From: Planctomycetota bacterium
Lineage (GTDB): Bacteria; Planctomycetota; B15-G4
Assembly (NCBI GenBank): GCA_965248575.1
Contig: CBDFJQ010000002.1
Span: forward strand, 3,929,375 to 3,993,374
Length of the DNA: 64,000 nt
Reading direction: 5' to 3'
Part shown: positions 1 to 64,000 of the stretch, piece by piece
Position numbering within the stretch: the first letter of the stretch is position 1
How the letters are laid out: each line of letters opens with the position of its first letter
Translations under genes and position numbers: made by a program
The notes under the pieces: model-generated
Told to the model about the DNA's origin: nothing
The model's input: the letters and a program-made list of their open reading frames with translations, nothing else
The model's database searches: none

Positions 1-429
1 ATCAATGGCAAAGCCATGTCGGATGAGGCCTTGAGATGGTCGCCGCTGAGGATGCCGAGACCGCCGGAGTAGATCGGCAGGCACTCGTGCAGGCCGTACT
101 CCGCGGAGACGTAGCAGATGGGGTCGCCGTCTTCGCTCGGGCGCGCGAGGTCCGCGTCGAACTTCTCGAGCACGGCGTTCATCTGGGCCAGGAAGCTCTC
201 GTCCTGGGCCAGGGCCTCCAGGTGCGCCGTGCGGCTGAGATGGATCAAACGCACAGGGTTCAGGTAGCGCGACCACAGATGCGGGTCGATGCGGCTGAAG
301 AGATCGCGCGCCTCACGATGCCACGTCCACCACATGTTGTAGGCCAGGTCCGTCAACCGGGCGATCGGTGCCGGGAGGTCCAGATGCTCGGGCGGGCGCG
401 TGGGGACGTTCAAGCTGTGGGTGCTCATG
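1..429 (-). CDS. alpha-glucan (glycogen) phosphorylase family protein, N-terminal 143 codons; gene runs off the window start
   Basis: Reverse-strand ATG at 427-429; translation MSTHSLNVPTRPPEHLDLPAPIARLTDLAYNMWWTW...YVSAEYGLHECLPIYSGGLGILSGDHLKASSD matches the conserved N-terminus of GT35 alpha-glucan phosphorylases. Absent from ORF track because no stop lies in-window. Confidence 0.8.
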
Positions 430-649
430 AGCGGTGCTGGGCTCAATCCGGGGGGCGGCAGGGAGAGGGGCGGAGGGGGTCAGCGCCTGGGGCGCTTGCC
501 CTGGGGGTGATGCGGACGGCTAGAATGCCTGCCCTTGTCGGCGCAGGCCAGTGATCGGGCGGCAATCCCCTGGGAGTCAGCCCAGGCAGATCGCACGGGC
601 CCTCCATCGTCGCGCAGCGGCAAGATCCTGTAATCGGAGCGACTCCTTC

Positions 650-2488
650 ATGTCCATCTCTTGGTCTTTGGTCGCTCTTGCGGCCCTGCTCGTCTCGGCA
701 GCCCCTGCGCAGGACGCGCCCTCCCCAGAACAGGCAGGCGGGGCGGACAGCGGATCGGGCGTGGCCGCCCGGGACAAGTCACTGGGGCCGAGTCTCTCTG
801 GCTTGCCCGTGGGGGCCACGATCCTGGCCCCCGGTGACCGCCCCCTGAGCCAGCGGCGCGGCCTGCTGGTTGTGTCGGGCCTGGACGGCCGACGTGTGGG
901 CGACGCGCGCATGATGCAGCGGGTCATCGAGAGCCTGGAAGCCCAGGAGAACCTCGCGGCACGGCTCGGTGACCGCATGCTGGTCTTCGTGCCCCGTGCA
1001 AACCCGGGTGGTTTTGGCAACCAAACCATGGGCGATGCCATCCCCGAAGGAGCGGTGGCGGGCAACCGTCGCCCCTTGGACCGGGACCGGGACGGTCGCA
1101 GCAATGAAGATGGGCCGTCGGACCTGGACGGCGACGGCTTCATCACTTGGATGCGCATCCCCGATGGGGCGGGCGAATGGGTCATGGATGAGCATGACCC
1201 GCGGGCTATGCGCAAGGCGCGCACCGAACGCGGCGAGCGCGGGACCCATCGCCTGCTACGCGAAGGGGTGGACCAGGATGGCGACGGCACCTGGTACGAA
1301 GACGACGGCCAGGGCGTGTTGCTCAACGAGAACTACCCCCATGGTTGGGACGAGTACCCGGCCCAGACCGGTGCCTATCCCCTGAGCGAACCCGCCAATC
1401 GGTCGTTGGTGGACTTCGTGCTCCAGCACCCCGGCCTGTTGGGCGTGGTGGTGGTGGGCGATGAGGACACGCTGGTGTCCCTGCCCCCGGAAGCAAAGAA
1501 GGTGGAGCGGGGCGGCTTCGGCGGTGGCTTCCGCAATGCCCTGGACGGTTTGTTGAAGGAGGACGTGGCCAGCTTGAAAGAGATCAAGCGCCGCTTCGAC
1601 GAGCTGGGTGAGGACAAGCACGAGGTGAAGGCCGACGGCCCCTCGGACGGCGGGCTGCTCGCCTGGGCGTACCACCAGGCGGGTCGTTGGCCCCTGGGCC
1701 TACGCCCCTGGGCAGCGCCCGAGAAGCTGGAGAAGAAGGACGACGAGAAAGATGGGGCTGATGGCGCCGACGCGGATGCCGACGCCGGGGTCGACGCGGA
1801 TGCCGACGCGGATGCCGATGCGGATGCAGACACCAAGCTCCCGAAGAAGAAGGGCGGCAAGGCCAGGCGCGGCAAGGACGTTATGGACGCCAAGGACGCC
1901 GACGAGGCGGGTGATCAGCCCACCAGCGACACGGACAGCCCGGTGCCAGCGGCGGTCTTGCAGTGGCTGGACACCCATCGCGAAGGCGCCGGCTTCCGGG
2001 AGTGGACCAGCTTCGAGCACCCGGAGCTGGGTGAGGTGGAGATCGGCGGGCTCACCGACGCCACCCTGCGCAGTGTGGGGCGTGACCCGGACGCGCAGCG
2101 CGCCTTCGCAGCGCGTCTGGAGAGTCTGTTGCTCGAAGCTCTCGACTGGTTCCCCGAGGTGGCCTTCGAAGACGTGGAGATCACGGACCACGGCGGCGGC
2201 GTCTACGCCATCGAGGTGGCGGTTGTGAACACGGGCGTCCTGCCCACGGCCAGCAAGCTGGGGGCAGACGCGCGCATCACGCGACCCATGCGCGTGCGGC
2301 TGCACTTGCCTGACGACATGCAACGCCTGACAGGCTCGAAGCAAGAGTTGATCCGCCGCCTTGAAGGAGGCGGTGGCCGCAGCGAGTTGCGTTGGATGGT
2401 GGCGGGAGGCGGCACGGGCAGCAAGCTCGTGCTCGAACTCGATGCCGACAGCGTGGAAGACATCGAGCTGGAGGTGGTGCTCCCATGA
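650..2488 (+). CDS. secreted M14-family zinc carboxypeptidase-like protein with Asp-rich calcium-binding-like motifs and a (DA)n low-complexity tract
   Basis: ORF 551..2488; ATG at 650 gives signal-peptide-like MSISWSLVALAALLVSAAPAQ. Motifs DRDRDGRSNEDGPSDLDGDG. Paralogous to the next gene. Start choice is inference. Confidence 0.7.
   Translation: MSISWSLVALAALLVSAAPAQDAPSPEQAGGADSGSGVAARDKSLGPSLSGLPVGATILAPGDRPLSQRRGLLVVSGLDGRRVGDARMMQRVIESLEAQENLAARLGDRMLVFVPRANPGGFGNQTMGDAIPEGAVAGNRRPLDRDRDGRSNEDGPSDLDGDGFITWMRIPDGAGEWVMDEHDPRAMRKARTERGERGTHRLLREGVDQDGDGTWYEDDGQGVLLNENYPHGWDEYPAQTGAYPLSEPANRSLVDFVLQHPGLLGVVVVGDEDTLVSLPPEAKKVERGGFGGGFRNALDGLLKEDVASLKEIKRRFDELGEDKHEVKADGPSDGGLLAWAYHQAGRWPLGLRPWAAPEKLEKKDDEKDGADGADADADAGVDADADADADADADTKLPKKKGGKARRGKDVMDAKDADEAGDQPTSDTDSPVPAAVLQWLDTHREGAGFREWTSFEHPELGEVEIGGLTDATLRSVGRDPDAQRAFAARLESLLLEALDWFPEVAFEDVEITDHGGGVYAIEVAVVNTGVLPTASKLGADARITRPMRVRLHLPDDMQRLTGSKQELIRRLEGGGGRSELRWMVAGGGTGSKLVLELDADSVEDIELEVVLP
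1766..1831 (+). repeat. in-frame (GAY-GCN)n coding microsatellite encoding ADADADAGVDADADADADADAD
   Basis: Direct reading of codons gcc gac gcg gat gcc gac ... gca gac inside the M14-like CDS. Confidence 0.8.
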
Positions 2489-2583
2489 CTTACTCGACGA
2501 CATCGATCACTGCAGGCCCGAAGCACGACACGAACGCAGCCAAGACGTTTCTTTTTCAGCCTCTGTCTTCCCGAGCACTTTCC

Positions 2584-4356
2584 ATGAGCCGTTCACCCTT
2601 CGTGTTCGTGTTGGCCCTGGCGCTGACCTTCAGTGCCTTGGTTCCTGTCTCGGCGTCGGCGCAGGCCGTGCGCACGCCAAAGGTGTCCATCGCCTGGAAC
2701 CGCTTCTACGACTACCAAGGCATCACGGACCTCTGCCGGCAGTTGGCGGAGAGTGCGCCGGAGCTGTGCACCCTCGAGTTCATCGGCGAGAGCGTCGAGG
2801 GGCGCCCCATGCCTCTGCTCACCATCCAGAACCCCAAGACGGGCGCGCAGGCGGACAAGGCCGCCATGTGGGTGGACGGCAATGTGCACGGCAACGAGGT
2901 GCAGGGCGCAGAAGCGGCGGTCTACCTGGCGTGGACCCTGCTGGAGCGCTACGAGGAGCTGGACAACATCACCGAGCTGGTGGACGAGCGGGTCTTCTAC
3001 ATCCTGCCCATGGTGAACCCCGACGGGCGCCAGTATTGGTTTGACGCGCCCAACACGATGAACAGTTCGCGCAGTGGCAAGAAGCCCTTGGACAACGACG
3101 GCGACGGCCTCTTCGACGAGGACGGGCCGGACGACCTGGACGGCGATGGCGAACTGCTCTCCATGCGCAAGAGGGTCGCGCCGGGCACCGGCACGCACCG
3201 CCTGGACCCCAACGACAAGCGGGTCATGATCTCGGTGCCGTCGGAGCTGCGGGTGGAAGCGGGGGCGGACTACATCCGCCTCGGACAGGAAGGCATCGAC
3301 AACGACAACGATGGCCGCACCAATGAGGACGGCCCCGGCGGCTACGACATGAACCGCAATTGGGGCAGCGGCTGGATGCCGCCCTACATCCAATACGGCG
3401 CGGGCGACTACCCCTTCAGCTTCCCTGAGACCGAGGCCATCGGGCGCTTCATCCTGGCGCGGCCGAACATCGCGGCGGTGCAGTCCTTCCACAACTCGGG
3501 CGGCATGATCCTACGCGGCCCGGGCGCCGCGGTGCGCGAGAGCTACTACCCGCGCAGCGACCTGCGGGTCTACGACGCCATCGCAGAGGAGGGCGAGAAG
3601 CTCCTGCCCCACTACCGCTCGCTCGTGATCTTCAAGGACCTCTACGACGTGCACGGTGGTTTCGTGGACTGGACCGCTGAGGGCTTGGGCATCATCTCAT
3701 TCACCAACGAGCTGTGGGCTGGCACCCAGGCATTCGGCGACCCGAACGACTCCAACGGGGGCTTCGACTTCGAGAACAGGACGGAACGTCAACTGGCCTT
3801 CGATGACCACGTGCTGTTTGGCGAGACCCACGTGGACTGGCACGAGGTGGAGCACCCCGACTACGGCACCGTCGAAGTGGGCGGCTTCCGGAAGATGACC
3901 GGCCGTGTGCCGCCGCCCTTCATGATCGAGGAGATGCTGCACCGCAACGCTGCCTTCTGCATCTTCCACGCGGAGCAGATGCCCAAGCTGCGGGCCGGGC
4001 CGCTGGAGATCAGCGAGCTGGCAGGCGGCGCCAAGGTGGTCACCCTGGAAGTGCATAACGAGCGTTGGATCCCCACCCGGGCCGGGGTGGCGGCTGACAA
4101 GAAGATCGGCCTGCCGGACTTCGTGACCCTTTCGGGTGATGACATCACGGTGATGGCCGGGGGCCCTGGCGCAGACCGCTTTGACCTCACGCGCTTCCAG
4201 GCCGTGGAGCATGAGCCGGAGCGCCTGCGCCTGGAGAGGGGGATTCCCGGCCACGGTTCCGAAAGGCTACGCTGGATCGTTCGCGGTTCCGGTGAATTGA
4301 CCATCACCGTGGACAGCCAGCACGCCCCGCTCCTGCAAGTGACCGGTTCGCTCTAG
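2584..4356 (+). CDS. secreted M14-family zinc carboxypeptidase
   Basis: ORF 2392..4356; ATG at 2584 gives signal peptide MSRSPFVFVLALALTFSALVPVSASAQA. Zinc-binding motif WVDGNVHGNEVQGAEA (HxxE); Asp-rich DNDGDGLFDEDGPDDLDGDG and DNDNDGRTNEDGP. Alternative start ATG 2485 overlaps the upstream stop (ATGA). Confidence 0.8.
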   Translation: MSRSPFVFVLALALTFSALVPVSASAQAVRTPKVSIAWNRFYDYQGITDLCRQLAESAPELCTLEFIGESVEGRPMPLLTIQNPKTGAQADKAAMWVDGNVHGNEVQGAEAAVYLAWTLLERYEELDNITELVDERVFYILPMVNPDGRQYWFDAPNTMNSSRSGKKPLDNDGDGLFDEDGPDDLDGDGELLSMRKRVAPGTGTHRLDPNDKRVMISVPSELRVEAGADYIRLGQEGIDNDNDGRTNEDGPGGYDMNRNWGSGWMPPYIQYGAGDYPFSFPETEAIGRFILARPNIAAVQSFHNSGGMILRGPGAAVRESYYPRSDLRVYDAIAEEGEKLLPHYRSLVIFKDLYDVHGGFVDWTAEGLGIISFTNELWAGTQAFGDPNDSNGGFDFENRTERQLAFDDHVLFGETHVDWHEVEHPDYGTVEVGGFRKMTGRVPPPFMIEEMLHRNAAFCIFHAEQMPKLRAGPLEISELAGGAKVVTLEVHNERWIPTRAGVAADKKIGLPDFVTLSGDDITVMAGGPGADRFDLTRFQAVEHEPERLRLERGIPGHGSERLRWIVRGSGELTITVDSQHAPLLQVTGSL

Positions 4357-4421
4357 CGGGCTCAGGAAGGGGCGCGTGGCCTGTTCGTGGTGAGAGGGTC
4401 GGTGGCCCCGGCGGCGCGACG

Positions 4422-5420
4422 ATGCGGCGGCAGCCCCAAGCCACCGTTCCAGCCAGTGACCGCCCTAAAGACAGCGAGCAAGCCGTGACCAACGACGCGT
4501 CCCCCGACTCCACCGAGCCACCCGTCGGCGACGGTGACAAACGGTCTCCCGAGGACATCCCGAGCCGCGGTCTGATCGTGGTGCACAAGCCTCGGGGTCT
4601 CACCTCGCGTCGGGCGCTGGACGTGGTGGAGCGCAAGCTCGACATCGGCGCCTTGGGCCACTGCGGCAGCCTCGACCCCCTGGCCACGGGCGTGCTCGTG
4701 CTGGTGGTGGGCAAGGCGCGCAAGATCCAGGACCTGGTGGTGCACGGCGAGAAGGTCTACGAGATCACGGCGACGCTGGGTGCGCGCACCGTGACGGACG
4801 ACGCCGAGGGCGAGTTGCAGATGACCGAACCCGCGCCGGAGCCACCCACGCGCGAGGCGATCGAGGAGGCCTTGGAACAGTTCCGGGGTGAGATCGAGCA
4901 GCTGCCCCCGACCTACAGCGCCGTGAAGGTGGACGGCAAGCGCATGCATCGCGAGGCCCGCAAGGGCAACCCCGTGGTGGCCAAGCCGCGCAACGTCAGC
5001 GTGCACGAGCTGACCCTCAGCAAGTACGAATGGCCCGAAGTACACCTGCACATGCGCTGCGGCGCGGGCACCTACGCCCGGGCTATCGCCCGCGACCTGG
5101 GCAATGTCCTGGGCACCGGCGGCTACATGTCCAACCTGGTGCGCACACGCGTGGGTTCTCTAGAGCTGAAGGACGCCATCCTGCCCGACGAGGTCGAGCT
5201 GGAGCATGTGCTGGGCATCGAGTCAGCGCTCAAGGAGTTCCCGCGCCTCAACGTGCCGCTGGAGCAACGGCACCTGCTGAGTCGCGGCCAATCCCTGCGC
5301 ACACCTCCGGGCTTCCCGACCGCAGAACCCTGTTTCGCCTGGGTCGGCGGCGAGGTGGTGGCCTCCATCACCTTCACCAACAACGGCACCAAGTACCGGA
5401 CCAAGCGCCTGCTGGTGTGA
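4422..5420 (+). CDS. truB: tRNA pseudouridine(55) synthase TruB
   Basis: Motifs LIVVHKPRGLTSRRALD and GHCGSLDPLATGVLVLVVG are TruB signatures; start may lie downstream of 4422 (N-terminal extension). Confidence 0.85.
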   Translation: MRRQPQATVPASDRPKDSEQAVTNDASPDSTEPPVGDGDKRSPEDIPSRGLIVVHKPRGLTSRRALDVVERKLDIGALGHCGSLDPLATGVLVLVVGKARKIQDLVVHGEKVYEITATLGARTVTDDAEGELQMTEPAPEPPTREAIEEALEQFRGEIEQLPPTYSAVKVDGKRMHREARKGNPVVAKPRNVSVHELTLSKYEWPEVHLHMRCGAGTYARAIARDLGNVLGTGGYMSNLVRTRVGSLELKDAILPDEVELEHVLGIESALKEFPRLNVPLEQRHLLSRGQSLRTPPGFPTAEPCFAWVGGEVVASITFTNNGTKYRTKRLLV

Positions 5421-5436
5421 GTGGCTGCGGGCTTCG

Positions 5437-6786
5437 CTAGAACTGCAGGCTGTCCATCAGCCCGTTGAGCCAGGCGAAAACATCCTGCTGTGCCTGGGTG
5501 CTGCCGGGGAAGAGGTTGTCGTCCTCGAAGGGGTCCTGGGGGATGTTGAAGAAGCCCACCGGCGGGACGGGGCCCGCTGGTTGGTTCTTGACGAGCTTCC
5601 AGCGTTCGCTGCGCACGGCGCGCCGGTGTTGCTGGTAGGGCGGCTGACCGTTGGGCCGGAAGGTCTCGGAATAGACGGCGTTGCGGGCAGAAGGTTGGCG
5701 CGGCGCGATGAGGTTCGCGAAGAAGGACACGCTGTCCTCGGCTTCGGTTGGGATGGGCGCACCCACCATCTCGCAGATGCTGGCGTAGATGTCCGTGACG
5801 CCCACGAGCGCCGGCTCTTCGCGACCCGGGTGTGTGACGCCGGGCCCGGTGACGATCAAGGGCACGTGGATGCCGTACTCCGTGACGTGTCCTTTGGCGC
5901 TGAAGACGCCGGGCAGGGCTGCCGACGGGGAACCATTGTCGCCCACGAACACGATCCAGGTGCGGTCGAGCACCTCGGCCGGAATGCTGCCGAGCAGGCG
6001 CCCCAGCTCCGTGTCCATGGCTTCGATGGCGGCCTGGTGCAGCTCGCTCGGGGAGCTGTTGGTGTCCACGTCCACCGTGATCAGGTCGGCGGGCGGAACG
6101 TGGTACGGCGTGTGCGGAGCGTTGAAGGCCAGCCACACGAACCAGGGTTCCTGGCCCGCGTCCTGGATGGCGGCCAACGCGTCATCGACCTGGTCCGTGG
6201 TGAGATAGGTGTTGGTGACGACCGACTGGGTGTTGCCGGAGCCGTCGGCGACGTTCTTGGTCCAGTTGAAGTACTTGAGCGGGTCGTTGCCGGGGTTGAG
6301 CCCGATTCCGGTGTGGCGATCGAAGCCGAAGAGGATGGGGTGCTGGAAGCCGGTGCCGCCCGAGGACTCCTTGATGTTGAGGTGCCACTTGCCCACGGCC
6401 GTGCTGTGGTGCGTTGCGGAGAGCACGTCGGCGAGGCTGAGCTCGGCAGGGTCTGCCTCGATGCCGCCCGAACCTCCGCTCCAGGAGACGCCCCGGCCGA
6501 TGCCCGTGCGGAACGGATGGCGCCCGGTGAGCATGGCCGAGCGGGTGGGGCTGCAGAGCGGCTCGGAGTAGGCGTTGCGGAAGAGCACGCCGGCCCGGGC
6601 CAGCAGGTCGAGGGTGGGCGTGGGTGGGTTCGGCACGGTGCCCAGGCCGTAGGCGGGGGTGCGCTCCACGCCCATGTCGTCCGCGATGACCACCAGTACA
6701 TTGGGCGGCGGGGGCGAACCCTCGGGCTCCCCCAGCTGCGACAGCTGCGCCAGGCATGCAAGCAGTAGAGCCAGGGTGAGAGACAC
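5437..6786 (-). CDS. sulfatase (arylsulfatase family), secreted
   Basis: GTG start; signal peptide MSLTLALLLACLAQL; sulfatase signature CSPTRSAMLTGR (C-x-P-x-R) near the N-terminus. Confidence 0.85.
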   Translation of the reverse strand: MSLTLALLLACLAQLSQLGEPEGSPPPPNVLVVIADDMGVERTPAYGLGTVPNPPTPTLDLLARAGVLFRNAYSEPLCSPTRSAMLTGRHPFRTGIGRGVSWSGGSGGIEADPAELSLADVLSATHHSTAVGKWHLNIKESSGGTGFQHPILFGFDRHTGIGLNPGNDPLKYFNWTKNVADGSGNTQSVVTNTYLTTDQVDDALAAIQDAGQEPWFVWLAFNAPHTPYHVPPADLITVDVDTNSSPSELHQAAIEAMDTELGRLLGSIPAEVLDRTWIVFVGDNGSPSAALPGVFSAKGHVTEYGIHVPLIVTGPGVTHPGREEPALVGVTDIYASICEMVGAPIPTEAEDSVSFFANLIAPRQPSARNAVYSETFRPNGQPPYQQHRRAVRSERWKLVKNQPAGPVPPVGFFNIPQDPFEDDNLFPGSTQAQQDVFAWLNGLMDSLQF

Positions 6787-6858
6787 GAAGCACGCCAGTT
6801 GGGAGAGGACGACATGCTGAGTTTATCACCCCTCAGAAAGGCTGGGAGCGAAGCCCGT

Positions 6859-7416
6859 CTAGCGAAAGCGCCCCTTCACGATGCCGGCGATGGCCAGGCC
6901 TGCAAGGAACCAACCGACGACGTGCTCCACGAAGCTGGCTGCGATGCGGTCGCTGGGGAAGAGGTACCAGTTCCAATAGGGCAGCTCGATGGCGAGCCAG
7001 GCGAAGACTCCCAACAGCGTGACGACGATCAGGCGCGCCGCGTAGAAAGTGGCCGACTGGGCCACGATCAAGCACGCCACCCAGGCGGCAACTACGGCCA
7101 TGAGCAGCCCCATACCGAGCTGCTTGGGGGAGGTGGGGTCGTCGCCCTCCGGGCTGTACACGATGAGCGCACGCGGGCCGGCGCGGTATTGCTCCTTCCA
7201 GGCCTCCCGTTGCTCGTCGCTGTCGCCCGCCTCGGCGTTGGGCACCATGTACATGCCCGCTTCGACCCCGGAGTCCTTGAGGACCGAGGCCACGGCCTCG
7301 ACGTTGGGCAGCGCGCCGATGCCCATATGCCCCAAGGGCAGCATCATGTGCGCCACCATGCCCCACACGAAAACGATCAGCCCGCCGACGAGGCCTCCTA
7401 GCACGATGCGTTTCAT
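6859..7416 (-). CDS. hypothetical integral membrane protein
   Basis: ORF with several hydrophobic helices (MKRIVLGGLVGGLIVFVWGMVAH...); start overlaps the stop of the upstream small ORF by 1 nt (TGATG). Confidence 0.6.
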   Translation of the reverse strand: MKRIVLGGLVGGLIVFVWGMVAHMMLPLGHMGIGALPNVEAVASVLKDSGVEAGMYMVPNAEAGDSDEQREAWKEQYRAGPRALIVYSPEGDDPTSPKQLGMGLLMAVVAAWVACLIVAQSATFYAARLIVVTLLGVFAWLAIELPYWNWYLFPSDRIAASFVEHVVGWFLAGLAIAGIVKGRFR

Positions 7417-7640
7417 CAGCGACCCAACTTCGTGCTGATCCAGAAGTACAGGCAGCCGATCACAACGACCAGCACGATCATGGAGAGGCGCTGGTTGCGC
7501 ACGGCGATGGACTGCCGCGCCAGGGCCGTCTCGGTGTACTTGGCGCTGCGCTCCGCGCTCTCGCGCTCTTGCTTCATCTGAGTCTTCACCAGCTCACGGA
7601 TCTCGATCAACGTGGCCTGGATGTCGTCCAGGTCTGCCAT
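7416..7640 (-). CDS. small membrane-anchored protein, likely co-transcribed with 6859..7416
   Basis: 74-aa ORF with C-terminal hydrophobic segment IVLVVVIGCLYFWI; translational coupling to the downstream gene. Confidence 0.5.
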   Translation of the reverse strand: MADLDDIQATLIEIRELVKTQMKQERESAERSAKYTETALARQSIAVRNQRLSMIVLVVVIGCLYFWISTKLGR

Positions 7641-7810
7641 GGCCTTGCCCCGGGAGGTGATGCGCCGGAGTGTCAGCCGGCGCGAAGGCCGTACGATATC
7701 AGGACCGGAATTCTTCTTGGAGTGCTGTCGAAAGGCCGGGCCCTCTTTCGACGGGTGATTGAAGGTGGCAACAGAGCTGCCTGGAAACCACGCAGATGGA
7801 GCTGAGAACC

Positions 7811-8194
7811 ATGCGGTACCTGTTGTTGATCAACTCGAGCGAGACGCTGGAAACGGACATGAGCCCGGAGCAGATGGGCGAGATCATGGAGGGCTATGGC
7901 CGCTTCGGCGAAGAGCTGGAGGCTGCTGGGGCGAGCCTCGAATCGGCCCGGCTACAGCCAGCAGCCAGCGCCACCACCGTGCGCATCCGGGACGGAAAGC
8001 TGAGCACGACGGACGGCCCCTTTGCGGAGACCAAGGAGACCCTGGGCGGTTTCTACCTGATCGAGGCACCCGACTTGGATGCCGCCATCGCCTGGGCCGC
8101 GAAGATCCCCTCGGCCTCCTTCGGCGGCGTGGAAGTGCGCCCGCTCTGGGAGCCCGAGGACTACGAGCTGCCGTCCGGGGACCTCGCTCGGTGA
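7811..8194 (+). CDS. YciI-like (DGPF) domain protein
   Basis: MRYLLLINSSE...DGPFAETKETLGGFYLIEAPDLDAAIAWAAKIP matches the YciI/DGPF family pattern; ATG 7811 preferred over ORF-track start 7796. Confidence 0.75.
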   Translation: MRYLLLINSSETLETDMSPEQMGEIMEGYGRFGEELEAAGASLESARLQPAASATTVRIRDGKLSTTDGPFAETKETLGGFYLIEAPDLDAAIAWAAKIPSASFGGVEVRPLWEPEDYELPSGDLAR

Positions 8195-9468
8195 GAGAGG
8201 CAGCGCAGACCGTGGAGGCCGTGTTTCGGGAGGAGCACGGCTTCCTGCTCGCCTCGCTGATCCGTCGTTGCGGCGACTTCGAGCGGGCCGAGGAGGCTCT
8301 GCAAGATGCTCTGGCTGTGGCCCTGGAGCGTTGGCCGAAGGACGGCATGCCGCACACGCCCGCGGCGTGGATCCTGCGCACCGCCCAGAACCGATTGATC
8401 GATGTGCTGCGTCGGGATGCGCGCCGGCCGGACAAGGAAGCGTTGGTCGCTCGTCCCGAAGCCAGCACGACCCAGGCCCCGGCCGAACGGGAAGAAGCCG
8501 ACGCCTTCCCCGCGAACGACGACCGGCTGCGCTTGCTGTTCACCTGCTGCCACCCCGCCTTGTCGGCGGATGCGCAATCGGCCTTGCTGCTCAACGCCCT
8601 GGGTGGCTTGAGCACGCGCGAGATCGCCCGGGCCTACCTCACCAGCGAGGCCACCATGGCCCAGCGCCTGGTGCGCGCGAAGCGCAAGATCCGTCAGGCA
8701 GGCATCCCCTTCCGGGTGCCCGAGGCAGAGCAATTGCCTGAGCGCTTGGGCGTCGTGCTGCGGGTGGTCTACCTCGTGTTCAACGAAGGCTATGCCGCCA
8801 GCGAGGGCGTGGCACTGCTGCGCGGCCCGCTTTGCACGGAGGCGATCCGGCTGGGGCGCTTGTTGCTGCAGTTGATGCCGGAGCAGACCGAGGCTGCGGG
8901 GCTGCTGGCCCTGATGCTCTTGCAGGATGCCCGGCGCGAGGCTCGGGTCGGCCCCGAGGGAGAGCTGATCCGCTTGCGCGACCAGGACCGCAGCTTGTGG
9001 GATGCGCAAGCCGTAGCCGAAGGGCTCGCGCTGCTGGAGACGAGCTTGCAGGCTCGGCGGCCGGGGCCGTACCAGGTGCAGGCGGCGCTCGCGGCCCTGC
9101 ACGCCGAAGCCCCGGACGGGCCCTCCACGGACTGGCCCCAGGCGGTGCGGCTCTACGATGTGCTGCTGGAGATGGAGCCGTCGCCGGTGGTGGCGCTCAA
9201 CCGGGCGGTGGCCGTGTCCATGGCTTCAGGGGCGGAGGCAGGGCTCGCGGCCCTGGCTGTGATCGAGCAGGACGGCAGCTTGCAGGACTACCTTTATCTG
9301 CACGCCACCCGAGCGGAGTTCTTGAGCGAGGCTGGGCATTGGGAGCCCGCACGCGCGGCTTACGAGAGGGCCATCGAGCTGGCGAGCAACCTGACGGAGC
9401 GTCGTTTCCTTCAGCAGCGCTTGGAGCGGGTGCTGCAACGCATCACCAGTACGCGTCCAGACCAATGA
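8191..9468 (+). CDS. RNA polymerase sigma factor with long C-terminal extension (YciI-associated ECF-like type)
   Basis: GTG at 8191 overlaps the YciI stop (GTGA). Sigma region-2-like ALQDALAVALERWP and region-4-like LSTREIARAYLTSEATMAQRLVRAKRKIR, followed by a long helical C-terminal domain. The 569-aa track ORF 7759..9468 is trimmed to this start. Confidence 0.75.
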   Translation: MREAAQTVEAVFREEHGFLLASLIRRCGDFERAEEALQDALAVALERWPKDGMPHTPAAWILRTAQNRLIDVLRRDARRPDKEALVARPEASTTQAPAEREEADAFPANDDRLRLLFTCCHPALSADAQSALLLNALGGLSTREIARAYLTSEATMAQRLVRAKRKIRQAGIPFRVPEAEQLPERLGVVLRVVYLVFNEGYAASEGVALLRGPLCTEAIRLGRLLLQLMPEQTEAAGLLALMLLQDARREARVGPEGELIRLRDQDRSLWDAQAVAEGLALLETSLQARRPGPYQVQAALAALHAEAPDGPSTDWPQAVRLYDVLLEMEPSPVVALNRAVAVSMASGAEAGLAALAVIEQDGSLQDYLYLHATRAEFLSEAGHWEPARAAYERAIELASNLTERRFLQQRLERVLQRITSTRPDQ

Positions 9469-10189
9469 GCAACTGGCCGTTCTCCTGACGCCGCCAGACC
9501 AGCATGAACTCCACATTGGAGTGCTGGAGGACGCCGTCGCGTAGGACGCTCAAGCGGCTGTGCCCGCGTTGGATCCAGAGCTTGTCGGCCCCCTCGAGGC
9601 TGGCGATGCTCAGCTCCCAATCCTGTGCGCCCTCGAGGCGGCCCCAGTACTCGTCGATGGCCTGGCGCCCGGCGACGGTGCGGCCGCTCTTGTCCATGAG
9701 CAGGGCGTCGTCGGCATAGAAGGCGGCGACGGCGGCGAGGTCACCATGGCGCATGGCCTGCTCCATGGCGGCGTTGAGCGCACGGATCTCGGCCTGGGCC
9801 TTGGACCTGAGCCCAGCGGCTTCACGTTGCTGCTCCGCGTCCTTGCCCGGTGCGGCGGTTGCGGCGGCGGACGCATCCCTGCGCTGCTTCAGGTCCTGCA
9901 AGGCTTGGGAGGCGGTGCGCTGCCGCAAGGGGTCCGGGTCGTGCAGGATGTGCAACAACACGGACTCCGCTTCGGGGCGTTCGCTCTGGCCCAAGGCGAG
10001 GATGGCGGGGATGGCCACCTCGGGGTCGCGCACGAAGGCATTGGTGATGTTCGAGCGGGGTGGCCACATGGCGCAGGCCGGGCCGAGCAGCGCGAGGACG
10101 AGGGGCAGCAACGCAAACTGCAGGGCGACGCGTGCACGGGCTGCGGGCGACCTGGGACGAGCGGTGGGACTGCCGGTGGGAATCTGCAT
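9443..10189 (-). CDS. secreted hypothetical protein, HEAT-like N-terminal region plus C-terminal SnoaL/NTF2-like domain
   Basis: Signal-like N-terminus (ALQFALLPLVLALLGPACA); C-terminal FYADDALLMDKSGRTVAGRQAIDEYW pattern typical of NTF2-like/DUF4440 folds. Confidence 0.55.
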   Translation of the reverse strand: MQIPTGSPTARPRSPAARARVALQFALLPLVLALLGPACAMWPPRSNITNAFVRDPEVAIPAILALGQSERPEAESVLLHILHDPDPLRQRTASQALQDLKQRRDASAAATAAPGKDAEQQREAAGLRSKAQAEIRALNAAMEQAMRHGDLAAVAAFYADDALLMDKSGRTVAGRQAIDEYWGRLEGAQDWELSIASLEGADKLWIQRGHSRLSVLRDGVLQHSNVEFMLVWRRQENGQLLIGLDAYW

Positions 10190-10198
10190 GCAGGCAGG

Positions 10199-10480
10199 CT
10201 AACCGATGTGTCGGAACGGGTCGTGCGCATCGGGCTTGGGTTCGACGGCCCGCACATCCACCTCGTCGACCCGGGCCTGGGGCGGCCCTTCGGCCATCCA
10301 GCCCACGAGGTTCTCCACGGCTTCCGGCTCGCCTTGGACCCAGGCCTCCACCCGCCCATCGCTGAGATTGCGGACCCAGCCGCGGAGGCCGAGGGCCTGG
10401 GCCTCCTGCTCGGCGGACCAGCGGAAGCCCACCCCTTGCACACGTCCGGAGACATGGATGTGTCGTGCCATGGTTGTCAT
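10199..10480 (-). CDS. acyP: acylphosphatase
   Basis: [62 protein letters not shown]: classic acylphosphatase signatures (V-x-G-x-VQGV-x-FR; G-x-V-x-N). The long track ORF 10199..10708 is trimmed to the internal ATG. Confidence 0.8.
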
Positions 10481-10673
10481 CGCTGCAACGCTAACGCCTC
10501 GTGCGCCAGGGGATCCAGCACCGCCGGCCACTCCCAGCCTCCGAAGAGCTGCGGATGAGCTGCGGAGCGACGTGGAATCCGGTCCAGGGCTCCCGATACG
10601 CTGCTCAGGCTCGCTGGCCCCGCCGCCGATAGATCGAGCAACGCCCGGTCTCCTCATCGACCCCTCTGCAACC

Positions 10674-11837
10674 ATGAGCAACACTCCCGCAGCGCCCCGC
10701 ACCCGCAAGAAGCGCAGCCGCCTGGGTTTCGCAGCTGCGCTGAGCGTGGTCGTGGTGCTGCTGCCGGCCTTGTGCCTTGAGGTCTATCTCCGCATGGACA
10801 AGGAGAAGCACGACCTGTGGTCCATGACGGGGCGGGAGTTGGGCGAGAACCCGATCAAGCAGTGGGGGCAGGTGGACGCCTTCAGCGCCTACCGAGGACG
10901 TGCGGGCGCCGGTGGCATCGGCAAGACCATCAACAGCCTCGGGTTCATCTCGACCCCGGAGCTCACGGTGCAGAAGCCGGCGGACACGGTGCGCGTCGTG
11001 TTCCTGGGCGGTTCGTCCACTGCTGGAACGGGCCAGGACCTGGCGGACGTGGACACCTGGCCCTGGCACGTCGCCGAGGAGCTGCGGGCGGCCATGCCTG
11101 CGGGGCGCAAGCTGGAGTTCATCAACGCGGCGCTCGGGGGTTACAGCACCTTCGAGACCTACGGCCGGCTGTGGAGTCGACTGCGCGCGTACGAGCCGGA
11201 CGTGTTCGTCATGTATCACGGCTGGAACGAGATGTACTACTTCGACAAGACGGCGCCCGAGGACTTCGTCAAGTGGCGCACCTTGCCCGACGGCAGCTGG
11301 ACGCTGGACCGCAAGCGCGGCAAGACCAGGGAGCTGGAACCCTGGTGGGCAGACCACCTGATCCAGTACAGCCAACTGCTCATCCGCGGTCGGATCCGCC
11401 TGGCCAAATGGGCGGGCAGCCTGGAAGGCGAAGTGGGCGGCAGCAAGACACTCAGCGATGACTATGGTCGCGACGGGCCCGAGGTCTTCCGCTTCAACCT
11501 GAAGTTGATCCAGCAGGCCTGCGAGATGATGGACGCCGAGCTCTTCGTGGCGAAGCAAGCCACGCTGATCGTGCCGGGCCTGGACGACAAGCAACGGGAT
11601 CGTTGCCGTTACGACTACCACGGCTTCGGTCACGACGCGCACCTGGCGGCCTACCAGGCGCTCTACGATGTCATCGATGCGGAGGTTCCTGCCGAGCGTG
11701 TCATCGACGTGACGACCCTGAGCGGGCGGCCCGAGGTCTTCGCCGACCACGTGCATCCAACGGAGGCTGGCGCGCGACGTATCGCAGCGCTCGTGGCAGA
11801 CGCCGTGGCGACCACGGTCACGAGCGCCGGGCAGTAG
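10674..11837 (+). CDS. SGNH/GDSL-type hydrolase family protein with N-terminal membrane anchor
   Basis: ATG at 10674 ([35 protein letters not shown]); [11 protein letters not shown] block resembles the SGNH block I; track ORF 10206..11837 has a GC-rich spurious 5' extension. Confidence 0.6.
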
Positions 11838-11920
11838 CCGACCGACTCGTCCCAGTCCCGCCGCTGGCACGGCATCGCGAAAGCCGTCAGGCTGGGGCCC
11901 TTCCTCTGAAGGGGTCTGCC

Positions 11921-14890
11921 ATGTTCGTGACTCGACTGCTGCCTGTCGCCCTGCTGGGTGCCGCATTCTCAAGCTCCGTCTCTGCAGCGCTGCCCACTGG
12001 TGATCGTTACGCCGTTCTGCACCTGGATGAGCTGGTCGACGCTCTGGTTGTGCGTAACCCGAGAAGCCCTAAGTGGTCGTTCGCAGCAAACGTCGGGCGG
12101 GTGCACGTGGTGCTCGACGTGGAGGGGGACGCCTACGTGAGTCCGCTGCACAAGCAGGCTGCCGAGGGCGTGCCGGAACTCTTGCCTCCCGATGGCGACG
12201 GTCGGCCAGACACCACGTGGGGCCGCGGCTGGGGCCACACCATGTTGGGCGTAGCCGTGGACGAGTCGGCGGTGGGTTCCGTGACGGGTACGCTGCACGT
12301 TCCTGGCAGCGAGGGGGGGCCGGGCATTGAGGTGCCCTTCGAGATTCCGGCAGAGGCCTTCAGCGAGGACGCAGGGCCGTACTCGATCCTGGAGCGCGGG
12401 CACTACGGTGCCATGCTCGACCGTGATCTTCCGGGGGCGGCGTGGTTTCGGCACCAGCATGACGCTGCCCAGGCGCGCTGGTTGGCGGCGGCCGTGGAGC
12501 AGGGGCGTGAGCTGGGGGCGAGCCCGCAGCTGCGGAATGCTGACCGCATACTGAACCGGTCGCGCTCGACCGTCGAGGACAGTTTCGAGCTGTTCAGCGG
12601 GGGCCGCGCGGTGAGCGAGAATCTGCAGTTGGATCGCACGCTGCCTGCGTCGCCCGAGGGTGAAGACACGGTTCCGGTGGACAGCGTGCAGGGCATCACG
12701 ACACCGGCCTACGACTGGGCGGCGCTCATCGAAGGTCTCTCGCCAGAGCTGGATCCCTTGGCGCAGCTGATCCCCGCGGACCAACACGCGGTCTTCTTCC
12801 CGAGTTTCGAAGCGCTGGTGGCGGTGGCAGATCACGCCGAAGAACACGGCACGCCGGTCTTGGCTGCGCTCGAACCGCGCTCGGAATCGGCGAACACGCG
12901 TCAGCGCTATGAACAGCAGTTGGGAGTGCCCATGAGCGCCTTGAGCCGACTGCTCGGGCCGGCGATCCTGGACAGTGTGGCCATGACGGGTTCCGACCCC
13001 TATCTGCGCACCGGCTCCGATGTCGCCCTGATCTTCGAGGGCTCGACGTCTGCGGTGGAGCCCTTGCTGGTGGCTCGGGTGCGACTCGCTGCCCAGGGAG
13101 TACCGGGTGTCACCGCGGTGGAAGGAAAGATAGGCGACGACAGCTACACGGGCTTCACCAGCGAAGACCGTTCCTTCTGCAGCTATGTGGCGGCCTTGGG
13201 TGATCGGGCAGTGGTGGTCTGCAACTCCCTGGCCCAACTGGAGCGGCTGTTCGCCACGGCGCGCGGCGACGGCCCGGCCCTCGCGTCCTTGGATGAGTAC
13301 GTCTGGTTCCGGGATCGCTATCAGCGCGGCGAGGAGGGTGAGTCGGCCTTCGCCATGATCTCCGACGCCACGATTCGCCGCTGGTGCGGCCCGCGTTGGC
13401 GCATCGGCAGCTCCCGCCGTAGTCGGGCGGCCGCGGTCGTTGCCGAGTGGCAAGCGCGTTCCGTTGACGCCCTCATGGCAGAGGATGCTGCGGACCTCGG
13501 GCCCAGCGGCCATGCACTACCTGAGTACGGCCTCCTGCCCGGCGCCGGCCCCATGAGTTTGACGGCGGGCGGCGTGCGCTCGGAGGACTACGGCAGCCTG
13601 GGATTCGCGACGCCCATCGTCGAGCTGGACCTCGACCTCGTGACGGAGGACGAATCCGATCTCTATGAGCGTTGGCGTCGGGGGTATGAATCAAACTGGT
13701 CTAACTTCTTCGATCCCATCGGCATTCGCTTCAGCGTCGACGAGCAGCAGCTCGCCATGGACATGACGGTGCGTCCGCTCATCGCTGGCAGCGACTACCG
13801 GGACTACATTGGGTTGTCGGCGGGCGCCGAGTTGGATGCGCTGAGCGGTGATCCCCACGAGGAGGCCCTCGTCCACTGGGTCTCTGCATTCAACAGGAAC
13901 TCGCCCAGCCTGAGTCGCGCGGAGGTGCTCGGCTTGGCGCGCATGCTGGCCCCCAAGCTGGACCCCTTGGGTTGGGTCGGCAGTTCGTACTCGCTCTACA
14001 TCGACAAGGACGACTTCTGGGCGGAGATGGCAGCCGCCGAAGACGGAGAGTCCTTCCTGTTCGAGGAGCTGTATCGCTTGCCCATGGCCGTGCACGTCGA
14101 CATCGACAACGTCATGAAGCTGGCGGTGGCGCTGACGGGGCTGCGCGCCGTGGCTGAGCAGACCATCCCCGACATGTTGTTGTGGGAGAACCGCAAGCAC
14201 GCGGGGCGCAGCTATGTGCGCGTGGGTCCCTCCGATCTGGCCTTGGAAGACATGCGCTCCGAGGTGGATGAGTTTGAGAACTGGGATCAGCTGGCTCTCT
14301 ACTATGTGCCCGGGCCCGGCGGTCTCACGTTGTCGCTCAACGAAGAGTTGGTGAAGCGTGCCATCGACCGATCCCAGGCGCGGCGGGGCGTGGGCGCTGA
14401 GAACACGGGCGCAGAGGATGGCGGCACAGAGCGTGCGGAGGTAGGCGCAGCCGAAGACGACGCGTCAGGCATCGAGAACGCCGCTGACGCGTCGAACCCC
14501 TGGCTCGGCAAGCAGCTGGGCCTACGCGTCTCGCGAGACGTGGTGGAGCTCTTGGAGGCGGGCATGATCCGTCAGGGCATCCAGCCGCTCCAGGAACTCT
14601 CGTGGAACAACCTGCCCATCCTGAACGAGTGGAAGCGCCGTTGGCCGCAGCACGACCCGGTCGACGTGCACGAGACCCTGTGGGGGCGGCGTCTCTTGTG
14701 CCCCGGCGGTGGTGAGTACCGCTGGAATGCGGACGACCAACGCATGGAGTCAAGTCTCTACGGACACCCCGGCCGACCGCTCGTCGGGCCGGTGCTCCCT
14801 AGCGCGGTGAAGGGGATCGGCAGTGCCGACCTCGGCATCGACTTCGAGGAGGATGGCTTGCGCGGGCGCGTGACGTTGACGCGTCAGTAG
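11921..14890 (+). CDS. large secreted hypothetical protein (989 aa)
   Basis: ATG 11921 gives signal peptide MFVTRLLPVALLGAAFSSSVSA; long uninterrupted frame; no recognised motif. Confidence 0.6.
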   Translation: MFVTRLLPVALLGAAFSSSVSAALPTGDRYAVLHLDELVDALVVRNPRSPKWSFAANVGRVHVVLDVEGDAYVSPLHKQAAEGVPELLPPDGDGRPDTTWGRGWGHTMLGVAVDESAVGSVTGTLHVPGSEGGPGIEVPFEIPAEAFSEDAGPYSILERGHYGAMLDRDLPGAAWFRHQHDAAQARWLAAAVEQGRELGASPQLRNADRILNRSRSTVEDSFELFSGGRAVSENLQLDRTLPASPEGEDTVPVDSVQGITTPAYDWAALIEGLSPELDPLAQLIPADQHAVFFPSFEALVAVADHAEEHGTPVLAALEPRSESANTRQRYEQQLGVPMSALSRLLGPAILDSVAMTGSDPYLRTGSDVALIFEGSTSAVEPLLVARVRLAAQGVPGVTAVEGKIGDDSYTGFTSEDRSFCSYVAALGDRAVVVCNSLAQLERLFATARGDGPALASLDEYVWFRDRYQRGEEGESAFAMISDATIRRWCGPRWRIGSSRRSRAAAVVAEWQARSVDALMAEDAADLGPSGHALPEYGLLPGAGPMSLTAGGVRSEDYGSLGFATPIVELDLDLVTEDESDLYERWRRGYESNWSNFFDPIGIRFSVDEQQLAMDMTVRPLIAGSDYRDYIGLSAGAELDALSGDPHEEALVHWVSAFNRNSPSLSRAEVLGLARMLAPKLDPLGWVGSSYSLYIDKDDFWAEMAAAEDGESFLFEELYRLPMAVHVDIDNVMKLAVALTGLRAVAEQTIPDMLLWENRKHAGRSYVRVGPSDLALEDMRSEVDEFENWDQLALYYVPGPGGLTLSLNEELVKRAIDRSQARRGVGAENTGAEDGGTERAEVGAAEDDASGIENAADASNPWLGKQLGLRVSRDVVELLEAGMIRQGIQPLQELSWNNLPILNEWKRRWPQHDPVDVHETLWGRRLLCPGGGEYRWNADDQRMESSLYGHPGRPLVGPVLPSAVKGIGSADLGIDFEEDGLRGRVTLTRQ

Positions 14891-14901
14891 GGCGGCCGGT
14901 C

Positions 14902-15468
14902 CTAGGGCTCGGAGCCTTCGAGGCCGAGCAGCGAACTCACGTACGGCTCGAGCCGCGTGAGTCCCGCCTGCTTGCCCTCCTCGAGCGCGCAGAGGGCGGG
15001 CAAGCCGTCTACGAAGTGCGCCTTGAGCGCGAAGAGGGCGCCCACCCGGTTGCCGCTCGCGCAGTACACCACCACGCCGGGTTGCTCCTGTCGGGCGGAG
15101 CCCTTGAGGACCCGTGCGAGGCGCCGGGCATTCCCCTCTGTGGTTCCCTCGCTGCCAGCGACGGGGAGGCGTCGGAACTGGCTCGTGCGTCCCGCGAAGA
15201 AGTCCTCCTCCCAGCCGGCGCCGTCCTCGGAGCTGGGGCGCAGGCTCACGAAGGTGCCGAAGCCGAGTGCTTCCAGTTCTTCGACCTGGCTTGGGGTGAG
15301 CTGCCCGCCGGTGACGACGCCCGGGTAGGGCGTGCGCACATTCTGGATCGCCAGGGCAGAGACGTCGGGGGTTTCGAAGGCCGTGGCGCTGTTCCCGTCA
15401 GCGTTGCTTGAGGTGACGCAGGCGAAGGTCAGGGAAAGCAGGACAGCGAGGATCAGGGTCTTGAACAT
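14902..15468 (-). CDS. lipoprotein with phosphatase-like (DUF442-type) fold
   Basis: Signal/lipobox MFKTLILAVLLSLTFAC; VVVYCASGNRVGALFALKA resembles the Cys-x-x-G-x-R P-loop of DUF442 phosphatase-like proteins. Family assignment is tentative. Confidence 0.5.
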   Translation of the reverse strand: MFKTLILAVLLSLTFACVTSSNADGNSATAFETPDVSALAIQNVRTPYPGVVTGGQLTPSQVEELEALGFGTFVSLRPSSEDGAGWEEDFFAGRTSQFRRLPVAGSEGTTEGNARRLARVLKGSARQEQPGVVVYCASGNRVGALFALKAHFVDGLPALCALEEGKQAGLTRLEPYVSSLLGLEGSEP

Positions 15469-15544
15469 GGCGTGACTTCGCAAAGAGATCGTCGGGGATG
15501 GAAACAGGGCGCAAGCCGTCAGTTTGTTGCAGTGTCCTTCCAGC

Positions 15545-16348
15545 CTAGCGGTTGTCGCCGCCCAGGAGGCGGCCGACACCTCCCAGGAGGGATCCCTCGC
15601 CCTTGCTGCTCCCCCCATGGCGAGGAGCGCTGGCCAGGATGCGGTCTGCCAAGCGGCTGAAGGGCAGGCTCTGCAGGTAGACCGTGCCGGGGCCGCTGAG
15701 TTCGGCCAGGAAGAGACCCTCACCGCCGAAGAGCATGGAGCCGATGCCCTTGACCATGGTGATGTTGTAGTCGACCCCGGCGTCGAAGCCGACGATGCAG
15801 CCGGTGTCCACCTTGAGGCGGTCGTTGGGGCCCAGCTCCTTCTTGACCACCGTGCCGCCGGCGTGGATGAAGGTGAGGCCGTCGCCGCGCAACTTCTGGA
15901 GGATGAAGCCCTCGCCGCCGAACAGGCCGACACCGAAGCGCTTGTTGAAGGCGATGGACAGCTCGGTGCCCATGGCTGCGCACAGGAAGGCCTGCTTCTG
16001 GCACAGGAAGGTGCCGCCCACGGCGGAGAGATCGATGGGCACGATCTTGCCCGGGTAAGGCGCGCCGAAGGCGACCTGGGTGCGGCCCGTGCCCTCTGCC
16101 GTGAAGTGCGTCATGAACAGGCTCTCGCCGGTGAAGACGCGCTTGCCGACGCTGAAGATCTTGTCCATGAAGCCAGCTTGCGGGTTGCTGCCGTCACCCA
16201 TCTTGGTGTCCATGTGGATGTCCGGGTTCATGAACATCATGGCGCCCGCCTCGGCGATGACCGTCTCGCGCGGATCGAGGGTGATCTCCACGAACTGCAT
16301 GTCGTCGCCGTGGATGACGTAGTCGATCTCGTGGGAGTTGGTGGGCAT
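15545..16348 (-). CDS. TIGR00266/AIM24-family protein
   Basis: [26 protein letters not shown]...[44 protein letters not shown] follows the conserved AIM24/DUF124 pattern; start trimmed to ATG 16348. Confidence 0.75.
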
Positions 16349-16469
16349 GGGGGTGGGCTCCGGTTCGGGGGGGCTGGGCTGGCAGCGTGGCTGCTGGCGG
16401 GGGACACTTTGGGATGCGGGGGGTTTGGGTTTCAAGGATGGGGGGGACGGGTGGATGGTTGGCGCTGGT

Positions 16470-16635
16470 GGTGGGCGAGGCCCGTCAACCCGGCCAAGTG
16501 GTCGCTCGGGAGGGAGGGTGGGCTGCCTCCGCCGGTTTCGGGCCTGAGGCTTGTTGGATCTGCTGAGGCTTCAGGCCCGAAACCGGCTGCTTTGGGGCTC
16601 GCTCTACATGGCCGGGTTGAAGGGCCTCGCCCACC
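16470..16635. repeat. nested inverted repeat (outer arms 16470-16495 / 16610-16635, inner arms 16531-16550 / 16568-16587) in a G/T-rich divergent intergenic region
   Basis: Outer arm GGTGGGCGAGGCCCGTCAACCCGGCC vs reverse complement of GGCCGGGTTGAAGGGCCTCGCCCACC (25/26); inner arm GCCGGTTTCGGGCCTGAGGC vs GCTTCAGGCCCGAAACCGGC (19/20). Confidence 0.6.
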
Positions 16636-16807
16636 ACCAGCTCCAATCGTCACGTGGGTGGGTTGGGGGTGCTCGCCACGCAGTCGCTCCAGTCGTTCCG
16701 TGGGTTCTGGCCATCGTGGGGTGGGGTGTGCTCCCGCGTAGCGGTCGCTCTTGGCGCTGTGGGGTTGGGGTGATCGCGGCGGGGTTTGGGGGAGCTATGG
16801 TTGGGTC

Positions 16808-17404
16808 ATGGATGAGACGACTCGTGAGGATCTGGGGCGGGGCTTGCTGCCTGCTTTGGTGGGTGCGGATGAGGTGGTGCGGCGGGTTCGTGCGGTCGGG
16901 GCGGGGAGCGTGATTGATGTGCGCTCTCCTGTGGAAGTGCTTGGGGAGTCGGTCCCGGGGGCGGTGGCGGTGCCGCTGGATCAACTGGAGGCGCGTCTGG
17001 ACGAGGTGCGGGCGGTGCCGGCGCCGCGGCTGTTGTTGTGTCGCTCGGGTGCTCGGGCTGGCAAGGCGATGGAGACCTTGACCGCGCTGGGAGTGGACGG
17101 GTTGAGCGTCATGAGTGGTGGGCTGGAGGCCTACCGGGCCGCGGGAGGCAGCACCGTGTCCGCCGGCTCGCACATGTCGCTCGAACGACAGGTGCGGGTG
17201 GCGGCCGGTTCCCTGAGTTTGCTCGGGGTGATCCTGGGTTTCTTGCTGCACCCGGGATTCTTCGGCTTGTCGGGCTTCGTGGGAGCGGGTCTGGTGTTCG
17301 CCGGGGTCACGGACTGGTGCGGGATGGGATTGCTCCTGGCGCGTGCGCCTTGGAATCAGCGCCCTGGGACGCGCGCTCAGCCGTCGGACACGCTGTCCCA
17401 GTAG
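16808..17404 (+). CDS. rhodanese-like domain protein with C-terminal YgaP-like (DUF2892) membrane segment
   Basis: Rhodanese-like core with active-site-like LLLCRSGARAGKA; C-terminal hydrophobic GVILGFLLHPGFFGLSGFVGAGLVFAGVTDWCGMGLLLA; ATG 16808 preferred. Confidence 0.7.
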   Translation: MDETTREDLGRGLLPALVGADEVVRRVRAVGAGSVIDVRSPVEVLGESVPGAVAVPLDQLEARLDEVRAVPAPRLLLCRSGARAGKAMETLTALGVDGLSVMSGGLEAYRAAGGSTVSAGSHMSLERQVRVAAGSLSLLGVILGFLLHPGFFGLSGFVGAGLVFAGVTDWCGMGLLLARAPWNQRPGTRAQPSDTLSQ

Positions 17405-18432
17405 GGGGCGAGGGCCTGACGTGCCTTGCCGACGGTGACGGTTGCGTCGATGGAGGGCGCGGCGTCCAAGCCGAAGTCGCGGCCTGGGACACCGGGTTCG
17501 GCGCCGCTGCTGGCGTGCAGGGCGGCGCGCACACCCTGCACCACACCTTGCGGGTCGTAGCCCCCTTCGAGGGTGCACACGAGGCGACCGGGGCAGTGCT
17601 CGTCCGACCAGCTGCGGAACAGTTGGAACAGGGCGTCGAAGCCAGAGCGGCTGACGGCCAAACCCCCGAGGGGGTCGGCGTGCCAGGTGTCGAAACCGGC
17701 CGAAACGAGGATCAGGTCGGGGCGGTAGTCGGAGACCACGGGGCCCACCACCTCTTGATAGAGGTGCAGGAGGTCGGCGTCGCCCATGCCCGCGCCCAGC
17801 GGTAGGTTTACGGTGTGGCCGGCGCCCTCGCCCGTGCCCACCTCGGTCAGCGGGCCGGTGAAGGGATAGAAGGGGTAGCGATGGCTGGAGACGTAGAGCA
17901 CGTCGCTGCGGCTGTCGAAGGCGTGTTGGGTGCCGTTGCCGTGGTGCACGTCGGGGTCGAGGATCAGCACCCGTTCGCAGCCCAGCTCGGCTCGGGCGTG
18001 TTCGGCGGCTACGGCCACGTTGTTGAAGAGGCAGAAGCCCATGGCGTGGGAGGCTTCGGCGTGGTGGCCGGGGGGGCGCACCAAGGCGAAGGCGCCGGCG
18101 GCCTCGCCTGCGACCACGGCTTCGGTGGCGGCGAGGGTCGCCCCCGCACCCTTCAGGGCAGCCTCCCAGGAGCCGGCGCTGGTGATGGTATCGCCGTCGA
18201 GGGCGACAGGGGCCTGACCCGCCGTGGCCTCGACCACATCCACATGCTGGGCGGTGTGCACCCGTTGCAGCTCGGCGCGAGTGGCTCGGCGCGGGCTGTC
18301 CTGGCGGGTGCCGGGCACGGGGCGCGCGTCCAGGTCGTCCAGCACCGCGGCCAGTCGGGCAGCGTTTTCCGGATGGCCGGGACCCGGGTCGTGCTCCAGG
18401 CAGCTCGGGTCTCGTAGGATCAGAGTGTCCAT
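17377..18432 (-). CDS. histone deacetylase-family (acetoin utilization/HDAC-like) protein
   Basis: MDTLILRDPSCLEHDPGPGHPENAARL..., FALVRPPGHHAE, ILDPDVHHGNGTQ, VSAGFDTWHADPLGG: canonical HDAC/arginase-fold motifs; start trimmed from track ORF 17377..19248. Confidence 0.85.
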   Translation of the reverse strand: MDTLILRDPSCLEHDPGPGHPENAARLAAVLDDLDARPVPGTRQDSPRRATRAELQRVHTAQHVDVVEATAGQAPVALDGDTITSAGSWEAALKGAGATLAATEAVVAGEAAGAFALVRPPGHHAEASHAMGFCLFNNVAVAAEHARAELGCERVLILDPDVHHGNGTQHAFDSRSDVLYVSSHRYPFYPFTGPLTEVGTGEGAGHTVNLPLGAGMGDADLLHLYQEVVGPVVSDYRPDLILVSAGFDTWHADPLGGLAVSRSGFDALFQLFRSWSDEHCPGRLVCTLEGGYDPQGVVQGVRAALHASSGAEPGVPGRDFGLDAAPSIDATVTVGKARQALAPYWDSVSDG

Positions 18433-18504
18433 GCAGCGAACGGTAGCGCTCGCCAGGGGCGGGCTCCAGTGGCGAGGCGGCGGTGACCCAGCGGTGATCG
18501 ATCG

Positions 18505-19725
18505 ATGAGCAGGGGACAGCGAAACGCGCTCATGGCCTTCGGCCTCGTGCTGGTCGCCTATGTGCTGGCCCGCGCCCTGTCTGGCGACAACGACTTCGAC
18601 GGCTTCCATCGCGCGGCGCAACACGTGCTCGACACCGGGACGCTCAGCCGGGTGAAGGACGTGCAGCGCTACCCGCCCAGCTTCCAATTGCTGATGCTGC
18701 CCTTCGGTCTGCTGCCATTGAAGGTGGCCGCGGGACTGTGGTTGGTGTTGAGCGTCGTGGCTCTGTGGAAGTTGCCGCGCCTGCTCGAACGCCTGATGGG
18801 TGTCCCGGTCTCCGCGCAGTTGGTGGCGGGCTGCGTGATGCTGCCGCTGGTGGTGGACAACCTGAACCTCGGGCAGAGCGCGCCGGTGTTGGTGTGCCTG
18901 TGCGCGTTGGCGCTGGTCTGGGCGCGGGAGGGGCGTGGACTCGCCAGCGGCTTCTTGTTGGGTGTACTCGCCCTGTTCAAGGTGTTGCCCGTCGTGATGT
19001 TGGCGATCCCGATCCTGTTGTGCGTGCGTGGCGGCAGTGGCGAGGCCGGCGACGAAGCTGCTCGGGGAACACAGGCAGCCCTGCGGCTCGTGGCGGGTGC
19101 GCTGCTCGCCCTGCTCCTGGCAACGGCTGGGCTCGTGGCCGTGGTGGGCTGGGAGGACACGCGCGACACGACGCAGCAATGGGTCACGAAGACCCGCGCT
19201 GAGCAGACGCCCTGGGCGCTGGTGGCCAACAACCGCAGCCTGCGTCACAACAACGAAGGGCTGGGCGTTGTACTCGCCCGGACCTACTGCGACATCAGCC
19301 CGGCGCAGGCGAAGGGCTCCGTGTCTCTGGCCAAGTGGCCACTGTCGGTGGCGTGGGGGATGTACGGCGCCCTCTTGGCGGGGCTCGTGGTGGCGGTGTG
19401 GCGAGGGCTGTTCGCGGTGCGGCGGCTCATGGCTTCAAGCGAGGCCGCAGCCCGTCACAGTGCGTGGGGCGGGCTGTTCGCGCTGGCGTGCTTGGGCACC
19501 CTGCTCATCTCACCCATCGTGTGGACGCATTACTTTCTCTGGGTGTTGCCGGCCGCCGTCTTCCTGCATGAGCGGCAACGCCTGGTGTTGTGGGGCGGTG
19601 TCGCCTTCGCCGTGTGTTTCGCCGTGACGCCCCTGCGCGGGCTGGGCGTGCACATCTATGCGACCTATGCGCTGTTCTGGGTGTTGGCGTTGGAGATCGT
19701 GCGCCGGGCGCGCGCGTCAGGCTAA
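18505..19725 (+). CDS. polytopic membrane protein, GT87/DUF2029-like glycosyltransferase candidate
   Basis: About 10 predicted TM helices with conserved-looking loop motifs; family call is from overall architecture and tentative. Confidence 0.5.
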   Translation: MSRGQRNALMAFGLVLVAYVLARALSGDNDFDGFHRAAQHVLDTGTLSRVKDVQRYPPSFQLLMLPFGLLPLKVAAGLWLVLSVVALWKLPRLLERLMGVPVSAQLVAGCVMLPLVVDNLNLGQSAPVLVCLCALALVWAREGRGLASGFLLGVLALFKVLPVVMLAIPILLCVRGGSGEAGDEAARGTQAALRLVAGALLALLLATAGLVAVVGWEDTRDTTQQWVTKTRAEQTPWALVANNRSLRHNNEGLGVVLARTYCDISPAQAKGSVSLAKWPLSVAWGMYGALLAGLVVAVWRGLFAVRRLMASSEAAARHSAWGGLFALACLGTLLISPIVWTHYFLWVLPAAVFLHERQRLVLWGGVAFAVCFAVTPLRGLGVHIYATYALFWVLALEIVRRARASG

Positions 19726-19736
19726 GCCCGCGCCCT

Positions 19737-20222
19737 TCAGGCCTTGCCCTCGTTGATCCACTCCACCTCGCCGCCGGGCAGGAAGTAGACGATCAGCATG
19801 CGGCCGTCGGTGACGGTCGGCACGTGTGCCGAGTCGGGCGCGAAGGCCACCCAACCCTCCGGTTGGCCGTCGAACTTGGCGTCCCCTTCCACGGCGAAGC
19901 AGATGTTCACTTCGCCCTTGGGGTGGCGGTGGTTGATGCCGCCGCCCGTCATCCAGACGAAGTCCACGGACATGTCGTGGGGCGTGTCGCCGGGCTTGGC
20001 CAGGCGCGAGAAGCGCACCGGGTCCTTGCCTTTGTTGCAGATGACGCCATCCGCGAAGGCAGCCATGAGCGCCTTGCGCAAGTCGACGGCTTCGGGGCCG
20101 GCCATGGGATAGCGTCGCTCGAGTTCGGCGCGGGCGGCCGACGCGTCGCTCAGGTCGACAGCGGCGGCGTGGCCCATGGGGGCGTCGAGCAGGGTCAGCA
20201 GATCTTCAGCGGTGGCGGGCAT
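19737..20222 (-). CDS. hypothetical protein (cupin-like, possibly DUF4863), last gene of the HAD-Prx operon
   Basis: ATG at 20222, 21 nt after the peroxiredoxin stop on the same strand; no secure family assignment. Confidence 0.55.
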   Translation of the reverse strand: MPATAEDLLTLLDAPMGHAAAVDLSDASAARAELERRYPMAGPEAVDLRKALMAAFADGVICNKGKDPVRFSRLAKPGDTPHDMSVDFVWMTGGGINHRHPKGEVNICFAVEGDAKFDGQPEGWVAFAPDSAHVPTVTDGRMLIVYFLPGGEVEWINEGKA

Positions 20223-20243
20223 GGTGGCTCCTTAAACCGGCGA

Positions 20244-20717
20244 TCAACCGGCGCCGTTGAGGCGTGCCATGGCGGCGGGCACGTGTTCCTTGATGTCGGA
20301 CACCTTCTCGGCGTGTTCGATCTTGCCGTGGGCATCAATGATGTAGGTGATGCGGTCCGGGTACTTGGCGCCGTCGTCGGCGCAGGCGCCGTAGGCCACG
20401 CTCATGGCCTTGCTCGTGTCGCACAACAACGGGTAGTTGAAGTCGAACTTGTCGGCGAAGGCCTTGTTGTCGGCCACGCTGTCAAAAGAGACGCCGAAGA
20501 CGGCGGTCTTGTCGTTCAGTTCTGGGGTTCGATCACGGAACCCCTGGCCCTGGACGCGTCAGCCAGGGGTGTCGGCTTTGGGATAGAACCAGAGCAGCAC
20601 GCGCTGGCCGGAGAAGTCCTCCAGGTTGCGGGTGGCGCCGGTGTGGTCCTGGAGCTCGAAGGCGGGAGCGTCGTCGCCCACATTGAGCAGCTTGGGTTTC
20701 TTGCTGAAGAGGCCCAT
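20244..20717 (-). CDS. bcp: Bcp/PrxQ-type peroxiredoxin with in-frame TGA (candidate selenocysteine) at the peroxidatic-Cys position (codon at 20559..20561)
   Basis: Minus-strand ATG at 20717 preceded by GAGGAG RBS. Translation MGLFSKKPKLLNVGDDAPAFELQDHTGATRNLEDFSGQRVLLWFYPKADTPG-[TGA]-RVQGQGFRDRTPELNDKTAVFGVSFDSVADNKAFADKFDFNYPLLCD...DRITYIIDAHGKIEHAEKV aligns residue-for-residue with E. coli Bcp (FYPKAMTPGCTVQACGLRD ... GKIEHV), with TGA where the peroxidatic Cys codon sits. Frame continues through track ORF 20244..20477. Confidence 0.65.
20518..20558 (-). promoter_or_regulatory. candidate bacterial SECIS hairpin immediately 3' of the in-frame UGA
   Basis: mRNA reads UGA-CGCGUCCAGGGCCA-GGGGUUC-CGUGAUC-GAACCCC: 7-bp GC-rich stem, 7-nt loop containing GU, starting 14 nt after UGA. 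Seen by eye, not folded computationally. Confidence 0.4.
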
Positions 20718-20727
20718 GGGGCTCCTC

Positions 20728-21378
20728 TCACGAAGGGGACAGGTCGAGCTGTTGCGGGAGATCCGCGAAGCCGCCGGTCAGGATGCGGTCGGCGCCCGCC
20801 TCGCGCAACGCCTGCTCCTCGCCCACCCCACCCAGCACGACCCAGCAGGGGATGTGCGCGGCATGCGCCGCGAGCACGTCCGCATCGGAGTCGCCGATCA
20901 TGAGGGCGGCCGATGCCGGGGCGCCCAGGGCCTCGAGGGCGTGCAGCAGCACATCCGGGGCGGGCTTGCTGTGGGACACGAGGTCGCGGCCCGAGACGTG
21001 GGCGATGTGCGGCGCGAGGCCGGTGGCCTGCAGGCCGTCCTGGGCGCTCTGGGTCAGGCGCGTGGTGGCGACCGCCAGCCGGAAGCCGGCGGCCGTGAGC
21101 AGGGGCAGGGTCTCGGCCACCCCGGGCAGCACCCGGCTGCGGGCGGCGAGGCGCGGCAGGACCCGCTTGGCGAAAGCGCTGACCATGCCGTGGGGGTCGT
21201 CCGCCCCGAGCTGCTCCCAGACGGTGTGGGGCGGCTGGCCGATCTTGCTGCGGGCCCAGGCGGCCTCGGGGACGGGCAATCCAGCCTCCTCGGCCAGCTC
21301 CAAAACCCCTTCGACGATGGCGTCGGAGGCATCCAGCAGGGTGCCATCCAGGTCGAGCAGCAGGACGTCGGGGCGCAT
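20728..21378 (-). CDS. HAD-superfamily hydrolase (phosphoglycolate phosphatase-like)
   Basis: MRPDVLLLDLDGTLLD (HAD motif I DxDGT), SKPAPDV, MIGDSDADVLAAHAA (motif IV); stop 10 nt upstream of the peroxiredoxin start, RBS embedded. Confidence 0.75.
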   Translation of the reverse strand: MRPDVLLLDLDGTLLDASDAIVEGVLELAEEAGLPVPEAAWARSKIGQPPHTVWEQLGADDPHGMVSAFAKRVLPRLAARSRVLPGVAETLPLLTAAGFRLAVATTRLTQSAQDGLQATGLAPHIAHVSGRDLVSHSKPAPDVLLHALEALGAPASAALMIGDSDADVLAAHAAHIPCWVVLGGVGEEQALREAGADRILTGGFADLPQQLDLSPS

Positions 21379-21480
21379 GGCGGGGGATGTTAGCAGGCCG
21401 CGCCGGTTGCAGAGCGGGGCCGGGTTGCCCCTGGCGGCGGGCCCCAGCCCGGGGGCCTGTCGCGGGGTAGGATACCCCCC

Positions 21481-23331
21481 ATGGCTCGCATGCTCCCCAG
21501 GACCTCGCTCCGCTCCTTGCGCCGACTCCTGGTGGGTCCGGAGTGGCTGGTGGTGGCCACCTTCGTGCTGATGATCGAGCTCATGGCGCCCACGGTCGAA
21601 AGCGATGTGGACGACATCACATGGGTGATCGTGATGCCCATGCTGCTGAGCTTGGGTTGCATCATGGCGACGCACCAACACCTGCCCCTGATGAGCGGCC
21701 TGGTGACCTGGGCCTCCAAGCTCTTCAAGCGCATGCGGCGCAACCTGGTGGTGAGCCTGGGCCTCGACTTCCACCCGGAGCGGGCGCCGCGGCTCGCGCC
21801 CTTCGTCACCCTGCGCAAGGGCGTCTTCATCTTGTTCCTCGTAGCAGCCGTGCTGTTGGCGGGGCGTGGTCTAGGTCGCGACGTCCTGCAAGCCACGCGC
21901 GTGCAAGGGCTCTACACGCTGCACAACCTGATGATCGGGACGGCCTGGTTTGGTTTGATCCTGGGCACCGTGATCGCGGTGCCTGCCAGCTTGCTGGCCA
22001 TCCTCGAGGTGGTGCGCAGGCGGTTTGGGGTCGAGGGCTTCGGGCGCGTGATGTTGGTCTCGGGTGGCTCGGTGCTGGTGGCCATTTTCCTGGTCGTGCT
22101 CAACGCCAAGACGGGGCTGACGGGCTGCCTCGGTGTGCTGGCCTTTGCCACCTTGCTGCCGTCCGTGGTGCGGCCCATCGACCCGCCCCGGGGGCAATGG
22201 CTGAACATCGCCATGGGTCGCAACGGGCCCCCGCGTACGATCCGTCTCGGGCAGCTGCTGACCGACACCTACCGCGTGTTGTCATTGGTGGCCTTCTCCA
22301 TCGTGGCGTTGCTGATGCCGGGCGAGTCGGCCTTGTCCGCGACCACCTTCCCGGTGACGGACCTGCTGTTGTCCGTCTTCGGCTGGTCGGCGGCCTGGTT
22401 GCTCACGGGCGGTGCCTGCCTGGGCATCGGTGAGTTCAACCGTCGGCGACGTCTGTTCGACCCGGCCTTCCCCCGCAGCCGGGTGTTGTGGGCGGTGCCC
22501 GGCCCGGAGGCCCGTGCCTTGGAGCAGGAGCGGCACGCGGTCGAGGAGGCTGGCTGGCGGCTCGTGGTCTCGGACAGCCTGCCCGGCCCCGAAGACGCCG
22601 ACTTGCTGGTGGGTGTTCCCACGAGTCCTTTGCCTCCGCGCGGTGTGCCTCTGACCCAAGTGCCGCCCGCCATCTTCCTGGTGGACGAGGACCCTGCGGC
22701 CCTGCTGGCCGAAGCCGAGGAGCGGGACAAGGCCGAGCGCGCCAGCGAGGCCATCGAAGGCTTGCTCAACGCCACCCGACCGCGCATGGGCGACCACGGC
22801 GAGGGGACGTTCCTCGTGCCCCATTGTTGGTTGGTGGTGGGGCTCACCCGGGACGACGAGCGCGGGAGTCTCGAACGCAGCCCCGTGCTGACCTTCGGCC
22901 AGCCTTTCCGCATCGCCTTCGGCACCCGCCTGCGTCGCTTTCTCTACGACGTCATGGCCCGGGCCGACATCGACGTGCTCTACATCGAGGACTCCGTGAC
23001 ACCGGAGCAGGTGAGCGAGGTGCTGGAATTGCTCTTCGAACGTCACATCTCGCGCATGCAACCCGAGGCCGTGGCCGAGCACGACTTCGTGGGCGTGACC
23101 GGTGTGCGGGTGGTGCTGCACAACGTGGACCCGGAGGGCGAAGGCATCAAGGGTGTCGACGCCCACGTCTCCCGCAACGCCATCTCTCGCGCGCGGATCA
23201 TGATCATCGGCCACGACCGACGAGACGATGACGACGACGAGGGCCCGCCCGCCGATGGCGAGTCCAGTGATCTGTGGTTGGAGGAGAGCCTGAGCGGGCT
23301 CTTCCCCAAGACGCCTCTGCAGAACATCTGA
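21481..23331 (+). CDS. large hypothetical integral membrane protein with acidic C-terminal tail
   Basis: 616-aa ORF with multiple hydrophobic segments in the N-terminal 330 residues and a soluble C-terminal region ending in DRRDDDDDEGPPADGE; lies immediately upstream of intI. Confidence 0.5.
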   Translation: MARMLPRTSLRSLRRLLVGPEWLVVATFVLMIELMAPTVESDVDDITWVIVMPMLLSLGCIMATHQHLPLMSGLVTWASKLFKRMRRNLVVSLGLDFHPERAPRLAPFVTLRKGVFILFLVAAVLLAGRGLGRDVLQATRVQGLYTLHNLMIGTAWFGLILGTVIAVPASLLAILEVVRRRFGVEGFGRVMLVSGGSVLVAIFLVVLNAKTGLTGCLGVLAFATLLPSVVRPIDPPRGQWLNIAMGRNGPPRTIRLGQLLTDTYRVLSLVAFSIVALLMPGESALSATTFPVTDLLLSVFGWSAAWLLTGGACLGIGEFNRRRRLFDPAFPRSRVLWAVPGPEARALEQERHAVEEAGWRLVVSDSLPGPEDADLLVGVPTSPLPPRGVPLTQVPPAIFLVDEDPAALLAEAEERDKAERASEAIEGLLNATRPRMGDHGEGTFLVPHCWLVVGLTRDDERGSLERSPVLTFGQPFRIAFGTRLRRFLYDVMARADIDVLYIEDSVTPEQVSEVLELLFERHISRMQPEAVAEHDFVGVTGVRVVLHNVDPEGEGIKGVDAHVSRNAISRARIMIIGHDRRDDDDDEGPPADGESSDLWLEESLSGLFPKTPLQNI

Positions 23332-23636
23332 GCGGCGCCGGGCGAGAGGCCGGTCATTCGGGCCTGTGCACGCACGGGGGTCGCCAGCTCGGCGTTGGCT
23401 CGTCCTCGACGATGCTCTGCATCGCCTGCGGCTCGCCGCCTTGATCTGACGGCCCCAGCACGCACCCAGGGCCGAAGCACCGGCCTCTTACCCGGCTCGG
23501 GTTGGGGTGAAACAGATCGAGGCTTGGGCCGTCGGTGGGGTTGGTTATGCGGGTCTGTCTAATTCGTCGGGGGATTCGGTTCATGGCGCGGCGTCGGGCG
23601 GCGGGGCGGGGGCAGCGGGCTCGGTCCCCTTGGTTG

Positions 23637-24692
23637 ATGGTGCGTTTGCGGGAGGAGCTGCTTGTGCGGAGCTACAGTCCGCGGACGGCACAGACCTATG
23701 AGCACTGGGTGCGGCGCTTCCTGCGGTTTCATGGGATGCGGTCGCCGAGGGGGATGGGGGGTGAGGAGGTGACGGGCTTCCTCTCACACCTGGCGACCGA
23801 GATGAAGGTGAGCGCGTCGACCCAGAACCAGGCGCTGGCGGCGCTGCTGTTCCTTTACGGGAAGGTGTTGCAGGAGGACCTGCCGTGGATGGCGGACGTG
23901 GTGCGGGCGCGGCGGCCCCGCTACCTGCCGGTGGTCATGACTCAGGGGGAGGTACGCGAGGTGCTGGGTGCCTTGGAGGGGGTGCCTGCCACGGTGGGTG
24001 CCTTGCTCTATGGGTCAGGCCTGCGCTTGCTGGAGGCCCTCACCCTGCGGGTGAAGGATGTCGACTTCGGCGCGCGTCAGCTGTTGGTGCGGCAGGGGAA
24101 GGGCAAGAAGGACCGCCGGGCCCTGCTGCCCACCTCGGTGGAAGGGGCCCTGAGGCACCAGCTCCGCCAGGCGCGCTACCAACATGAGCAGGACCTGAAG
24201 AACGACGCAGGATGGGTCGAGCTCCCCGCCGCCTTCGGGCGCAAGTCAACCCACGCCGGCCAGGACTGGCCCTGGCAATGGGTCTTCCCCGCCACACGGA
24301 TCTACACCTGCCAGGAGACGGGAGAACGAAGGCGCCATCACCTGCACGAGACAGTGGTGCAGAAGGCGGTGCGCGCTGCCGCGCGACGAGCGGGACTCTC
24401 GAAACGCATCACAAGCCACGCCTTCCGTCATTCCTTTGCAACCCACTTGCTGCAATCCGGAACCGACATCAGGACCATCCAGAAGCTGCTGGGCCACAAG
24501 AGCGTGCAGACCACGATGATCTACACCCACGTCCTGAACCGCGGACCCATGGGAGTGGTGAGCCCACTGGATCAGCTGGGCGAGGAGGTGCAGCTGGAGG
24601 GGGAGGGACGGAAGGGCGGTGCCGCCGATCCAACGGGTCCACGGGATCCACCAGCCGATGAGGCCGAGGAAGGACCTCCCGGTGCTGGATAA
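23637..24692 (+). CDS. intI: integron integrase IntI (tyrosine recombinase), co-directional with the cassette array
   Basis: N-terminal [30 protein letters not shown]...[21 protein letters not shown]; IntI-specific insertion region ...[29 protein letters not shown]...; catalytic box [39 protein letters not shown] and ...GVVSPLD tail. Start ATG 23637 chosen inside track ORF 23535..24692. Confidence 0.9.
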
Positions 24693-24897
24693 TGCTGAAC
24701 ACCGTCGCGTGATAGACGGACCTGCCTATCGGGGTTAGGGTCGATTCTCGATCTGGCGCCTCAGGCCAGAAAACCGGAACGGAAGAGGAGGAAGTCGCCA
24801 TTGACGGGGAGAGAGAACACGGGCTGTGGGTCGATGGCCGCGTGGGGGCTTCGTTCCGTCTTTGCGTGACAGCCACGCTGTCCAATTGGAGTTAGGC
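24693..24897 (+). other. attI-like region between intI stop and first cassette; crossover core GTTAGGC at 24891-24897, GTTAGGG repeat at 24734-24740
   Basis: Position between intI and first cassette; terminal GTTAGGC identical to the attC R' cores; upstream GTTAGGG may be an integrase-binding direct repeat (inference). Confidence 0.5.
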
Positions 24898-24903
24898 AGC
24901 CGA

Positions 24904-25230
24904 ATGGCGAAGAAGATCAGTCGACTATGGGCTGCGGTGGCCGTCACACTCGCAACTGCCTTGCTGTGCTGGTACGTGGTCATTCCAGCCATCTACGATC
25001 ATTACTTCGAATACGAGACGGCTCTGCATAGAGTTGATCACTTGGTAGGTTCAGGGCGTCAGTTCGCGGAGAACTCCGACTTGGTCAACTACCTGTGGCG
25101 CGAGATTCGCGACGACACCAAGAATGTACCCAACATGGGGTTCTTAACGCCCGAGACGCTCTTCGCACGCGGGCGTCACTACACTCTCATCATGCTTGAG
25201 GAAGCACTGGAGCGCCTCGGTGAGCCCTGA
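24904..25230 (+). CDS. integron cassette ORF 1: small membrane-anchored hypothetical protein
   Basis: ATG 6 nt after attI core; MAKKISRLWAAVAVTLATALLCWYVVIPAI hydrophobic N-terminus; followed by attC. Confidence 0.55.
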   Translation: MAKKISRLWAAVAVTLATALLCWYVVIPAIYDHYFEYETALHRVDHLVGSGRQFAENSDLVNYLWREIRDDTKNVPNMGFLTPETLFARGRHYTLIMLEEALERLGEP

Positions 25231-25235
25231 CGCTT

Positions 25236-25302
25236 GCCTAACTGGCGCTAGCAACGGACGGGGCGCTTCGCGCCCCGCCGCTGAACCGCAGGTACGTTAG
25301 CC
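25236..25302 (+). repeat. attC site 1 (GCCTAAC ... GTTAGCC)
   Basis: Imperfect palindrome bounded by inverse core and core. Confidence 0.7.
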
Positions 25303-25319
25303 AGATGGAGCGTTGAGTG

Positions 25320-25712
25320 ATGCGAACGGTCTTTGCTGTTCTGGCAGGTGTGCTGGTGCATTTTCTGGTGCTGTCTGTCGTCGTTTCGCAGACGGTGACA
25401 CTTCAAGTCGTCCAAGAAGGAGCTGCGCCACTACCCGACGAGAATCCTCTGGTGTCGTGGGTGATCCTTGCGTGCATGTTCGTCGTAGCGGCGCTAGTCG
25501 GCGGAACGGCCGCCGGAGCCGTTTCAAAAGGGCGTTTCGCTCTGGCCTCGTGCCTCGTCGGGGCATGGGGTGCCATGCTGCTGTTCGCCAACGGTCAGAG
25601 TGCTGCAGACCTAGCATTCACCGTAGTCCTTGCCGGTGCAGTACTCTGTGTTCCCGCCGCACTCCTTGGGGGCTACACGTGGAAGAGGTTCTGTGCCAAG
25701 CCAACTGGCTAA
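25320..25712 (+). CDS. integron cassette ORF 2: hypothetical membrane protein
   Basis: Hydrophobic 130-aa ORF; stop TAA lies inside attC inverse core. Confidence 0.55.
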   Translation: MRTVFAVLAGVLVHFLVLSVVVSQTVTLQVVQEGAAPLPDENPLVSWVILACMFVVAALVGGTAAGAVSKGRFALASCLVGAWGAMLLFANGQSAADLAFTVVLAGAVLCVPAALLGGYTWKRFCAKPTG

Positions 25713-25773
25713 CAAGCGCTTGCAGCGGACGGTCCGCTGCGCGGCCCGCCGCTGAACCGCCAGTCCGTTAGGC
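25707..25773 (+). repeat. attC site 2 (GGCTAAC ... GTTAGGC), type A with internal palindrome GCAGCGGAC-G-GTCCGCTGC
   Basis: ctaacaagcgcttgcagcggacggtccgctgcgcggcccgccgctgaaccgccagtccgttaggc. Confidence 0.8.
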
Positions 25774-25799
25774 AGCACCACACTCTTGGAGTTGGGCCG

Positions 25800-26129
25800 A
25801 TGGTCGAATTGCGCCGAATAGAGCCCCTACCTCTCGGGAAGCTGCAGGCCTTTATTTGGGCAGCTCTTGCGCTAGTGCGCGCCGTGCCGATGCTTTTCGC
25901 TACCGTGTTCGAGGGGCCAGGTTCCGAGTTGTGGGGCGAGTTCAGCATCACCTCCATTGTGGACATGACGGGATTCTATGGGCTATTGCTCAGTCCCGTG
26001 GTTGCAGGGTTCTGGGGGCTCATTAATGGCTGCATTATTGCGTTAGCATACAACTGGGCTGCTGGGCAGCTCGGTGGCGTTAAGATCACGATAGTGACGG
26101 CAAGCGAACGTGATGGGGCCAGCGCATGA
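25800..26129 (+). CDS. integron cassette ORF 3: hypothetical membrane protein
   Basis: 109-aa hydrophobic ORF between attC 2 and attC 3. Confidence 0.55.
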   Translation: MVELRRIEPLPLGKLQAFIWAALALVRAVPMLFATVFEGPGSELWGEFSITSIVDMTGFYGLLLSPVVAGFWGLINGCIIALAYNWAAGQLGGVKITIVTASERDGASA

Positions 26130-26135
26130 CGGTCT

Positions 26136-26202
26136 GCCTAACAAGCGCTTGCAGCGGACGGTCCGCTGCGCGGCCCGCCGCTGAACCGCCAGTCCGTTAG
26201 GT
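26136..26202 (+). repeat. attC site 3 (GCCTAAC ... GTTAGGT), type A
   Basis: Near-identical to attC 2. Confidence 0.8.
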
Positions 26203-26209
26203 GGACGTA

Positions 26210-26572
26210 ATGCCGGATGTGAGTGCTCAACCATCGATGATCGAGAAAGTGCGATGCGAAGTCGTGACCTACGATCTGACGTATGCGGAGAAACAGCTGA
26301 TTGCCAAGGGAGCACTCGCGCCAGTTCTGGAGCGTTTGCACAGTACTGCGAGTGACAGCGTAGGCGACTGCGCAAGGTGGAGTGGTATTGCGGCAGTCAT
26401 CGGTTTCGTGGTGCTCCTCGTTGGGCCAAGGAGCAACTCTGTGTGGATTTGGGCGGTTAGCAGTTTTGGGCATCTAGCCTTAGCCGTAGTTCTTGGCTAC
26501 ATGAGCACCCGCCAGCGTAGGGAGGAAAGGCACCTTGCGAATCTCCTCGATACATTGAGGGAGGCAGAGTGA
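26210..26572 (+). CDS. integron cassette ORF 4: hypothetical protein with C-terminal TM segment
   Basis: ATG 26210 (MPDVSAQPSMIEK...); cassette position. Confidence 0.5.
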   Translation: MPDVSAQPSMIEKVRCEVVTYDLTYAEKQLIAKGALAPVLERLHSTASDSVGDCARWSGIAAVIGFVVLLVGPRSNSVWIWAVSSFGHLALAVVLGYMSTRQRREERHLANLLDTLREAE

Positions 26573-26590
26573 AGGCGTCTCTGAGACACC

Positions 26591-26657
26591 ACCTAACAAG
26601 CGCTTGCAGCGGACGTTCCGCTGCGCGGACCGCCGCTGAACCACAGGTCCGTTAGAT
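26591..26657 (+). repeat. attC site 4 (ACCTAAC ... GTTAGAT), type A
   Basis: Same repeat family with point differences. Confidence 0.75.
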
Positions 26658-26747
26658 GGGCGGATCTACGCAGGAAGGTGCAACACACAGGGTCTCCAAG
26701 TGTTAGATGAACCAAACGGAGAGCAACCGAAGAAGCGGCGCACCGCA

Positions 26748-26885
26748 ATGGCTACGAGTGTTTCGATTGGGGCAGCTGTTGGGGCCGTGTTCGGCGTGGC
26801 GGTGAGCAACATTGGCCTCGGCATTGCTATTGGCGTTGCGGTGGGCGTGGCCATCGGCGCAAGTCGAGAGGCAGGTAGGAAGTGA
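26748..26885 (+). CDS. integron cassette ORF 5: small glycine-zipper membrane peptide
   Basis: MATSVSIGAAVGAVFGVAVSNIGLGIAIGVAVGVAIGASREAGRK; alternative GTG start at 26700. Confidence 0.45.
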   Translation: MATSVSIGAAVGAVFGVAVSNIGLGIAIGVAVGVAIGASREAGRK

Positions 26886-26890
26886 ATGCC

Positions 26891-26952
26891 ATCTAACAAG
26901 CCGCACCAGACGGACCGGGCTCCGCCCGGCTGCTGAACGCCAGTCGGCAAGG
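26891..26952 (+). repeat. attC site 5, type B with degenerate R' core (GGCAAGG in place of GTTAGGC)
   Basis: atctaacaagccgcaccagacggaccgggctccgcccggctgctgaacgccagtcggcaagg; R' core altered. Confidence 0.5.
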
Positions 26953-27003
26953 CGGCAACATTGGACCGACGCACCACACAGGAGAGAACTATTGGCCGAC
27001 AAT

Positions 27004-27423
27004 GTGAAGACCACAGCGGCGACGGTGATTCCGACCATGCGATACAACGATGCAGCGGCAGCCATCGCGTGGCTCTGCGAAGCGTTCGGATTCGAGAAAC
27101 ACCTGGTCGTTCCCGGTGAAGACGGCACAATCGCCCACGCACAGCTCGTCTTCGGGAATGGAATGGTAATGCTCGCCTCAGCGCGCGCGAGCGAGTTCGA
27201 CAACCTTCACAAGCTGCCGAGCGCCCTGGGCGACGCCGTATCTCAGAGCCCGTACATCATCGTCGACGACGCCGACAAACACTACGCACGAGCTGTTGCG
27301 GCGGGCGCAGAGATCGTGATTGAAATTAGGGACGAGGATTACGGGGGCCGAGGCTACTCTTGTCGCGATCCCGAAGGGCACGTTTGGAACTTCGGCTCCT
27401 ACGATCCCTGGGCCTCCGCCTAA
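27004..27423 (+). CDS. integron cassette ORF 6: VOC-family (glyoxalase/bleomycin-resistance fold) protein
   Basis: GTG start; (M)KTTAATVIPTMRYNDAAAAIAWLCEAFGFEKHLVVPGEDGTIAHAQLVFGNGMVM...DEDYGGRGYSCRDPEGHVWNFGSYDPW resembles PhnB/VOC proteins. Confidence 0.7.
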   Translation: MKTTAATVIPTMRYNDAAAAIAWLCEAFGFEKHLVVPGEDGTIAHAQLVFGNGMVMLASARASEFDNLHKLPSALGDAVSQSPYIIVDDADKHYARAVAAGAEIVIEIRDEDYGGRGYSCRDPEGHVWNFGSYDPWASA

Positions 27424-27484
27424 CAAGCGCTTGCAGCGGACGGTCCGCTGCGCGGCCCGTCGCTGAACCGCCAGTCCGTTGGGC
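27418..27484 (+). repeat. attC site 6 (GCCTAAC ... GTTGGGC), type A
   Basis: Stop TAA inside inverse core. Confidence 0.8.
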
Positions 27485-27514
27485 GGACGGAGTCACTGAC
27501 CGCGGGAGAGTGGA

Positions 27515-27757
27515 ATGGCCATGACCTGGACGATAGTGCTAGTTGTAGTGCATGTGGTTCTTGCTCTCGCGGCTATTCGCTACGCACGAAAGAAGTCTAC
27601 CTGGACGCGTGGCCCACAGTTCGCAGTCGTCTGTGCATTGGCAATTCCGATAGTTGGACCAATAATGACCCTTCTTTCAGCAGCCGCTTCGGGAAGCGGT
27701 GAATACGTAGACGAGAGTGTGCAATACGGCGTCGATCCACCGGACCTAGGTAGCTAG
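27515..27757 (+). CDS. integron cassette ORF 7: small membrane protein
   Basis: 80-aa ORF, two hydrophobic helices. Confidence 0.5.
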   Translation: MAMTWTIVLVVVHVVLALAAIRYARKKSTWTRGPQFAVVCALAIPIVGPIMTLLSAAASGSGEYVDESVQYGVDPPDLGS

Positions 27758-27798
27758 AATGGCGACTAGTTCAAGAGAGCCAAGGCGTTACGCCGCAC

Positions 27799-27862
27799 GC
27801 CCAACAAGCCTTTTCAGACGGACCGGGCTTCGCCCGGCCGCCGAACCGCAGGTCCGCTAGCT
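27799..27862 (+). repeat. attC site 7, type B (GCCCAAC ... GCTAGCT)
   Basis: cccaacaagccttttcagacggaccgggcttcgcccggccgccgaaccgcaggtccgctagct. Confidence 0.6.
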
Positions 27863-27875
27863 AGACGGAACAGTC

Positions 27876-28097
27876 ATGAGGGAGCAGGGCAAAGGACGAC
27901 GGATCAGGCATGTCCAGAACTGGGATCTCCATGTCTTCATGCTGCTCTTTGTCGTACCAGCTTTTGCTGGAGGCCTTTGGCTGGTCCATCCTCTTCTGGG
28001 CTTGGTTGTGGTCGCCATCTTCGTAGTCTGGGTTGTAGACAACGTGCACGAGTCCAATCGTCTCCAGGAGCGCGGCCGCCGTGAGCGCACTAGCTAA
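27876..28097 (+). CDS. integron cassette ORF 8: small membrane protein
   Basis: 73-aa ORF with hydrophobic helices; stop inside attC inverse core. Confidence 0.5.
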   Translation: MREQGKGRRIRHVQNWDLHVFMLLFVVPAFAGGLWLVHPLLGLVVVAIFVVWVVDNVHESNRLQERGRRERTS

Positions 28098-28158
28098 CAA
28101 GCGCTTGCAGCGGACGGTCCGCTGCGCGTCCCGCCGCTGACCCGCAGATACGTTAGCC
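28092..28158 (+). repeat. attC site 8 (AGCTAAC ... GTTAGCC), type A
   Basis: Same repeat family. Confidence 0.8.
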
Positions 28159-28160
28159 GG

Positions 28161-28514
28161 ATGGAGGCGATGCCGGTCACCAAGTTCCAAGAGGAATGGA
28201 ATGAGATCGCAGTGCGGTGGGGCCTCTACGTGAAGGCGCCGTTCGTGGTCAAACTCATTCACGGAGAAGTCACCGTCCCTGTGCTTCTTCGAGACTTCGG
28301 CGCCTCTCACGGGATGCTACTTGTTACGGACTATGGCCTGATCTCTCCCCACTGGGAGGAACTCGTGAGCCTTGGTTTTGGGTTCTCGTGCCTCAGTGAG
28401 CCTGACGGAGTGAGCCACCCCGACGACGACGAAGCCCTCATGGAGATGCTCTCAGACTGGGGATGGTCGGGAAGCGAGAACCCTCCCGAGTGGTATCGTG
28501 AACCCAGTAGCTAA
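28161..28514 (+). CDS. integron cassette ORF 9: hypothetical soluble protein
   Basis: 117-aa ORF starting 3 nt after attC 8; no recognised motif. Confidence 0.5.
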   Translation: MEAMPVTKFQEEWNEIAVRWGLYVKAPFVVKLIHGEVTVPVLLRDFGASHGMLLVTDYGLISPHWEELVSLGFGFSCLSEPDGVSHPDDDEALMEMLSDWGWSGSENPPEWYREPSS

Positions 28515-28572
28515 CCAGCCGTAGCAGACGGGCCGGGCTGGGCCCGGCCGCTGAACGGCAGGTCCGTTAGGC
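28509..28572 (+). repeat. attC site 9, type B (AGCTAAC ... GTTAGGC)
   Basis: agctaaccagccgtagcagacgggccgggctgggcccggccgctgaacggcaggtccgttaggc. Confidence 0.75.
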
Positions 28573-28591
28573 GCACGAAGGGGGAGTACTG

Positions 28592-29107
28592 ATGCCCGTT
28601 CGATTCGAATGCTCGAAATGCGGACAGGACATCTCGTCGTTCATGCGCGTTGGAGAGACTGCGGAATGTCCATCATGCGGCGCGCGAGTGCAGGTACCTG
28701 CTTCGGCGGAGCGCAGAGGACTTACCTATGAGCCGTCGCAAAGAGGGGGCTACCCAGCGCCGACGATCGCTGACGGGCCCCCGGCGGAGTCGATACCACA
28801 TGCTGAGGCTTTCACCGTGAGGCGGATCCAGGCACGGACGATTCTCCAACTATCTCTGATCGGCCACCTCTGCTTCTGCATTCCGGCTTTTCTGCTCGTG
28901 GGGCTTGGGGCAGCCCTCGGATTCGAGGGCTGGTCGGTAACGTGGAATGACGAACCCGTGACTGGAGTCATGGCCGTGCTTGTAGCTCTGCCTCTTGGCG
29001 TAGGCGCAGGGCTCGGATCCGGCCTCGCCAATGGAACCGTCGCCTGCATTGGCCTCTGGATCTACTCCAGGTTTCGGTGGGTGACGGTCCACTATGCGCG
29101 AGCGTAG
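28592..29107 (+). CDS. integron cassette ORF 10: zinc-ribbon plus transmembrane protein
   Basis: N-terminal CSKCGQ...CPSCGARV (Cx2C...Cx2C) followed by hydrophobic helices. Confidence 0.55.
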   Translation: MPVRFECSKCGQDISSFMRVGETAECPSCGARVQVPASAERRGLTYEPSQRGGYPAPTIADGPPAESIPHAEAFTVRRIQARTILQLSLIGHLCFCIPAFLLVGLGAALGFEGWSVTWNDEPVTGVMAVLVALPLGVGAGLGSGLANGTVACIGLWIYSRFRWVTVHYARA

Positions 29108-29113
29108 CATTGC

Positions 29114-29180
29114 GTCTAGCAAGCGCTTGCGGCGGACTGTCCGCTGCGCGTCCCGCCGCTGAATCGCAACGACGTTAGGC
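29114..29180 (+). repeat. attC site 10 (GTCTAGC ... GTTAGGC), type A variant
   Basis: Same repeat family. Confidence 0.7.
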
Positions 29181-29193
29181 AGAGCAACTGACG

Positions 29194-29613
29194 ATGATCG
29201 AATTCCAGCTGTTGCCCAGAACCTCGGACGGGACAGAAGAGCCACAGCTCTGGTTTCGGGTGCGGCTACGCGGTGAGTTCACAGGAGAGCTCGACCTGCA
29301 ATTGGAGACAGCTGAAGTTCTCTCGTTTGTTGAGCAGCTCGCAGGCTTTCCGAGGTCAACAGAGCAGGTTGAATCGGCAAGGCTCGTCGACCGGCACGCA
29401 GCCAGGTTTGCCGATTTCGAAGTTTCCTGCATCGATCGATCGGGGCATGTCCGCGTTGCAGCCAGCCTTGGGTCGGGTTCAGGGCAGTTTGGCGCTCCTG
29501 TCTGGGACACGGTCACAGCCAACGTCGCAGCCGTTGCGGCTGAGATCGACGTGTTTCAGAAGCAGCTTGTAGCGATCATCAAAGGGATTGAGTCCCATGC
29601 GCGCCTTGCCTAA
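29194..29613 (+). CDS. integron cassette ORF 11: hypothetical protein
   Basis: 139-aa ORF; no recognised motif. Confidence 0.5.
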   Translation: MIEFQLLPRTSDGTEEPQLWFRVRLRGEFTGELDLQLETAEVLSFVEQLAGFPRSTEQVESARLVDRHAARFADFEVSCIDRSGHVRVAASLGSGSGQFGAPVWDTVTANVAAVAAEIDVFQKQLVAIIKGIESHARLA

Positions 29614-29670
29614 CAAGTGCGTGCAGCGGACACCGCTCTGCGGCGCAGCTGACCCACTGAGTCGGTAGAT
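29608..29670 (+). repeat. attC site 11 (GCCTAAC ... GGTAGAT), divergent 3' half
   Basis: 5' half matches type A; 3' half diverged, adjoining a lower-GC cassette. Confidence 0.5.
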
Positions 29671-29686
29671 ATATGAACGGTGTTTA

Positions 29687-30199
29687 ATGAACGAAAAGCA
29701 ACCACGAATAATGCCATCCACTGAGTCCCAATCTCTACCAGGTAAGGGCAAGTCAGGCCGGTTCTGGCAAGGGTTCTGGCTTATATTCCTAGTGGTTTCA
29801 CTTGCCTACGCTTGGTACTCCTTCTATGCGCCTTCCAACCGCATCGCCTGGGCCGATAACTTCACGGCTGCGCAACAACAGGCAGTCAAGTCTGACAAAC
29901 CGATGATTCTCTTTTTCACTGGCAAGTGGTGTTCACCCTGCCAGATCATGAAACGTCAAGTCTGGGCGGATGAACAGGTGATGGCTGCGGTCAATGAGGC
30001 GTTCATCCCTGTGACGATTGACGTGGATGACCCTAATGCGGCCTCGGCATTGAGTCGGTACGGTGTTGGCCTAACGCCAACCACTATCATCACGGATTCA
30101 AAAGGGAATGTCTTGCAACGGAACCACGGGAGGATGAGCAAAACCGAATTCCTCGAATTGTTAGGTGAGATTGATCCATCGACCGTCGAAGATCTGTAA
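29687..30199 (+). CDS. integron cassette ORF 12: thioredoxin-fold protein (WCSPC active site), lower-GC cassette
   Basis: MILFFTGKWCSPCQIMKRQVWADEQV...: CxxC thioredoxin-like motif; N-terminal TM anchor; composition visibly AT-richer than flanks. Confidence 0.65.
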   Translation: MNEKQPRIMPSTESQSLPGKGKSGRFWQGFWLIFLVVSLAYAWYSFYAPSNRIAWADNFTAAQQQAVKSDKPMILFFTGKWCSPCQIMKRQVWADEQVMAAVNEAFIPVTIDVDDPNAASALSRYGVGLTPTTIITDSKGNVLQRNHGRMSKTEFLELLGEIDPSTVEDL

Positions 30200-30251
30200 T
30201 GCTAAGCGACTGCACCGTCTCTCTTCGGGCAATCATTGGTTTCGTTGGACT

Positions 30252-30312
30252 ATCTAACCATTCGTTGCACCAGACCGGCTTCGCCGACAGGTGAACGGCA
30301 AACCCGTTAGCC
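30252..30312 (+). repeat. attC site 12 (ATCTAAC ... GTTAGCC), distinct sequence type
   Basis: Bounded by canonical cores; internal sequence unlike types A/B. Confidence 0.6.
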
Positions 30313-30330
30313 AGATCAACTGAGGTTATC

Positions 30331-31116
30331 GTGGGCACTGCTCCCAGCAATCTCCGATGTCGAATAACGGATGCCGTGTGCAAAGCGTTACGGCCGTTGC
30401 CCCATGTGTTCGCCGGATGGGAGGGCGGGAGCGCTGCCTTCGATCTCGTGGATGAGTACTCCGACATAGACTTGAACTTCTTGTTGGATGACGCGGCCCT
30501 GGTCGATTCCCTTTATGCCGTTGTCGAGTCTGCACTCGAGACTGTGTCGCCGATTTCTACCACCCACTTTGAGCCCCCCGGCCGCTACTACAAATTGAGG
30601 GATGGTGGAGATTTCCTCCTGGTCGATGTGTGCATCTACCAGCCTGGGTCGCTCAGCGAGTGCCTCGACGTTGATCGTCACGGGAAAATTCGGCAGCTCT
30701 TCGACAAGGGGCAGTGGCTACGCAGCGAGACCTCAAGCGTGGTGTCCCAGCGAGCTACCCGAGCCAAGCGTCGGGACGATCTCGAAGAGTGGTTTTCCGT
30801 GAGTCAGAGTTTTGTCCGCAAGGCAATCATGCGCGGCCACGAGGTGGAGGCCTTGGCGGCGTTCTGGGGTTACACGCTCAAGCCACTCGTGGAAATTCTT
30901 CGCATGCGGTATTGCCCCGCACGATGGGACTTCGGCATGCGCTATCTGCAGAGAGATCTTCCAGGTCCTGTGTACGATGAGCTGCGGGGCATCATGTTTG
31001 TCGGAGAGTCTGTCGACCTAGCGGAAAAACTAGCGAAGGCGGTCGCATGGGGAGAGAGGCTACTGAGAGAATCTAAGCCGGGCAGTGAGATTGGACCTTC
31101 GCCAAGGGCTGGCTAA
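30331..31116 (+). CDS. integron cassette ORF 13: nucleotidyltransferase-fold protein
   Basis: GWEGGSAAFDLVDEYSDIDLNF fits the GS-x(n)-D-x-D minimal nucleotidyltransferase motif; substrate unknown. GTG start. Confidence 0.55.
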   Translation: MGTAPSNLRCRITDAVCKALRPLPHVFAGWEGGSAAFDLVDEYSDIDLNFLLDDAALVDSLYAVVESALETVSPISTTHFEPPGRYYKLRDGGDFLLVDVCIYQPGSLSECLDVDRHGKIRQLFDKGQWLRSETSSVVSQRATRAKRRDDLEEWFSVSQSFVRKAIMRGHEVEALAAFWGYTLKPLVEILRMRYCPARWDFGMRYLQRDLPGPVYDELRGIMFVGESVDLAEKLAKAVAWGERLLRESKPGSEIGPSPRAG

Positions 31117-31239
31117 CAAGGCGCTGCAGCTGACCGGCTCATGCGTCGGCGTTCCCAGGTTCTGGTAGTCTCTCGAACACGAAGGCGTTTCGAGGCCGGG
31201 GGCAAATCCCGCTGGCATCTGAGCGCCGGTCCGTTAGCT
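31111..31239 (+). repeat. attC site 13, long form (GGCTAAC ... GTTAGCT)
   Basis: About 129 bp between inverse core and core. Confidence 0.55.
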
Positions 31240-31255
31240 GGGCCAAGGAGCGACC

Positions 31256-31540
31256 GTGTCCAAACCAGCCAAGCTGTCGCTCGTGATGGCGGTGATCGCG
31301 ATGCTCCTGGCAGCTCCATTGTTGGGGGGGCACCAGTTGAGCGTGCATGGTGATCCATACACGTACATCTTCTTCCTCCCGAACATCGTTCCGCTGTTGG
31401 TACTTGAGTCGGCAGGCTATTTGCCAACAGATCACGAGTTGCTTGCGGCTGCCTCCAGTGTCGGGTTCTGGGTCATCACTGGAGCTGCGATTGGGTGGGT
31501 TTCAGTCTGGCGAACCCGAGGAGATCAAGATGCCACATAG
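31256..31540 (+). CDS. integron cassette ORF 14: small membrane protein
   Basis: GTG start; 94-aa hydrophobic ORF. Confidence 0.5.
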   Translation: MSKPAKLSLVMAVIAMLLAAPLLGGHQLSVHGDPYTYIFFLPNIVPLLVLESAGYLPTDHELLAAASSVGFWVITGAAIGWVSVWRTRGDQDAT

Positions 31541-31543
31541 CCA

Positions 31544-31605
31544 GCTACCAGCCGTAGCGGACGGACCGGGCTACGCCCGTCCGCTGAACGGCAGATACGT
31601 TAGCC
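31544..31605 (+). repeat. attC site 14, type B (AGCTACC ... GTTAGCC)
   Basis: agctaccagccgtagcggacggaccgggctacgcccgtccgctgaacggcagatacgttagcc. Confidence 0.7.
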
Positions 31606-31618
31606 GGATCAGGGAGGG

Positions 31619-32095
31619 GTGTTCGATATGTCTAGCCAAGATGTTGCCTCGTTCGTACTGAGGCTCTTGGGCGTCTTATTGCTCGTGACCTCGATTCCGA
31701 TTGCGATGGCCGTCATTGCTGACCAAGGGGGCCCCGGCTTGGGACCACTGACGGCGTCTGTCCTTGTTGGAGTGGCCCTCATTGTTTGGAGTCGGCCGCT
31801 CGGCAGTCGAATCGCTCCGAGCCCTGGCAAGCCCTCCGATGCGAAAGCATTGTCTGTCACGGACTGGCAGGCCATCGCCTTCTCGGCAATCGGCATCATG
31901 GTCATCGTGCGCAGCCTTGAGGCCTTCGCCGACAGTTACTTTCGATCCGAGGCGTTCGGAGCAGAGTTGTGGCCATGGCCCTTCACGGCGGTCCCCCTCT
32001 TGCAGTTGGTGGTTGGAGTCCTCCTGTTCTTCCAAGGGAGGGGTTTGGCCGCCTTCTGGCGCCGTTCGCAAGGAGACGGCGGTTCCAGCGGCTGA
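31619..32095 (+). CDS. integron cassette ORF 15: hypothetical membrane protein
   Basis: 158-aa ORF with 4 hydrophobic segments. Confidence 0.5.
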   Translation: MFDMSSQDVASFVLRLLGVLLLVTSIPIAMAVIADQGGPGLGPLTASVLVGVALIVWSRPLGSRIAPSPGKPSDAKALSVTDWQAIAFSAIGIMVIVRSLEAFADSYFRSEAFGAELWPWPFTAVPLLQLVVGVLLFFQGRGLAAFWRRSQGDGGSSG

Positions 32096-32156
32096 CACGC
32101 GCAAGCAACGGACGGTCCGCTGCGCGCCCCGCCGCTGAACCGCAGATGTGTTAGAC
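32091..32156 (+). repeat. attC site 15, type A variant (... GTTAGAC)
   Basis: gcaagcaacggacggtccgctgcgcgccccgccgctgaaccgcagatgtgttagac. Confidence 0.65.
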
Positions 32157-32178
32157 AGAGTTAGAGAGGAGGAACACG

Positions 32179-32673
32179 ATGGCTGACAGCAACGGCTCGT
32201 CCGTCCAGCGCGCTGCCCAAGCGAGGCGAGATCTCCTGCCTTCGTGGTTGAGGTCCATCTGCGTTCTCGTGGTTCCACTCTCGCTAGCAACCGTAGCGCT
32301 TCTCGCGACCGGCGTTCTCAAGCCCGACTCCTTCGACTTGAAGCTCCTCGGCATCGCCTACGGCGCGCTTTCACAGCCCGCCGCATTGGCCAGCCAGGTT
32401 TTCGTCATTGCGCTGGGTGTCTCCGCTGTTGGTTTGCTCCGCGGCGATGTGTGGGCTCTTGGTCTAGCGAGCTTCCTCAGCATTGTCGGCGTCGCCATGG
32501 CGCCGAGCGTCATCGAGTTCACTGAACCAGGATTCCATCTGAGGTTCGATGCACTGATCTTCGTTTCTCTCATCATTGCCCTGGAAAGGCGTCGAGCAGG
32601 ATGGAAGGCCGTCACAAGATCCAACCCTGTCAAACAAGAGCTTGCAGCGGATGCCGCTCCACCTAACCGCTGA
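32179..32673 (+). CDS. integron cassette ORF 16: hypothetical membrane protein; coding sequence reads through the 5' half of its attC
   Basis: 164-aa ORF; C-terminal ...VKQELAADAAPPNR is encoded by the attC-like sequence caaacaagagcttgcagcgg... Confidence 0.5.
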   Translation: MADSNGSSVQRAAQARRDLLPSWLRSICVLVVPLSLATVALLATGVLKPDSFDLKLLGIAYGALSQPAALASQVFVIALGVSAVGLLRGDVWALGLASFLSIVGVAMAPSVIEFTEPGFHLRFDALIFVSLIIALERRRAGWKAVTRSNPVKQELAADAAPPNR

Positions 32674-32691
32674 ACCACTGAGACGTTGGAC
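32629..32691 (+). repeat. attC site 16, short type A variant (GTCAAAC ... GTTGGAC)
   Basis: Same family, diverged. Confidence 0.55.
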
Positions 32692-32713
32692 GGAGCATTC
32701 AACCTTGGGTCCA

Positions 32714-32959
32714 ATGTCGCCAAGAGTCCTGATGTCAGGTTCCGCGATCGTCGTTGCGGACGTTGGATTTGGGATGGTCATCTGGGGGACCACGGCCTGT
32801 GCCATGAGGGACGAGAGGCTCGGCTGGTGGGGTAGGGTCATGGCCCCAGTCCTTCTTCTCCACGCATTCGGTTTCTGGGTGGTGATGCGAGCGGCCCCGT
32901 GGCTCAAGAGAGCTTCGGACGACAGAGATCAGTTTGCGGGAGGCTCCGGTGCGAGTTGA
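32714..32959 (+). CDS. integron cassette ORF 17: small membrane protein (shares a cassette with ORF 18)
   Basis: 81-aa hydrophobic ORF; no attC between it and the next ORF. Confidence 0.4.
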   Translation: MSPRVLMSGSAIVVADVGFGMVIWGTTACAMRDERLGWWGRVMAPVLLLHAFGFWVVMRAAPWLKRASDDRDQFAGGSGAS

Positions 32960-33536
32960 ATGTCTACTCTGGGACTTCGGGGACACGCTCTGCGACGAGC
33001 TCTCGCTCTGGCGCGCGACCCCCGAATGGATGGATGTCTACCGCTCGTTCGACGATGGGCTTGGCGCCGCTTGGAGCCTGGGCGAGCTCGACACTCCCGG
33101 CTTCGTGGCTGAGTTGGCCAAGCGCATGCCGCTTGCCGAAGCGGAGATCCTCGCGCACTTGAACCGCACCGATCTCTTCGAGTTCTTTCCGTTCACCTAT
33201 GCGTTCTTTCGCGACCGCCACCTTCCCCAGGCCATCGTGACCGTGAATCCCACCTTCTTCTCCGAGGTCGTTGTGCCCGGCTGCGCCTTGGACAACGTCA
33301 CGGACGCTATCGTCGTTTCGGGAGAAGAAGGGACGATTGACAAGGGTGAGCTCTGTCACCGAGCCCTTCAACGCATGGACTTCGACTCTGACCCTTCTCA
33401 CGCGTTGCTGATCGACAACAAGAAATCCAACCTCGACGCCTGGGCGAAGCGAGGCGGTGTCGGGTATTTGTATACGACCGATTCTGCGTTTCGACAGGAC
33501 GTTGCCCGCGGCATTGATCACCTCAGAGAGCGTTAG
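32949..33536 (+). CDS. integron cassette ORF 18: HAD-like hydrolase-fold protein
   Basis: GTG start; (M)RVECLLWDFGDTLCDE resembles HAD motif I; C-terminal LLIDNKKSNLDAWAKRGGVGYLY resembles motifs III/IV. Tentative. Confidence 0.5.
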   Translation: MRVECLLWDFGDTLCDELSLWRATPEWMDVYRSFDDGLGAAWSLGELDTPGFVAELAKRMPLAEAEILAHLNRTDLFEFFPFTYAFFRDRHLPQAIVTVNPTFFSEVVVPGCALDNVTDAIVVSGEEGTIDKGELCHRALQRMDFDSDPSHALLIDNKKSNLDAWAKRGGVGYLYTTDSAFRQDVARGIDHLRER

Positions 33537-33557
33537 GAATCCACGCGCTGGGTCGCC

Positions 33558-33692
33558 CTCTAACAAGCGGTTGCAGGTGACGACCAACAGTTCGCCTCAA
33601 TCGATCCGTGGTACGGTTCTGGCGGCGGGTGCTGCGCCCAAGCGTTCGCGGTCAACGCTGTTGGGCGCAGCTGAATCGCATGTCCGTTGGTC
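33558..33692 (+). repeat. attC site 18, long form (CTCTAAC ... GTTGGTC)
   Basis: About 135 bp, distinct internal sequence. Confidence 0.5.
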
Positions 33693-33719
33693 CGACCTCA
33701 ATCTGTTCTTTTCCGGTAG

Positions 33720-34274
33720 GTGCACGAGTTGAAACGGGTGGTAGTTCTTGACTACGACGCGGCCTGGGCCACGGTCTTCCAGGGGTTGCGTTTACCTGTG
33801 TGGAGTGCTCTTTCTGACATCGCGATCTCCGTGGAGCACGTTGGGAGCACAGCCGTCCCGGGCCTGGCAGCCAAGCCCGTGATTGACTTTGACGTGGTCG
33901 TCCCACAAAGCGAGCAAGCAGAGGCTATCGCGCGACTCTCTTCGCTTGGTTACGTGCACCGGGGTGACTTGGGAGTGCCGCAGCGGGAGGCGTTCCGTCC
34001 TCCGAAGGGTTCTCCGCATCACCATCTCTACCTCTGCCTGCCGACGAGTCCTGCACACGCCAACCACATCGCAATCCGTGACCATCTTCGCGCTCACCCT
34101 ACGGATGCAATGGCCTACGGGGACCTCAAGAGGCGTCTTGCTCAAGAGTTCCCCCACGACATGGACGGGTACATAGAGGGTAAGACCGGTTTCCTGGTCG
34201 CGATTCTTCGCAGGCTTGGCTTTGCGGAGGAAGCTTTGGGCAGCATCGAGCGAATGAACCACCGACCAGGCTAA
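33720..34274 (+). CDS. integron cassette ORF 19: GrpB-family (UPF0157) protein
   Basis: GTG start; ...ISVEHVGSTAVPGLAAKPVIDFDVVV... and overall length match the GrpB family. Confidence 0.7.
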   Translation: MHELKRVVVLDYDAAWATVFQGLRLPVWSALSDIAISVEHVGSTAVPGLAAKPVIDFDVVVPQSEQAEAIARLSSLGYVHRGDLGVPQREAFRPPKGSPHHHLYLCLPTSPAHANHIAIRDHLRAHPTDAMAYGDLKRRLAQEFPHDMDGYIEGKTGFLVAILRRLGFAEEALGSIERMNHRPG

Positions 34275-34411
34275 GCCGGTGAGCCAACACCCCCCTGGGG
34301 CAGACGGAGTCCTTGTCAAACCCGCTGCCCCAGCGCGATACTGTGCGTGAAGTGCGTGGAAGCAACCGGACGCGACAAGGCCTCCGTTGCTGAACCGCAT
34401 GTCCGTTAGGC
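34269..34411 (+). repeat. attC site 19, long form (GGCTAAG ... GTTAGGC)
   Basis: About 143 bp; canonical R' core. Confidence 0.5.
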
Positions 34412-34437
34412 GGTGATTCTGAGCGGCAAGGAGAAGC

Positions 34438-34824
34438 ATGTCCAAACTCGTGATGGGCCTCGGCGTGTTCATTATTCTCGCGAGTCTGTGGGTCCTGGTG
34501 TTTCCGGAGCAACTCGTGTCGCTCACGGACTGGGAATCGCGAGAAATGCTCTACGTCGCAGCCGGGATGAGGGTCGTGATCGGGCTTGTCCTGGTCCTGT
34601 CCGCTTCGTCTACGAGGTCTCCCACGGGCATTCGGGTCGTCGGCGGCCTGACCGTTCTCGCTGGCATCGGCCTTCTGTTCATTCCAATCGATTTGTGGAG
34701 GGACCTGATTCAGTATTGGCTCGTTGACAACCTCGCCATGTATCGCTTCGGTGGTGGGGCATTCGGAATACTGATTGGCGCCTTCTTCGTGCATGCATCC
34801 TCGCCCAAGACGCCTTCCGCCTGA
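34438..34824 (+). CDS. integron cassette ORF 20: hypothetical membrane protein
   Basis: 128-aa ORF with 4 hydrophobic segments. Confidence 0.5.
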   Translation: MSKLVMGLGVFIILASLWVLVFPEQLVSLTDWESREMLYVAAGMRVVIGLVLVLSASSTRSPTGIRVVGGLTVLAGIGLLFIPIDLWRDLIQYWLVDNLAMYRFGGGAFGILIGAFFVHASSPKTPSA

Positions 34825-34885
34825 GATGCGCTTGCAGCGAATCGTCCGCTGTGCGCCCCACCGCTGAATCGCAGATACGTAAGCC
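34818..34885 (+). repeat. attC site 20, type A variant (GCCTGAG ... GTAAGCC)
   Basis: gcgcttgcagcgaatcgtccgctgtgcgccccaccgctgaatcgcagatacgtaagcc. Confidence 0.6.
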
Positions 34886-34899
34886 ACGGAGTAGGGCAA

Positions 34900-35262
34900 T
34901 TGATCAAGTTCATCATGTGTTTGAGGCGCCGCCGAGGGATGACCCGCGAGGACTTCAAGGAGTACTGGAAGAACAAGCACGGCCCGTTCTTCATGAAGAA
35001 TGCAGAGAAGATGGGTGCCAAGAAATACGTGCAGTCTTACACCTTGAATACGCCACTGAATGAAGGCCTCAGGACTTCCAGGGGTATGCTTCCTGAATAT
35101 GATGGTCTTGCGGAAGTCTGGTTCGATTCAGAAGAAGCACTCCTGGAGGGAATGAGTTCTCCGGAAGGGCAACGACTGGGCGCGGCCTTGCTGGAGGATG
35201 AGGGCAACTTCATCGATCACTCGAAGTCCTCGGCGTTCATTGTTGAAGAGCACGAGTTCTAG
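34900..35262 (+). CDS. integron cassette ORF 21: EthD-like (dimeric alpha/beta-barrel) protein, lower-GC
   Basis: ...DGLAEVWFDSEEALLEGMSSPEGQRLGAALLEDEGNFIDHSKSSAFIVEEHEF matches the EthD-family C-terminal pattern; TTG start in track, ATG 34915 alternative. Confidence 0.6.
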   Translation: MIKFIMCLRRRRGMTREDFKEYWKNKHGPFFMKNAEKMGAKKYVQSYTLNTPLNEGLRTSRGMLPEYDGLAEVWFDSEEALLEGMSSPEGQRLGAALLEDEGNFIDHSKSSAFIVEEHEF

Positions 35263-35291
35263 AGTCGCTGGCCCAACCGGACGAGGTATCT

Positions 35292-35819
35292 GTGGGACAA
35301 CTCCCAGAACTGCCTTCGGACAGCGACCTTGAGATCCTCACGCCGCGTCTGAAACTGGTGCCGATGCGCAGCGTGCACGCTGCGATCATGTTCCCCGTTC
35401 TGTCGGACGCCAAGCTCTACGAGTTCATCGGCGGTTCCCCTCCGTCTTCAGAAGAGTCGCTTGCGGATGTCTACGCCTCACGGGAATCGCGTCGATCGCC
35501 CGGTGGCGACCAACTTTGGCTCAACTGGCTCATGTGGGAGTCAGAGCAAGGGGAGGCCGTGGGATACACGCAGGCAACGGTCCATCCGACGCACGCCTAC
35601 GTGGCTTGGCTCGTTGACACGCGGTGGCAAGGTCTTGGCCATGCGTCTGAAGCGGCAACGGCTCTCGTGAGGTGGCTGGTTGCACTAGGTGTGCAAGAGA
35701 TTCGGGCGTGTGTGAACCTGGGCCACACGGCCAGTCGACGAGTGGCGCACAACGCTGGTCTGCGCATGACCAAGGACTTCATCGATGGTGAGGAAGCGTG
35801 GGCGTATCGTGCTCCGTGA
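35292..35819 (+). CDS. integron cassette ORF 22: GNAT-family N-acetyltransferase (RimJ/RimL-like)
   Basis: GTG start; LETPRLKLVP-like N-terminus (ILTPRLKLVPM) and acetyl-CoA-binding-like WQGLGHASEAATALVRW; no attC between ORF 21 and 22. Confidence 0.65.
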   Translation: MGQLPELPSDSDLEILTPRLKLVPMRSVHAAIMFPVLSDAKLYEFIGGSPPSSEESLADVYASRESRRSPGGDQLWLNWLMWESEQGEAVGYTQATVHPTHAYVAWLVDTRWQGLGHASEAATALVRWLVALGVQEIRACVNLGHTASRRVAHNAGLRMTKDFIDGEEAWAYRAP

Positions 35820-35829
35820 CGACCGGTTT

Positions 35830-35900
35830 CGGCTCCTGCATAGGGCATCAAGGAGACGCCGAGCATGGGCGTCGCTCCCTGCCATCTGAGCGGGTTAGAA
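35830..35900 (+). repeat. degenerate attC-like site 22 (ends GTTAGAA)
   Basis: 3' end ...catctgagcgggttagaa resembles the 3' end of attC 13; 5' inverse core not recognisable. Confidence 0.3.
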
Positions 35901-35938
35901 TTCTGCCCAGCCCGGCGGAGCCCACCATCCCACCCCTC

Positions 35939-36160
35939 TTGAAATTCGGCGTCCCCTTGGGCCTGCTGGTCGTCGGCGTCCTCGTCCACTTCCTGGCAAA
36001 GGCCTACGACCGGGCGCGCGTCCGGTGGGCGCAGCGACGTGACCGCGCCTCGGCCGCATGGGTCGGGGGCCTGGCGATCTGCCTCATCGCCGCAGGGCTT
36101 GGCGTAGCCTTCCTGGTGGCAGGGCTGCTCATGGTCGTGTCGATGCCGATGGGGTTCTAA
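35939..36160 (+). CDS. integron cassette ORF 23 (last): small membrane protein
   Basis: TTG start after attC-like core; hydrophobic 73-aa product; stop TAA inside a TTCTAAC inverse-core-like heptamer with no downstream R' core, marking the array end. Confidence 0.4.
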   Translation: MKFGVPLGLLVVGVLVHFLAKAYDRARVRWAQRRDRASAAWVGGLAICLIAAGLGVAFLVAGLLMVVSMPMGF

Positions 36161-36458
36161 CGGTCGCCACACCGGGCATCTGGGTGCTCAGCTTGGAGTC
36201 CTTCTGATCGGTCGTATGGCCAGCCAGCCATGCAAGCAGTCCTGCCCCCTGATCCCTGGTGCCCTGTACAAGACCGGCCCCCTGTGGGAGAACAGGCTGA
36301 TTCGATCAGCCGCTCCGGAGTCACCTGCGGCAGGTCGCTTCAGTCGGGCGGGACCGACGAATGCACCCCAGTCAGGGCAAGACATGCGCGAGGCCGTTGC
36401 CCGTGCGCGTTGCGCTCCCTTTGCGTTCGTCGGAACATGAACCAGAAGAGGAAGCACG

Positions 36459-38234
36459 ATGACCAACAGGCTGCACGCGTTCCTTTCCATCGCTCTGGCG
36501 ATCCTGATTCCGGCGACTGAGGCGGGCGCTCAAGAGCCTTCTCAGCAGCCCTCTCGAATGGCTGCGCCGCTCGTCCAGATGCATGCCGAGGCTTCGGCCG
36601 GCCTGCTCTGGCACACCGCGCGTTCGTCCGGTGCGCTGACGCTGTCGGTCTCTGGGCCTGCCGACTTCTCGCACCAAGCGCAGTTCGAGCGGGGCGCCAC
36701 GCCCTTCTTGCCGCTCGTGAACAGCTTGGGGCAACGGCTGCCGGACGGCCTCTACAGCTATGAGTTCGTGGAGCGCCTGGAGTTCGCCCCGCACCTCGCC
36801 GCGGGTCTGCGTTCGGCGCGGCAAGCGGGCGATGAGGCGCTGGTCCAATCGCTCCTGGCGAGCGAGGGCACACCGCCCACTGCGACGAAGCAGACAGGAT
36901 TCTTCCGCGTGCACGAGGGCTTGATCGTGACGCCCGACTCGCTCAGCGAGTCCACGGCGTCTGTCTCGAGCGGCCCCCAGGTGGACGTCGGCGATCCGGC
37001 CGTGTCCAAGCCTCCGTTCGGGGACGACGACGACGACGGCGATGGCGACGGTGACGGCGACGACTTCTGGCCCGGGGACGGTGGGATCCCGGAGGACCAG
37101 GTCATCCTCGACGACCTGATCGTGGACGGTAACCTGTGCGCGGGGATTGACTGTGTGGACGGCGAGTCCTTCAGTACAGACACCCTCCGGCTCAAGGCCA
37201 ACAACCTTCGCATCCACTTCGACGACACGAGTAGCTCGGCCTCCTTTCCCCGGAACGACTGGAGGATCGAGGTCAACGACGACGCAAACGGCGGAGCGGA
37301 CTACTTCGGGATCGAGGACACCACTGCGGGAAGGATGCCTTTCCGGGTGCTGGCAGGCGCGCAGGACGACGCGCTCTTCCTCACGTCCAACAAGGTGGGC
37401 TTCGGGACGGCGGCGCCCGTCGTGGAACTGCACGTCGTCGACGGGGACACACCGACGCTGCGTCTGGATCAGGACGGCAGCAACGGCTTCACGCCCCAGA
37501 CATGGGACGTCGCCGGTAACGAGGCTGGCTTCTTCATCCGCGATGTGACCAACGGTTCCACCCTGCCGTTCCGGCTCATCGACGGCGCTCCATCCAGCAG
37601 CATCCACATCGGATCGAATGGTGATGTGGGCTTCGGCAGTTCCTCTCCCCAACATCCCATCCACGTGCGGCGTTTGGACGGCACGGCCAAGATCCTGGTA
37701 GAGGAGCTTACGAGCACGCCTGACGACCGGTCGCTGCTGGAGCTGAGCAACGAAGGCGGCGTGGCCATCGACCTGACGAACACCCGCCTGGGCAACATGT
37801 GGTCGCTGGGTACCAGCAACGCCGACGAGTTCCGTATCACCACCGACGGGTTGACCCAGCTCCGGCTGGATGACGACGGGAACCTGTCCGTGCCAGGAGC
37901 TATGAACCAGCTCTCGGATGTGGGCGCCAAGCACGGTTTCGAGCCCGTGGACGGCGCCGAGATCCTGGAGAAAGTGGTCAGCCTGCCCTTGAGCAGCTGG
38001 AGCTACCGGCACGACGACACCGAGGCCCGCCACCTCGGGCCCATGGCGCAGGACTTCAGGGCGGCCTTTGCGCTGGGCGCCGATGAACGACACATCGCAC
38101 CCATGGACGTGAGCGGCGTCACTCTCGTGGCGGTGCAGCAGTTGAACAGCAGGATCCTTGAGTTGGAGAGCCTGGTGGGTGCACTCAGCGCCCGCCTGGA
38201 AGCACTCGAAGCCGCGCAGTCGGAGGCAAAGTGA
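36459..38234 (+). CDS. secreted tail-fibre-like protein with C-terminal intramolecular chaperone (peptidase S74-like) domain
   Basis: Signal peptide MTNRLHAFLSIALAILIPATEAGAQ; acidic tract DDDDDGDGDGDGDD; C-terminal ...SLPLSSWSYRHDDTEARHLGPMAQDFRAAFALGADERHIAPMDVSGVTLVAVQQLNSRILELESLVGALSARLEALEAAQ matches the self-cleaving chaperone domain of phage tail spikes. Confidence 0.7.
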   Translation: MTNRLHAFLSIALAILIPATEAGAQEPSQQPSRMAAPLVQMHAEASAGLLWHTARSSGALTLSVSGPADFSHQAQFERGATPFLPLVNSLGQRLPDGLYSYEFVERLEFAPHLAAGLRSARQAGDEALVQSLLASEGTPPTATKQTGFFRVHEGLIVTPDSLSESTASVSSGPQVDVGDPAVSKPPFGDDDDDGDGDGDGDDFWPGDGGIPEDQVILDDLIVDGNLCAGIDCVDGESFSTDTLRLKANNLRIHFDDTSSSASFPRNDWRIEVNDDANGGADYFGIEDTTAGRMPFRVLAGAQDDALFLTSNKVGFGTAAPVVELHVVDGDTPTLRLDQDGSNGFTPQTWDVAGNEAGFFIRDVTNGSTLPFRLIDGAPSSSIHIGSNGDVGFGSSSPQHPIHVRRLDGTAKILVEELTSTPDDRSLLELSNEGGVAIDLTNTRLGNMWSLGTSNADEFRITTDGLTQLRLDDDGNLSVPGAMNQLSDVGAKHGFEPVDGAEILEKVVSLPLSSWSYRHDDTEARHLGPMAQDFRAAFALGADERHIAPMDVSGVTLVAVQQLNSRILELESLVGALSARLEALEAAQSEAK

Positions 38235-39700
38235 TGAGCAAGCACCACGACACCGAGTGCCGCAACGACCTGTACCAAACAACCGGGGCCGCGCAGATGC
38301 GAGGTCTCAGGATTCCCCAGGAAGCTTCTGCCGTGACGACCGCGTTCCGCTGGACGACGTCCCTCTGCCTCACCCTTTGCCTCGGTCTAGGCATGACGCA
38401 GGCCGCCGCAGCCCAAGTGCTCGACGGCAGCTTCGAAGGCCAGACCGCCTCAGTGCCCTTGGCCGCGCCCTGGATCGTGGGCAACATCTTCCAGGTCGCG
38501 GCCCCGGACGGGGCGGACGACGACGGGGGCATGCCCAAGCAGGGCGACCAGTGGGCGTCGCTGACCACCATGGGTTCGACGAACACGACACCGCCCGACA
38601 ACCCCGGGGGCGTCACGACACCGTCCGCGGGCGGCAGAGGCATCCAGCAAAACTTCAGCTACGGCACGGAGGGCACAGGGCTCTCGTTCTCGGCGAGCTT
38701 CCTGGATGGGGAAGGCAACGACATCATCAACGATTGGATGAGCGTCGACGTCAGCGATGGGATCACCACCGTGAACCTCTTCTACATGGACAGCTTCCTG
38801 GCGGCAGAGCTGCCCGTGGCCTTCTCCAGCGCTTACCCAGAGTTGCCGATCACGCAGCGCTTCGACGTCTCCGCCGATCTGCTGGAGCTGTTCCCGGCTT
38901 CGACAGGGGCGACGGTGTTCACCCTCAGCGCGTTGATGGGCAACGACCAGGACAGCGGCTTTCAATCCCGTGGATACGTCGACGACTTCGAGCTCGGCCT
39001 GGCGGCCCCGACCATCGTGCTGGGTGACCGCGTCAAGGGCATGGTGAGCGAGGGCGACGGCTCCCGATTCCGCTTCGAAGCAACCGCCGGGACCCTGCTG
39101 TCGCTCAAGGCAGTGCGTTCCGGAGGCGACCTCCAGCCGGGGATCATGCTCACCGCTCCCAGCGGGGGCGTGCTGCTGACGCCTGCCGTCAGCGTGCTGT
39201 CCAGCAAGGCTGCGGGCACCAAGAAGTTTCCCCTGACGGAGACCGGTGTCTATGTGGTCGATGTCATGAGCCAGGCGGGCAGCGGGCCCTACTCCCTGAA
39301 GAGCAAGGCCAAGGCGGTGACCAAGGTGAAGGAGATCCTCTCGATCGGGGCCGTGGAGGGGACGTCGACCGTCTTCGCCCTCGACGCCGTGGCTGGGACC
39401 GTCCTCAAGCGCTTGACCGTGGCGAGCCTCAAGCCCAAGGGTGACTTCGCCATGATCGACGGGCTACCGGCCGACCTGTTCCCGGTCTTCCTGCCGGGGA
39501 TGGATCCGGACGGCGACCCGCTCGTCTTCGAAGCGACCGCCAACAAGTCGGGCCGCAAGGTCACCGTGAAGAACCTCAACCTCCCGCTCGTGGGAACCTA
39601 CGAGTTCGAAGTGGGCGGTGACGACGGGAGCATCGGCTACGCAAAGGCGTTGGCCAAACTCTCCGTCCCCAAGGGAAAGAGCACGGTCGAGATCCCGTAG
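38234..39700 (+). CDS. secreted hypothetical protein
   Basis: ATG overlaps the upstream stop (TGATG); signal-like segment AFRWTTSLCLTLCLGLGMTQAAAAQ some 30 residues in, so the true start may be downstream (e.g. GTG near 38333). Confidence 0.55.
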   Translation: MSKHHDTECRNDLYQTTGAAQMRGLRIPQEASAVTTAFRWTTSLCLTLCLGLGMTQAAAAQVLDGSFEGQTASVPLAAPWIVGNIFQVAAPDGADDDGGMPKQGDQWASLTTMGSTNTTPPDNPGGVTTPSAGGRGIQQNFSYGTEGTGLSFSASFLDGEGNDIINDWMSVDVSDGITTVNLFYMDSFLAAELPVAFSSAYPELPITQRFDVSADLLELFPASTGATVFTLSALMGNDQDSGFQSRGYVDDFELGLAAPTIVLGDRVKGMVSEGDGSRFRFEATAGTLLSLKAVRSGGDLQPGIMLTAPSGGVLLTPAVSVLSSKAAGTKKFPLTETGVYVVDVMSQAGSGPYSLKSKAKAVTKVKEILSIGAVEGTSTVFALDAVAGTVLKRLTVASLKPKGDFAMIDGLPADLFPVFLPGMDPDGDPLVFEATANKSGRKVTVKNLNLPLVGTYEFEVGGDDGSIGYAKALAKLSVPKGKSTVEIP

Positions 39701-39724
39701 GTGAGGGCGAAGCGAGGCGCGGTG

Positions 39725-41542
39725 ATGTTGCGTGGCAGCATCCGTGCGCTGTGCTTCGGCTTCGCACTGAGCTGCCTCGTCGCTTGTGACGGTGTCTCCG
39801 ACGCTAGGCCCGTCACCGCCGAGCTGGATACTGCGCTCTCGGTCGTGGAGTCGGAAGCCTCACGCGAGGCAACGATTGCAGGGGAGGCAGAGGGGGAGAT
39901 CGAGGCCGATCTGTTCACGGACGTCGCCGACGCCGTCGGCCTCGACTTCGTGCACTTCAATGGCATGTCCGGACGCTTTGCCCTGCCTGAGATCAGCGGG
40001 TCGGGGGCGGCCCTGCTGGACTACGACCGCGACGGGGATCTCGACGCGTACCTCGTCCAGGGAGCGGCGCTGCATCCGGAGGACGAGCCATGGTTCCCAC
40101 CCGTCGGTCCGCTGCCGACCGCTGACCGGCTGTTTCGCAACGAGCTCCAATCCGCAGGGCAGCGAGGCCCGCTGCGCTTCACCGATGTGACTGAAGCCAG
40201 CGGCATTCACGCCACGGGCTACGGCATGGGCGTCGCCGTGGGGGACGTTGACGATGACGGCACCCCGGACATCTACGTCACGAACCACGGGCCCAACCAG
40301 CTCTGGCGCAACAGCAGCGCGGGGCGCTTCGAGGAGGTCAGCGTCGAGGCCGGCTGTGCGGACCCCGGCTGGAGTAGTAGCGCGACCTTCGTCGACATCG
40401 ATCGGGACGGCGACCTGGACCTCTACGTGGCCAACTACGTGCGCTTCTCCGACGACGTGGACTGCTACGCCACGAGCAGCCGCCTGGACTACTGCGGCCC
40501 CCTGTCCTTCCCCGCAGTCTCGGACACGCTGTACCGGAACACGGGCGACGGCCGCTTCGAGGACGTCACCAGCCGCTCGCTCGTGGGCAACCGGCCGCGG
40601 CCCGGCTTGGGCGTGGTAGCCGCCGACCTCGACGCGGACGGCTGGCCGGACCTGTGCGTGGCGAACGACGGCGCCCCGAACCAGCTGTGGTTGAACCAGC
40701 GCGACGGGACCTTCCGAGACGACGCCTTGCTGGCGGGTGTGGCCCTGAACGCCGAGGGCAAGCCCGAGGCCAGCATGGGCATCGACGCCGGAGACTTCGA
40801 CGGCGATGGCGACGACGACCTCTTCATGACGCACCTGATGGGGGAGAGCAACACCCTCTACGTCAACGACGGCGCAGGCCTGTTCACCGACCGCTCCATC
40901 CCGCTGGGGCTCGCGAGCGCGAGCCTTGGGTCCACGGCATTTGGGACGCACTGGGTGGACCACGACAACGACGGCTGGCTGGATCTGATGGCCATGAACG
41001 GCGCCGTGCGGGTGCTCGACGACCTCGTGCGGGAGGGCGACAGGCACCCCCTCGACCAGCGCAACCAGCTGTTCCGAAACCTGGGGGGCGAGCGTTTCGA
41101 GCAGCTGACTGACCGCGCCGGCCCAGCGTTCTTGTTGCGGGAGGTGAGTCGTGGAGCCGCTTTCGGCGATCTGGACGACGACGGGCGGATCGACGTGCTG
41201 ATCATGAACAACAACGGCCGGAGCCGACTGCTCAGGAACACGGGCGCGGCGCGCCATCACTGGTTGGGGCTGAGGTTCGTTCAGAGCGAAGGGGGCCTGG
41301 ACGTCGTTGGTGTGCGCGTCGCCGTGTCGCTCCCCGATGGGCGCACTCTCTGGAGACGGACCCGACGGGATGGGAGCTATTGCTCCTCGAACGACCCGCG
41401 ACTCGTGGTCGGGCTCGGCGCGACGCCACAGGCCGAAAGTGTGCGCGCGATCTGGCCCGACGGACTCAGCGAGCAGTGGCCGTCTCCCGCTGTCGACGCC
41501 TACACCACGCTCGTGAGGGGCAGCGGAGAACCCTCCCGATGA
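39725..41542 (+). CDS. CRTAC1-family lipoprotein (FG-GAP/VCBS repeats plus ASPIC/UnbV-like C-terminus)
   Basis: Lipobox ALSCLVAC; repeated D-x-D-x-DG-x-x-D-x-Y/L calcium-binding FG-GAP-like motifs (DYDRDGDLDAYL, VGDVDDDGTPDIYV, DIDRDGDLDLYV, DLDADGWPDL, DFDGDGDDDLF, DHDNDGWLDL, DLDDDGRIDV). Confidence 0.75.
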   Translation: MLRGSIRALCFGFALSCLVACDGVSDARPVTAELDTALSVVESEASREATIAGEAEGEIEADLFTDVADAVGLDFVHFNGMSGRFALPEISGSGAALLDYDRDGDLDAYLVQGAALHPEDEPWFPPVGPLPTADRLFRNELQSAGQRGPLRFTDVTEASGIHATGYGMGVAVGDVDDDGTPDIYVTNHGPNQLWRNSSAGRFEEVSVEAGCADPGWSSSATFVDIDRDGDLDLYVANYVRFSDDVDCYATSSRLDYCGPLSFPAVSDTLYRNTGDGRFEDVTSRSLVGNRPRPGLGVVAADLDADGWPDLCVANDGAPNQLWLNQRDGTFRDDALLAGVALNAEGKPEASMGIDAGDFDGDGDDDLFMTHLMGESNTLYVNDGAGLFTDRSIPLGLASASLGSTAFGTHWVDHDNDGWLDLMAMNGAVRVLDDLVREGDRHPLDQRNQLFRNLGGERFEQLTDRAGPAFLLREVSRGAAFGDLDDDGRIDVLIMNNNGRSRLLRNTGAARHHWLGLRFVQSEGGLDVVGVRVAVSLPDGRTLWRRTRRDGSYCSSNDPRLVVGLGATPQAESVRAIWPDGLSEQWPSPAVDAYTTLVRGSGEPSR

Positions 41543-43224
41543 GCGCACCGAGGTGTGCACAGAAACATGTATCGAGGCTGCGCCTGACAGCGGGGCTCGT
41601 GGCGCTGGTGATCGGCGTGAGCAGCCCTGTGGCTCGCTCCGCATGGCATGCAACGCAAGACGGCACGCCGCCGCCAGCCGCAGCCTCACTCAGGTTGGGC
41701 GAGATCGGCCCGGGCGTCCCCGGCCTGCTGTCAGTGCCGCTGCCCGTGATTGGCGATCTCGAAGACGCGGTGCGAGAGCAGTTGAGCGAAGCCCAGGATG
41801 AGCTGCGCTTGGTTATCAAGCAGAGCCAGGGCGACGAGCAAGCCGAGCGTGGCCCGCTGCTCGCAACGGCCTACGCACACCTGGGTCGGCTGTATCACGC
41901 CTACGACCTGTGGGCTGCGGCGGCGACCTGCTACGAGAACGCCTTGCGGCTGACGCCCGGGGATCCGCGCTTGCACTATGCCCTCGCCGAGCTTGCGCGC
42001 TCGGAAGGCCGGCTCGACGCTGCGCGGACGCACTACCAGCAGGTCCTCGTGCTGCGCCCGGACGACTTGGCAGCGCTGGTGCACCTGGGCGACCTGGAGT
42101 ACACGCTCAACCGCCTTGAGGACGCGGAGCTCACGCTTCAGCAAGCGCTGCAGATCGACGAGGGCTGCGCGGCGGCGCGCGCTCTCTTGGGCCGGATCGC
42201 GCTCGCGCGCGGTGACGCGCAAGCGGCCGTTGACCAGCTCACTGTTGCACTCGAACACGCGCCCGAGGCCAACCGCCTGCACTATCCGCTGGGGATGGCC
42301 TATCGCGCGTTGGGCGACCTCGGTCGTGCGCGGGAGCACTTGGCGGCCAGCGGCGAGGTGGGCGTCACGGTGGCCTCGCCCATGGTGGCCGAGTTGCAAG
42401 CACTTGAGACCGGCGAACGATTGCACCTGTTGCGTGGACGACAGGCTTATGCGGCGGGGCGCTACAGGTCGGCGGCCGCCTCCTTTCGCCGAGCGGTTGA
42501 CGCTTCCCCCGAGAGTCGGCGGGCGCGTGTCAATCTCGGGGTTGCGCTGGCCGGCCTCGGCGACCTGGAGGGAGGGGTCGCTCAACTGCGCGAGGCGGTC
42601 CGCTTGGACCCTGAGAGCGTGGACGCGCGTTACAACCTCGGGTTGCTGCTGGCACGCGCCGGAGACGATGAGGAGGCCACCACGAGTTTGCGACAGGCTG
42701 TCCAATTGGATCCGGACGACACGGCGGCGCGGCTCGGGCTGGCCGACTTGCTGCGAAGTCGAGGGCGCAGCGCGGAAGCGCTCCAGGAGTACACCACTCT
42801 GTCGATGGCGCAGCCGACCCTTGAGCGGGCGCGCCTGGCCGAGGCTCAGCTTCTGGTGCAGTCTCGCCGTTACGCCGAAGCGCTTGAACGACTGGAAGAC
42901 GCGCACGCCCTGATGCCCTGGCAGGGGCCGATCGCCCGCGCCCTCGCGCGACTGCTGGCGGCCTGCCCCGAGGCAAAGCTGCGCGACGGTGCCCGAGCGC
43001 TGGAGCTGGCGCTCCAGGTCCACGCGAGCTCACCGACGCCGGGCCATGCGGAAACGGTGGCGCTGGCGCTGGCCGAACTCGAGCGCTGCACGGAGGCGGC
43101 GCGTTGGCAACGGGAAGCGATCCAGGCCGCCGTGGCCGCAGGCGACGACGGCCTGGCGCAGGGCTTGCAGCGAGCCTTGGCCCGCTACGAAGCGGGTGCG
43201 CCGTGCCGTCCTCCCGTCGACTGA
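41539..43224 (+). CDS. tetratricopeptide-repeat (TPR) protein, secreted
   Basis: ATG overlaps upstream stop (ATGA); repeated 34-residue TPR-like units (AYAHLGRLYHAYDLWAAAATCYENALRLTPGDP, etc.). Confidence 0.7.
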   Translation: MSAPRCAQKHVSRLRLTAGLVALVIGVSSPVARSAWHATQDGTPPPAAASLRLGEIGPGVPGLLSVPLPVIGDLEDAVREQLSEAQDELRLVIKQSQGDEQAERGPLLATAYAHLGRLYHAYDLWAAAATCYENALRLTPGDPRLHYALAELARSEGRLDAARTHYQQVLVLRPDDLAALVHLGDLEYTLNRLEDAELTLQQALQIDEGCAAARALLGRIALARGDAQAAVDQLTVALEHAPEANRLHYPLGMAYRALGDLGRAREHLAASGEVGVTVASPMVAELQALETGERLHLLRGRQAYAAGRYRSAAASFRRAVDASPESRRARVNLGVALAGLGDLEGGVAQLREAVRLDPESVDARYNLGLLLARAGDDEEATTSLRQAVQLDPDDTAARLGLADLLRSRGRSAEALQEYTTLSMAQPTLERARLAEAQLLVQSRRYAEALERLEDAHALMPWQGPIARALARLLAACPEAKLRDGARALELALQVHASSPTPGHAETVALALAELERCTEAARWQREAIQAAVAAGDDGLAQGLQRALARYEAGAPCRPPVD

Positions 43225-43319
43225 GGGCGTGGAGGGCGTCTTGGAGATGCGCGCGGGGTCTTAGGCAAAGATCACGAGACGACCGTGGTTAGCCGTCCTG
43301 CTCGTGCTCAGAGGTGGGG

Positions 43320-44996
43320 TCACCGGCGGTCGAGTTGCAGCCGCTTGATGCCTGCGGTCTCTGCACTCATGCCAGCGACAACCCCATCGGCCGATCGACG
43401 GAAGCTGATCTTCAGAGCCGGGTTGGCGCACACGAAGACGTCCGCGCCGACGGACTCCAACGGACTTGCAGGATCTCCGGCCTTGGGAGGCACGATGTTC
43501 AGGTTGCCGCCCTTCGCTTCCACCGTCCATTCGGCGTCGAACAACTCAGGGGCGGTGTAGACGCCTCTGTAGTCCTCCGCGACGTAATCCACCGGAGCGG
43601 TGCGTTCGAAGCTGGTGAGGTACTCGCCCTCGTAGAACCAATCGAGGGCAGTTGGTTGGTCTTCCATGGGCGCGCGGAACTCCACCGTGCTGACTGAAAG
43701 CACGACGGTCTCTCCCTGCCGATGGGTGTCCAAGGGGAGCTTTGGCATCACGTTGGGCAACTCAGCGTTCCACGTCCCGAACTTGCTGCTCAACGTGAGC
43801 TCGTAATAGGTGTCATCCATGAAGGCGTAGTAGACACCGCTCAGGTCGGGCACTTGCTCCGGGTCCATGCGCACGCGCGCGAGATCGTCCGGGCTCGACT
43901 TGCCTGACGTGCCGCCTGCCTGCGAGTCGGCGACTCCCCGGATCGATCGAGCCAAGGCTTGCGCGTTCAGCATGTCGGTGTTGGACAGCACGACGATGGC
44001 GTCGCGAGAGTCGGGCGAGACAGCGAAGTAGGTTGAACAGCCGGGCGTGCCGCCGCCGTGCTCGTAGCTCACGGCACCTGCGAACTGGGTCACCCAGATC
44101 CCACAGGCGTATTGACCATTGCGGCCGTCCCCGACCTCTGGAGAGCGGTAGCGATCTTGTTGCAACCCAGGGCTTCCGATGCTCTGGGCGTAGGTGTTGC
44201 GTGCCCAGCGGAGCATGTCTTCGACCGTCGAGTAGAGGCCGGTGCCTCCGTGTGCTCGTACCGGTACCGGCTTGCCGTTCTGATCGCTCCCGTAATGGTG
44301 CGCACCCTGGCTGAGCAGTCGACGATCCTCGACGAGATAGGTGGAGCTGCTCATCCCCAAGGGCTCGAAGATCCGCTCTTGGACCGTGGCTTGATAGGGC
44401 GCGCCGGTGATGTTCTGGATGAGCCGGCGCAGCAGGACATAGTTTGAGTTCGAGTAGTGAAAGGCAGTGCCGGGCTCGAAGTTCGTCGCGGTTTGCTCGA
44501 CGAGTATTTCGTAGGGTTCCCAACCCCACGGATGGCCCGCCATGCGCATCAGCTCATAGTGCTCACGGATGCCGCTCGTGTGCGTGAGCAGATGGCGAAC
44601 GCTCACACCCCGCAGTTGCATCTCCGGCAGATGTTCGGAGATGTCATCCTCAAGGGTCAGCTCGCCGTCATCCACCAGCATGAGAACGGCTTGCGCGACG
44701 AATTGCTTGTCGTTGGACGCCATGTAGGTGGGTGTCTGCGTGCTGAAGGCGACGCCCTCTTCGATACCCGCCATGCCTACGGCATGGACGTAGAGCTGCT
44801 CGTCATCGCGAAGGATGCCCACCGCCACACCGGGGGCAGCGGAGGAGTCGAACTCCGCCATGAGGGCATCGACTTCGGGCCAACTCTGGCGGAGCACCCT
44901 TGTTGCACCACTCTGTTCGAGCTCTCGCGTGATGGAGGGCGTCTGGGCAAGCAGCGAGCTTGTCAGGGCAGCACAGGTGATCAGGGCAGCGAGCAT
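43320..44996 (-). CDS. serine hydrolase (beta-lactamase/PBP-like fold)
   Basis: Signal peptide MLAALITCAALTSSLLAQ; SxxK-like MASNDKQF and YSNSNY (Y-x-N) elements of the beta-lactamase-fold serine hydrolase family; start trimmed to ATG 44996. Confidence 0.7.
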   Translation of the reverse strand: MLAALITCAALTSSLLAQTPSITRELEQSGATRVLRQSWPEVDALMAEFDSSAAPGVAVGILRDDEQLYVHAVGMAGIEEGVAFSTQTPTYMASNDKQFVAQAVLMLVDDGELTLEDDISEHLPEMQLRGVSVRHLLTHTSGIREHYELMRMAGHPWGWEPYEILVEQTATNFEPGTAFHYSNSNYVLLRRLIQNITGAPYQATVQERIFEPLGMSSSTYLVEDRRLLSQGAHHYGSDQNGKPVPVRAHGGTGLYSTVEDMLRWARNTYAQSIGSPGLQQDRYRSPEVGDGRNGQYACGIWVTQFAGAVSYEHGGGTPGCSTYFAVSPDSRDAIVVLSNTDMLNAQALARSIRGVADSQAGGTSGKSSPDDLARVRMDPEQVPDLSGVYYAFMDDTYYELTLSSKFGTWNAELPNVMPKLPLDTHRQGETVVLSVSTVEFRAPMEDQPTALDWFYEGEYLTSFERTAPVDYVAEDYRGVYTAPELFDAEWTVEAKGGNLNIVPPKAGDPASPLESVGADVFVCANPALKISFRRSADGVVAGMSAETAGIKRLQLDRR

Positions 44997-45270
44997 GGCA
45001 GCTTCCGGTGGCGTGGGAGACTGTGCGATACGGACGGCAGCGGGGTGCTGTTTTGAGAAACTGGAAGCGTCATCTGTTCGCCATGTGCTGCCCGTGGTCG
45101 ACACCCGCCATGCCGGCCCCCCGTCGACTGGGCTTCGGAAGAGTCAGACCTTCGGACCGTGAGCCGAAAGTCGGGTTCGGTGAGCGATCCACTGCTGGCA
45201 GGAACAGCCTCACTCCCGCAGGATGCGTGCGACGCTGGCTTCACCGATGTCATTCCGTGAGCACACTTTT

Positions 45271-45990
45271 ATGAGCATGAAGACGACCAAGCAGGTCATG
45301 GCTGCCCTCAAGAACGCGGGCGATCCGCTCCGCATCCAGACATACGCCAAACACGGCGCACCGCCCGAGCAGATGTTCGGCGTGAGCGTGGCCGACATGA
45401 AGGTCATCGCGAAGAAGATCAAGGGGCAACAGGAGCTTGCCTATGAGCTGTACGCGACCTGCAACGGCGACGCGCAGTATCTCGCAGGCATGGTGGCGGA
45501 CGGATCGCTCATGACGAAGAGTCTGCTCGATGCGTGGGCCAGGAAGGCGAGCTGGTCGATGGTGGCGGAGTACACCGTGCCCTGGGTCGCGACCGAGAGT
45601 GAGCACGCGCAGTCATTGGCGCTGAAGTGGATGAAGGCCAAAAAGGAGTCGGTCGCCACGAGCGGCTGGAACACCTACTCCGGCTACGTGGCCGTCACGC
45701 CGGACGACGAACTCGACTTGGACCAGATCGAAGGCACCCTGGGGCAGATCGAGGGCGGCATCGACGCGGCAATGAACCGGGTCAAGTACACGATGAACGG
45801 CTTCGTGATCGCTGTCGGCACCTACGTCAAACCGCTGTCGAAGCGCGCAGCGGCGACGGCGCGCAAAATCGGCAAGGTGGACGTCCAGATGGGTGGAACA
45901 TCCTGCAAGGTGCCGTTCGCCAGCGAGGTCATCACCAAGGCCGCGAAGTCGGGAAGGACCGGGAAGAAACGCAAGACGATCAAATGCTGA
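45271..45990 (+). CDS. DNA alkylation repair protein (AlkD-like)
   Basis: MSMKTTKQVMAALKNAGDPLRIQTYAKHGAPPEQMFGVSVADMK... resembles AlkC/AlkD-type HEAT-like glycosylases. Confidence 0.65.
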   Translation: MSMKTTKQVMAALKNAGDPLRIQTYAKHGAPPEQMFGVSVADMKVIAKKIKGQQELAYELYATCNGDAQYLAGMVADGSLMTKSLLDAWARKASWSMVAEYTVPWVATESEHAQSLALKWMKAKKESVATSGWNTYSGYVAVTPDDELDLDQIEGTLGQIEGGIDAAMNRVKYTMNGFVIAVGTYVKPLSKRAAATARKIGKVDVQMGGTSCKVPFASEVITKAAKSGRTGKKRKTIKC

Positions 45991-46075
45991 GGTCGGAGGG
46001 CCCGTGATGCTCCGAGGTTGGCTTGCATAGCAAGTCGGTGCTGTGGGCTGATCTTGTTGGCCGCTGGCCCTTCCC

Positions 46076-47371
46076 TCAGCCCTCGCCAATCGTCAGTGCG
46101 ATCGCCTCCGAGTACGCCTCCGCGACCAGCGGTCCGCTCAAGGGGAAGGCGATGAACTGCACGTACACCTGATAGCCCACCGGGAGGCCGGGGGGCAGCG
46201 CCGCCGGGAGCACGTTGCAACCTGGGCCCATGGAGCCGAAGAACATGATCACCCCGGGGCTGATGAACGGGTCCACGAGCCACTCAGCCCCGAGTCCGAG
46301 CAGCGGCGGGCAGATGTAGCCCGACGGCACGGCGGTGTTGCTGTTGGCCACGCCCACCACCCAGGTGTCTGGCGGCACGTTGTGCACCTCGAGACCGAAG
46401 CCCGGGCTGGGGGAGACGCTCGATCCGAAGGCGTCCACGTGCATGTCGCCAAGTTCCGGAACCCAGTTGGACATGTTCACCCCGTGCAGATTCATCGCCA
46501 GGCCCTGGGACTCGTTGCCCGGGAAGGCGGCGGTGGTGCAGTCGATGGGGTGATGGAAGGGCGTGTCGAATCCCGAAGGCACATTCATGTAGGCGAGGCC
46601 GTTTCCGTCCGTCACGACGATGGAGTCCGGCGTGCCGTCCACGGCATTGGGAGTGGTGACGTCGTAGGCGATGCCGGTCAGTGGCGGCACAACGCAGGCG
46701 GGAGCCGTCAACCAACTCACCGTGCAGCCCGGCATGTCGATGAAGTAGACGGCCCCGAAGTCGTCGCATGCGAAGAGACCCTGGCCGAAGACTGTCCCGG
46801 TGTTCCACGCCACGTCCGTGATGGTCGCGCCGGGCACCGTGTCAGCCACGACGCAGGGCGGCACGAGCACGCTTACCGAGCACGGGCCGTAGCCGAGGCC
46901 CGCGATGGACGTGCCGTCCGTGACCCACAGGGTTGGCGTGCCGCTCGTGAGCGAGCCCGAGGCGTCCAGACCCATGCCCGTGAGGGGGCCCATGCCGAGC
47001 GAGGCTGGTACCTCGAAGGCGCTCAGGGCCGTGCACGGCGCCGGGCTTCCGCAGGGCGTGTCCCCGACGAACTCGTAGACCACCAGACCGTCCGTCACGA
47101 GCACCGTGTCGTTCACGCGGTCGGCCGCGACATCGCCGAGCAGGCTGCCCGGGGGCACCCCACCCAGCGACGGCACGCCGCAGGCGGAGGCAGCGAGGGA
47201 GCACGTCTCGTAGAACGGCCAGGGCCCCGGGCAGCCGGGGTAGGGTGTCAGCTCCAGCAGCTCCCGCTGTACGAGGTCGACGCCGTAGTAGCGCTGGGCA
47301 TGGGCATTCGGGGCGGCCAGGCCGAGGAGCAGGGCTCCGAGAGAGGCCATGAGGGTGGGGCGGGACAGCAT
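46076..47371 (-). CDS. secreted hypothetical protein, Pro/Gly/Thr-rich
   Basis: Signal peptide MLSRPTLMASLGALLLGLAAPNAHAQ; long frame; no recognised motif. Confidence 0.55.
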   Translation of the reverse strand: MLSRPTLMASLGALLLGLAAPNAHAQRYYGVDLVQRELLELTPYPGCPGPWPFYETCSLAASACGVPSLGGVPPGSLLGDVAADRVNDTVLVTDGLVVYEFVGDTPCGSPAPCTALSAFEVPASLGMGPLTGMGLDASGSLTSGTPTLWVTDGTSIAGLGYGPCSVSVLVPPCVVADTVPGATITDVAWNTGTVFGQGLFACDDFGAVYFIDMPGCTVSWLTAPACVVPPLTGIAYDVTTPNAVDGTPDSIVVTDGNGLAYMNVPSGFDTPFHHPIDCTTAAFPGNESQGLAMNLHGVNMSNWVPELGDMHVDAFGSSVSPSPGFGLEVHNVPPDTWVVGVANSNTAVPSGYICPPLLGLGAEWLVDPFISPGVIMFFGSMGPGCNVLPAALPPGLPVGYQVYVQFIAFPLSGPLVAEAYSEAIALTIGEG

Positions 47372-47597
47372 GGGAGGTCTCCAGTCGGGCGCGCGACCAG
47401 CGCGTCTGTCTTCCTGGTGACCGGGAGCGGCGACAGCTGGACAGGAAAATCCGAGTGGCGTAGCGGCACCGACCGGCGATTGCACGCCTCCTGCTCCAGT
47501 ACGGTGCAAGTTACCGTGCAGCATGCGACTCTTCCGGCAAGGACAGCACTCGATGAGATTCAGAATGAGAAATCTGGCCACGGCTTGGAAGAAGGCC

Positions 47598-48095
47598 ATG
47601 AGGCGAGCGCCCGAGCGCGTGGCGCCATGCAGCCCAGCCCTCGCGGCCCTTGCTCTGCTCTTGGTCGCCTGCGGGAGTTCCGCTGGAACGAGGTCCCCCA
47701 GCGTCGAGTTCCTGACGTCCGAAGAGACACTTTCGCTTTCTCTGCCATTCTCGGACGCCGTTCGAGTCGGCCACCTGCTGTTTGTCTCTGGTCAGGTCGG
47801 CAATCTGCCCGGGTCCCTGGATCTGGCTTCGGGCGGAATGCAGGCAGAGGCGCGGCAAGCACTCGAGAACATCCGCTCGATCCTGGTGCGAAGTGGCTCA
47901 AGCATGGATCGCGTGGTCAAGTGCACCGTCTTCCTCGCGGACATGGCGGACTGGCCGGACTTCAACACGGTCTACCTCGAGTTCTTTCCGGACCACCCGC
48001 CAGCGCGCAGTGCGCTCGGTGCCAACGGGCTGGCGCTCGGAGCGCGTGTCGAGATCGAGTGCATCGCGGTTTGCGACGAGCAAGACCTCCAGTGA
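47598..48095 (+). CDS. RidA/YjgF-family protein with lipoprotein signal
   Basis: Lipobox LLLVACGSS; ...VGHLLFVSGQVG...VKCTVFLADMADWPDFNTVYLEFFPDHPPARSALGANGLALGARVEIECIAV is the RidA signature region. Confidence 0.75.
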   Translation: MRRAPERVAPCSPALAALALLLVACGSSAGTRSPSVEFLTSEETLSLSLPFSDAVRVGHLLFVSGQVGNLPGSLDLASGGMQAEARQALENIRSILVRSGSSMDRVVKCTVFLADMADWPDFNTVYLEFFPDHPPARSALGANGLALGARVEIECIAVCDEQDLQ

Positions 48096-48153
48096 AGACA
48101 CCGAGTGAGAGATCGGTCCGGCAGCTGATCGACACGCCCCCAGCAGGGAGGAT

Positions 48154-48531
48154 GTGATGCGGGATGCAGCCCAACGATCGACCACCGACCCGGTGCTCTG
48201 GGCCTGCGCGTTGATTCCGGCCGCAGGTCTGTTCGCTTTCTACAGCTTTGTCGCGCGGGCGCGCCTCGCGCTGGGGGTTTGGCCGCAGCCGTACCGGCCC
48301 GACCCGAAGGACCTGGGGTTCGTGCTCCACCACGAGCTCGTCTGGTTGCTCTTGGGGGCGGCACTCCTCTCGCCCGTGGCGTTGGGCCTGAGTCTTCTTC
48401 TACGTCGCACGGCGCTGCTACGGGGGAGGCCAGTGCGCCGCGCGCTCTCCGTGTTTGCCGTCGGCTATCTGCTCGTGTGTTTCGCCCTGGTCAAAGATCC
48501 GGGGGCGTTTCTGGAGTGGCTCGCTGACTGA
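48154..48531 (+). CDS. hypothetical membrane protein
   Basis: 125-aa ORF with 3-4 hydrophobic segments. Confidence 0.45.
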   Translation: MMRDAAQRSTTDPVLWACALIPAAGLFAFYSFVARARLALGVWPQPYRPDPKDLGFVLHHELVWLLLGAALLSPVALGLSLLLRRTALLRGRPVRRALSVFAVGYLLVCFALVKDPGAFLEWLAD

Positions 48532-48770
48532 CGCCATGAGAAGGTCGGCAACGCGTCCTCGACGCTGGCGGGCCGTCGAGCAACCCTCGGCCTCGAAGAG
48601 TGAACCGTGCAGTCCATCAATCTCATCCGAGAGCCAGGCAAGAGCGAACATCGGTACACGACTCCGCTTGTTTGCGAGTGGCGATCGCAGCAGAATCGAG
48701 GTCAGGAGTCGCTATCGCCAGGCCTTGGGGCGTCTCTGGGCATTGCGGATCGACGTGGAGCGTGGGTGGC

Positions 48771-49361
48771 ATGAAGACGTTGTTGACCCTCATCGCGCTG
48801 GCGTTGCTCGGCGCCTTTCTCGTGCTCGGATCCATCTCGGACAAGCGGGTCCCTCCGGGCAGCCTGGTCCGACCGGGCGGGCTGGACCCTTCGGGAGGTC
48901 CAGCCTTCGAGGTGTACGTCGTGAAGCCCCGCGTGAACCGACCCTTTGCAGGGCTGCTCCCAGACGGCATCTTCGGACTTCCTTCCAGCGAGCTGCGTTT
49001 CGATCACACGGGCCTTGGCGCCGAGATCCGCCGCGTTGAAGAGGATCGCCTCGAGCTCAGCGGGAATGGTTGGGAACTGCTGATCGAGACGGACGGCGAA
49101 GGGAGGGTCGCTCCAGGAACGCGCATCGTGTTCCCGTTGGAGCTCGGGGGTCAGCAGCGCATCCTGCGCTGTCGACCTGAAGCGCTGGCCTCCGCCGAAC
49201 TCATCATTACGACGCGGGAGGACTCGGACGAACTCGACGGGAGCTTCCTGGTCGAATTCGCCAGCTGCGAGATTGCGGAGTCGCAGAAGGCCATCGAGTG
49301 GCCGTCGGCGCCGCTCACCGTCCACGGGAGCTTCGTGGGGGCGTCGAGCGTGTCACGATGA
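48771..49361 (+). CDS. hypothetical protein with N-terminal membrane anchor
   Basis: ATG 48771 (MKTLLTLIALALLGAFLVLGS); stop overlaps next start (ATGA). Confidence 0.5.
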   Translation: MKTLLTLIALALLGAFLVLGSISDKRVPPGSLVRPGGLDPSGGPAFEVYVVKPRVNRPFAGLLPDGIFGLPSSELRFDHTGLGAEIRRVEEDRLELSGNGWELLIETDGEGRVAPGTRIVFPLELGGQQRILRCRPEALASAELIITTREDSDELDGSFLVEFASCEIAESQKAIEWPSAPLTVHGSFVGASSVSR

Positions 49362-49909
49362 CAAACAACGGATTCCTGAAGAGGCACGGCGTCGTGCGGA
49401 GCTCCATCAAGAAAGACCTGCTGCAGTTCGCGTTGCCTGGAATGACCCTCTTCATCATCGAGCTGCAGTTCTGCGGACGAGAGAGTCTGAGGGGGTTCTG
49501 GGGGACTCTCTGGGGGCTGATCACACATCCGGCAACCCTGCTCGAGTTTCCGGTGCACGGCCTCATCGGGCTGGGTCTCTTCGTTGCGGGGCTGTCCACC
49601 ATGCTGGTGGGCCAGATCACGCTCTGGAGGAACTATTCAGGCACCGTGCTGATTCGAAAGGACCACCGGCTCATCGCGCACGGCATCTACCGCTTCACCC
49701 GGAACCCCATCTATCTCGGCCTCATCATGGGCCTCCTGGGTCTGCCTGTTTACGCAGCAAGCCTGTATGGGTTCTTGACTGCCTTGGTCCTCATCCCGGT
49801 CATCCTCAACAGGGTCAGGTTGGAAGAGGAGTTGCTGGGCGAGGAGTTTCAACAGGCGTATCAGGAGTACATGAAGAGAACCAAGAGGCTGATTCCCTTC
49901 ATCTATTAG
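49358..49909 (+). CDS. isoprenylcysteine carboxyl methyltransferase-family membrane methyltransferase
   Basis: ...LIAHGIYRFTRNPIYLGLIMGLLGLP... and C-terminal ...EEELLGEEFQQAYQEYMKRTKRLIPFIY match the ICMT/PEMT family. Confidence 0.7.
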   Translation: MTNNGFLKRHGVVRSSIKKDLLQFALPGMTLFIIELQFCGRESLRGFWGTLWGLITHPATLLEFPVHGLIGLGLFVAGLSTMLVGQITLWRNYSGTVLIRKDHRLIAHGIYRFTRNPIYLGLIMGLLGLPVYAASLYGFLTALVLIPVILNRVRLEEELLGEEFQQAYQEYMKRTKRLIPFIY

Positions 49910-49935
49910 AGGTGTGGCGCGGGTGGTCCTGGAGA

Positions 49936-50493
49936 ATGGCAATGACTGATCGACGGGTAGCACTGCTCCGCGGAATCAATGTCGGCAAGGCGAAGCGCAT
50001 TGCGATGGCGGATCTCAGGGAGCTTTTCGCCGAGCTGGGCTACCTCGACGTCCGGACGCTGCTGAACAGCGGCAACGTCGTCTTCACCGTGGCCAAGAAG
50101 CGTGCTGGCGACGAGAGCGCCCGGATCGAGAAGGCGATCGCCGATCAGTTGGGCGTCGAGACGAAGGTGACGGTGCTCACGGGGAAGGAAGTCGCAGAGG
50201 CGGTGCGCAAGAACCCGCTGAACGATGTCGCGGACAACCCGTCGCGCCTCTTGATCATGGCACTGCGAGACTCGAAGACCGGTGCGAAGATCAAGCCACT
50301 GCTCAAGCAGAGCTGGGCGCCGGAGGCCTTGGAGGTTGGGAAGCGTTTCGCGTACTTGTGGTGCCCGAACGGCATCCTCGACAGTCGGCTCGGTCCTGCC
50401 GTGAACCGACTCGCTGGCAACGCCGGCACGTCACGGAACCTCAAGACGATGGAGAAGCTCCTGGCCCTGGTCGAAGGCGCAGAGGGCCGGTAG
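49936..50493 (+). CDS. DUF1697-family protein
   Basis: MAMTDRRVALLRGINVGKAKRIAMADLRELFAELGYLDVRTLLNSGNVVF is the characteristic DUF1697 N-terminus. Confidence 0.7.
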   Translation: MAMTDRRVALLRGINVGKAKRIAMADLRELFAELGYLDVRTLLNSGNVVFTVAKKRAGDESARIEKAIADQLGVETKVTVLTGKEVAEAVRKNPLNDVADNPSRLLIMALRDSKTGAKIKPLLKQSWAPEALEVGKRFAYLWCPNGILDSRLGPAVNRLAGNAGTSRNLKTMEKLLALVEGAEGR

Positions 50494-50632
50494 ACCGACA
50501 CCCGTTAGACTGGGGCACTCAGTGGTCGGCGCGGGCGGCTGAGTCGTGAGCACACTGAGCGCATGAAGCTGGCTGGGTTTGTGAGCAACGATCCCATCAC
50601 GAGGGGGCTCAACCATCGAGAAGACCCGACTT

Positions 50633-51043
50633 GTGCACTTCATCCTCTACGTCCAGGACCAACAGCGAAGCGCCCAGTTCTACGCGCTCGCCCTGGCTGC
50701 AAAACCGGCCCTGGATGTCCCTGGCATGACCCAGTTCGAATTGCCGGGGGACGCGTTGCTCGGCTTGATGCCAGAGGCTGGGGTCAGGCGCTTGCTGGGC
50801 GATGTTCTCCCTGACCCTGCAAATGCCAACGCTGCTCCGCGTGCTGAGCTCTACCTGGTCGTGCCCGACCCCATGACCGCGCTCCAACGGGCTGTTGATG
50901 GAGGGGCCAGGCTCTTGAGCGAGGTCCAGCCACGAGACTGGGGACACGCAGCGGGTTATTGCCTGGACCCTGATGGGCACGTCTTGGCGTTTGCAGCTGA
51001 GCTTGCTTCTACACAAGACGTGCTTGCTGAAGATGCTTGCTGA
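50633..51043 (+). CDS. VOC-family (glyoxalase-like) protein
   Basis: GTG start; ...ELYLVVPDPMTALQRAVDGGARLLSEVQPRDWGHAAGYCLDPDGHVLAF resembles the VOC fold C-terminal module. Confidence 0.55.
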   Translation: MHFILYVQDQQRSAQFYALALAAKPALDVPGMTQFELPGDALLGLMPEAGVRRLLGDVLPDPANANAAPRAELYLVVPDPMTALQRAVDGGARLLSEVQPRDWGHAAGYCLDPDGHVLAFAAELASTQDVLAEDAC

Positions 51044-51172
51044 AGCGCTCGACAGCGCTCGTTGGCGCGGATGTGATGGCTGCCGGCCTTCCGGGAACGA
51101 CCTTCGCGGAGTGCCGTAGACTGGGGCCAGTGTGCGCTGGCACCGTGCTGTGATTGACGAGCGGAGAACCCC

Positions 51173-51586
51173 ATGACCCTGGCGTACGAAGAACGCATCC
51201 GACTCGCCAACGACGAGCTCATCAGCAAGGGCAGGCTCGCGATGGTGGGGGAGATCTTTGCACCCGACTACATCCTGCACTCCGGTGGCAAGCGGGCCAC
51301 GGGCACCGACTTCGTGAAGCGCTTCATTCGCCAGCTTCGTGTGGCGCTGCCGGATGTGCGCGTCGAGAAGGTGGAGTTCTTCCTGCGGCACGGGAAGACG
51401 GTGGCCTGGGAGCGAACCTTGAGCGGCACGCATGCGAAACCCCTGAAGGGGATCCCGGCCAGCGGGAATCGGGTGGAATGGCGGGACATGATGGTCTCGC
51501 GCTTCGAGGGCGAGAAGATCGCCGAGGAATGGTCTGTCTCCGAGCTGGCGGGGCAGTTGCTCCTCGCGCTTCCACGGGTCAAATGA
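51173..51586 (+). CDS. SnoaL-like ester cyclase / NTF2-fold protein
   Basis: ...GEIFAPDYILHSG...GIPASGNRVEWRDMMVSRFEGEKIAEEWSVSE matches the SnoaL-like pattern. Confidence 0.7.
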   Translation: MTLAYEERIRLANDELISKGRLAMVGEIFAPDYILHSGGKRATGTDFVKRFIRQLRVALPDVRVEKVEFFLRHGKTVAWERTLSGTHAKPLKGIPASGNRVEWRDMMVSRFEGEKIAEEWSVSELAGQLLLALPRVK

Positions 51587-51832
51587 CTCAGCGACAATTT
51601 GCCAGTGATCTCTCGGGGCGCCTCTCAAGGCGGGGGCTAGGCCCCCGATCCGGCTCTCTGGGGACATTCTGGGCATTCTCCGAACAGTTGGACGCTCGGG
51701 TGGCTTGTTGCTGAGGTTGGCTGATCGGGCATCTCGGAGTAATATCCTCTGCCGCACATGTGCTGCTGCACTGCGAGCATCAGGGGTGTTCGCGCCATCC
51801 GGTCGCCGGGCAGGTCGACTGGAACCCTCTCC

Positions 51833-52270
51833 ATGGACATTTTTGTGCTGACCTGCCGCACCCTTGCCTGGTTGCTCATCGGGGCACTTCTCGTGCCCGC
51901 TCCGATGGTCATGCATGGCCTCCCGACTTGGGGACAGGTCGGCTTGGGTTCGTCGAGCAGCGCGACTGCGGACGCCTGCAACTGCGAGATTCCGCCGGAC
52001 GCCGTCTGCTGCTCGAGTGATGAGCAGTTGATCACTCCAGCGCAATCCGTCCCCTCCAGCGTGCAAATGCTGGTGGGTTGCGGTTGCGGCTGCGGTTCTG
52101 CTGGAGAAGGAAGCGCCGTCCTGCCGGATCCACTCGGCCGTCTGCAATTCGTTGTGGGCATCACTCACGATTCGCTTCTGGTGCCGCTTCCGCGCGCACA
52201 CGGAATCGGGGAAGACCCGAAGGAACATCGCGATGGACCGGAACCGCCTCCTCCCCGATGCGCGATTTGA
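51833..52270 (+). CDS. hypothetical Cys-rich protein
   Basis: ATG 51833 (MDIFVLTCRTLAWLLIGALLVPAP...) followed by CNCEIPPDAVCCSSDEQ and VGCGCGCGSAGEG; weak coding evidence. Confidence 0.3.
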   Translation: MDIFVLTCRTLAWLLIGALLVPAPMVMHGLPTWGQVGLGSSSSATADACNCEIPPDAVCCSSDEQLITPAQSVPSSVQMLVGCGCGCGSAGEGSAVLPDPLGRLQFVVGITHDSLLVPLPRAHGIGEDPKEHRDGPEPPPPRCAI

Positions 52271-52516
52271 TCTGGAGCGGCAATCGGTCCCAGCTTGAGT
52301 GAAGGCTGAGGCACCGCTCGCTCGACGTGCACTGTTTCGTGCACGCCGTGTGTCGCTGCCCCCGCGATTCCGCGAAGCGCCAGCAGTCCTCAGTGTTGAG
52401 AACGCCCGCGCTCGCAACCGGTGCGATGTGAACTTTTTCCGGTCGCGCCCCAAATCTGCACATCACCGTTTCATAGCGGTCATCTCAGTACTTTCATCTT
52501 TCCTAGGAACAACACC

Positions 52517-52936
52517 ATGAAGATCATTCTCAGTGCCGCAGTTCTTCTCTTCGCCATGTCCACGGCCAGCGTCGCTTCCGTGGGAGCCATTTCTGGCACC
52601 GCCGCTGGCGTGTTGGAGTCGGTCGCCATTCTTCAGCACGAGTGGCTTCACGATGAGTACGGATCATCCTTCGGGTCACACGGCTTGGAAGAGGCGGCCA
52701 CGGATCTCTACGCGGGCCTTCTCGATTGGGAAGCGGGCGGGCTCACGACCGAGGCCGATCTGTTCGGCTTCAAGGTCGTGCTCGACAACGCCTACTTGAG
52801 CTACACCCAGAGCATCGCTCTTGCGGGTGTGCTCGGCCAGGGCGATGCCACGGCCGACCTGTACGACAAGGTGATCGGCAACATGTTCTTGCGCTTGAGC
52901 TTCAGCCTGAACAACCTGGATCCCTTCGGTACCTGA
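52517..52936 (+). CDS. small secreted hypothetical protein
   Basis: ATG 52517; signal peptide MKIILSAAVLLFAMSTASVASVGA; composition less GC-skewed than neighbours. Confidence 0.5.
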   Translation: MKIILSAAVLLFAMSTASVASVGAISGTAAGVLESVAILQHEWLHDEYGSSFGSHGLEEAATDLYAGLLDWEAGGLTTEADLFGFKVVLDNAYLSYTQSIALAGVLGQGDATADLYDKVIGNMFLRLSFSLNNLDPFGT

Positions 52937-53095
52937 GAAACCCGAAGCATCCGATGTCTTGAGTAACCCCGGAGCCCGGGTCGGAAAGTCTGCTTTCCGG
53001 CCCGGGCTTCGACTGTCTTGTCGGCGCTCCCGCTGGCAAGCTGTCGCCGTCGTGCACGACCACTTCGAACGCCTGGCCTGGGTGAGGGAACGCCT

Positions 53096-53524
53096 GTGTT
53101 ACGTGAGTACCAAGCCCCGGATCTAGAGCCTCTCCTCAACACCTGGGCGGCCGCTTCGACGCAGGCGCATCCGTTCCTCACGGCCGAGTTTCAGGCCCAG
53201 GAGCGCCTCAACATCCCGAACCTCTATCTTCCGAACGCGGAAACCTGGGTCTGGGAGGAGCAGGGTCGCGTCGTGGCCTTCATCGCACTTCTGGGAGATG
53301 AGGTCGGAGCGCTCTTCGTGGATCCCGCGCAGCAGCGAAAGGGCATTGGTCGTGCCTTGATGGACCACGCGCAGTCCTTGCGAGGCCAGCTCGAAGTGGA
53401 GGTGTTCAAGGAGAACGCACTCGGTCGGAGCTTCTATGCGAGCTACGGGTTCGAGCTGATGCATGAGAATCTCCACGAACCGACGGGGCAGCAGGTCCTG
53501 CGGCTGCGGTTCTCGGAGACCTGA
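53096..53524 (+). CDS. GNAT-family N-acetyltransferase
   Basis: GTG start; ...VAFIALLGDEVGALFVDPAQQRKGIGRALMDHA...FYASYGFEL is the GNAT acetyl-CoA-binding core (Q/R-x-x-G-x-G/A). Confidence 0.7.
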   Translation: MLREYQAPDLEPLLNTWAAASTQAHPFLTAEFQAQERLNIPNLYLPNAETWVWEEQGRVVAFIALLGDEVGALFVDPAQQRKGIGRALMDHAQSLRGQLEVEVFKENALGRSFYASYGFELMHENLHEPTGQQVLRLRFSET

Positions 53525-53749
53525 TGGGTGCCGAACAGCAGGCGTCCGGCACCGCGTCCTGGAGGTCTCGCTGGTGAAGGGTGGGCACGGCTCAAGCACC
53601 GAGCGGAACGGGAACAGCGGCCGTTCGAGAGGTGTTATCTTCGAGGCCAAGGGCACGGTGATGGAAAAGGAGCGGGCTGCCCTCAGCGATGGGTCAACGT
53701 GGTTGCACCTGTCGGTCATCGAAGTCGCTCCCCGAGCGAGAAGAGGGCC

Positions 53750-54274
53750 ATGCACACGGCTGGACGTTTCATCCGTCTCCTGGTTTCGGCGACTTGTCTG
53801 GTCGCGCTAGGGGCCAATGCACTCGTGGCCATCCCAGCGCTGAAGGCCGAGCGCATCACGCTTGAGAGCCGGGGGGACAACGGCCCTTACGGCAAGAGCG
53901 CCTACAGCTTCCGGTATCGCAGCCAGAAGCTTGAGGGCCATCGAAATTAGGTCGACCTCGTCTTCAACGGCTGTGGCAACGTGCACATCTTGAGCGGTGG
54001 TGCGACCAATCGGGTCGCCGAGGTGGAAGGCAAGAAGCTGGAGAAGGTGAGCGAGCTTCCATCCAGCGGATGGTTGACCAGGTGTTTCACGCCGCGAAAG
54101 TCAGCGCTGTACGTGATGCAGATCGAAGACGAGCAGCAGAAGTTCGCCGTCAAGTTCCGCGTCGTGGAGGCCAAGCCCAGCAAGGTGGTTTTGGAATGGT
54201 TGCCGTTCACGGAAGAGCCCAAGGACGAGCGCGGAACGCAGGGGCAATGTGGTGGTGCCCATGAGTGTTCCTGA
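53750..54274 (+). pseudogene. secreted protein gene interrupted by a single in-frame TAG (53948-53950), or two adjacent small ORFs
   Basis: ATG 53750 (signal-like MHTAGRFIRLLVSATCLVALGANALVA) reads to TAG at 53948; the same frame continues as VDLVFNGCGNVHILSGG... to the stop at 54272-54274 (track ORF 53981..54274). Confidence 0.3.
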
Positions 54275-54321
54275 GCGCCATGACCACGGCCTGCTCTGGC
54301 GCTGGCGCAGGGTGCAGAACA

Positions 54322-54702
54322 ATGACTGAGCCGCTGAGCCTTGCCGGACGAATCGCTAGCGTGAGATGCGCACTCCACGGCGTCTGGCATGTGCTCAAGT
54401 CGCAGCACAATGCCTGGATTCATGCCGCGGCGACGCTCGCTGTGCTCGGGCTGGGTCTGGGGCTCGGCCTCGGGGCTCTTGAATGGGCGTTGATGCTCAT
54501 GGCCATCGCGTCGGTCTGGGCTGCGGAGGCCTTCAACACGGCCGTGGAGCTTCTCGCGGATGTCGTCTCGCCAGACGTTCACCCCGTCATCGGGAAAGCC
54601 AAGGATGTCGCAGCCGGCGCGGTTCTCATCACGGTCCTGGGCGCGGTTGCCGTAGGTGTGTTCGTGTTGGGCCCTCACGTCCAGCTTGCGCTGGGCGCTT
54701 GA
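54322..54702 (+). CDS. dgkA: diacylglycerol kinase (DgkA family)
   Basis: ...NAWIHAAATLAVLGLGL...LEWALMLMAIASVWAAEAFNTAVELLADVVSPDVHPVIGKAKDVAAGAVLI is the conserved DgkA core. Confidence 0.75.
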   Translation: MTEPLSLAGRIASVRCALHGVWHVLKSQHNAWIHAAATLAVLGLGLGLGLGALEWALMLMAIASVWAAEAFNTAVELLADVVSPDVHPVIGKAKDVAAGAVLITVLGAVAVGVFVLGPHVQLALGA

Positions 54703-54706
54703 AGTC

Positions 54707-55036
54707 ATGACGGCGCACCCGACAACTCAACTGTTGCAGCACTTCCTTGCTGCCCTTGCCTACCGCACGCAGAAAGCGGTTCGCGATGCGCCTGTGTCCT
54801 ACCCCGAGTTCCGTATCGCGGCCAACGTCCGGACACCTCATGAGCTCATCTGGCACATGACGGGCGTCATCGGCTACGCCGCCAGCTTGTTCCGTGGCGA
54901 GCCCATGCGTCCGGATCAGCTCGGGTCGTTCCAAGCGGAGCTCCAGCGTTTCCACGCAACCCTCGAGGCGCTCGCGCAGCTGTTGGAAACCCAGGAGCTT
55001 CCCGAGCGGACGACAGCCAAGCAGGTGCAGGGATGA
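54707..55036 (+). CDS. hypothetical protein
   Basis: ATG 54707, 4 nt after the dgkA stop; followed by an ATGA-overlapping 31-codon hydrophobic mini-ORF (55033..55128) that I do not call. Confidence 0.45.
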   Translation: MTAHPTTQLLQHFLAALAYRTQKAVRDAPVSYPEFRIAANVRTPHELIWHMTGVIGYAASLFRGEPMRPDQLGSFQAELQRFHATLEALAQLLETQELPERTTAKQVQG

Positions 55037-55577
55037 AGTCCTGGATCTGGATGATCGGCCTGGCGGTCGTGAGCCTGGGCTTTGGTGCCCTGTGCGTCTG
55101 GATGGGCAGCGCCATGCAACAGGTCTAGGCCCTGCCCTCGTGGCTGAAGCACGACGAGGTCAACGGAACCCAAGAGCTGTTCATGTTCGCCTGGGCGTTT
55201 GCTGTCGGCGTCGGTGCGCATCGCGCGACCTCGACCAAGAAGAGCTGAGGTGCGCGCTCACCCCGCTGGGGGCTGATCGCAGACCACCGCGGTCAACCTG
55301 GGAGGGTCTGGTGTGTTGTCACCAGGGAAGGGCGCGAAGGGGTTTCCCGCGTCAAAAGCGAAAAAGTCGGCGCACGGGGTATCGAGGGGCGAACGGGCCT
55401 TCCCCGCGGCCCATGTCGCAGTCCGGTTCAGAACCCCATTCCCCCGCTGCAGCGAACCGCACGCCATGCAGGCGCGGGGGGCGGACGGCGTCAAGCTGCC
55501 GGAGCACACCTCCGATGAGGGGAGGCGCGGACGCGGGGGCTCAAGGGCCTCTTCGTCCGACCTGACCGGAGACTCAC

Positions 55578-56621
55578 ATGAGCACCAGCCCTTCCCGCAC
55601 TCACCACCTGTTGTGGGTGGCGACCCTGGTCGTCCTGGTGGGGTTCATGCTTCAGGAGCCTGGCTCCGTGGCAAAAGCCGTGAACGCGGAGGGCGCAGGC
55701 GCCAGTGAGGCGGCTACCGCGAGCAGCTCGCCCTCGATCCTCGGCCTGCTCCAGCCTGTTCCCAAGGCGGTGCTCTTGAACCCCAGGCGACGCGAGCTGG
55801 GTCGCAAGCTGTTCCACGACGGCAAGCTGTCCGTCGATGGCAGCATCTCGTGTGCGAGTTGCCATGACCTGGAACGCGGCGGCGCCGATGGTCGCCCCGT
55901 GTCGCTGGGCGTCAACGGTCTCCTGGGGCAGATCAATGCGCCGACCGTCTTCAACTCCGGTTTCAATTTCCGGCAGTTTTGGGACGGGCGTGCGGCCTCG
56001 CTCGAAGACCAGGTCGACGGGCCCATCACTCATCCTTCGGAGATGGGGTCCGATTGGCAGACGATCCTGGCGAACCTCCAGAGTGACGCGGACTACAGCG
56101 ATCTGTTCGAAGCGGCCTACGGCGGAGAGATCAGCCAAGACACGGTCTCCGACGCCATCGCGACCTACGAACGTTCGCTGATCACACCCAACTCCCCCTT
56201 TGATCGATTCCTGCGAGGTGAGACCGACGCACTGGATGCGCAGGGGCTGCACGGTTATGAGCTGTTCCTCGAACTTGGCTGCGTCACGTGCCACCAGGGC
56301 GTGAACATCGGCGGCAACATGTTCCAGGTGTTCGGTCGCATGCAGTCGTTCTTTGCAGACGACGAGCAGATCAGCTACGCCGACAAGGGGCGCTTCAACA
56401 TCACCGGCCGCGAAGAGGATCTGCACAAGTTCAAGGTGCCCACCTTGCGAAACGTGGCACTGACCGCTCCCTATCTGCACGACGGTTCGGTGGAGACACT
56501 GGAGGAGGTCGTGCAGATCATGGCGCGGCACGAGCTGGGGATGGAACTCACCTCGGATGAGGTGGCCGGCCTGGTGAGCTTCCTGCATGCCCTGACTGGT
56601 GAGCAGCCGGAGACGCCATGA
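55578..56621 (+). CDS. di-haem cytochrome c peroxidase (CCP/MauG family)
   Basis: Two haem-binding CxxCH motifs (CASCH, CVTCH) and conserved ...FKVPTLRNVALTAPYLHDGSVETLEEVV; N-terminal signal/TM segment. Confidence 0.85.
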   Translation: MSTSPSRTHHLLWVATLVVLVGFMLQEPGSVAKAVNAEGAGASEAATASSSPSILGLLQPVPKAVLLNPRRRELGRKLFHDGKLSVDGSISCASCHDLERGGADGRPVSLGVNGLLGQINAPTVFNSGFNFRQFWDGRAASLEDQVDGPITHPSEMGSDWQTILANLQSDADYSDLFEAAYGGEISQDTVSDAIATYERSLITPNSPFDRFLRGETDALDAQGLHGYELFLELGCVTCHQGVNIGGNMFQVFGRMQSFFADDEQISYADKGRFNITGREEDLHKFKVPTLRNVALTAPYLHDGSVETLEEVVQIMARHELGMELTSDEVAGLVSFLHALTGEQPETP

Positions 56622-59557
56622 GGGGCAAAGGAGCCCGTCTCGGTTCAGGCCTGGCGATCCTCGCTTTCGCGTGTTCGCTCGCCGTTCTGGTGTGGCCAGA
56701 GCGCTCGACGCTCGGCGGCGTGGATGGCCTGATCCTCGAATTGCGTCAACGGGAAGTCGACCTGAACGAAGAGCTGCTCAAACTGCAGAGCGGCTTGGGG
56801 CGTTCCTACGATTCGATGGCCTACCAGGTCGTTGAGTTGCGCGATGTCCAGATGCGGCTGGGGGACGAGCTCGGGAGCTTGCCGTCCGACATGCGCACTT
56901 CGTTGGAACCCATGGTCAAGCGCTACTCCTCCCTGGTGGAACAGCGCGAGCTCATCGCCGAGGACTACCCGTCGGCTGACTCCTTGCTCCGCAACTCCAC
57001 GCGCTTCCTGCCCCGGGCTCTTTCAGATTGCTTGAGCAAGCTTCCTCCTGGTGAGGGGACACGGGACCTTGCGGAGCTCTGTGATGAGCTGGAGCAGCAG
57101 GTGCTTCGGCATCTCGTCACGGGTGACGAGGACACCTTGAAAGCGGCGCACATCGGGTTCTCTGAGTTGGCGTCGGCCGCGGAGCTGGCTGGGCGAACCC
57201 GCGAAGTGGGCGTGTTGCTGGCCCACTCCAAGACCATCCTGGAAACAAAACCCCATACCGACGAGCTGCTGGTGGCGCTCTTGGATGTTCCAACCCCGGC
57301 CCTGCTCCAGGACATGATGGAGCTTTCACTGGCCCACGGTCGGCAGGAGCTTCACGAGGCATCGAGGCTGCGCCGCCTGCTGGTGGCCCTGGCTGCCGTG
57401 CTGGGCCTGTACATCTTCTGGACCGTCAATCGCTTGCGCCGTACAGCCCATGACCTGGACGAGAGCAACGCGGAGATCAGGGCTCAAAGCGAGTACGTGG
57501 AGAGCCTCGTGGGCTCCATGGCCGACCCGCTGCTGGTGGTGGACTCCGAGGGAAACCTGAAGCGAGCCAATGGCGAAGCCTGCAACCTCCTGGGGTGGCA
57601 GGCGTCCGATCTGGTCGGCCGCTCCTTCCTGAGCTTCGTCTCCGTGAGCGGTGTGCGCTCGGGCGACGACGCCGAGAGGATGTTGGCGCGCGCCCGGAGT
57701 GGCGAGGAAGTGCGCAACGTGAACGCCGTGTTGTTGGCTCGAGACGACGAGCATGTGCCGGTGACCCTGTCCTGCGCGCATGTGTCGTCAGAGGTCCGCA
57801 AGGGCACAGACCTCGTGGTGCTGGCCCGTGATCAGCGGGAGCTGCTGGCCTTGCACGAAAGCGAGATGGAGTTGGCGGCAGCAGAAGCCTCGCAGCGCGC
57901 GTTGGAGCGGCGGCAAGAGGATCTGCGCAACGCCATGGAGGCAGCCGAGAGCGCCAACTTCGCGAAGGGGCGCTTCCTGGCCAACATGAGCCACGAGCTG
58001 CGGACTCCGATGAACGGCATCATCGGCATGTCAGAGATCATGCTGATGGATGAGGCCTCGGAGGAAGTCCGCGACGGCCTCGAGACGATTCATGCTTCCG
58101 CGCTGAGCCTGCTGGGCATCCTCAACGACATTCTCGATTTCTCGAAGATCGAAGCGGGCTCCCTGGAGTTGGAGCGCGCCGAGATCGACGCAGTGGAAAC
58201 CATCAGCCAGGTTGCCGAGTTGCTTGCACCCCAGGCACGCGAGAAGAAGCTGGCCCTGGGTGTGCTCGTGGCGCCCGGCACCCCGCGTCTCGTCAGCGGC
58301 GATCCGTTGCGCTTCCGCCAGGTCGTGATGAACCTGACAGGCAATGCCGTGAAGTTCACTCAGTCGGGCAGCGTCAGCTTGCGCCTCTGCCTCGGTGAGC
58401 AAGGCCGCCTACGGGTGGAGGTGCAGGACACCGGAATCGGTGTGGACGACGCCGTGAGGGAGAGCATCTTCAGTCCGTTCAGCCAGGCGGATGCTTCCAC
58501 CACCCGACGCTTCGGCGGCACGGGCCTCGGCCTGTCCATCTCCGTGCAGCTGGCAGAGATGATGGGCGGGCGCCTTGGGCTCGACAGCGAAGTCGGCAAG
58601 GGCAGCACGTTCTGGTTTGAGGTGCCCGTGCAGGGGCCGGAAGGCGCGCTCGATGATCAGGGTGCGACCGAGTCGAGCGCCGCGCTGGCCCCGAGCGTTC
58701 AGAGGCCGGGCCTGGATGGCATGGGGGTCCTCGTGCTAGGAAGCCGACCGGCTGCCCTGGAGATGTTGCAGGAAGCCCTGGAGTTCGAAGGGGCCGTGGT
58801 GGACATCGCCCAGGATGGTGAGGAGATACCGACCAGTGAGCTGAGCCGCGCCGATCTCGTGCTCGCAGACGGTGAAGAGCATGAGGCGCGGGCGACACGC
58901 TGCGCCGACACCCTGGGCGTGCCCATGGTCGTGCTGGAGAATCAACGCCGCAGCGCTTCGGGGCAGCGCAACGGCGCGCGCCTGCATTGGCCCCTGGTGC
59001 AACCGATCCTGACGGATCTGGTCCACCGGCTCGTCCGCGGCCAAGGCGATGAGGGTCCGACATCCGATCAGAACGAAACGAATTCGAGTCTCTTCCCGAA
59101 GGGCACGTCCGTGGAGACGGGGGTTCAGGGCGGTCGAAAGGACGACTCCCCTGTCCTGCTCAGCCAGTCCACGGGCGGACAGTTCGAAGTGCTGATTGTC
59201 GAGGACAACGTCACGAACCAGCGCGTGGCGCGCCTGCTGCTCGAGAAATGTGGAGTCCAGGCGGTGACGGCGGACAACGGGCAGAGCGCCCTCGACATGT
59301 TGGCAGAACGCGACTTCGATCTCGTGTTCATGGATTGCCAAATGCCGATCCTGGATGGCTACGAGGCCACGCGTCAGTTGCGGGAACGCGAGGGGGAGGC
59401 GCGCCATACGATCGTGGTGGCCATGACCGCCAACGCCATGAAGGGCGACCGTGAGCGTTGCCTTGTCGAAGGCATGGACGATTACGTCACGAAGCCCTTG
59501 AGCCTCGTGGAGCTGCGCAAGGTGATGGGGCGCTGGGCCGGGCCCACTCTGGCCTGA
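56618..59557 (+). CDS. hybrid sensor histidine kinase / response regulator (periplasmic sensor - TM - PAS - HisKA - HATPase - REC)
   Basis: ATG overlaps ccp stop (ATGA). H-box FLANMSHELRTPMNGIIGMSE; N/G-box ...NLTGNAVKFT...DTGIGV...GGTGLGLSIS; receiver domain VLIVEDNVTNQRVA...DLVFMDCQMPILDGYEAT...KP. Confidence 0.85.
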   Translation: MRGKGARLGSGLAILAFACSLAVLVWPERSTLGGVDGLILELRQREVDLNEELLKLQSGLGRSYDSMAYQVVELRDVQMRLGDELGSLPSDMRTSLEPMVKRYSSLVEQRELIAEDYPSADSLLRNSTRFLPRALSDCLSKLPPGEGTRDLAELCDELEQQVLRHLVTGDEDTLKAAHIGFSELASAAELAGRTREVGVLLAHSKTILETKPHTDELLVALLDVPTPALLQDMMELSLAHGRQELHEASRLRRLLVALAAVLGLYIFWTVNRLRRTAHDLDESNAEIRAQSEYVESLVGSMADPLLVVDSEGNLKRANGEACNLLGWQASDLVGRSFLSFVSVSGVRSGDDAERMLARARSGEEVRNVNAVLLARDDEHVPVTLSCAHVSSEVRKGTDLVVLARDQRELLALHESEMELAAAEASQRALERRQEDLRNAMEAAESANFAKGRFLANMSHELRTPMNGIIGMSEIMLMDEASEEVRDGLETIHASALSLLGILNDILDFSKIEAGSLELERAEIDAVETISQVAELLAPQAREKKLALGVLVAPGTPRLVSGDPLRFRQVVMNLTGNAVKFTQSGSVSLRLCLGEQGRLRVEVQDTGIGVDDAVRESIFSPFSQADASTTRRFGGTGLGLSISVQLAEMMGGRLGLDSEVGKGSTFWFEVPVQGPEGALDDQGATESSAALAPSVQRPGLDGMGVLVLGSRPAALEMLQEALEFEGAVVDIAQDGEEIPTSELSRADLVLADGEEHEARATRCADTLGVPMVVLENQRRSASGQRNGARLHWPLVQPILTDLVHRLVRGQGDEGPTSDQNETNSSLFPKGTSVETGVQGGRKDDSPVLLSQSTGGQFEVLIVEDNVTNQRVARLLLEKCGVQAVTADNGQSALDMLAERDFDLVFMDCQMPILDGYEATRQLREREGEARHTIVVAMTANAMKGDRERCLVEGMDDYVTKPLSLVELRKVMGRWAGPTLA

Positions 59558-59580
59558 GTACCGGCTAGGCCATGCGTCGG

Positions 59581-60297
59581 TTAGACCGAGCGCGTGATGC
59601 CGCCGTCCACGCGCAGGTTCTGCCCGGTGATGTAACCCGCGCCCTCGGACGCGAGGAAGCCGATGACGTCGGCGATCTCCTGGGATTTGCCATAGCGTTG
59701 CATTGGGATGCGCTCCCGGAACTCGTCACGCTCCGGCAGGCTGTCGATGAAGCCCGGCAACACGTTGTTCATACGGATGTTCTCGGCGGCGTAGGTGTCC
59801 GAGAACAACTTGGCGTAGCTCGCGAGGCCGGCGCGGAAGACACCCGAGGTGGGGAAGACGGGGTCGGGCTCGAAGGCCGCGAAGGTGGAGATGTTGATGA
59901 TCACTCCGGACTTCTGGCGTTGCATGATGGGCGTCACCAGTCGCGTGGGCCGGGCGACGTTCAGGAAGTAGACCTCCAGGCCTTGGTGCCAGTCCTCATC
60001 AGAGAGCTCCAAGAGCGGGCCTTTCGGGCCGTGCCCCGCGCTGTTCACGAGCACGTCCACGCGACCCCAAGTCGCCATCGCGTCGTCCACCAGGCGCTGC
60101 AGGTCGGCCTGGGATTGATTGGAGCCCGTGACTCCCAGGCCACCCAGCTGCTTGGCCAGGGCCTCACCCTTGCCGGACGAGGAGAGGATGGCGACGTGAA
60201 ACCCGTCCGCTGCGAGCTTGCGGGCCGCAGCCGCTCCCATGCCGCTGCCGCCGGCTGTGACGATGGCGACTCGTTGTTCGCTCACGGTTCCGCTCAT
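59581..60297 (-). CDS. SDR-family short-chain dehydrogenase/reductase
   Basis: Cofactor-binding VAIVTAGGSGMGAAAA (TGxxxGxG-like) and NSAG plus downstream catalytic region. Confidence 0.8.
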   Translation of the reverse strand: MSGTVSEQRVAIVTAGGSGMGAAAARKLAADGFHVAILSSSGKGEALAKQLGGLGVTGSNQSQADLQRLVDDAMATWGRVDVLVNSAGHGPKGPLLELSDEDWHQGLEVYFLNVARPTRLVTPIMQRQKSGVIINISTFAAFEPDPVFPTSGVFRAGLASYAKLFSDTYAAENIRMNNVLPGFIDSLPERDEFRERIPMQRYGKSQEIADVIGFLASEGAGYITGQNLRVDGGITRSV

Positions 60298-60354
60298 GGC
60301 GTCGTTCTCGCTGTGGAGGAGGGCGCGATGGAGCTGCCCTGGATCGCGAGCAGC

Positions 60355-63222
60355 CTACAGCTCGGCCAGGCCGATGCGCGCATCTTCCAGGCCTTGCCTG
60401 ATGAACAGGATGTTCGTGGGATCGGAGTCGAGCAGCAGGTCGGCTTCGCCCAGCTCGTCGAAACGTTGGAGTGCGAACTCGTAGTGCTCGCAGGCAAGTT
60501 CCCACTGAGCGAGCCCTCGGTGTGCGTCCGCGCGGAGCGCAGCGCCCACCATGGTCATGCGCTGTGCCCAACGGTCCGTGGGGTCCTGTTGGAGGACCAG
60601 GTCGAGTTGGTTGCGGAAGTCGAGGGCCCGCGCCATGGCTTCGGCGGGGTCGCCGGCTTGCATGGCCACCATGCCCAGCTTCAGGACCGCGAGCGCACGG
60701 TGAATGCGCGCGATGAGGTCGTCGGGAGCATGGGCCAGGACTGCGTCGGCTTCAACCAACGCACGTTCCAAGAGCTCCGTGGCGACCGCCGGCTCACCGC
60801 GCGTCACCCGGAACTCTCCGGCATCCACGAGAAAGGCCATCAGGTCGCGACGGGCATCGAGGTCTGCGGGATGGCGCAACAGTGCCGATTCCACCCGGTT
60901 GATGGCGTCGGCATTGTGGACGACGGCGGCGTCCCACTCGCCCAGCCGGGCCGACGTGCGCGCCATGTCCTGCTTGACCAGCCAAGCCTCCCGGGCTGCA
61001 CCCAGGTCGAGGGGGTCGGCCAGCATCAGTGATTCGAGGCGCTTCCAAACATCGGCGAACAGCTCAGAGGCTTCACGCTCTCCCCCGGTGGCGCTCAGGA
61101 TCCGCCCATGAAAGCGCTCGGCCATGGCCAGGTCGCGCTCGGCGAGAGGGGTGCCCGGCGCGCTCTTGTGCAAAGTGCGAGCGAGGGTCACGGCGTCCGC
61201 ACCACAACGCTTTGCTTCGTCGAGGTTGCCTGCTCGCTCGTGCAGTTCGCCGGAAGAGACCAGGACCGCGAGCAGGGGGCGGAAGGCGCGAGGGTTCTTG
61301 GGGTCGGCTTGGGCCACGTCGCGCGCGAGCTGCAGCGCCCGGTTCAGTTCGGTCAAGGACTCGCTGCTGCGGCCCAAGACCCCGAGCACCTCGGCCTTCT
61401 CGACGAGAGCTGTGACCAGCAGCGGAGAGTCGGGTTGCTGTGCAACGCCCAGCTCGTGCACCAACTGTTCTGCTTGCTGAAGGCGGTCGAGAGCGCGGTC
61501 TACTCGACCCTGCCGTTGCTCCACCTTGGCAAGACGCTGGAGTGCCTGGACCCGCGCCTCCGTGAGGTCAACGTCTCCGGGCGTCTGGGCCAGTTGCCGT
61601 TCCACGAGCTGGAGATGCTTGGCGTAGCTCGCGGCGGCTCCCTCTGCATCGCCCAGGCTTGCGCGTGAGGCGCGACCCTGGACATCTCCCATGCGCAGGT
61701 AGCCTGCGCTGAGCTCGGCGAGCAGCGCCTGATCGTCGCCGGCCTCCAGGCTCAAGGCGTCCAGGTAGTGCAGGGACGTCTCCACCAGGCGTGCGCGCGC
61801 GCGGGTCGCACCGGGCAGGGCGGCAATCTCGTCGTGCAGGCCGTGTAAGAGTTCGCCGGCCAGCGAACGAATCTGATCGAAGCGGCTGACGGCCCGGAAC
61901 TCGGCGCGTTCGGCGCGGCTGCGGGCCAGGCCTTCGTCGAGGTAGAGCTGCAGGATGACGACCAGGGATGTGCTGAGGACCACCAGCAGGAGTGCGACAC
62001 CACCGACCAAGAGCTTGTTGCGCTGAACGAAGCGCAGAGAGCGATAGCTGGTGGAGTGGGGGCGGGCGAGCACGGGCAGTTGCGCCCTGTATCGGCGGAG
62101 GTCTGCGGCCAAGGCGCCCACCGAGGCGTAGCGGCGTTCCACGTCCACGCGCAGGGCCGTGGCCAAGATGACGTCCAGGTCGCCCCGGAGTGCATGGCCG
62201 AGGCGGGTTGCGTCGGTGTGGCGATGGGCCGCGCGGTCCTTGGGAGGCAGCGTTCCGTCCAGCTCGCGCCGCACCACCTCGCTGGCAGGGGGCGGTTCCT
62301 CGTTCACGGAGGCGGCTCGCTGGACCAGGCTGGTGCCCCGGTCCGCGTGAGGGGCCACACCCGTCAGCAGCTCGTAGAGCACCACGCCCAGGGAGTAGAT
62401 GTCCGACGCGGTGCTGACAGGCTCGTCGCGCAACTGCTCCGGGCTGGCGTATCGAGGAGTGAGAGGACGTGGGCCCTCCAGGGTCCGTTCTCCGGCCTGG
62501 CCTGTCTCCGAGAGCAGGCCCGCGATGCCGAAGTCCAACAGCCGCGGCTCACCGTCTGGAGTGACGAGCACATTGGCCGGCTTGATGTCGCGGTGGACGA
62601 CGAGCTGCCCATGGGCATGTTCCACGGCATCGCAGACCTTCAGGAAGAGGTCGATGCGCTCGTGGATTGCGAGCTCGTGCTCGTCGGCGTGCCGATCGAT
62701 GGGCGTGCCGTGCACGAGCTCCATGGCCAGCCAGGGGTGACCGAGCCCGGCCAGCGTGGAGTCGCCCGCCGAGATCTCCTCGGTCCCGCCGTCCAACAGG
62801 CGGGCGATGTTCGGATGGTTGAGGCGCGCCAGGGCATCGCGCTCCACGCCGAAGCGCTTCCGGTAACCCTCACCGAGCAAGCTGGGGTGCAGCAGCTTGA
62901 CGGCTGCGCTCATGGCGAAGGAACCGTCGGCGCGTTCGGCGCGGTAGACCGTCCCCATGCCCCCGCTGCCGAGTTGTTCGTGCAAGCGCCAGGGCCCGCA
63001 TTGCTGCAGCATGCTCGGGGCGGGGAGTGGGTCCTCCTCAAGCGCGGGTGGGGCCAGGAAATCCGGATCGGAGTGCTCTTCATCGAGCACGGATCGGGCC
63101 AGGGACAAGAGCTCGGCATCCCCCTGACAGGCCTCAGCCAGCTCGTCGTCGCGGCGCGCTGCGGGCGCTGCCAGGACGCGATCCAGTACGGGGCGCACCC
63201 GTGCCCAGACGTCAGCCTTCAT
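60355..63222 (-). CDS. Ser/Thr protein kinase with TM segment and long C-terminal TPR-like domain
   Basis: Hanks kinase motifs: GSGGMGTVYRA, AVKLL, HRDIKPANVL, DFGIA, SPEQ, DIYSLGVVLYELLTG; TM LVGGVALLLVVLSTSLVVIL; start trimmed to ATG 63222. Confidence 0.8.
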   Translation of the reverse strand: MKADVWARVRPVLDRVLAAPAARRDDELAEACQGDAELLSLARSVLDEEHSDPDFLAPPALEEDPLPAPSMLQQCGPWRLHEQLGSGGMGTVYRAERADGSFAMSAAVKLLHPSLLGEGYRKRFGVERDALARLNHPNIARLLDGGTEEISAGDSTLAGLGHPWLAMELVHGTPIDRHADEHELAIHERIDLFLKVCDAVEHAHGQLVVHRDIKPANVLVTPDGEPRLLDFGIAGLLSETGQAGERTLEGPRPLTPRYASPEQLRDEPVSTASDIYSLGVVLYELLTGVAPHADRGTSLVQRAASVNEEPPPASEVVRRELDGTLPPKDRAAHRHTDATRLGHALRGDLDVILATALRVDVERRYASVGALAADLRRYRAQLPVLARPHSTSYRSLRFVQRNKLLVGGVALLLVVLSTSLVVILQLYLDEGLARSRAERAEFRAVSRFDQIRSLAGELLHGLHDEIAALPGATRARARLVETSLHYLDALSLEAGDDQALLAELSAGYLRMGDVQGRASRASLGDAEGAAASYAKHLQLVERQLAQTPGDVDLTEARVQALQRLAKVEQRQGRVDRALDRLQQAEQLVHELGVAQQPDSPLLVTALVEKAEVLGVLGRSSESLTELNRALQLARDVAQADPKNPRAFRPLLAVLVSSGELHERAGNLDEAKRCGADAVTLARTLHKSAPGTPLAERDLAMAERFHGRILSATGGEREASELFADVWKRLESLMLADPLDLGAAREAWLVKQDMARTSARLGEWDAAVVHNADAINRVESALLRHPADLDARRDLMAFLVDAGEFRVTRGEPAVATELLERALVEADAVLAHAPDDLIARIHRALAVLKLGMVAMQAGDPAEAMARALDFRNQLDLVLQQDPTDRWAQRMTMVGAALRADAHRGLAQWELACEHYEFALQRFDELGEADLLLDSDPTNILFIRQGLEDARIGLAEL

Positions 63223-63829
63223 GGCCTCGCTCCGGGTCGGTTGGCTCTCCGCGCGGGTCGTCCGGTTCTGACGCGAGGGCGGTGCGCAACCAGATGCGTG
63301 CGAGGCGCCAACGCCGCTCCGCGGTGGAGAGGGAGCAGCCCGCTGCTTCGCAGGTCTCTTCCATGGAGAGACCGCCGAAGAAGCGCAGCTCGATGATGCG
63401 CACGAGGTCGGGCTCCTCCTGAGCCAGGCGTTGCAGGGCCTCCTCGAGGGCAAGCAGGTCCAGGCCGTTGGCTTCGTAGCTTTCGACGGCCACGTCCAGG
63501 GGGACGCGCTCGCGATCGCCGCCGCGCTTGGTGGCGAGCCGCGAGCGGGCGTGATCCACAAGGACGGAGCGCATGGCCCGGGAGGCGAAGCACAGGAAGT
63601 GCTCGCGCCCGTTCCAGCTGACCCCCTTGCTGATCCGCAACCAGGCTTCGTGCACCAAGGCCGTGGGTTGCAGGGTGTGCGCGGCAGACTGGGCGTTCAT
63701 GTGTTGTCGGGCGATCCGGCGCAACTCGTCGTAGAGGGCCGCCAGCAGCGGAGCCTCGGCGTCCTGCTCCCCACCGGAGACCCGGCGTAGGAGTTCCGTG
63801 GCGTCGGGCGTGTTGGGGGCGGACGACAT
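63212..63829 (-). CDS. ECF-type sigma-70 family factor (kinase-associated type)
   Basis: ...LLAALYDELRRIARQHMNAQSAAHTLQPTALVHEAWLRI... (region 2-like) and ...RIIELRFFGGLSMEETCEAAGCSLSTAERRWRLARIWLR (region 4 HTH); 3' end overlaps the kinase start by 11 nt. Confidence 0.8.
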   Translation of the reverse strand: MSSAPNTPDATELLRRVSGGEQDAEAPLLAALYDELRRIARQHMNAQSAAHTLQPTALVHEAWLRISKGVSWNGREHFLCFASRAMRSVLVDHARSRLATKRGGDRERVPLDVAVESYEANGLDLLALEEALQRLAQEEPDLVRIIELRFFGGLSMEETCEAAGCSLSTAERRWRLARIWLRTALASEPDDPRGEPTDPERGHEG

Positions 63830-64000
63830 GCAGGAATCCTACACCGGCCAGGGGGCTGCCCTCCCGCTGAGCGTCGACAGAGCTTTGTCCGAGGATCCGC
63901 ATACAAGGGAACACGCACTTGGGGGGCTGCGGCCCTCAGTAGAAACGGGGCTGCTTGAAGGGCTGGGGCCGGTCCTTCCGTTTCCCAGGGTGAAGGCCCA

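Follow-up and report, generated by a model that had tools for sequence, protein, structure and literature searches.

Two divergently transcribed genes of a Planctomycetota-like genome are separated by a spacer of ~460 bp (16349–16807) that contains a large nested inverted repeat, raising the question of where this structure came from and whether it serves the genes beside it. The spacer lies in a 64-kb window (the whole stretch of DNA analysed, 64,000 nucleotides), and its flanking genes were correctly recognised, in their divergent arrangement, by an earlier sequence-only reading: Pfam domains identify an AIM24/TIGR00266 gene on one side (15545–16348, − strand), and on the other a rhodanese gene with a YgaP-like transmembrane (TM) domain (16808–17404, + strand). 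The same reading described the spacer as rich in G runs, and indeed it holds 30 runs of three or more G in 460 nt against 10.2 ± 3.6 in the window, a count that is the window maximum. It further proposed that the repeat could be a regulatory hairpin or operator pair, a structured RNA, or a small MITE-like element, and these proposals have fared unequally.

Both pairs of arms lie exactly where they were first placed, 25 of 26 nucleotides being complementary in the outer pair (16470–16495 and 16610–16635) and 19 of 20 (95%) in the inner pair, which closes a loop of 17 nt (16531–16550 and 16568–16587). The outer pair is longer than first noted, its arms extending over 46 nt each (41/46 paired, 89%) with 106 nt between them, and the whole foldback measures ~198 bp (16454–16651; Table 1). 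A core, CTGGTGGTGGGCGAGGCCC[G/T]TCAACCCGGCCA, is common to both outer arms, whose termini read GAYGRTTGGNGCTGGTGGTGGGCGAGG.... The two segments between the helices cannot be aligned with each other, and the segment between the outer arms is itself largely symmetric. Positions 16459–16646 as a whole align to their own reverse complement (~67% over 202 columns, E ~2e-16 to 5e-11) about a symmetry centre located in the loop. The foldback is the sole significant long hairpin in ~296 kb comprising the window and related loci, and within the window it is the sole long inverted repeat besides an overlapping 21-nt palindrome at 60364–60393 (GGCCAGGCCGATGCGCGCATC..., 86% complementary), the only other inverted repeat to pass the window screen. 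A separate sequence in the 3' coding region of the HDAC-family gene beyond the rhodanese gene, GGGCGAGGGCCTGA (17406–17419), combines the 8-mer core found in the outer arm (GGGCGAGG) with that of the inner arm (GGGCCTGA); both matches are at chance level (E ~0.75 for each), and they are treated as coincidence.

Table 1. Coordinates of the spacer, the foldback and the extra block, as positions of the window
Feature	Position	Strand	Basis
AIM24 leader and promoter-like region, ancestral, outside the insertion	16349–16440	−	Aligns with the spacers of L127, L128 and L129
Lineage-specific extra DNA, ~0.94 kb	16441–17376 (approximate)		Synteny with L001/L127, L002, L128, L129 and L003; tree
Left outer arm, 46 nt	16454–16499		Pairs with 16606–16651 at 41/46
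Asymmetric internal-loop segment, 31 nt	16500–16530	+	Contains the G-quadruplex motif GGGAGGGAGGGTGGG (16508–16522)
Inner hairpin	16531–16587		20-nt arms 16531–16550 and 16568–16587 around a 17-nt loop
Asymmetric internal-loop segment, 18 nt	16588–16605	+	Counterpart of the 31-nt segment
Right outer arm, 46 nt	16606–16651		Pairs with the left outer arm
G/T-rich non-coding stretch, 156 nt, 72% G+T	16652–16807	+	Composition; no coding GC3 signal; no consensus promoter found
Intact orphan YgaP-type rhodanese gene	16808–17404	+	Pfam: rhodanese domain and YgaP-like TM domain

Structure prediction over a stretch of 226 nt confirms that the repeat would fold very stably, giving −163.1 kcal/mol (z = −11.5) for the + strand as RNA, −134.9 kcal/mol (z = −12.7) for the − strand as RNA, and −85.3 kcal/mol (z = −11.5) with DNA parameters, where z-scores refer to 200 dinucleotide-preserving shuffles, none of which equalled the real fold in any of the three calculations. 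As RNA the + strand is the more stable of the two. The helices contain six non-Watson-Crick positions, of which three, as read from the sequence, are G-U pairs on this strand and none on the other. This excess of three G-U over no A-C is not significant (~p = 0.125), and the G+T-rich composition predicts such pairs anyway.

No other part of the window deviates as strongly in G+T as the lineage-specific extra block around the foldback (Table 1). The 1-kb stretch from 16251 is the + strand G+T maximum of the window (66.1% versus 52.4 ± 2.5), and three of the ten canonical G-quadruplex motifs of the window cluster in the spacer or at its edge (16508–16522, 16333–16357 and 16399–16429), all on the + strand, the first of them being a four-tract motif with single-nucleotide loops. 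The foldback is non-coding, since six-frame translation of the spacer yields no Pfam match at E ≤ 10 and its ORFs lack gene-like GC3 (59–71%, versus 79–93% for real genes in this genome). Scans of 16200–16950 found neither a consensus promoter nor an intrinsic terminator, and no T-run follows either arm in the sequence, so that the hairpin does not fit an intrinsic terminator; tRNA and tmRNA searches were likewise negative. By eye, the arms show two weak outward promoter-like matches, one directed at the rhodanese gene (TTGAAG, 19 nt, TCCAAT) and one at AIM24 (TTGACG, 19 nt, GCCAAC); the consensus scan found no such site, and the two count as no more than a hint of possible promoters. An apparent ~61-nt direct-repeat module downstream of the hairpin, built on GGTCGCTC motifs, was rejected after sensitive self-alignment and TRF returned low-complexity G-run matches only.

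The origin of the spacer is best approached by comparison with related loci, identified through AIM24. The AIM24 protein has a match of 100% identity on a 5.29-Mb contig, and its relatives are named Planctomycetota. The closest relatives share with the window the gene order GT87 – HDAC-family deacetylase – AIM24, at 67–84% nucleotide identity (GT87 68%, HDAC 76%, AIM24 81–84%), and in the four closest lineages HDAC is followed directly by AIM24 across spacers of ~25–175 bp, as opposed to 1028 bp in the window. None of 36 related AIM24 loci has a rhodanese gene between HDAC and AIM24, or any similarity to the spacer or hairpin. A neighbour-joining tree of AIM24, built on this single gene and without support values, places the window as sister to L127 and nested among L128/L129, L131 and L003; since these are lineages in which HDAC directly precedes AIM24, one gain in the window's lineage would be more parsimonious than repeated loss, and the difference is accordingly interpreted as an insertion, not a loss. 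The extra block, which runs from the stop codon of HDAC to the native promoter-like region of AIM24, consists of the foldback, the 156 bp of G/T-rich DNA and the reverse-oriented rhodanese gene. Relatives that are without the hairpin are also without the whole 0.94-kb block, no empty site for the 198-bp element alone being seen among them, and their spacers evolve too fast for the insertion boundary to be placed to the base. At the far end of the block the search for a matching terminus or flanking direct repeat produced nothing beyond 8-mers (E ~0.75), and a paired far terminus was therefore rejected. A long palindrome upstream of AIM24 in L130, considered as a possible analogue of the foldback, was rejected, being located in coding sequence and no more stable than its shuffles (z = −0.2).

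Some gene models in this neighbourhood call for comment. The mechanically called HDAC-family ORF (17377–19248, − strand, 623 aa) is too long, homology to the 347-aa proteins of relatives beginning at MDTLILRD (~18432), and the GT87 gene (18505–19725, + strand) lies opposite its upstream part. Further away, two large + strand ORFs of 1095 aa (11603–14890) and 616 aa (21481–23331) have gene-like GC3 and no Pfam match at E ≤ 0.001.

On the AIM24 side, part of the spacer is shared with relatives. Reading along the − strand, the AIM24 leader presents CTTGAAA (16437–16431), ~18–19 nt, CAAAGT (16411–16406), and then a CGGAG ribosome-binding motif, and a corresponding arrangement upstream of AIM24 (CTT[GA]GAAA, ~18–19 nt, ATCCCAnnnT or, in L128/L129, CATAAT, and CGGAG) is common to the window, L127, L128 and L129. 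This promoter-like motif is conserved although the spacers of these relatives cannot otherwise be aligned. The ~90 bp next to AIM24 are thus ancestral, and as the foldback starts ~17 bp beyond the −35-like box it would lie at the boundary of the extra DNA. Immediately downstream of AIM24, more distant relatives carry palindromes of 33–113 nt (L137 4805–4857, L138 880–932, L139 4815–4847, L143 4822–4928) that are probably terminators; no comparable palindrome was found downstream of AIM24 in the window.

The rhodanese gene is intact, with its catalytic LCRSG motif and the entire TM domain conserved. Identity to the best-matching homologues is no more than 58–66%, and these occur in other genomic contexts, whereas relatives of AIM24 reach 85–88%. 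Every rhodanese homologue in the contexts examined adjoins an ArsR/HTH_5 regulator gene, located upstream or divergent. In the ygaVP operon of E. coli, ygaP is controlled by YgaV, a repressor of the SqrR/BigR type (PMC9774250), and the gene found here likewise encodes a YgaP-type membrane rhodanese with a conserved catalytic cysteine. However, both the partner repressor gene and the short palindromic operator (which in the homologues, as read from their sequences, resembles TGCTCA-N3-TGAGCA) are absent here, and the 460-bp spacer with its foldback occupies the position of the regulator gene in relatives. No ArsR-type (YgaV/SqrR/BigR-like) regulator gene or remnant was found in the window. A decayed gene of this type in the spacer was rejected: the best tblastn match, weak and located inside the hairpin (E = 0.006 in a 650-bp search space, 18/34 identical), spans a stop codon, no frame has a Pfam match, and a coding GC3 signal is lacking. 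With no regulator gene beside it, the rhodanese gene counts as an orphan; its promoter must lie in the spacer, and the 156-nt G/T-rich stretch must hold, or follow, this promoter. Upstream regions of the rhodanese homologues examined span 73–174 bp, and none has a foldback-like leader. At its other end the gene overlaps the 3' end of the convergent HDAC-family gene by 28 bp (17377–17404), its tail past the conserved PWN motif being encoded antisense to the HDAC C-terminus.

Composition may link this gene to the DNA upstream of it. G+T makes up 64.8% of the rhodanese coding sequence and 73% of its third codon positions (G 57, C 23, T 16, A 5), compared with third-position values of 44–49% in its homologues, 42–61% in other + strand genes of the window and 53–56% in + strand neighbours, and its GC3 (79%) is below that of its neighbours (86–93%). 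As this G+T skew spans both the gene and its upstream DNA, it would be consistent with the two forming one imported block. A possible alternative cause is local strand-biased mutation pressure, the minus-strand neighbours being C3-rich in their own sense and so mimicking such a skew. Regional strand skew might by itself explain the G/T richness, although third-position G+T in the + strand neighbours is well below that of the rhodanese gene.

If the foldback were a mobile element, copies might be expected elsewhere. With the spacer as query, sensitive BLAST of the 64-kb window returned nothing but the spacer's own reverse complement, a single copy in 64 kb of a 5.29-Mb genome excluding, at 95% confidence, only families of more than ~250 copies. 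A strict 25-nt arm pattern had no match in metagenome contigs or viral contigs, nor the inner-stem pattern in viral contigs, nor the extra segment in plasmids and phages. The 19-mer common to both arms (CTGGTGGTGGGCGAGGCCC) gave more than 119 single matches in unrelated phyla across a genome collection, none of which, among the matches listed, extended past ~25 nt, and these are chance occurrences of the oligomer. No transposase, integrase or recombinase gene lies within ~12 kb. The sole candidate for a target-site duplication, GGGTG(G), adjoins the left arm and is 4 nt off the right arm, and is unconvincing; GGGTG occurs seven times in the 261 nt of spacer around the foldback. Of the properties on which the sequence-only reading had staked its proposals, fold stability is thus present, whereas conservation and repetition were not found.

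Among the explanations that may be offered for this structure, the one preferred here, at a probability of about 0.4 and hence tentatively, is that of a foldback or MITE-like mobile-element relic tied to the acquired rhodanese block. It is favoured because the foldback is non-coding, absent from relatives, and located at the boundary of DNA that appears to be imported. The MITE-like element of the sequence-only reading fits as to architecture: long terminal inverted repeats (46-nt arms, 89%) bound a non-coding element of 198 bp, short on the scale of such elements (<~500 bp), with a non-palindromic core and an internal hairpin, in lineage-specific DNA. Against a classical MITE stand the lack of a convincing target-site duplication, of a transposase gene within ~12 kb, of a matching terminus at the far end of the block, and of a second copy in the window, metagenome and viral contigs, plasmids or phages. 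Bacterial MITEs, for example of the Correia/ERIC type, share with the foldback a size of ~200 bp, long terminal inverted repeats around a non-palindromic core with an internal hairpin, a non-coding and intergenic nature, a location next to promoters, and lineage-specific presence. It differs from them in being GC-rich, seen as one copy, and without a clear target-site duplication. The preservation of both pairs of arms (89% and 95%) around segments that cannot be aligned suggests a layout of terminal repeats around a core, unlike a uniformly decayed inverted duplication. Likewise, a rhodanese gene without an ArsR/HTH_5 neighbour fits a gene torn from its native context.

A course of events in keeping with this relic would begin with the insertion of a block of ~0.94 kb between HDAC and AIM24, genes that are adjacent in the closest relatives, bringing along an intact rhodanese gene of the YgaP type but not the ArsR-type (YgaV/SqrR/BigR-like) repressor gene that usually accompanies it. 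The foldback may have arrived with the acquired gene or landed beside it, and would form the inner edge of the block, standing between the native promoter-like region of AIM24, at a distance of ~17 bp, and the DNA upstream of the rhodanese gene. A transcript from either strand would be predicted to form a very stable hairpin, and this could impede read-through. That the foldback belongs to the imported block and is of mobile origin is inferred, as is any effect on transcription; its present effect is probably incidental.

The main rival to the mobile-element relic, itself rather unlikely, is that a local inverted duplication created the palindrome in place, through template switching or foldback repair, when illegitimate recombination brought in the rhodanese block, and that the palindrome is now a partly decayed scar with neither a mobile origin nor a function. 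The alignment of nearly the whole element to its own reverse complement, centred in the loop, is what such an event would leave behind, and the location right on the border of the extra DNA, the single copy wherever searches were made (window, metagenome and viral contigs, plasmids and phages), the missing target-site duplication and the distance of at least ~12 kb to any transposase gene all agree with it. It accounts less well for the very uneven decay, in which highly paired arms alternate with 31-nt and 18-nt segments that have become unalignable, as uniform neutral decay would have produced a different pattern. In addition, neither arm resembles the relatives' spacers, and no template for the duplication is visible.

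Functional readings at the RNA level survive less well. The proposal of a structured RNA or regulatory hairpin is borne out as to the very stable fold and finds no support in the family and homologue searches: Rfam has no match at gathering threshold in the whole window, and there is no homologue in any relative. At E ≤ 10, Rfam 15 produced only miRNA-hairpin models on the inner stem, scoring 19–27 bits against thresholds of 57–97, and these sub-threshold matches are generic noise. A specific version of the proposal, which must be judged decidedly unlikely, has the rhodanese gene transcribed from upstream of or within the foldback, so that a G/U-rich 5' leader with a hairpin and a G-quadruplex would act in cis in place of the missing ArsR-type repressor. 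The greater stability of the + strand fold, the G-U pairs confined to that strand, the strong G-quadruplex motif GGGAGGGAGGGTGGG in the internal loop of a spacer with the highest G-run density in the window, and an intact gene without its usual regulator are all in line with such a leader. Against it, no homologue was found that would permit covariation analysis and no Rfam family matches, the G-U imbalance is insignificant and expected from composition, no promoter could be placed, and no rhodanese homologue examined has a leader of this kind upstream. Near-perfect helices of 46 bp are, moreover, atypical of riboswitch-like leaders. Long near-perfect helices would be RNase III substrates, and the near-perfect 46- and 20-bp helices look like a DNA-level repeat, not an evolved RNA. 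An elaboration in which these helices compete with the G-quadruplex of the loop and the flanking G-quadruplex motifs, forming a conformational switch for a rhodanese gene bereft of its sulfide-sensing ArsR-type repressor on transfer, is less probable still and would be a distant contender.

Recombination at the DNA level would cast the foldback as a recombinase site, either an invertible promoter segment (inverton) between divergent genes or the integron attC of a reverse-oriented cassette, and is very improbable. The geometry of an inverton is there, 46-bp inverted repeats flanking a 106-bp segment between divergent genes, but this segment is largely symmetric and without a promoter-like site, so that inversion would change little. 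As in an attC site, an imperfect palindrome stands at one end of a gene-sized insert, the extra block when read from HDAC to AIM24 being a reversed ORF followed by a hairpin, and the arms contain GTTGAAG and CGTCAAC, near-matches to the R-box consensus as read from the sequence. Canonical attC sites measure 57–141 bp and carry R''/R' boxes (RYYYAAC/GTTRRRY) at their termini. By manual reading of boxes and size the foldback does not fit this class, since its R-box-like heptamers match at five to six of seven positions and lie 10–16 nt inside the 46-bp arms instead of at their ends, and its 198 bp exceed the typical attC length. Neither an invertase or integrase gene within ~12 kb nor a cassette array accompanies it.

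A stand-alone small RNA gene, for instance one resembling 6S RNA, an extended hairpin opened by a large central bubble, is the least credible of the scored alternatives. The predicted ~200-nt extended hairpin, with its closing stem, 31 × 18 nt asymmetric internal loop, distal stem and terminal loop, is presumably a superficial reminder of 6S RNA in shape only, as no 6S or other Rfam family matches even at E ≤ 10 (miRNA-hairpin noise aside), close relatives lack the structure at this locus, it is surrounded by lineage-specific DNA, its helices are far too perfect, and neither promoter nor terminator was found. The pair of operators suggested at first is not supported, with arms of 46 and 20 bp that are 106 and 17 bp apart lying far outside transcription-factor operator geometry, and the ArsR-type regulator absent. 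REP/BIME palindromes (GTAG- or CGTC-tagged) are also extragenic palindromic DNA able to fold into larger structures, and the right arm happens to end in CGTC, but REP stems of 5–13 bp (8–9 bp in CGTC families) with loops of 2–20 nt, in families of tens to thousands of copies (PMC3733652), contrast with stems of 46 and 20 bp and a single copy in 64 kb, and this identity was rejected.

Taken as a relic of a mobile foldback, the structure is probably neither a conserved RNA gene nor an operator, and is best viewed as debris left in the DNA by a small gene insertion, fitting no defined functional class. A hairpin and G-quadruplex-rich leader would matter more only if shown to regulate the orphan gene. 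Should the origin as a mobile or foldback relic be confirmed, the locus would provide a small and well-delimited case of an accessory gene wedged between conserved core genes in a Planctomycetota-like genome, in which a membrane rhodanese has been cut off from its regulator and a scar left right beside a native promoter. Such a case, though not surprising, would be of use in annotation and in work on horizontal gene transfer.

Follow-up and report, generated by a model that had tools for sequence, protein, structure and literature searches.

An in-frame TGA at the peroxidatic codon of a Bcp/PrxQ-type peroxiredoxin gene is very probably read as selenocysteine

Peroxiredoxins (Prx) of the COG1225 (Bcp)/PF00578 group that carry the motif TxxU are an established selenoprotein family, and the sections of PMC9312934 and PMC13188914 that deal with them give PxxxTxxU as the conserved form of this motif. 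The family has been known for about twenty years. Where PMC1088965, PMC9312934 and PMC13188914 treat it, it is catalogued with 43 genes in Sargasso Sea data, and WP_011365628.1 serves as an example. Experimental precedent for selenocysteine (Sec) in a peroxiredoxin is provided by PrxU of Eubacterium acidaminophilum (NF040737), which PMC9312934 presents, through its reference 58, as biochemically characterised. Here we analysed a peroxiredoxin gene interrupted by a TGA codon within a 64-kb stretch of DNA, which we call the window. The gene lies on the minus strand, and the features on which the analysis is based are the following.

20244..20717, minus strand: predicted Sec-peroxiredoxin gene (Bcp/PrxQ-type) of 157 codons plus a TGA terminator, delimited by translation, a PF00578 match, alignment and full-length homology to TGA-bearing orthologues
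20559..20561, minus strand: in-frame UGA at codon 53, predicted to specify selenocysteine as the peroxidatic residue of P46-x3-T50-x2-U53
20244..20246, minus strand: true terminator of the Prx gene, likewise TGA, from sequence and translation
20722..20726, minus strand: Shine-Dalgarno-like AGGAG, 4 nt before the ATG at 20717 and at the 3' end of the upstream HAD gene (stop TGA 20730-20728), a putative ribosome-binding site
20524..20544, minus strand: SECIS-like hairpin, with 5' arm GGGGUUC (20544-20538), loop CGUGAUC (20537-20531) and 3' arm GAACCCC (20530-20524)
20728..21393, minus strand: HAD-family phosphatase (PF13419, E=7e-31), the upstream neighbour, next to Prx in orthologous loci
19737..20222, minus strand: PnbB-family protein (PF16155, E=7e-29), the downstream neighbour, starting 21 nt past the prx stop and kept beside Prx in orthologous loci

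The gene at 20717..20244 very probably encodes a Bcp/PrxQ-type peroxiredoxin whose peroxidatic residue is a selenocysteine specified by the in-frame TGA. Its translation reads MGLFSKKPKLL...FYPKADTPG, then the TGA, then RVQGQGFRDR...ARLNGAG up to the terminator, with 104 intact codons between the two TGAs. The preliminary description of this locus had given a minus-strand Bcp homologue running from 20717 to 20244, with a TGA at 20559-20561 and the frame continuing as RVQGQGFRD..., and translation bears out all of these coordinates and details. It had also anticipated that gene callers would split the gene; the mechanical ORF list indeed divides it in two, with ORFs of 52 aa (20559..20717) and 77 aa (20244..20477). 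When Cys was substituted at codon 53, the protein matched the Pfam AhpC-TSA domain PF00578 with E=8.7e-31 (106.9 bits against a cutoff of 26), and it also matched the Redoxin domain PF08534. We aligned the protein with 14 full-length Cys-type homologues: the TGA column corresponds to the Cys of an invariant DTPGC in all 14, and P46, T50 and R122 are conserved. Solved Bcp structures (5enu, and 3drn, which is a Cys-to-Ser mutant) likewise align with their TPGC at the TGA position. The earlier statement that the TGA falls exactly on the peroxidatic Cys codon was thus correct, as was its description of selenocysteine peroxiredoxins as an established family, given the catalogues PMC1088965, PMC9312934 and PMC13188914.

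Compared with the catalogued Sec-Prx family, nothing essential differs in this gene. Both have the PF00578 domain, the PxxxTxxU motif (here P46, T50 and U53) with TxxU arising from an in-frame UGA at the peroxidatic position, widespread Cys homologues, and a stem-loop directly 3' of the UGA that is a candidate SECIS element. The pairing of Cys and Sec forms is accompanied by purifying selection. Traits of its own are a Planctomycetota-like genome of 65% GC and a conserved HAD–Prx–PnbB cluster. Close to U53, two residues differ from the family consensus (T54R and E56Q): the positions +1 and +3 after Sec are R and Q, whereas most Sec-Prx members have T and E/Q. R54 is shared with L064 and L025, both of them TGA-forms, and Q56 is frequent in TGA-forms.

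With the Cys-type Bcp/PrxQ thioredoxin-dependent thiol peroxidases (NF006960; structures 3drn, 5enu, 3gkk and 5iph), the protein shares the fold family, the active-site motif with its Arg, and a length of about 155 aa. In contrast to them, it would have Sec in place of the peroxidatic Cys, and it lacks the resolving Cys at +5 (the CxxxxC arrangement of atypical 2-Cys enzymes), the sequence being U53-RVQG-Q58. Some TGA-form relatives do have UxxxxC, and many others contain no further Cys at all, for instance the alphaproteobacterial forms. The Bcp equivalog NF006960 was the best NCBIfam match, at 104.9 bits with Cys for Sec and thus below the cutoff of 140; the protein is therefore Bcp-like but outside the E. 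coli-type Bcp equivalog. PrxU, also a peroxiredoxin, likewise has Sec as its peroxidatic residue, as predicted here, but represents another Prx subfamily: its profile, NF040737, has 233 positions against 157 residues in the window protein, whose 27.2 bits fall below the cutoff of 270, so that it is not a member. We also scanned the window crudely, over its full length, for in-frame TGAs with coding-like sequence on either side, which gave three sites. Only the TGA-53 site reads, by eye on the printed peptides, as recognisable protein on both sides, so that this 64-kb scan yielded no other convincing candidate for a gene with an in-frame TGA.

In order to find relatives with the same codon, we searched DNA directly, since gene callers would truncate TGA-forms. 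The protein database search returned only Cys-type full-length relatives, mostly from Planctomycetota MAGs, the best at about 60% identity. We then ran the TGA-specific pattern TAYCCNNNNGCNGAYACNCCNGGNTGA, which corresponds to Y-P-x-A-D-T-P-G followed by TGA, against 100,044 reference genomes, one per species. It gave at least 120 matches, while a rough hand estimate puts the matches expected by chance at about 9. Among the 120 matches listed, 117 lie in Bcp homologues that are intact, the N-terminal half being normal and 90-114 codons following the TGA, and the remaining three are short unrelated ORFs, which fits chance. The hosts among the matches listed are taxonomically diverse: Alphaproteobacteria, Gammaproteobacteria, SAR324, Planctomycetota, Acidobacteriota and Actinomycetota, and further Verrucomicrobiota, Gemmatimonadota, Binatota, Chloroflexota and Myxococcota; cultured organisms are among them, such as Anaeromyxobacter soli, A. 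terrae, Pyxidicoccus fallax and Archangium lansinium. BLASTP identified the TGA-form L100, from a Planctomycetota MAG, as the closest relative among the matches listed (70.8% identity). It outranks all Cys-forms, the best of which reach about 60-61%. A scan of viral contigs for Cys-form controls returned only two loci, which were left out of the analysis.

A perfect 7-bp hairpin begins 14 nt past UGA-53 and contains GU in its loop; a possible lower stem pairs CAG (20552-20550) with CUG (20519-20517). The preliminary description had recommended SECIS prediction on 20515-20561, and a covarying hairpin is present there. Its arrangement resembles the SECIS/SelB recoding of the E. coli fdhF type, in which a hairpin also lies directly 3' of the UGA within the coding sequence and exposes GU in the apical loop. 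The published model of bacterial SECIS elements places the loop 16-37 nt from the UGA, and the 21 nt found here fall within this range. However, the primary sequence of the hairpin is unrelated to that of the fdhF type, the hairpins of the Bcp family occur in three registers, and binding by SelB is putative. A scan of the whole 64-kb window at Rfam gathering thresholds gave 0 matches, which weighs little on the assignment of a SECIS element.

Folding energies were of little help. The hairpin has an MFE of -12 kcal/mol (z=-2.66), and stretches of 76 nt and 45 nt in this GC-rich sequence fold no better than shuffled ones (z=-0.22 and -0.78, respectively). The mean regional MFE did not differ between Sec and Cys forms. 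Since neither the folding energy of the whole region nor its z-score discriminates, both were rejected as evidence. What supports a SECIS element is therefore its position, its loop motif, the codon bias and the covariation, and not thermodynamics.

RNAalifold applied to all 122 TGA-forms together found no consensus structure. This is explained by the occurrence of the hairpin in three mutually exclusive registers; of the 116 TGA-forms from the matches listed, 88 fit one or another of the three at the site following the UGA. In register S1, the type found in the window (53 sequences), the stem is formed by nt 18-24/32-38 and the loop is CGUGAUC or CGUGAUA. Register S2 (17 sequences) has a stem shifted by one nt, such as GGCCUG/CAGGCC, GACUUC/GAAGUC or GAAAUC/GAUUUC, and a CGUGAY loop. 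Register S3 (18 sequences), found in UxxxxC forms, has an earlier 9-bp stem, in which GGUUGCGG/CCGCGACC alternate with GGUUCCGG/CCGGGACC, closed by a GUU triloop. The other 28 TGA-forms fit none of the registers at >=85%; they include several from Verrucomicrobiales, as well as forms from Acidobacteriota in which the stem is GCGUGCGG...CCGCGACGC. The presence of three registers in one protein family may reflect repeated re-invention, or sliding, of the SECIS element.

Because of these registers, S1 was analysed separately. Across 59 distinct sequences, both sides changed in five of the seven pairs. In the alignment, 91.5% of cells pair, a percentage inflated by the pre-selection of the sequences for at least 6/7 pairs, against 9-58% when the partner strand is slid, and none of 500 shuffles reached any of the observed measures. 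Codon usage provides a further indication. The seven codons of the window hairpin (GGG TTC CGT GAT CGA ACC CCA) have a GC3 of 0.43, compared with 0.90 in the other 144 codons (P ~0.003), and the only CGT and CGA Arg codons of the gene lie within them. The same choices recur throughout S1, with CGT in 58/59 sequences, GAT in 53/59, and CGA or AGA in 57/59. In contrast, Cys-forms with the GFRDR peptide use CGC-GAC-CGC, and in the six Cys-type homologues that encode G[FL]RDR the first Arg is CGC in every case. This codon use supports the view that the hairpin is maintained by a constraint at the RNA level. The hairpin is absent from five of these six Cys-type homologues. The exception is L124 (120-590), where the syntenic Cys-type homologue P0003 has an S2-type 6-bp stem, GGCCUG/CGGGCC, with a CGCGAC loop devoid of GU. 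This stem may have been left over from a recent change of Sec to Cys.

We then considered how UGA-53 could be decoded. It might be recoded to something other than Sec, through a tRNA-Sec-like tRNA charged with Cys, near-cognate read-through by Trp or Cys, or a reassigned code. Some bacteria have been described as having tRNA-Sec-like tRNAs for which insertion of Cys at UGA is proposed, which lends this explanation some substance, and the evidence for Sec in the present protein is drawn from sequence comparison. The window moreover revealed no gene for Sec synthesis: ARAGORN found no tRNA of any kind in its 64 kb, and hence no tRNA-Sec, and tblastn of the E. coli SelA, SelB and SelD proteins (approximate queries) against it gave nothing below E=0.25. 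Reassignment of the code as a whole is nevertheless ruled out by stop-codon usage. TGA terminates 16 of the 28 coding-like ORFs of the window, where it is the commonest stop, and ends the Prx gene and both its neighbours; it is thus an ordinary terminator here. The position of the hairpin and its GU loop suit recoding of the SelB type, and some members of the family adjoin bona fide components of the Sec machinery. In L074, a Terriglobia MAG, the Sec-Bcp gene is followed after about 0.8 kb by a selB gene (1661-3601, plus strand), which scores 383 bits on TIGR00475 (cutoff 242). In L072, a proteobacterial MAG, a tRNA-Sec with a UCA anticodon (6106-6200, minus strand) lies about 3 kb from the Sec-Bcp gene. 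The family is, in addition, catalogued as a selenoprotein family in the part of PMC9312934 that covers it. We therefore regard recoding to another amino acid as improbable. The same low likelihood applies to its specific version, in which the source genome would be devoid of Sec synthesis genes and UGA and hairpin would be decoded otherwise, for example as Cys by a tRNA-Sec-like tRNA together with a SelB-like factor; if this were true, the widespread 'Sec-Bcp' genes would in part represent a cysteine-recoding system.

The genomic context of the gene is conserved. The shared neighbourhood spans 17377-23331 of the window and is found in L133, L131, L088, L125 and L124; synteny of the HAD gene was observed with L133, L131 and L088 and with the Cys-type L125. 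L133, whose Prx protein is identical to that of L100, has the same order as the window, namely a 616-aa protein on the opposite strand, HAD, Prx(U), PnbB and a histone-deacetylase family protein, with 70-78% identity for each. L131 retains HAD, PnbB and the deacetylase and shows no match to the 616-aa protein, and L088 retains the 616-aa protein, HAD and PnbB. The TGA is also present in L131 (67.6% Prx identity, 73% GC) and in L088 (60%). Two Cys-type homologues share the HAD/Bcp/PnbB arrangement, which indicates that Sec and Cys interchange within a single orthologous group, as is typical of selenoproteins. The proposed comparison of Sec- and Cys-containing Bcp homologues thus revealed Cys/Sec pairing, with Cys forms at about 60% identity and some of them syntenic. 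The 616-aa protein of this neighbourhood has no Pfam match, and the PnbB family is a family of 4-hydroxylaminobenzoate lyases.

These comparisons bear on a second explanation, that a TGC or TGT codon was mutated to TGA in a dead gene or was misread in sequencing. A single base change is sufficient to turn TGY into TGA, there are Cys-type homologues that share about 60% identity, some of them in the same synteny, and no Sec machinery was seen in the 64-kb window. The preliminary description had named TGC or TGT in close relatives as the finding that would speak for such a pseudogene or error. We searched for it on metagenome contigs with a codon-neutral pattern specific to the clade, DTPG-[TGA/TGC/TGT]-xxQGxGFRDR[T/I]P[E/Q], and found TGA in nine of nine matches; across the family, the TGA-form occurs in at least 117 species. 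The codon is thus the same in 117 independent genomes among the matches listed and in all nine clade members, and syntenic orthologues have kept it at 60-71% identity, which supports the selenocysteine Bcp/PrxQ reading put forward earlier: L100/L133 (71%), L131 (68%) and L088 (60%) retain TGA in the same neighbourhood. The frame past the TGA is intact over its 104 codons and is under purifying selection. Estimated from pN/pS, dN/dS past the TGA is 0.19/1.19, or about 0.16, against L133, and 0.26/0.71, or about 0.36, against L131. These values are similar to those of the upstream part, showing that the 3' two-thirds of the gene are translated. The ungapped comparison with L088 is unreliable, with 101 versus 104 codons past the TGA, and a one-codon offset is likely because the protein lengths differ. 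Rare codons, finally, maintain the hairpin. A random nonsense mutation had been judged unlikely beforehand, and the TGA of 117 of the 120 matches listed, together with a dN/dS of 0.16-0.36 past it, sustains this judgement. By these comparative data TGA-53 is no strain-specific nonsense mutation, and we hold a pseudogene or a sequencing error to be very improbable.

The idea that translation stops at UGA-53, leaving the downstream part untranslated or made separately, can draw on the 52-aa and 77-aa ORFs of mechanical calling and on a terminator-like hairpin 55 nt downstream, but its likelihood is negligible. The 52-aa fragment would have neither the catalytic residue nor R122. Conservation at the protein level extends over the 25 codons that separate the TGA from the earliest potential restart (GTG 20477), the sequence past the TGA offers neither a start codon nor a ribosome-binding site, and the number of terminator-like sites agrees with shuffle expectation. 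The terminator-like element just mentioned lies within the prx coding sequence (20492-20505, minus strand, about 55 nt past the UGA) and consists of a GC hairpin with a T-rich run after it. The region contains two such sites, against 1.2 ± 1.3 in shuffles, and the hairpin is therefore probably due to chance.

On the favoured reading, that UGA-53 specifies selenocysteine, the expression and activity of the protein can be outlined as follows. The hairpin located 14-37 nt downstream of UGA-53 is predicted to act as a bacterial SECIS element. By binding SelB, it would bring the SelB·GTP·Sec-tRNA(Sec) complex to the ribosome, so that selenium would be inserted through decoding of UGA-53 as Sec and translation would run on for 104 codons to the real TGA terminator. 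The predicted product is a thioredoxin-fold peroxiredoxin with the selenolate of U53 as its nucleophile. Positioned by P46, T50 and R122, this selenolate would confer peroxidase activity by reducing H2O2 or organic hydroperoxides, being itself converted to a selenenic acid. The latter would probably be reduced directly by thioredoxin, glutaredoxin or another thiol, as in enzymes of the 1-Cys type. This recycling route is the most likely one because there is no resolving Cys at +5 and many family members have no other Cys. Recycling through Cys99 or Cys112 of the window protein would be a speculative alternative.

The gene adds a member to an already catalogued selenoprotein family. Its value is one of annotation, a correction and not a discovery, and the understanding of selenoproteins is unchanged by it. 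Standard gene callers split or truncate the gene, and consequently a functional antioxidant enzyme, as we infer it to be, is missed or labelled a pseudogene. Its presence predicts that the source organism uses selenium and possesses a complete Sec machinery. The sequences collected for this comparison, with more than 120 TGA-forms, three registers and the CGUGAU loop of S1/S2, could seed a covariance model for annotation of the family.

A probable integron was also observed in the window. An integron integrase, with a score of 416 bits on TIGR02249 (cutoff 265), is encoded at 23535-24692 on the plus strand. At least 14 copies of an attC-like repeat of about 75 nt, with GCCTAAC...GTTAGGC core sites, are distributed over 25200-34900 at intervals of 0.4-3 kb, in a region whose GC content is 58-62% compared with 66-69% in its flanks. 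The region 23535-34900 looks like a sedentary chromosomal integron, with its cassette array on the side towards which the integrase is transcribed.

Follow-up and report, generated by a model that had tools for sequence, protein, structure and literature searches.

The 64-kb window examined here (the whole stretch of DNA that was analyzed) is 65% G+C and has Planctomycetota MAGs as its nearest relatives. On its minus strand lies a 157-codon gene whose predicted product is a peroxiredoxin of the Bcp/PrxQ type and whose codon 53 is an in-frame TGA. The gene is flanked by a HAD-hydrolase gene upstream and a gene for a PnbB-like protein downstream. With the internal stop recoded as Cys, the translated product matched Pfam AhpC-TSA (PF00578) over residues 13 to 135, across the UGA, at E=8.7e-31. 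The best NCBIfam match was thioredoxin-dependent thiol peroxidase, at 104.9 bits and under the equivalog cutoff of 140, and the top match in the PDB was Bcp (3drn). No further stop interrupts the 104 codons that follow the UGA. The features of the locus, in the order in which they are read on the mRNA, are as follows.

20727-20722, minus strand: Shine-Dalgarno sequence GAGGAG, 4 nt ahead of the ATG and right after the stop codon that ends the upstream HAD-hydrolase gene (read from the sequence)
20717-20244, minus strand: predicted Sec peroxiredoxin gene, Bcp/PrxQ type, 157 codons, with ATG at 20717-20715, terminal TGA at 20246-20244, and Sec as codon 53
20570-20540, minus strand: competing hairpin found by folding, ACCCCUGGCU (20570-20561, ending on the U of the UGA) paired with GGCCAGGGGU (20549-20540)
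20561-20559, minus strand: in-frame UGA at the peroxidatic Cys site, placed by the motif P46-x-x-x-T50-x-x-U53 and by homologue alignment
20558-20545, minus strand: 14-nt spacer CGCGUCCAGGGCCA between UGA and stem (read from the sequence)
20544-20538, minus strand: 5' arm GGGGUUC, formed by the last base of a Gln codon and the Gly-Phe codons GGG UUC
20537-20531, minus strand: 7-nt apical loop CGUGAUC, formed by the Arg-Asp codons CGU GAU and a C, with G-U at loop positions 2 and 3
20530-20524, minus strand: 3' arm GAACCCC, formed by the GA of an Arg codon CGA, then ACC and CC

The UGA takes the place of the peroxidatic Cys in PxxxTxxC, the motif in the window being P46-K-A-D-T50-P-G-U53, and it aligns with the invariant Cys of FYPKADTPGC, a Cys shared by the 19 full-length database proteins closest to the product. 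The residues that follow the active site, U-R-V-Q, do not match the family-typical C/U-T-x-E/Q. Thr is at least 90% conserved after the Sec or Cys, the window has Arg there, and U-R-V was otherwise found only in L157, one of the related loci described below. The Arg-for-Thr replacement is an anomaly, though not one at a defining catalytic residue. This copy may be a relaxed or decaying one, although Arg is found in L157 too. A compensated frameshift as the origin of U-R-V-Q from U-T-x-Q was set aside as unsupported speculation, L157 also reading U-R-V. TGA is a normal stop in this DNA: it terminates 17 of the 33 predicted genes, the peroxiredoxin gene among them, and reassignment of TGA in the genetic code was therefore ruled out. 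When the window was scanned for other read-through TGA candidates, the peroxiredoxin gene alone was returned, together with antisense-frame artefacts.

An earlier note on this DNA had described a hairpin in which GGGGUUC pairs with GAACCCC, 14 nt 3' of the UGA, around a 7-nt loop CGUGAUC containing G-U, and this description proved exact. The stem consists of seven Watson-Crick pairs with no bulge, lies within the 157-codon open reading frame, and places the apical loop 21 nt from the UGA (14 nt of spacer plus 7 nt of 5' arm). It is present in the minimum-free-energy (MFE) folds of the 41-, 62-, and 121-nt contexts; the hairpin has an energy of −10.5 kcal/mol alone and of −12.9 to −19 kcal/mol in the 41- and 62-nt contexts. 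Folding thus recovers the hairpin that the earlier note had proposed to look for in this way, though folding of a single sequence cannot separate it from background. The z-scores against dinucleotide shuffles were −0.45, −0.94, and −1.32 in the 41-, 62-, and 121-nt contexts, respectively. Among the 1,604 TGA trinucleotides of the window, 10% precede a hairpin that fits the SECIS model at −7.5 kcal/mol or lower, 3.3% precede one at −10.5 kcal/mol or lower, and 1.2% are followed by at least seven perfect pairs. With z-scores this weak and a base rate this high at TGA sites, single-sequence thermodynamics cannot support the element. Because the hairpin by itself does not stand beyond chance, its significance rests on the comparison with orthologues.

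The geometry agrees with what is published for bacterial SECIS elements. The bacterial model calls for a loop of 3 to 9 nt, a stem of 4 to 16 bp, a UGA-to-loop distance of 16 to 37 nt, an MFE no higher than −7.5 kcal/mol, and a G at loop position 1 or 2 (or both), as a rule with G or U after it (PMC13188914). The window hairpin, with a 7-nt loop, a 7-bp stem, a loop beginning C-G-U, a distance of 21 nt, and −10.5 kcal/mol, falls within all limits of this consensus model of the bSECISearch type, the comparison that the earlier note had suggested (PMC13188914). The common loop pattern also allows an N1-N2 pair; in the window these positions are C and A, and the pair is not formed. Searched across the whole window at the gathering threshold, Rfam release 15 gave no relevant RNA family, and in positions 20400 to 20700 it gave no SECIS match at E values up to 10. 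No intrinsic terminator was found at the hairpin in a scan whose only match lay further downstream, at 20505-20492. The stem is followed by AGAACUGAACG, and a terminator reading of the hairpin was ruled out because the U-run after the stem is missing.

For the comparison, 160 related loci were gathered by scanning genome and metagenome contigs. These loci contained 164 motif matches, in which the active-site codon was TGA in 108 and TGC or TGT in 56; whenever this codon was a stop it was TGA (108 of 108 stop-bearing sequences). Homologues with TGA span Planctomycetota, Acidobacteriota, Myxococcota, and other phyla. The closest locus, L001, is a Planctomycetota MAG with 70% identity. Over the 104 codons 3' of the UGA, the window and L001 encode proteins that are 67% identical, with 21, 17, and 46 nucleotide differences at codon positions 1, 2, and 3, respectively, and the frame is open for ∼103 codons 3' of the UGA in all close orthologues. 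This open frame and the third-position bias of the changes indicate that the region 3' of the UGA is translated and under purifying selection. L001 and several other loci have the downstream PnbB-like gene and an upstream gene of 616 amino acids in common with the window, and these shared neighbors identify them as positional orthologues.

The alignment of the hairpin region is free of gaps, so pairs could be counted by position. At least six contiguous pairs, in either of the two registers described below, were found in 90 of the 101 distinct TGA forms and in 2 of the 51 distinct Cys forms (Fisher's exact P=1.6e-26, with kinship among the sequences ignored). Consistent with this contrast, the MFE of positions +1 to +45 was −15.0 kcal/mol in Sec forms versus −8.7 kcal/mol in Cys forms, and −15.3 versus −12.7 kcal/mol when the two groups were matched for G+C content (P=0.007). 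The same contrast is seen among syntenic loci. The TGA forms (window, L001, L004, and L008) have 6 or 7 of the 7 pairs and the loop CGUGAYC. In the TGC forms L005, L082, L083, and L084, of which L083 and L084 have only the PnbB-like neighbor in common with the window, the hairpin is missing: there are 2 to 5 scattered pairs and the loops differ. The hairpin, together with the compensatory changes reported below, is therefore conserved in TGA peroxiredoxins and absent from Cys ones, which bears out the expectation of the earlier note that a functional element would be kept in orthologues.

The family uses two hairpin registers. In class A, to which the window belongs, positions +15 to +21 pair with +29 to +35 around a nearly invariant loop, CGUGAUC, whose G-U lies 22 nt after the UGA; its members are, besides the window, every Planctomycetota locus and some others. 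Class B, seen in Acidobacteriota, Myxococcota, and other phyla, is built on the stem GGUUGCGG/CCGCGACC and has a GUU loop that starts 17 nt after the UGA, ∼5 nt nearer to it. Both classes have the UGA at the same position and the same invariant core, GGGUUCCG, encoding G-F-R. They differ in how the core is used: GGGUUC is the 5' arm in the window and the loop apex in class B, and where class B has the codons CGC GAC, the window has CGU GAU. A few sequences are able to form both registers.

The class-A alignment comprised 26 sequences chosen for having the register of the window. Its six core pairs are formed in 26 of 26 sequences, a figure that is partly circular because the set was chosen by pairing. 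Independent of this choice are the covariation, the bias in codon use, and the contrast between Sec and Cys forms. Core pair 21-35 is AU in 11 sequences, GC in 7, GU in 7, and CG in 1, and core pair 22-34 is UA in 21, CG in 4, and UG in 1; both patterns are compensatory. The flanking pair 18-38 covaries where it is formed, in 15 of the 26 sequences (CG in 7, GC in 5, UA in 3). Sliding the partners by a single column lowered pairing in class A from 74% to 40 to 53%, and RNAalifold returned the hairpin as the sole consensus structure of the alignment. A candidate lower stem, read as CAG/CUG in the window and as CAAG/CUUG in L001, was also considered; columns 10 to 13 and 43 to 46 are 50% paired in an inconsistent register, and this lower stem was ruled out. 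As for codon choice, arm and loop are built of codons that are minor ones in the genes of the window: of the Gly codons, GGG accounts for 21.5%; among those for Arg, CGT reaches 11.7% and CGA 7.9%; and GAT encodes 19.3% of the Asp residues. The GA of the 3' arm belongs to an Arg codon for which 28 of 36 Sec forms have CGA or AGA, versus 3 of 18 Cys forms.

A covariance model, R1, was built from 23 orthologous class-A elements with the window left out. Searched against the 64-kb window, R1 gave one match, at 20514-20561 on the minus strand (42.1 bits, E=1.3e-10), the second-best match having an E value of 0.35. A sequence-only model scored 36.4 bits at the same site; since 36.4 of the 42.1 bits are obtained without structure, the score mostly reflects homology of the coding sequence, and structure contributes ∼6 bits. 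Among loci L001 to L100, class-A elements, on which the model was trained, scored 54 to 70 bits and class-B elements 19 to 37 bits; two Cys forms matched weakly, and no syntenic Cys orthologue was matched.

In the window copy, the hairpin has a strong competitor just upstream, with which its 5' arm has GGGGU in common. The competing hairpin (−19.1 kcal/mol, versus −10.5 kcal/mol for the SECIS stem) is the centroid fold of the 121-nt context. Because of this competition, the probability of the SECIS stem is only ∼0.15 in the free 123-nt mRNA. When positions −15 to +11 around the UGA were held single-stranded, an assumed ribosome footprint, the probability rose to ∼1.0. The perfect 10-bp form of the competing hairpin was found only in the window copy. 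In the alignment, the competing pairing is formed at 7.0 of 10 positions in Cys forms versus 7.1 of 10 in Sec forms; this equality marks it as a side effect of the codons for T-P-G and G-x-G, and the competing hairpin was ruled out as a selected feature.

Taken together, these data point to the hairpin at 20544-20524 on the minus strand being the bacterial SECIS element of a selenocysteine-containing peroxiredoxin gene of the Bcp/PrxQ type, a reading to which we give a probability of roughly 0.87. The earlier note had found the hairpin compatible with such an element, and its suggestion is supported by the constraints of the published model, by conservation in orthologues, and by a host family known to contain Sec. 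Sec decoding by this organism, binding of SelB, and insertion of Sec are inferred from what the family is known to do. The mechanism we envisage is modeled on the E. coli paradigm. A ribosome nearing the UGA at codon 53 would unwind the upstream and spacer sequence, the competing hairpin included, and would in this way unmask the element. What would be left 14 nt beyond the UGA is the 7-bp stem capped by the CGUGAUC loop, and SelB carrying GTP and Sec-tRNA(Sec) could then bind the apical loop with its exposed G-U. SelB would bring selenocysteine into the A site while competing with release factor 2, and the product would be a full-length enzyme of 157 residues with Sec instead of the peroxidatic Cys. 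As for the machinery, tRNA-Sec was not found in the 64-kb window (which holds no tRNA gene of any kind) or within 3 kb on either side of 60 orthologous loci, and selA, selB, and selD were not found among the ∼30 window genes scanned.

A trivial origin of the hairpin would be the codons for G-F-R-D-R-T-P in a G+C-rich genome, which could yield such a stem as an accidental by-product with no RNA function. The folding statistics lean this way, with z-scores of only −0.45 to −1.32 and a model-compliant hairpin at 10% of the TGA sites of the window, and the peptide GFRD is conserved in Cys forms too. That same peptide, however, is accompanied by the hairpin in 2 of 51 Cys forms as against 90 of 101 TGA forms, and syntenic Cys orthologues lack it. 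The stem also needs minor codons, with CGA or AGA specifically in Sec forms, and its pairing is kept by compensatory double changes. A purely coding origin is highly improbable on this evidence. Alternatively, the UGA could be a true stop, produced by a single base change from TGC to TGA, whether the gene is a pseudogene, is truncated, or was misassembled, and the hairpin would then be unrelated to recoding. The Arg in place of Thr after this codon would fit such a history, as would the lack of visible Sec machinery in the window. Against it stand 108 independent homologues that have the same TGA and whose downstream frame is intact, and the 104 downstream codons of the window, which are 67% identical to the L001 protein and diverge with a third-position bias. 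TGA and hairpin moreover co-occur across phyla, and the hairpin, having no U-run, is not a terminator. We regard a genuine stop as most unlikely.

The hairpin could also drive UGA read-through independently of SelB, for instance with near-cognate Cys or Trp inserted rather than Sec. Downstream structures promote stop-codon read-through in other systems, a precedent that, like the failure to find Sec machinery in the window, could be cited for this view. The recoded site, on the other hand, is the catalytic Cys; interchange of Sec and Cys is a hallmark of selenoproteins, and the family is catalogued as one. The loop also has the G-U demanded by the bacterial SECIS model, and TGA is the normal stop of 17 of 33 genes. 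These observations make read-through without SelB extremely unlikely. Lastly, the relevant structure could be the stronger hairpin around the UGA region, at 20570-20540, with the SECIS stem as a minor conformer. Energy favors it (−19.1 versus −10.5 kcal/mol), as does its standing as the 121-nt centroid, the SECIS stem being at 0.15 in free RNA. Its perfect 10-bp form, though, is confined to the window, and pairing at 7.0 of 10 positions in Cys forms versus 7.1 in Sec forms shows that it was not selected with Sec. Furthermore, with the UGA in the A site its 5' arm falls within the assumed ribosome footprint, and the probability of the SECIS stem is then ∼1. That the stronger hairpin is the functional structure is very unlikely. 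This reading is partly compatible with a SECIS, for which the stronger hairpin could act as a mask.

Returning to the SECIS reading, we advance one extension tentatively and with the odds against it: that the SECIS of the family slid by ∼5 nt between mutually exclusive registers on GGGUUCCG, and that the window SECIS is masked, opened by the ribosome, and thus dependent on translation. Such a shift of register would presumably have co-evolved with a lineage-specific geometry of SelB. With 101 TGA and 51 Cys forms in two registers, the family offers a clean natural experiment, and the comparative set illustrates how synonymous and compensatory codon choice embeds an RNA signal in conserved coding sequence. 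For annotation, gene callers would split this gene into fragments of 52 and ∼77 codons or call it a pseudogene; once the UGA and its SECIS are recognized, a full-length antioxidant enzyme is recovered and the organism can be regarded as a probable user of selenocysteine.

Sec-containing peroxiredoxins (COG1225/Bcp, TxxU) are an established family of bacterial selenoproteins, catalogued by Zhang, Gladyshev, and coworkers in bacterial genomes and in marine metagenomes (PMC1088965, PMC1794560, PMC9312934). The window gene is an ordinary member of this family, which has been known since the early 2000s. Its product is of the same AhpC/TSA Bcp type as the catalogued proteins and has a predicted Sec at the peroxidatic site of PxxxTxxU, and, like the catalogued peroxiredoxin SECIS elements, its hairpin follows the UGA directly within the coding region and has a small loop with a G near the 5' side. 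Nothing essential sets the window apart from these proteins; it differs in its high-G+C genome, the Arg after Sec, and the competing upstream hairpin. PrxU of Eubacterium acidaminophilum, as cited in two later papers, is a Sec-peroxiredoxin shown experimentally by Söhling et al. in 2001 (via PMC13188914, PMC9312934). PrxU and the window protein are both bacterial peroxiredoxins with Sec at the peroxidatic position; the window protein scores 27 bits with the NCBIfam PrxU model, against a cutoff of 270, and belongs to the Bcp/PrxQ subfamily and not to the PrxU type.

The window element resembles the SECIS of E. coli fdhF in being a stem-loop within the open reading frame just 3' of the UGA, with an apical G-U, which in fdhF is recognized by SelB, and in both the upper stem-loop lies just 3' of the ribosome that decodes the UGA. 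The fdhF and fdnG elements are the experimentally characterized paradigm, from the work of Böck and Engelberg-Kulka. In the fdhF SECIS the loop is a 4-nt GGUC, the upper stem contains a bulged U, and the lower stem takes in the UGA; its minimal stem-loop lies 11 nt from the UGA, and its G-U 19 nt after the UGA. Unlike fdhF, the window has a 7-nt loop, a bulge-free 7-bp stem, a 14-nt spacer, and a G-U 22 nt after the UGA, and its candidate lower stem, 50% paired across orthologues, is not conserved. The window hairpin leaves knowledge of Sec decoding itself unchanged. What is modestly novel is the use of two registers on one invariant core and the presence of a strong competing hairpin in the window copy.

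The Sec-Bcp family, to which the window's peroxiredoxin gene belongs, contains two SECIS registers that are mutually exclusive. Comparison of the window hairpin (class A, 20524-20544) with class B loci among L009-L160, from the set of 160 related loci, revealed the second register (class B) in Sec-Bcp genes of Acidobacteriota, Myxococcota, and other phyla (e.g., L010 3157-3192, L014, and L029). The class B hairpin lies ∼5 nt nearer the UGA than that of class A, and its stem pairs GGUUGCGG with CCGCGACC around a GUU loop; class B genes carry the codons CGC GAC where class A genes have CGU GAU. Both registers can be formed in three sequences (L034, L036, and L105).

The window copy is unusual in the residue that follows selenocysteine. 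Across codons 54 to 56 (20552-20558, minus strand) it reads U-R-V-Q, whereas nearly all of the 160 homologs read U/C-T-x-E/Q, with Thr directly after Sec/Cys conserved in at least 90%. Among these homologs, Arg at that position is common only to the window and the metagenomic locus L157 (U-R-V-E). The Arg may simply be tolerated as a variant, or it could reflect a compensated frameshift in TGA-ACG-....

The same ORF contains a terminator-like site:

20492-20505, minus strand, terminator-like site within the peroxiredoxin ORF, 54 nt 3' of the UGA

The rare codons TCT and TTT build this site, which reads CGCCG-UCUU-CGGCG and then UCUCUUUUGA. A polar effect is conceivable in principle whenever the UGA is read as a stop. 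The terminator scan observed one such site versus 0.3 expected from shuffles, and the hairpin is not kept in orthologs; the site is probably a chance occurrence.

Several other features of the window were annotated:

17377-19725 region, minus strand, histone-deacetylase-family gene (623-aa ORF, domain at residues 292-578)
18505-19725, plus strand, GT87-family glycosyltransferase ORF, overlapping the deacetylase-family ORF in antisense
23535-24692, plus strand, tyrosine recombinase of the phage-integrase family
29687-30196, ORF with a thioredoxin domain, in the lower-G+C stretch
36459-38231, tail-fiber-like protein with a Peptidase_S74 chaperone domain

In the deacetylase-family ORF, the long N-terminal extension is probably spurious, with translation likely starting further downstream. 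Over ∼11 kb downstream of the recombinase, G+C content falls to 0.58-0.62, versus 0.66-0.69 in the surroundings, and the ORFs here are all short, with hardly any matches to protein families. No tRNA attachment site was found within the 64-kb window. An integrated mobile element or the remnant of a prophage probably accounts for the region 23535-38231.

Some genomes encode two Bcp paralogs in tandem, in differing Sec/Cys combinations:

L104, 2558-2700 and 3102-3250, both with TGA and a class A hairpin
L107, one Sec and one Cys paralog
L006, Cys in both paralogs

Furthermore, two Cys forms (L121 and L124) still have at least 6 bp of hairpin pairing in the SECIS register. Such hairpins may be SECIS remnants left by Sec-to-Cys conversion, as has been described for other families (PMC1794560).

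Follow-up and report, generated by a model that had tools for sequence, protein, structure and literature searches.

The six enzyme genes between positions 27,004 and 35,819 of the window, the 64,000 nucleotide stretch of DNA analysed here, very probably lie in the middle-to-distal portion of a sedentary chromosomal integron and constitute typical array cargo, which would consist of small one- or two-domain enzymes together with binding proteins for small molecules. All six open reading frames (ORFs) are present on the + strand, at the coordinates given for them. The initial annotation had described them as cassettes with candidate detoxification or antibiotic-modifying functions. The term cassette holds for the VOC protein, the nucleotidyltransferase (NTase), the HAD-like protein and GrpB, which are bounded by attC sites, but not for EthD and GNAT, which lie past the last detectable attC. 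Enzyme genes within a chromosomal integron array are an ordinary kind of finding, while the NTase, from a mobile family without a name that is shaped like known antibiotic-inactivating enzymes, is worth testing.

The integron integrase gene, intI, is located at 23535..24692 (+), and its product matches TIGR02249 with 416 bits (cutoff 265) in an alignment that spans positions 2-315 of the 315 in the profile, with PF00589 and PF13495 also matching in a Pfam search. A candidate attI recombination core, GTTAGGC, is read from the sequence at 24891..24897 (+), 7 nt before the first cassette ORF begins (ATG at 24904). Downstream of intI and on the same strand extends an array of about 11 kb, in which repeat families, covariance model R1 and folding together place approximately 19 attC sites on the + strand, from 25232 to 34889. 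The strongest R1 matches reach E 1e-19 to 1e-24, and 89.9% of cells are paired in the proposed attC fold, compared with 20-42% in slid-partner controls. GC content is 0.56-0.61 within the array and 0.65-0.70 in the flanks, while GC3 is 0.59-0.75 for cassette ORFs and 0.81-0.88 for flanking genes. The integron setting is well above chance. As in sedentary chromosomal integrons generally, about 21 small promoterless ORFs lie between highly similar attC sites, and these same-strand cassettes, with GC and GC3 below those of the host genome, would have been acquired horizontally. That intI is transcribed toward the cassettes is atypical; Treponema denticola provided the first description of this layout (PMC3607928), and the window shares with integrons of this type a full-length integron integrase, a candidate attI, a one-directional array and a GC content below that of the host. 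It differs from that type in its high-GC host (~67%) and in the absence of attC from the last two array genes.

The individual attC sites, all on the + strand, vary considerably in quality. Upstream of the VOC cassette is a degenerate site (26887..26957; R1 13.5 bits, E 0.38), a member of repeat family D4 with the R' core GGCAAGG rather than GTTRRRY and a fold z-score of -0.73, while the site closing this cassette (27414..27488) scores 93.3 bits (E 8e-24). The NTase cassette is preceded by an attC (30248..30316; R1 22.9 bits, E 8e-4) which closes the cassette of a thioredoxin-like ORF (29687-30199, +; PF13899 E 5e-16), and is itself closed by a long attC of ~127 nt (31109..31243). This long site is missed by R1, a short-attC covariance model, and is recognised by its R''-L'' half in repeat family D3, its R' half in D9, and a bottom strand that folds into a single long hairpin with GCTAAC/GTTAGC closing (-28.8 kcal/mol, z -2.6). 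Before the HAD-like cassette lies an attC at 32625..32695 (R1 48.8 bits, E 4e-11), and after it a long or composite one (33554..33696), with R' core GTTGGTC ending at ~33692, a partial R1 match at 33632-33696 (E 0.012) and a bottom-strand fold of -34.3 kcal/mol (z -3.0) with GACCAAC/GTTGGTC pairing. The GrpB cassette is closed by a site at 34341..34415 (R1 17.2 bits, E 0.035), whose R' half belongs to repeat families D7 and D8 and whose fold z-score is only -1.3. The last recognisable attC of the array (34815..34889; R1 76.4 bits, E 5e-19) has the degenerate cores GCCTGAG...GTAAGCC, and past 34889, within the low-GC block, R1 finds no further match on the + strand.

Three proteins of the distal end have the folds originally assigned to them, as demonstrated by Pfam. 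GrpB (33720..34274, +; 184 aa; PF04229 E 3e-45) has an NTase fold with its own G-S...D-F-D motif, read from the translation as HVGSTAVPGLAAKPVIDFDV, and matches PDB 2nrk with E 8e-29. EthD (34900..35262, +; 120 aa; PF07110 E 1e-20) also matches TIGR02118 (48 bits, cutoff 30.5). Its stop codon lies only 6 nt from a remnant R' core, GCTGGCC, and by this reading of the sequence the EthD cassette has lost its attC. Both families are without known function, and their proposal as resistance candidates finds no specific support. The terminal array unit, GNAT (35292..35819, +; 175 aa; PF13302 E 1e-14), is of the RimJ/RimL type (Acetyltransf_3) and would acetylate an amine using acetyl-CoA. The same gene stands directly after an attC (E 2e-8), and again last, in a second array, L065, where positions 3256-3822 are 82% identical in DNA to window positions 35262-35828. 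A GNAT attC is found neither here nor in this second array, and neither the spacer between EthD and GNAT nor the 85 nt that follow GNAT folds better than shuffled sequence does. EthD and GNAT, being without attC, would no longer be movable. GNAT resembles RimJ/RimL enzymes in its full-length PF13302 match, its Q-x-x-G-x-G/A acetyl-CoA motif, in which Q113-x-x-G116 is invariant in the family, and its length, but its family is small (20 database clusters) and its PDB matches cover the acetyl-CoA core only. Homologues occur across many metagenomes at 54-80% identity. The fold is indeed shared with aminoglycoside acetyltransferases, as had been pointed out, but specific similarity to AAC(6')/AAC(3) is lacking: the family profile matches AAC(6')-Iy at only E 0.28 and BlmB at E 0.002, and GNAT reaches 14.9 bits against the TlmB model (cutoff 625).

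The HAD-like protein (32934..33536, +; 200 aa) is preceded in its cassette by a small ORF of 81 aa (32715..32959, +), read from the sequence, which overlaps its start and looks like a two-helix membrane protein. Structure and motifs place the larger product in the HAD superfamily, with a C1 cap and likeness to YihX and the soluble epoxide hydrolase (sEH) phosphatase. Neither Pfam nor NCBIfam yields a match even at E<=10, and the same is true of the NTase, so that the earlier fold calls for both had been made from motifs alone. For the HAD-like protein the call is now moderately substantiated, since all 50 top Foldseek matches of its AlphaFold2 model are C1-cap HAD phosphatases, at TM 0.40-0.47 and with a low-confidence pLDDT of 66. 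As in YihX and the sEH N-terminal phosphatase, the core is Rossmannoid, and strand 1 is followed by an inserted helical C1 cap. The family alignment shows D14, G16, T18, T103, K137, D161 and N166 to be invariant, which retains the subfamily IA nucleophile (D14) and motifs II (T103), III (K137) and IV (D161). Motif I, in contrast to subfamily IA, reads D-F-G-D-T here and D-F-G-D/N-T in the family, lacking the second Asp at +2. The YihX motif I, D-L-G-N-V, is similar. Homologues are attC-flanked at at least 8 metagenomic loci and share 70-89% identity across many metagenomes. The protein is most likely a YihX-type small-molecule phosphatase, a fold which lends its candidacy as a resistance enzyme no specific support.

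It is quite conceivable, though short of probable, that the enzymes serve ordinary metabolites or cellular targets rather than xenobiotics, and are cassette-borne only as they are small and self-contained. The NTase would then nucleotidylate a metabolite or protein, the HAD-like protein hydrolyse a sugar-phosphate and GNAT N-acetylate a protein. The HAD-like fold neighbours are sugar-phosphate and lipid-phosphate phosphatases, GNAT homologues are named RimJ/RimL by their sources, and protein acetyltransferases (Pat, RimL-like) match the GNAT profile at least as well as drug acetyltransferases. The known fusions of GrpB to dephospho-CoA kinase (NF002879, PDB 6n39) point the same way, as does the best relative of the VOC protein in the plasmid collection (55.6% identity), which sits in P. 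aeruginosa among ordinary genes, outside an integron; the VOC subfamily therefore also occurs outside mobile or resistance contexts. Against this, cassette pools are statistically enriched, relative to their own metagenomes, for detoxification, stress tolerance and defence, VOC proteins and acetyltransferases included (PMC10661359). The nearest full-length neighbours of the NTase are moreover drug-modifying rather than metabolic enzymes, and the nearest solved relative of the VOC protein binds a toxin.

The NTase (30331..31116, +; 261 aa) resembles LinB and the ANT enzymes in its predicted structure (AlphaFold2, pLDDT 87.8) and belongs to no curated family. The fold with its GS...DxD motif is confirmed, while the description as minimal is not, a helical C-terminal domain following the NTase domain. 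G33-S34...D45-x-D47 and D99 are invariant among 25 homologues, with G33, S44, D45, D47 and D99 remaining so down to 24% identity, and the catalytic residues match D40, D42 and E89 of LinB (PMC4313920). Fold and invariant residues together suggest nucleotidyl transfer: D45, D47 and D99 would hold two Mg2+ ions, and a nucleoside monophosphate would move from an NTP to a small-molecule hydroxyl, as in LinB and the ANT enzymes, at a substrate site predicted between the two domains. The full-length neighbours in the structure search are LinB / Lnu(B), ANT(6), ANT(4') and ANT(9)/(3''), a ranking biased toward ANT enzymes because the PDB is rich in their structures, and identity to them is only 13-16%. 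The window NTase also differs from them in its C-terminal domain, which is basic (pI 9.5) and has invariants of its own (R116-H117-G118, K164, R168, R198-W-D-F-G, R204). A polycationic aminoglycoside is consequently a poor fit as substrate. PF04439, the ANT(6) family, is matched by 5 of 35 distant family members, whereas the window NTase hits neither this profile nor PF10706 or PF01909, and none of the NCBIfam resistance models. One homologue (L012) is fused in frame to an ANT(2'')-family domain and another (P0294) to GrpB. Homologues share 55-86% identity across many metagenomes, with an attC downstream at five loci (L009, L014, L017, L018, L020) and upstream at a sixth (L004), and in several phyla the family moves as a cassette; no relative was found among 72,556 plasmids.

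The VOC protein (27004..27423, +; 139 aa, GTG start) has the glyoxalase/bleomycin-resistance fold (PF00903 E 7e-14), as first proposed; an alternative start, TTG, lies at 26992, 5 nt past a GGAGAG. Among solved structures its closest relative is TioX (3itw; E 1.4e-17, 39.7% identity across 116 positions), which sequesters thiocoraline as BlmA does bleomycin (PMC4052310). Like TioX, BlmA and Ble, the window protein is a single acidic VOC domain (~140 aa, pI 4.7-4.8), but it differs from them in lying outside any biosynthetic cluster and in matching none of the NCBIfam models for bleomycin-binding or Fos proteins. In a by-eye reading of one pairwise alignment, the usual His/Glu metal ligands are apparently absent. 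Considering this apparent absence and the 40% identity to TioX, the protein is probably not a metalloenzyme but a TioX/BlmA-like binding protein, with a planar or DNA-binding toxin as the ligand it would sequester.

The proposed link of VOC, NTase and GNAT with resistance enzymes thus stands at the level of fold, substantively for the NTase, given its LinB/ANT neighbours, intact catalytic triad and distant members reaching PF04439, and for the VOC protein, given TioX, while it is not specific for GNAT, HAD-like, GrpB or EthD. It is rather unlikely that any of the cassettes, the NTase and VOC being the most plausible, is a functional latent antibiotic-resistance determinant which, once expressed, inactivates or sequesters a clinically relevant drug such as a lincosamide, aminoglycoside, bleomycin-family or intercalator compound. 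The drug-modifying neighbours and invariant catalytic residues of the NTase, its in-frame ANT(2'') fusion and cassette mobility, and the similarity of the VOC protein to a self-resistance protein all favour such a role. The idea has precedents: enrichment of VOC and acetyltransferase cassettes in integrons is already known, and some of them confer bleomycin or fosfomycin resistance in experiments (PMC10661359; bioRxiv 10.64898/2026.03.15.711940). Two synthesised VOC cassettes conferred fosfomycin/bleomycin resistance, but with over-expression, and copy number matters according to the authors (PMC10661359); captured VOC cassettes gave bleomycin resistance (bioRxiv 10.64898/2026.03.15.711940). 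The profile-HMM comparison argues against a resistance role, none of the six proteins reaching a curated NCBIfam resistance model, as do the absence of the NTase family from the plasmids searched, its low identity to characterised enzymes and its basic C-terminal domain. In the NTase superfamily it is the divergent C-terminal domain that determines substrate specificity (PMC4313920), and for this reason the substrate cannot be predicted from a common fold.

Expression of the array bears on a further reading, in which the cassettes of the distal array are silent passengers in decay and serve no current function in the host. A sigma-70-type scan finds 3 promoter-like sites where 2.6 are expected by chance, the genes lie 2-11 kb from attI, the EthD attC is lost, GNAT has none, and the attC cores at 26887 and 34815 are degenerate. 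Decay is nevertheless improbable, as each of the six ORFs is intact and, compared with its homologues, of full length, catalytic motifs are preserved, the NTase, HAD-like and GNAT families are strongly conserved, and silence within an array is the normal state of a cassette rather than loss of function. That the NTase and GrpB are anti-phage parts (a CD-NTase-like signal synthase, a fused MNT-HEPN module or a Hailong-type nucleotidyltransferase) is highly improbable, for although a reservoir of phage-defence genes in integron cassettes is documented (bioRxiv 10.64898/2026.03.15.711940) and CD-NTases and Hailong HalB are among the weaker NTase Foldseek matches (E ~1e-3), PADLOC matches none of the six proteins, the HEPN Rx4-6H motif is not conserved in the NTase family alignment as read by eye, and the single-gene cassette has no effector partner. 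As sedentary integron cargo, the six genes would probably form a weakly expressed reservoir, given their distance from attI and the lack of detectable promoters of their own, from which IntI would bring single cassettes to the front of the array when needed. Among named sources, the nearest cassette homologues are found in MAGs of Myxococcota, 'Deltaproteobacteria' and Planctomycetota.

Six ORFs of the + strand had been proposed in the initial annotation as candidate detoxification or antibiotic-modifying cassettes: a VOC protein (27004–27423), a nucleotidyltransferase (NTase, 30331–31116), a HAD-like protein (32934–33536), GrpB (33720–34274), EthD (34900–35262) and a GNAT (35292–35819). All six are present at these positions, and Pfam bears out four of the fold calls, namely VOC (PF00903, E 7e-14), GrpB (PF04229, E 3e-45, 154.5 bits, cutoff 25.5), EthD (PF07110, E 1e-20, 74.8 bits, cutoff 22) and GNAT (PF13302, E 1e-14). 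The NTase and the HAD-like protein match no Pfam or NCBIfam model even at E<=10. Searches of the PDB with single sequences return nothing for the NTase, HAD-like, EthD or GNAT proteins. Family profiles of the first two give no useful match either, the NTase profile finding only HI0073 at E 0.39; the fold calls of these two therefore needed structure prediction. The proposal itself is mainstream for cassette cargo and the contribution of this analysis is a ranking, in which a list of folds becomes a shortlist headed by the NTase, with the TioX-like VOC protein second and the other four of low priority.

The ORFs lie in a block of lower GC content at ca. 24.7–36.0 kb of the window (GC 0.56–0.61, against 0.65–0.70 on the flanks), at the left edge of which sits an integron integrase gene, intI, of 385 codons (23535–24692, + strand). 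Its product scores 416 bits against TIGR02249 (cutoff 265) and covers the whole profile, so that an IntI-type tyrosine recombinase adjoins the array. Downstream, on the same strand, follows a series of small ORFs with a repeated element of ca. 67 nt between them. Read on the + strand, it runs from GCCTAAC to GTTAGGC, the R'' and R' cores of an attC site, for which the consensus is RYYYAAC (R'') and GTTRRRY (R') within an imperfect palindrome of the order R''-L''...L'-R'. A candidate attI core, GTTAGGC, is found at 24891–24897 (+ strand), immediately before the first cassette ORF. Transcription of intI, which lies on the cassette strand, proceeds toward attI, and read-through from it could add to cassette transcription; this direction, toward the cassettes, is an atypical layout known from Treponema (PMC3607928).

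A strict regular expression for the R''...R' cores caught part of the attC sites together with several false ones, and was replaced by a covariance model built from nine clear copies of the window, with the canonical fold, in which the R''/R' stem encloses the L''/L' stem and one G is extrahelical. Applied to the attC alignment, RNAalifold gave a non-canonical local hairpin; the canonical fold was set by hand and then checked, with 89.9% of cells paired across the nine copies against 20–42% when the partners are slid by 1–3 columns. The copies show little covariation because they are nearly identical, which is expected for a sedentary chromosomal array. The model recovers its nine training copies at E 1e-19 to 1e-24 and detects nine more on the + strand (E 4e-11 to 0.035), every array site that it finds lying within 25232–34889. 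Being built from 67-nt sites, it missed a long attC behind the NTase cassette (31109–31243, + strand), recovered via repeat families and folding; the halves of this site fall in repeat families and its bottom strand forms one long hairpin with a GCTAAC/GTTAGC closing pair (z -2.6).

Taking a cassette as a gene with its attC behind it and the R' core of the preceding cassette in front, the term holds for four of the six ORFs, which are bounded by such sites, and fails for EthD and GNAT, which lie beyond the last detectable attC of the array (34815–34889, + strand). The VOC cassette has a downstream attC at E 8e-24 and, upstream, a degenerate one at 26887–26957 (+ strand, E 0.38 with the covariance model). 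The other three have attC on both sides: the NTase cassette an upstream site at E 8e-4 and the long attC downstream, the HAD-like cassette an upstream site at E 4e-11 and a downstream fold with z -3.0, and the GrpB cassette a downstream site at E 0.035. The nearest named homologues of the window cassettes come from MAGs of Myxococcota, 'Deltaproteobacteria' and Planctomycetota.

The NTase belongs to a large and strongly conserved family of proteins of ca. 260 aa without annotation. A word-indexed search gives 421 matches, the best 120 of which are 55–86% identical, and an exhaustive profile search gives at least 1000 clusters (50% identity) at E<=1e-3, with 241 at E<=1e-30. No variation is seen among 25 close homologues at G33-S34, D45-I-D47 and D99, nor at many C-terminal positions, and G33, S44, D45, D47 and D99 are still invariant in 35 relatives at 24–38% identity. 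In LinB, the counterparts of D45, D47 and D99 are D40, D42 and E89 (PMC4313920). The protein fits the Pol-beta motif G-[GS]-x9-13-D-x-[DE] and carries the third catalytic carboxylate of LinB/Lnu(B), ANT(6) and ANT(4'), the catalytic residues sitting on the expected strands of the predicted model.

The confident AlphaFold2 model of the NTase (pLDDT 87.8, pTM 0.77) comprises an alpha/beta NTase domain and then a helical domain, a build at odds with the earlier description of a 'minimal' nucleotidyltransferase. In this prediction the helical C-terminal domain is packed on the NTase domain and similarity to antibiotic nucleotidyltransferases extends over the full length. Foldseek against the PDB places LinB on top (E 1e-7, TM 0.60, 264 columns), followed by ANT(6)-Ib, ANT(3'')(9), ANT(4')-Ia, ANT(9) and ANT(4')-IIb, a ranking of neighbours that is biased because the PDB over-represents ANT enzymes. 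Among 35 distant relatives, PF18765 matches 12, PF01909 matches 7 and PF04439, the ANT(6) 'streptomycin adenylyltransferase' family, matches 5 (best E 1.3e-6). The NTase itself matches no PF04439, PF10706, PF01909 or NCBIfam resistance model, even at E<=10, and is 13–16% identical to characterised enzymes; its tie to the curated ANT/Lnu families is an indirect one, running through the PF04439 matches of distant relatives. Its C-terminal domain is basic (pI 9.5, with 4.6 for the N-terminal domain) and therefore a poor fit to polycationic aminoglycoside substrates. From motif and model, it is concluded that the NTase would act as a small-molecule nucleotidyltransferase of the LinB/ANT type, with no established place in a characterised resistance family.

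Homologues of the NTase occur in MAGs or genomes of Myxococcota, Planctomycetota, Cyanobacteria, Acidobacteriota and Gemmatimonadota, and none were found on 72,556 plasmids. With an attC model trained solely on the attC type of the window, a match lies directly 3' of the homologue in the loci L009, L014, L017, L018 and L020, and directly 5' in L004. Two fusions, each seen once, involve the family. In a Myxococcota MAG (locus L012, JANQOX010000001.1, 3410–4750), an in-frame fusion links an ANT(2'')-family domain (PF10706, 9e-35) to a 66%-identical NTase homologue through a Pro/Glu-rich linker, with neither a stop codon nor an attC core between the domains; it may represent either a bifunctional enzyme or a pair of adjacent cassettes that became fused. 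In the protein P0294 (434 aa), a GrpB domain (residues 6–163, E 1.7e-47) precedes a member of the NTase family (residues 177–422); in the window GrpB and the NTase have a cassette each, and the fusion hints that their families may be linked. With no curated family, mobility across phyla and a catalytic centre predicted to be intact, this LinB/ANT-like family is a good candidate for functional testing.

The VOC protein has the beta-alpha-beta-beta-beta fold and significant similarity to a characterised binding protein, TioX (3itw), its closest solved relative, at E 1.4e-17 and 39.7% identity across 116 positions. The ORF may start at 27004, where an in-frame GTG precedes strand 1, or with equal plausibility at an in-frame TTG (26992) 5 nt past GGAGAG. 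The gene for TioX belongs to the thiocoraline biosynthesis cluster, and the protein is described as a captor of thiocoraline, as BlmA is of bleomycin (PMC4052310; PMC6804068). In one pairwise alignment with TioX, strand 1 of the window protein is without His and the last strand reads WNF where TioX has WEF, which would point to a binding protein and not to a metalloenzyme. Among NCBIfam models no Fos or bleomycin-binding family matches, the sole hit at E<=10 being 4HPPD with 21 bits (cutoff 277). Relatives in the plasmid collection are all below 60% identity and annotated merely as 'VOC family protein' or 'glyoxalase'; the best (55.6%, P. aeruginosa) has ordinary neighbours such as PepSY, aldo/keto reductase and ampDh3. 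Cassette pools show a universal enrichment in VOC cassettes; two of these, made synthetically, gave fosfomycin/bleomycin resistance when over-expressed (PMC10661359), and the captured VOC cassettes iblB and iblC gave bleomycin resistance (bioRxiv 10.64898/2026.03.15.711940). The general idea of resistance through VOC cassettes is already in the literature, and the TioX-like protein, a plausible binder of toxins, is of a type for which bleomycin resistance from cassettes has been demonstrated.

Comparison of profiles and structures gives the NTase LinB/ANT neighbours, sets the VOC protein near TioX and leaves the GNAT without a specific link to aminoglycoside acetyltransferases, neither curated models nor solved structures providing one. 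The GNAT fold and acetyl-CoA motif are evident (PF00583 at E 6e-8 in addition to PF13302; Q113 and G116 invariant). The family is small (20 clusters) and named RimJ/RimL wherever a name is given. Its profile matches PDB GNATs in the acetyl-CoA core alone; uncharacterised ones rank first (2e-6), ahead of Pat and RimL-like protein acetyltransferases, of BlmB (0.002) and of AAC(6')-Iy (0.28). In NCBIfam no AAC model matches, the best scores being TlmB at 14.9 bits (cutoff 625) and ArsN1b at 13.8 bits (cutoff 210), and plasmid relatives are generic GNATs of at most 45% identity. EthD additionally matches TIGR02118 (48.4 bits, cutoff 30.5); a literature search returned nothing on its function or on integrons.

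At the array end, the EthD-GNAT spacer and the stretch past GNAT (35820–35905) contain no attC, and their folds (z +1.2 and -0.5) resemble those of shuffled sequence. A metagenome contig, L065 (ENA ERZ26222911), carries a 78% identical GNAT directly 3' of an attC (E 2e-8), also as the last unit of its array. DNA similarity between window and contig (82%) is confined to window 35262–35828: it starts exactly at an R' core (GTTGGCC in L065, GCTGGCC in the window, 6 nt past the EthD stop) and stops 9 nt past the GNAT stop codon. From this comparison it follows that GNAT is a cassette-derived module without attC in both arrays, and that EthD lost its own attC in the window; judged by their flanks, neither gene would be mobilisable by the integrase any longer. 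The L065 array also includes, at 273–2010 and interspersed with attC sites, a gene of the DinB family and one for a 425-aa protein of beta-lactamase fold (PF00144), the latter a candidate for another cassette-borne hydrolase.

The HAD-like family is strongly conserved, with 357 matches, the best 120 of which are 70–89% identical. Of 80 metagenomic loci with homologues, at least 8 have an attC next to the gene, and L091 has one on either side. The invariant residues comprise the nucleophile Asp D14 as well as T103, K137, D161 and N166, and motifs II–IV are kept; motif I reads D-F-G-D/N-T, with Gly at +2 in place of the general-acid Asp. The model is weak (pLDDT 66), with a strand and helix order compatible with a HAD core and C1 cap, and the Foldseek top 50 obtained with it are all HAD phosphatases at TM 0.40–0.47, including YihX, the sEH N-terminal domain and BT_2542. 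An 81-codon ORF at 32715–32959, with the look of a two-helix membrane protein, lies between the attC at 32625–32695 and the HAD-like ORF, overlapping the start of the latter; the cassette may carry two genes or represent two cassettes fused after attC loss. Behind the HAD-like gene, window 33554–33600 holds an attC 5' half (CTCTAACAAGCGGTTGCAGGTGACG) immediately before a second R''-like core, GACCAAC. This second core pairs with an R' at ca. 33686–33692, and the whole has the appearance of an attC that is composite or was in part duplicated. GrpB also matches PDB 2nrk (E 8e-29) and bears its own G-S...D-F-D NTase motif, so that the array holds two NTase-fold cassettes; the literature search on it found nothing on function or integrons.

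To our knowledge, most cassette genes are without known function. Clinical resistance cassettes were drawn from the integron cassette arrays of environmental bacteria. For the GNAT, HAD-like, GrpB and EthD proteins, a role confined to metabolism or other cell functions is at least as likely as one in resistance; for HAD-like, GrpB and EthD, no documented part in antibiotic modification was found. That at least one cassette is a functional latent antibiotic-resistance gene, a reading based mainly on the NTase and the VOC protein, is rather unlikely. Catalytically intact, built of the same two domains as antibiotic nucleotidyltransferases, mobile across phyla as a cassette and unseen by curated resistance models, the NTase fits the profile of a resistance gene that would escape sequence-based surveillance. 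A more specific form of the latent-resistance reading, in which the NTase represents a large, unnamed, integron-mobilised family, without a Pfam or NCBIfam model and structurally grouped with LinB, ANT(6) and ANT(4'), that inactivates a natural-product antibiotic (lincosamide-like, aminoglycoside-like or of a class without a known nucleotidylating resistance enzyme), is unlikely. If true, it would be a mobile environmental resistance gene invisible to current sequence-based surveillance, the ANT(2'')-NTase and GrpB-NTase fusions would mark bifunctional modifying enzymes, and GrpB would gain its first functional association. If none of the genes shows a phenotype, the locus is an ordinary example of cassette cargo.

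The cassettes are plausibly silent within the array, where a scan for sigma-70-like promoters found 3 against 2.6 expected by chance. A part in phage defence, to which structural matches to CD-NTase and HalB would point, is unlikely because these matches are weak and partial and PADLOC finds nothing for any of the six proteins. Functional decay is also an unlikely account of cassettes whose ORFs are intact, with conserved motifs and strong conservation across metagenomes. GC3 is 0.59–0.75 in the flagged ORFs against 0.81–0.88 in intI and the flanking genes, a contrast compatible with foreign origin. In the best-supported picture overall, the locus, a fresh example of a well-known element type, is probably an ordinary sedentary integron, the distal cassettes of which constitute a weakly expressed reservoir of small-molecule-handling proteins.

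The other cassettes, located within 24904–32673 between the enzyme cassettes, encode mostly small proteins of 61–171 aa, many of which look hydrophobic (membrane-like) from translation; the small ORFs tested here match no Pfam family above its gathering score. Sub-threshold zinc-ribbon matches are seen at the N-terminus of the cassette ORF at 28592–29107, and the one at 29687–30199 is thioredoxin-like (PF13899) with an apparent N-terminal membrane anchor. A second lower-GC patch at 49000–54000 (GC 0.61–0.63) shows weak + strand attC-like matches at 50087, 52050 and 53190 (E 0.4–2.8). It was rejected as a second array: it has no convincing attC, and the size of its ORFs, which encode a DUF1697 protein of 406 aa and, on the minus strand, a product of 614 aa, makes it unlike a cassette array. 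To the right of the array, the first large gene (36459–38234) encodes a protein of 591 aa with a hydrophobic N-terminus, possibly a signal peptide, an Asp/Gly-rich repeat (DDDDDGDGDGDGDD) and a C-terminal Peptidase_S74 intramolecular-chaperone domain, which occurs in endosialidases and phage tail fibres.
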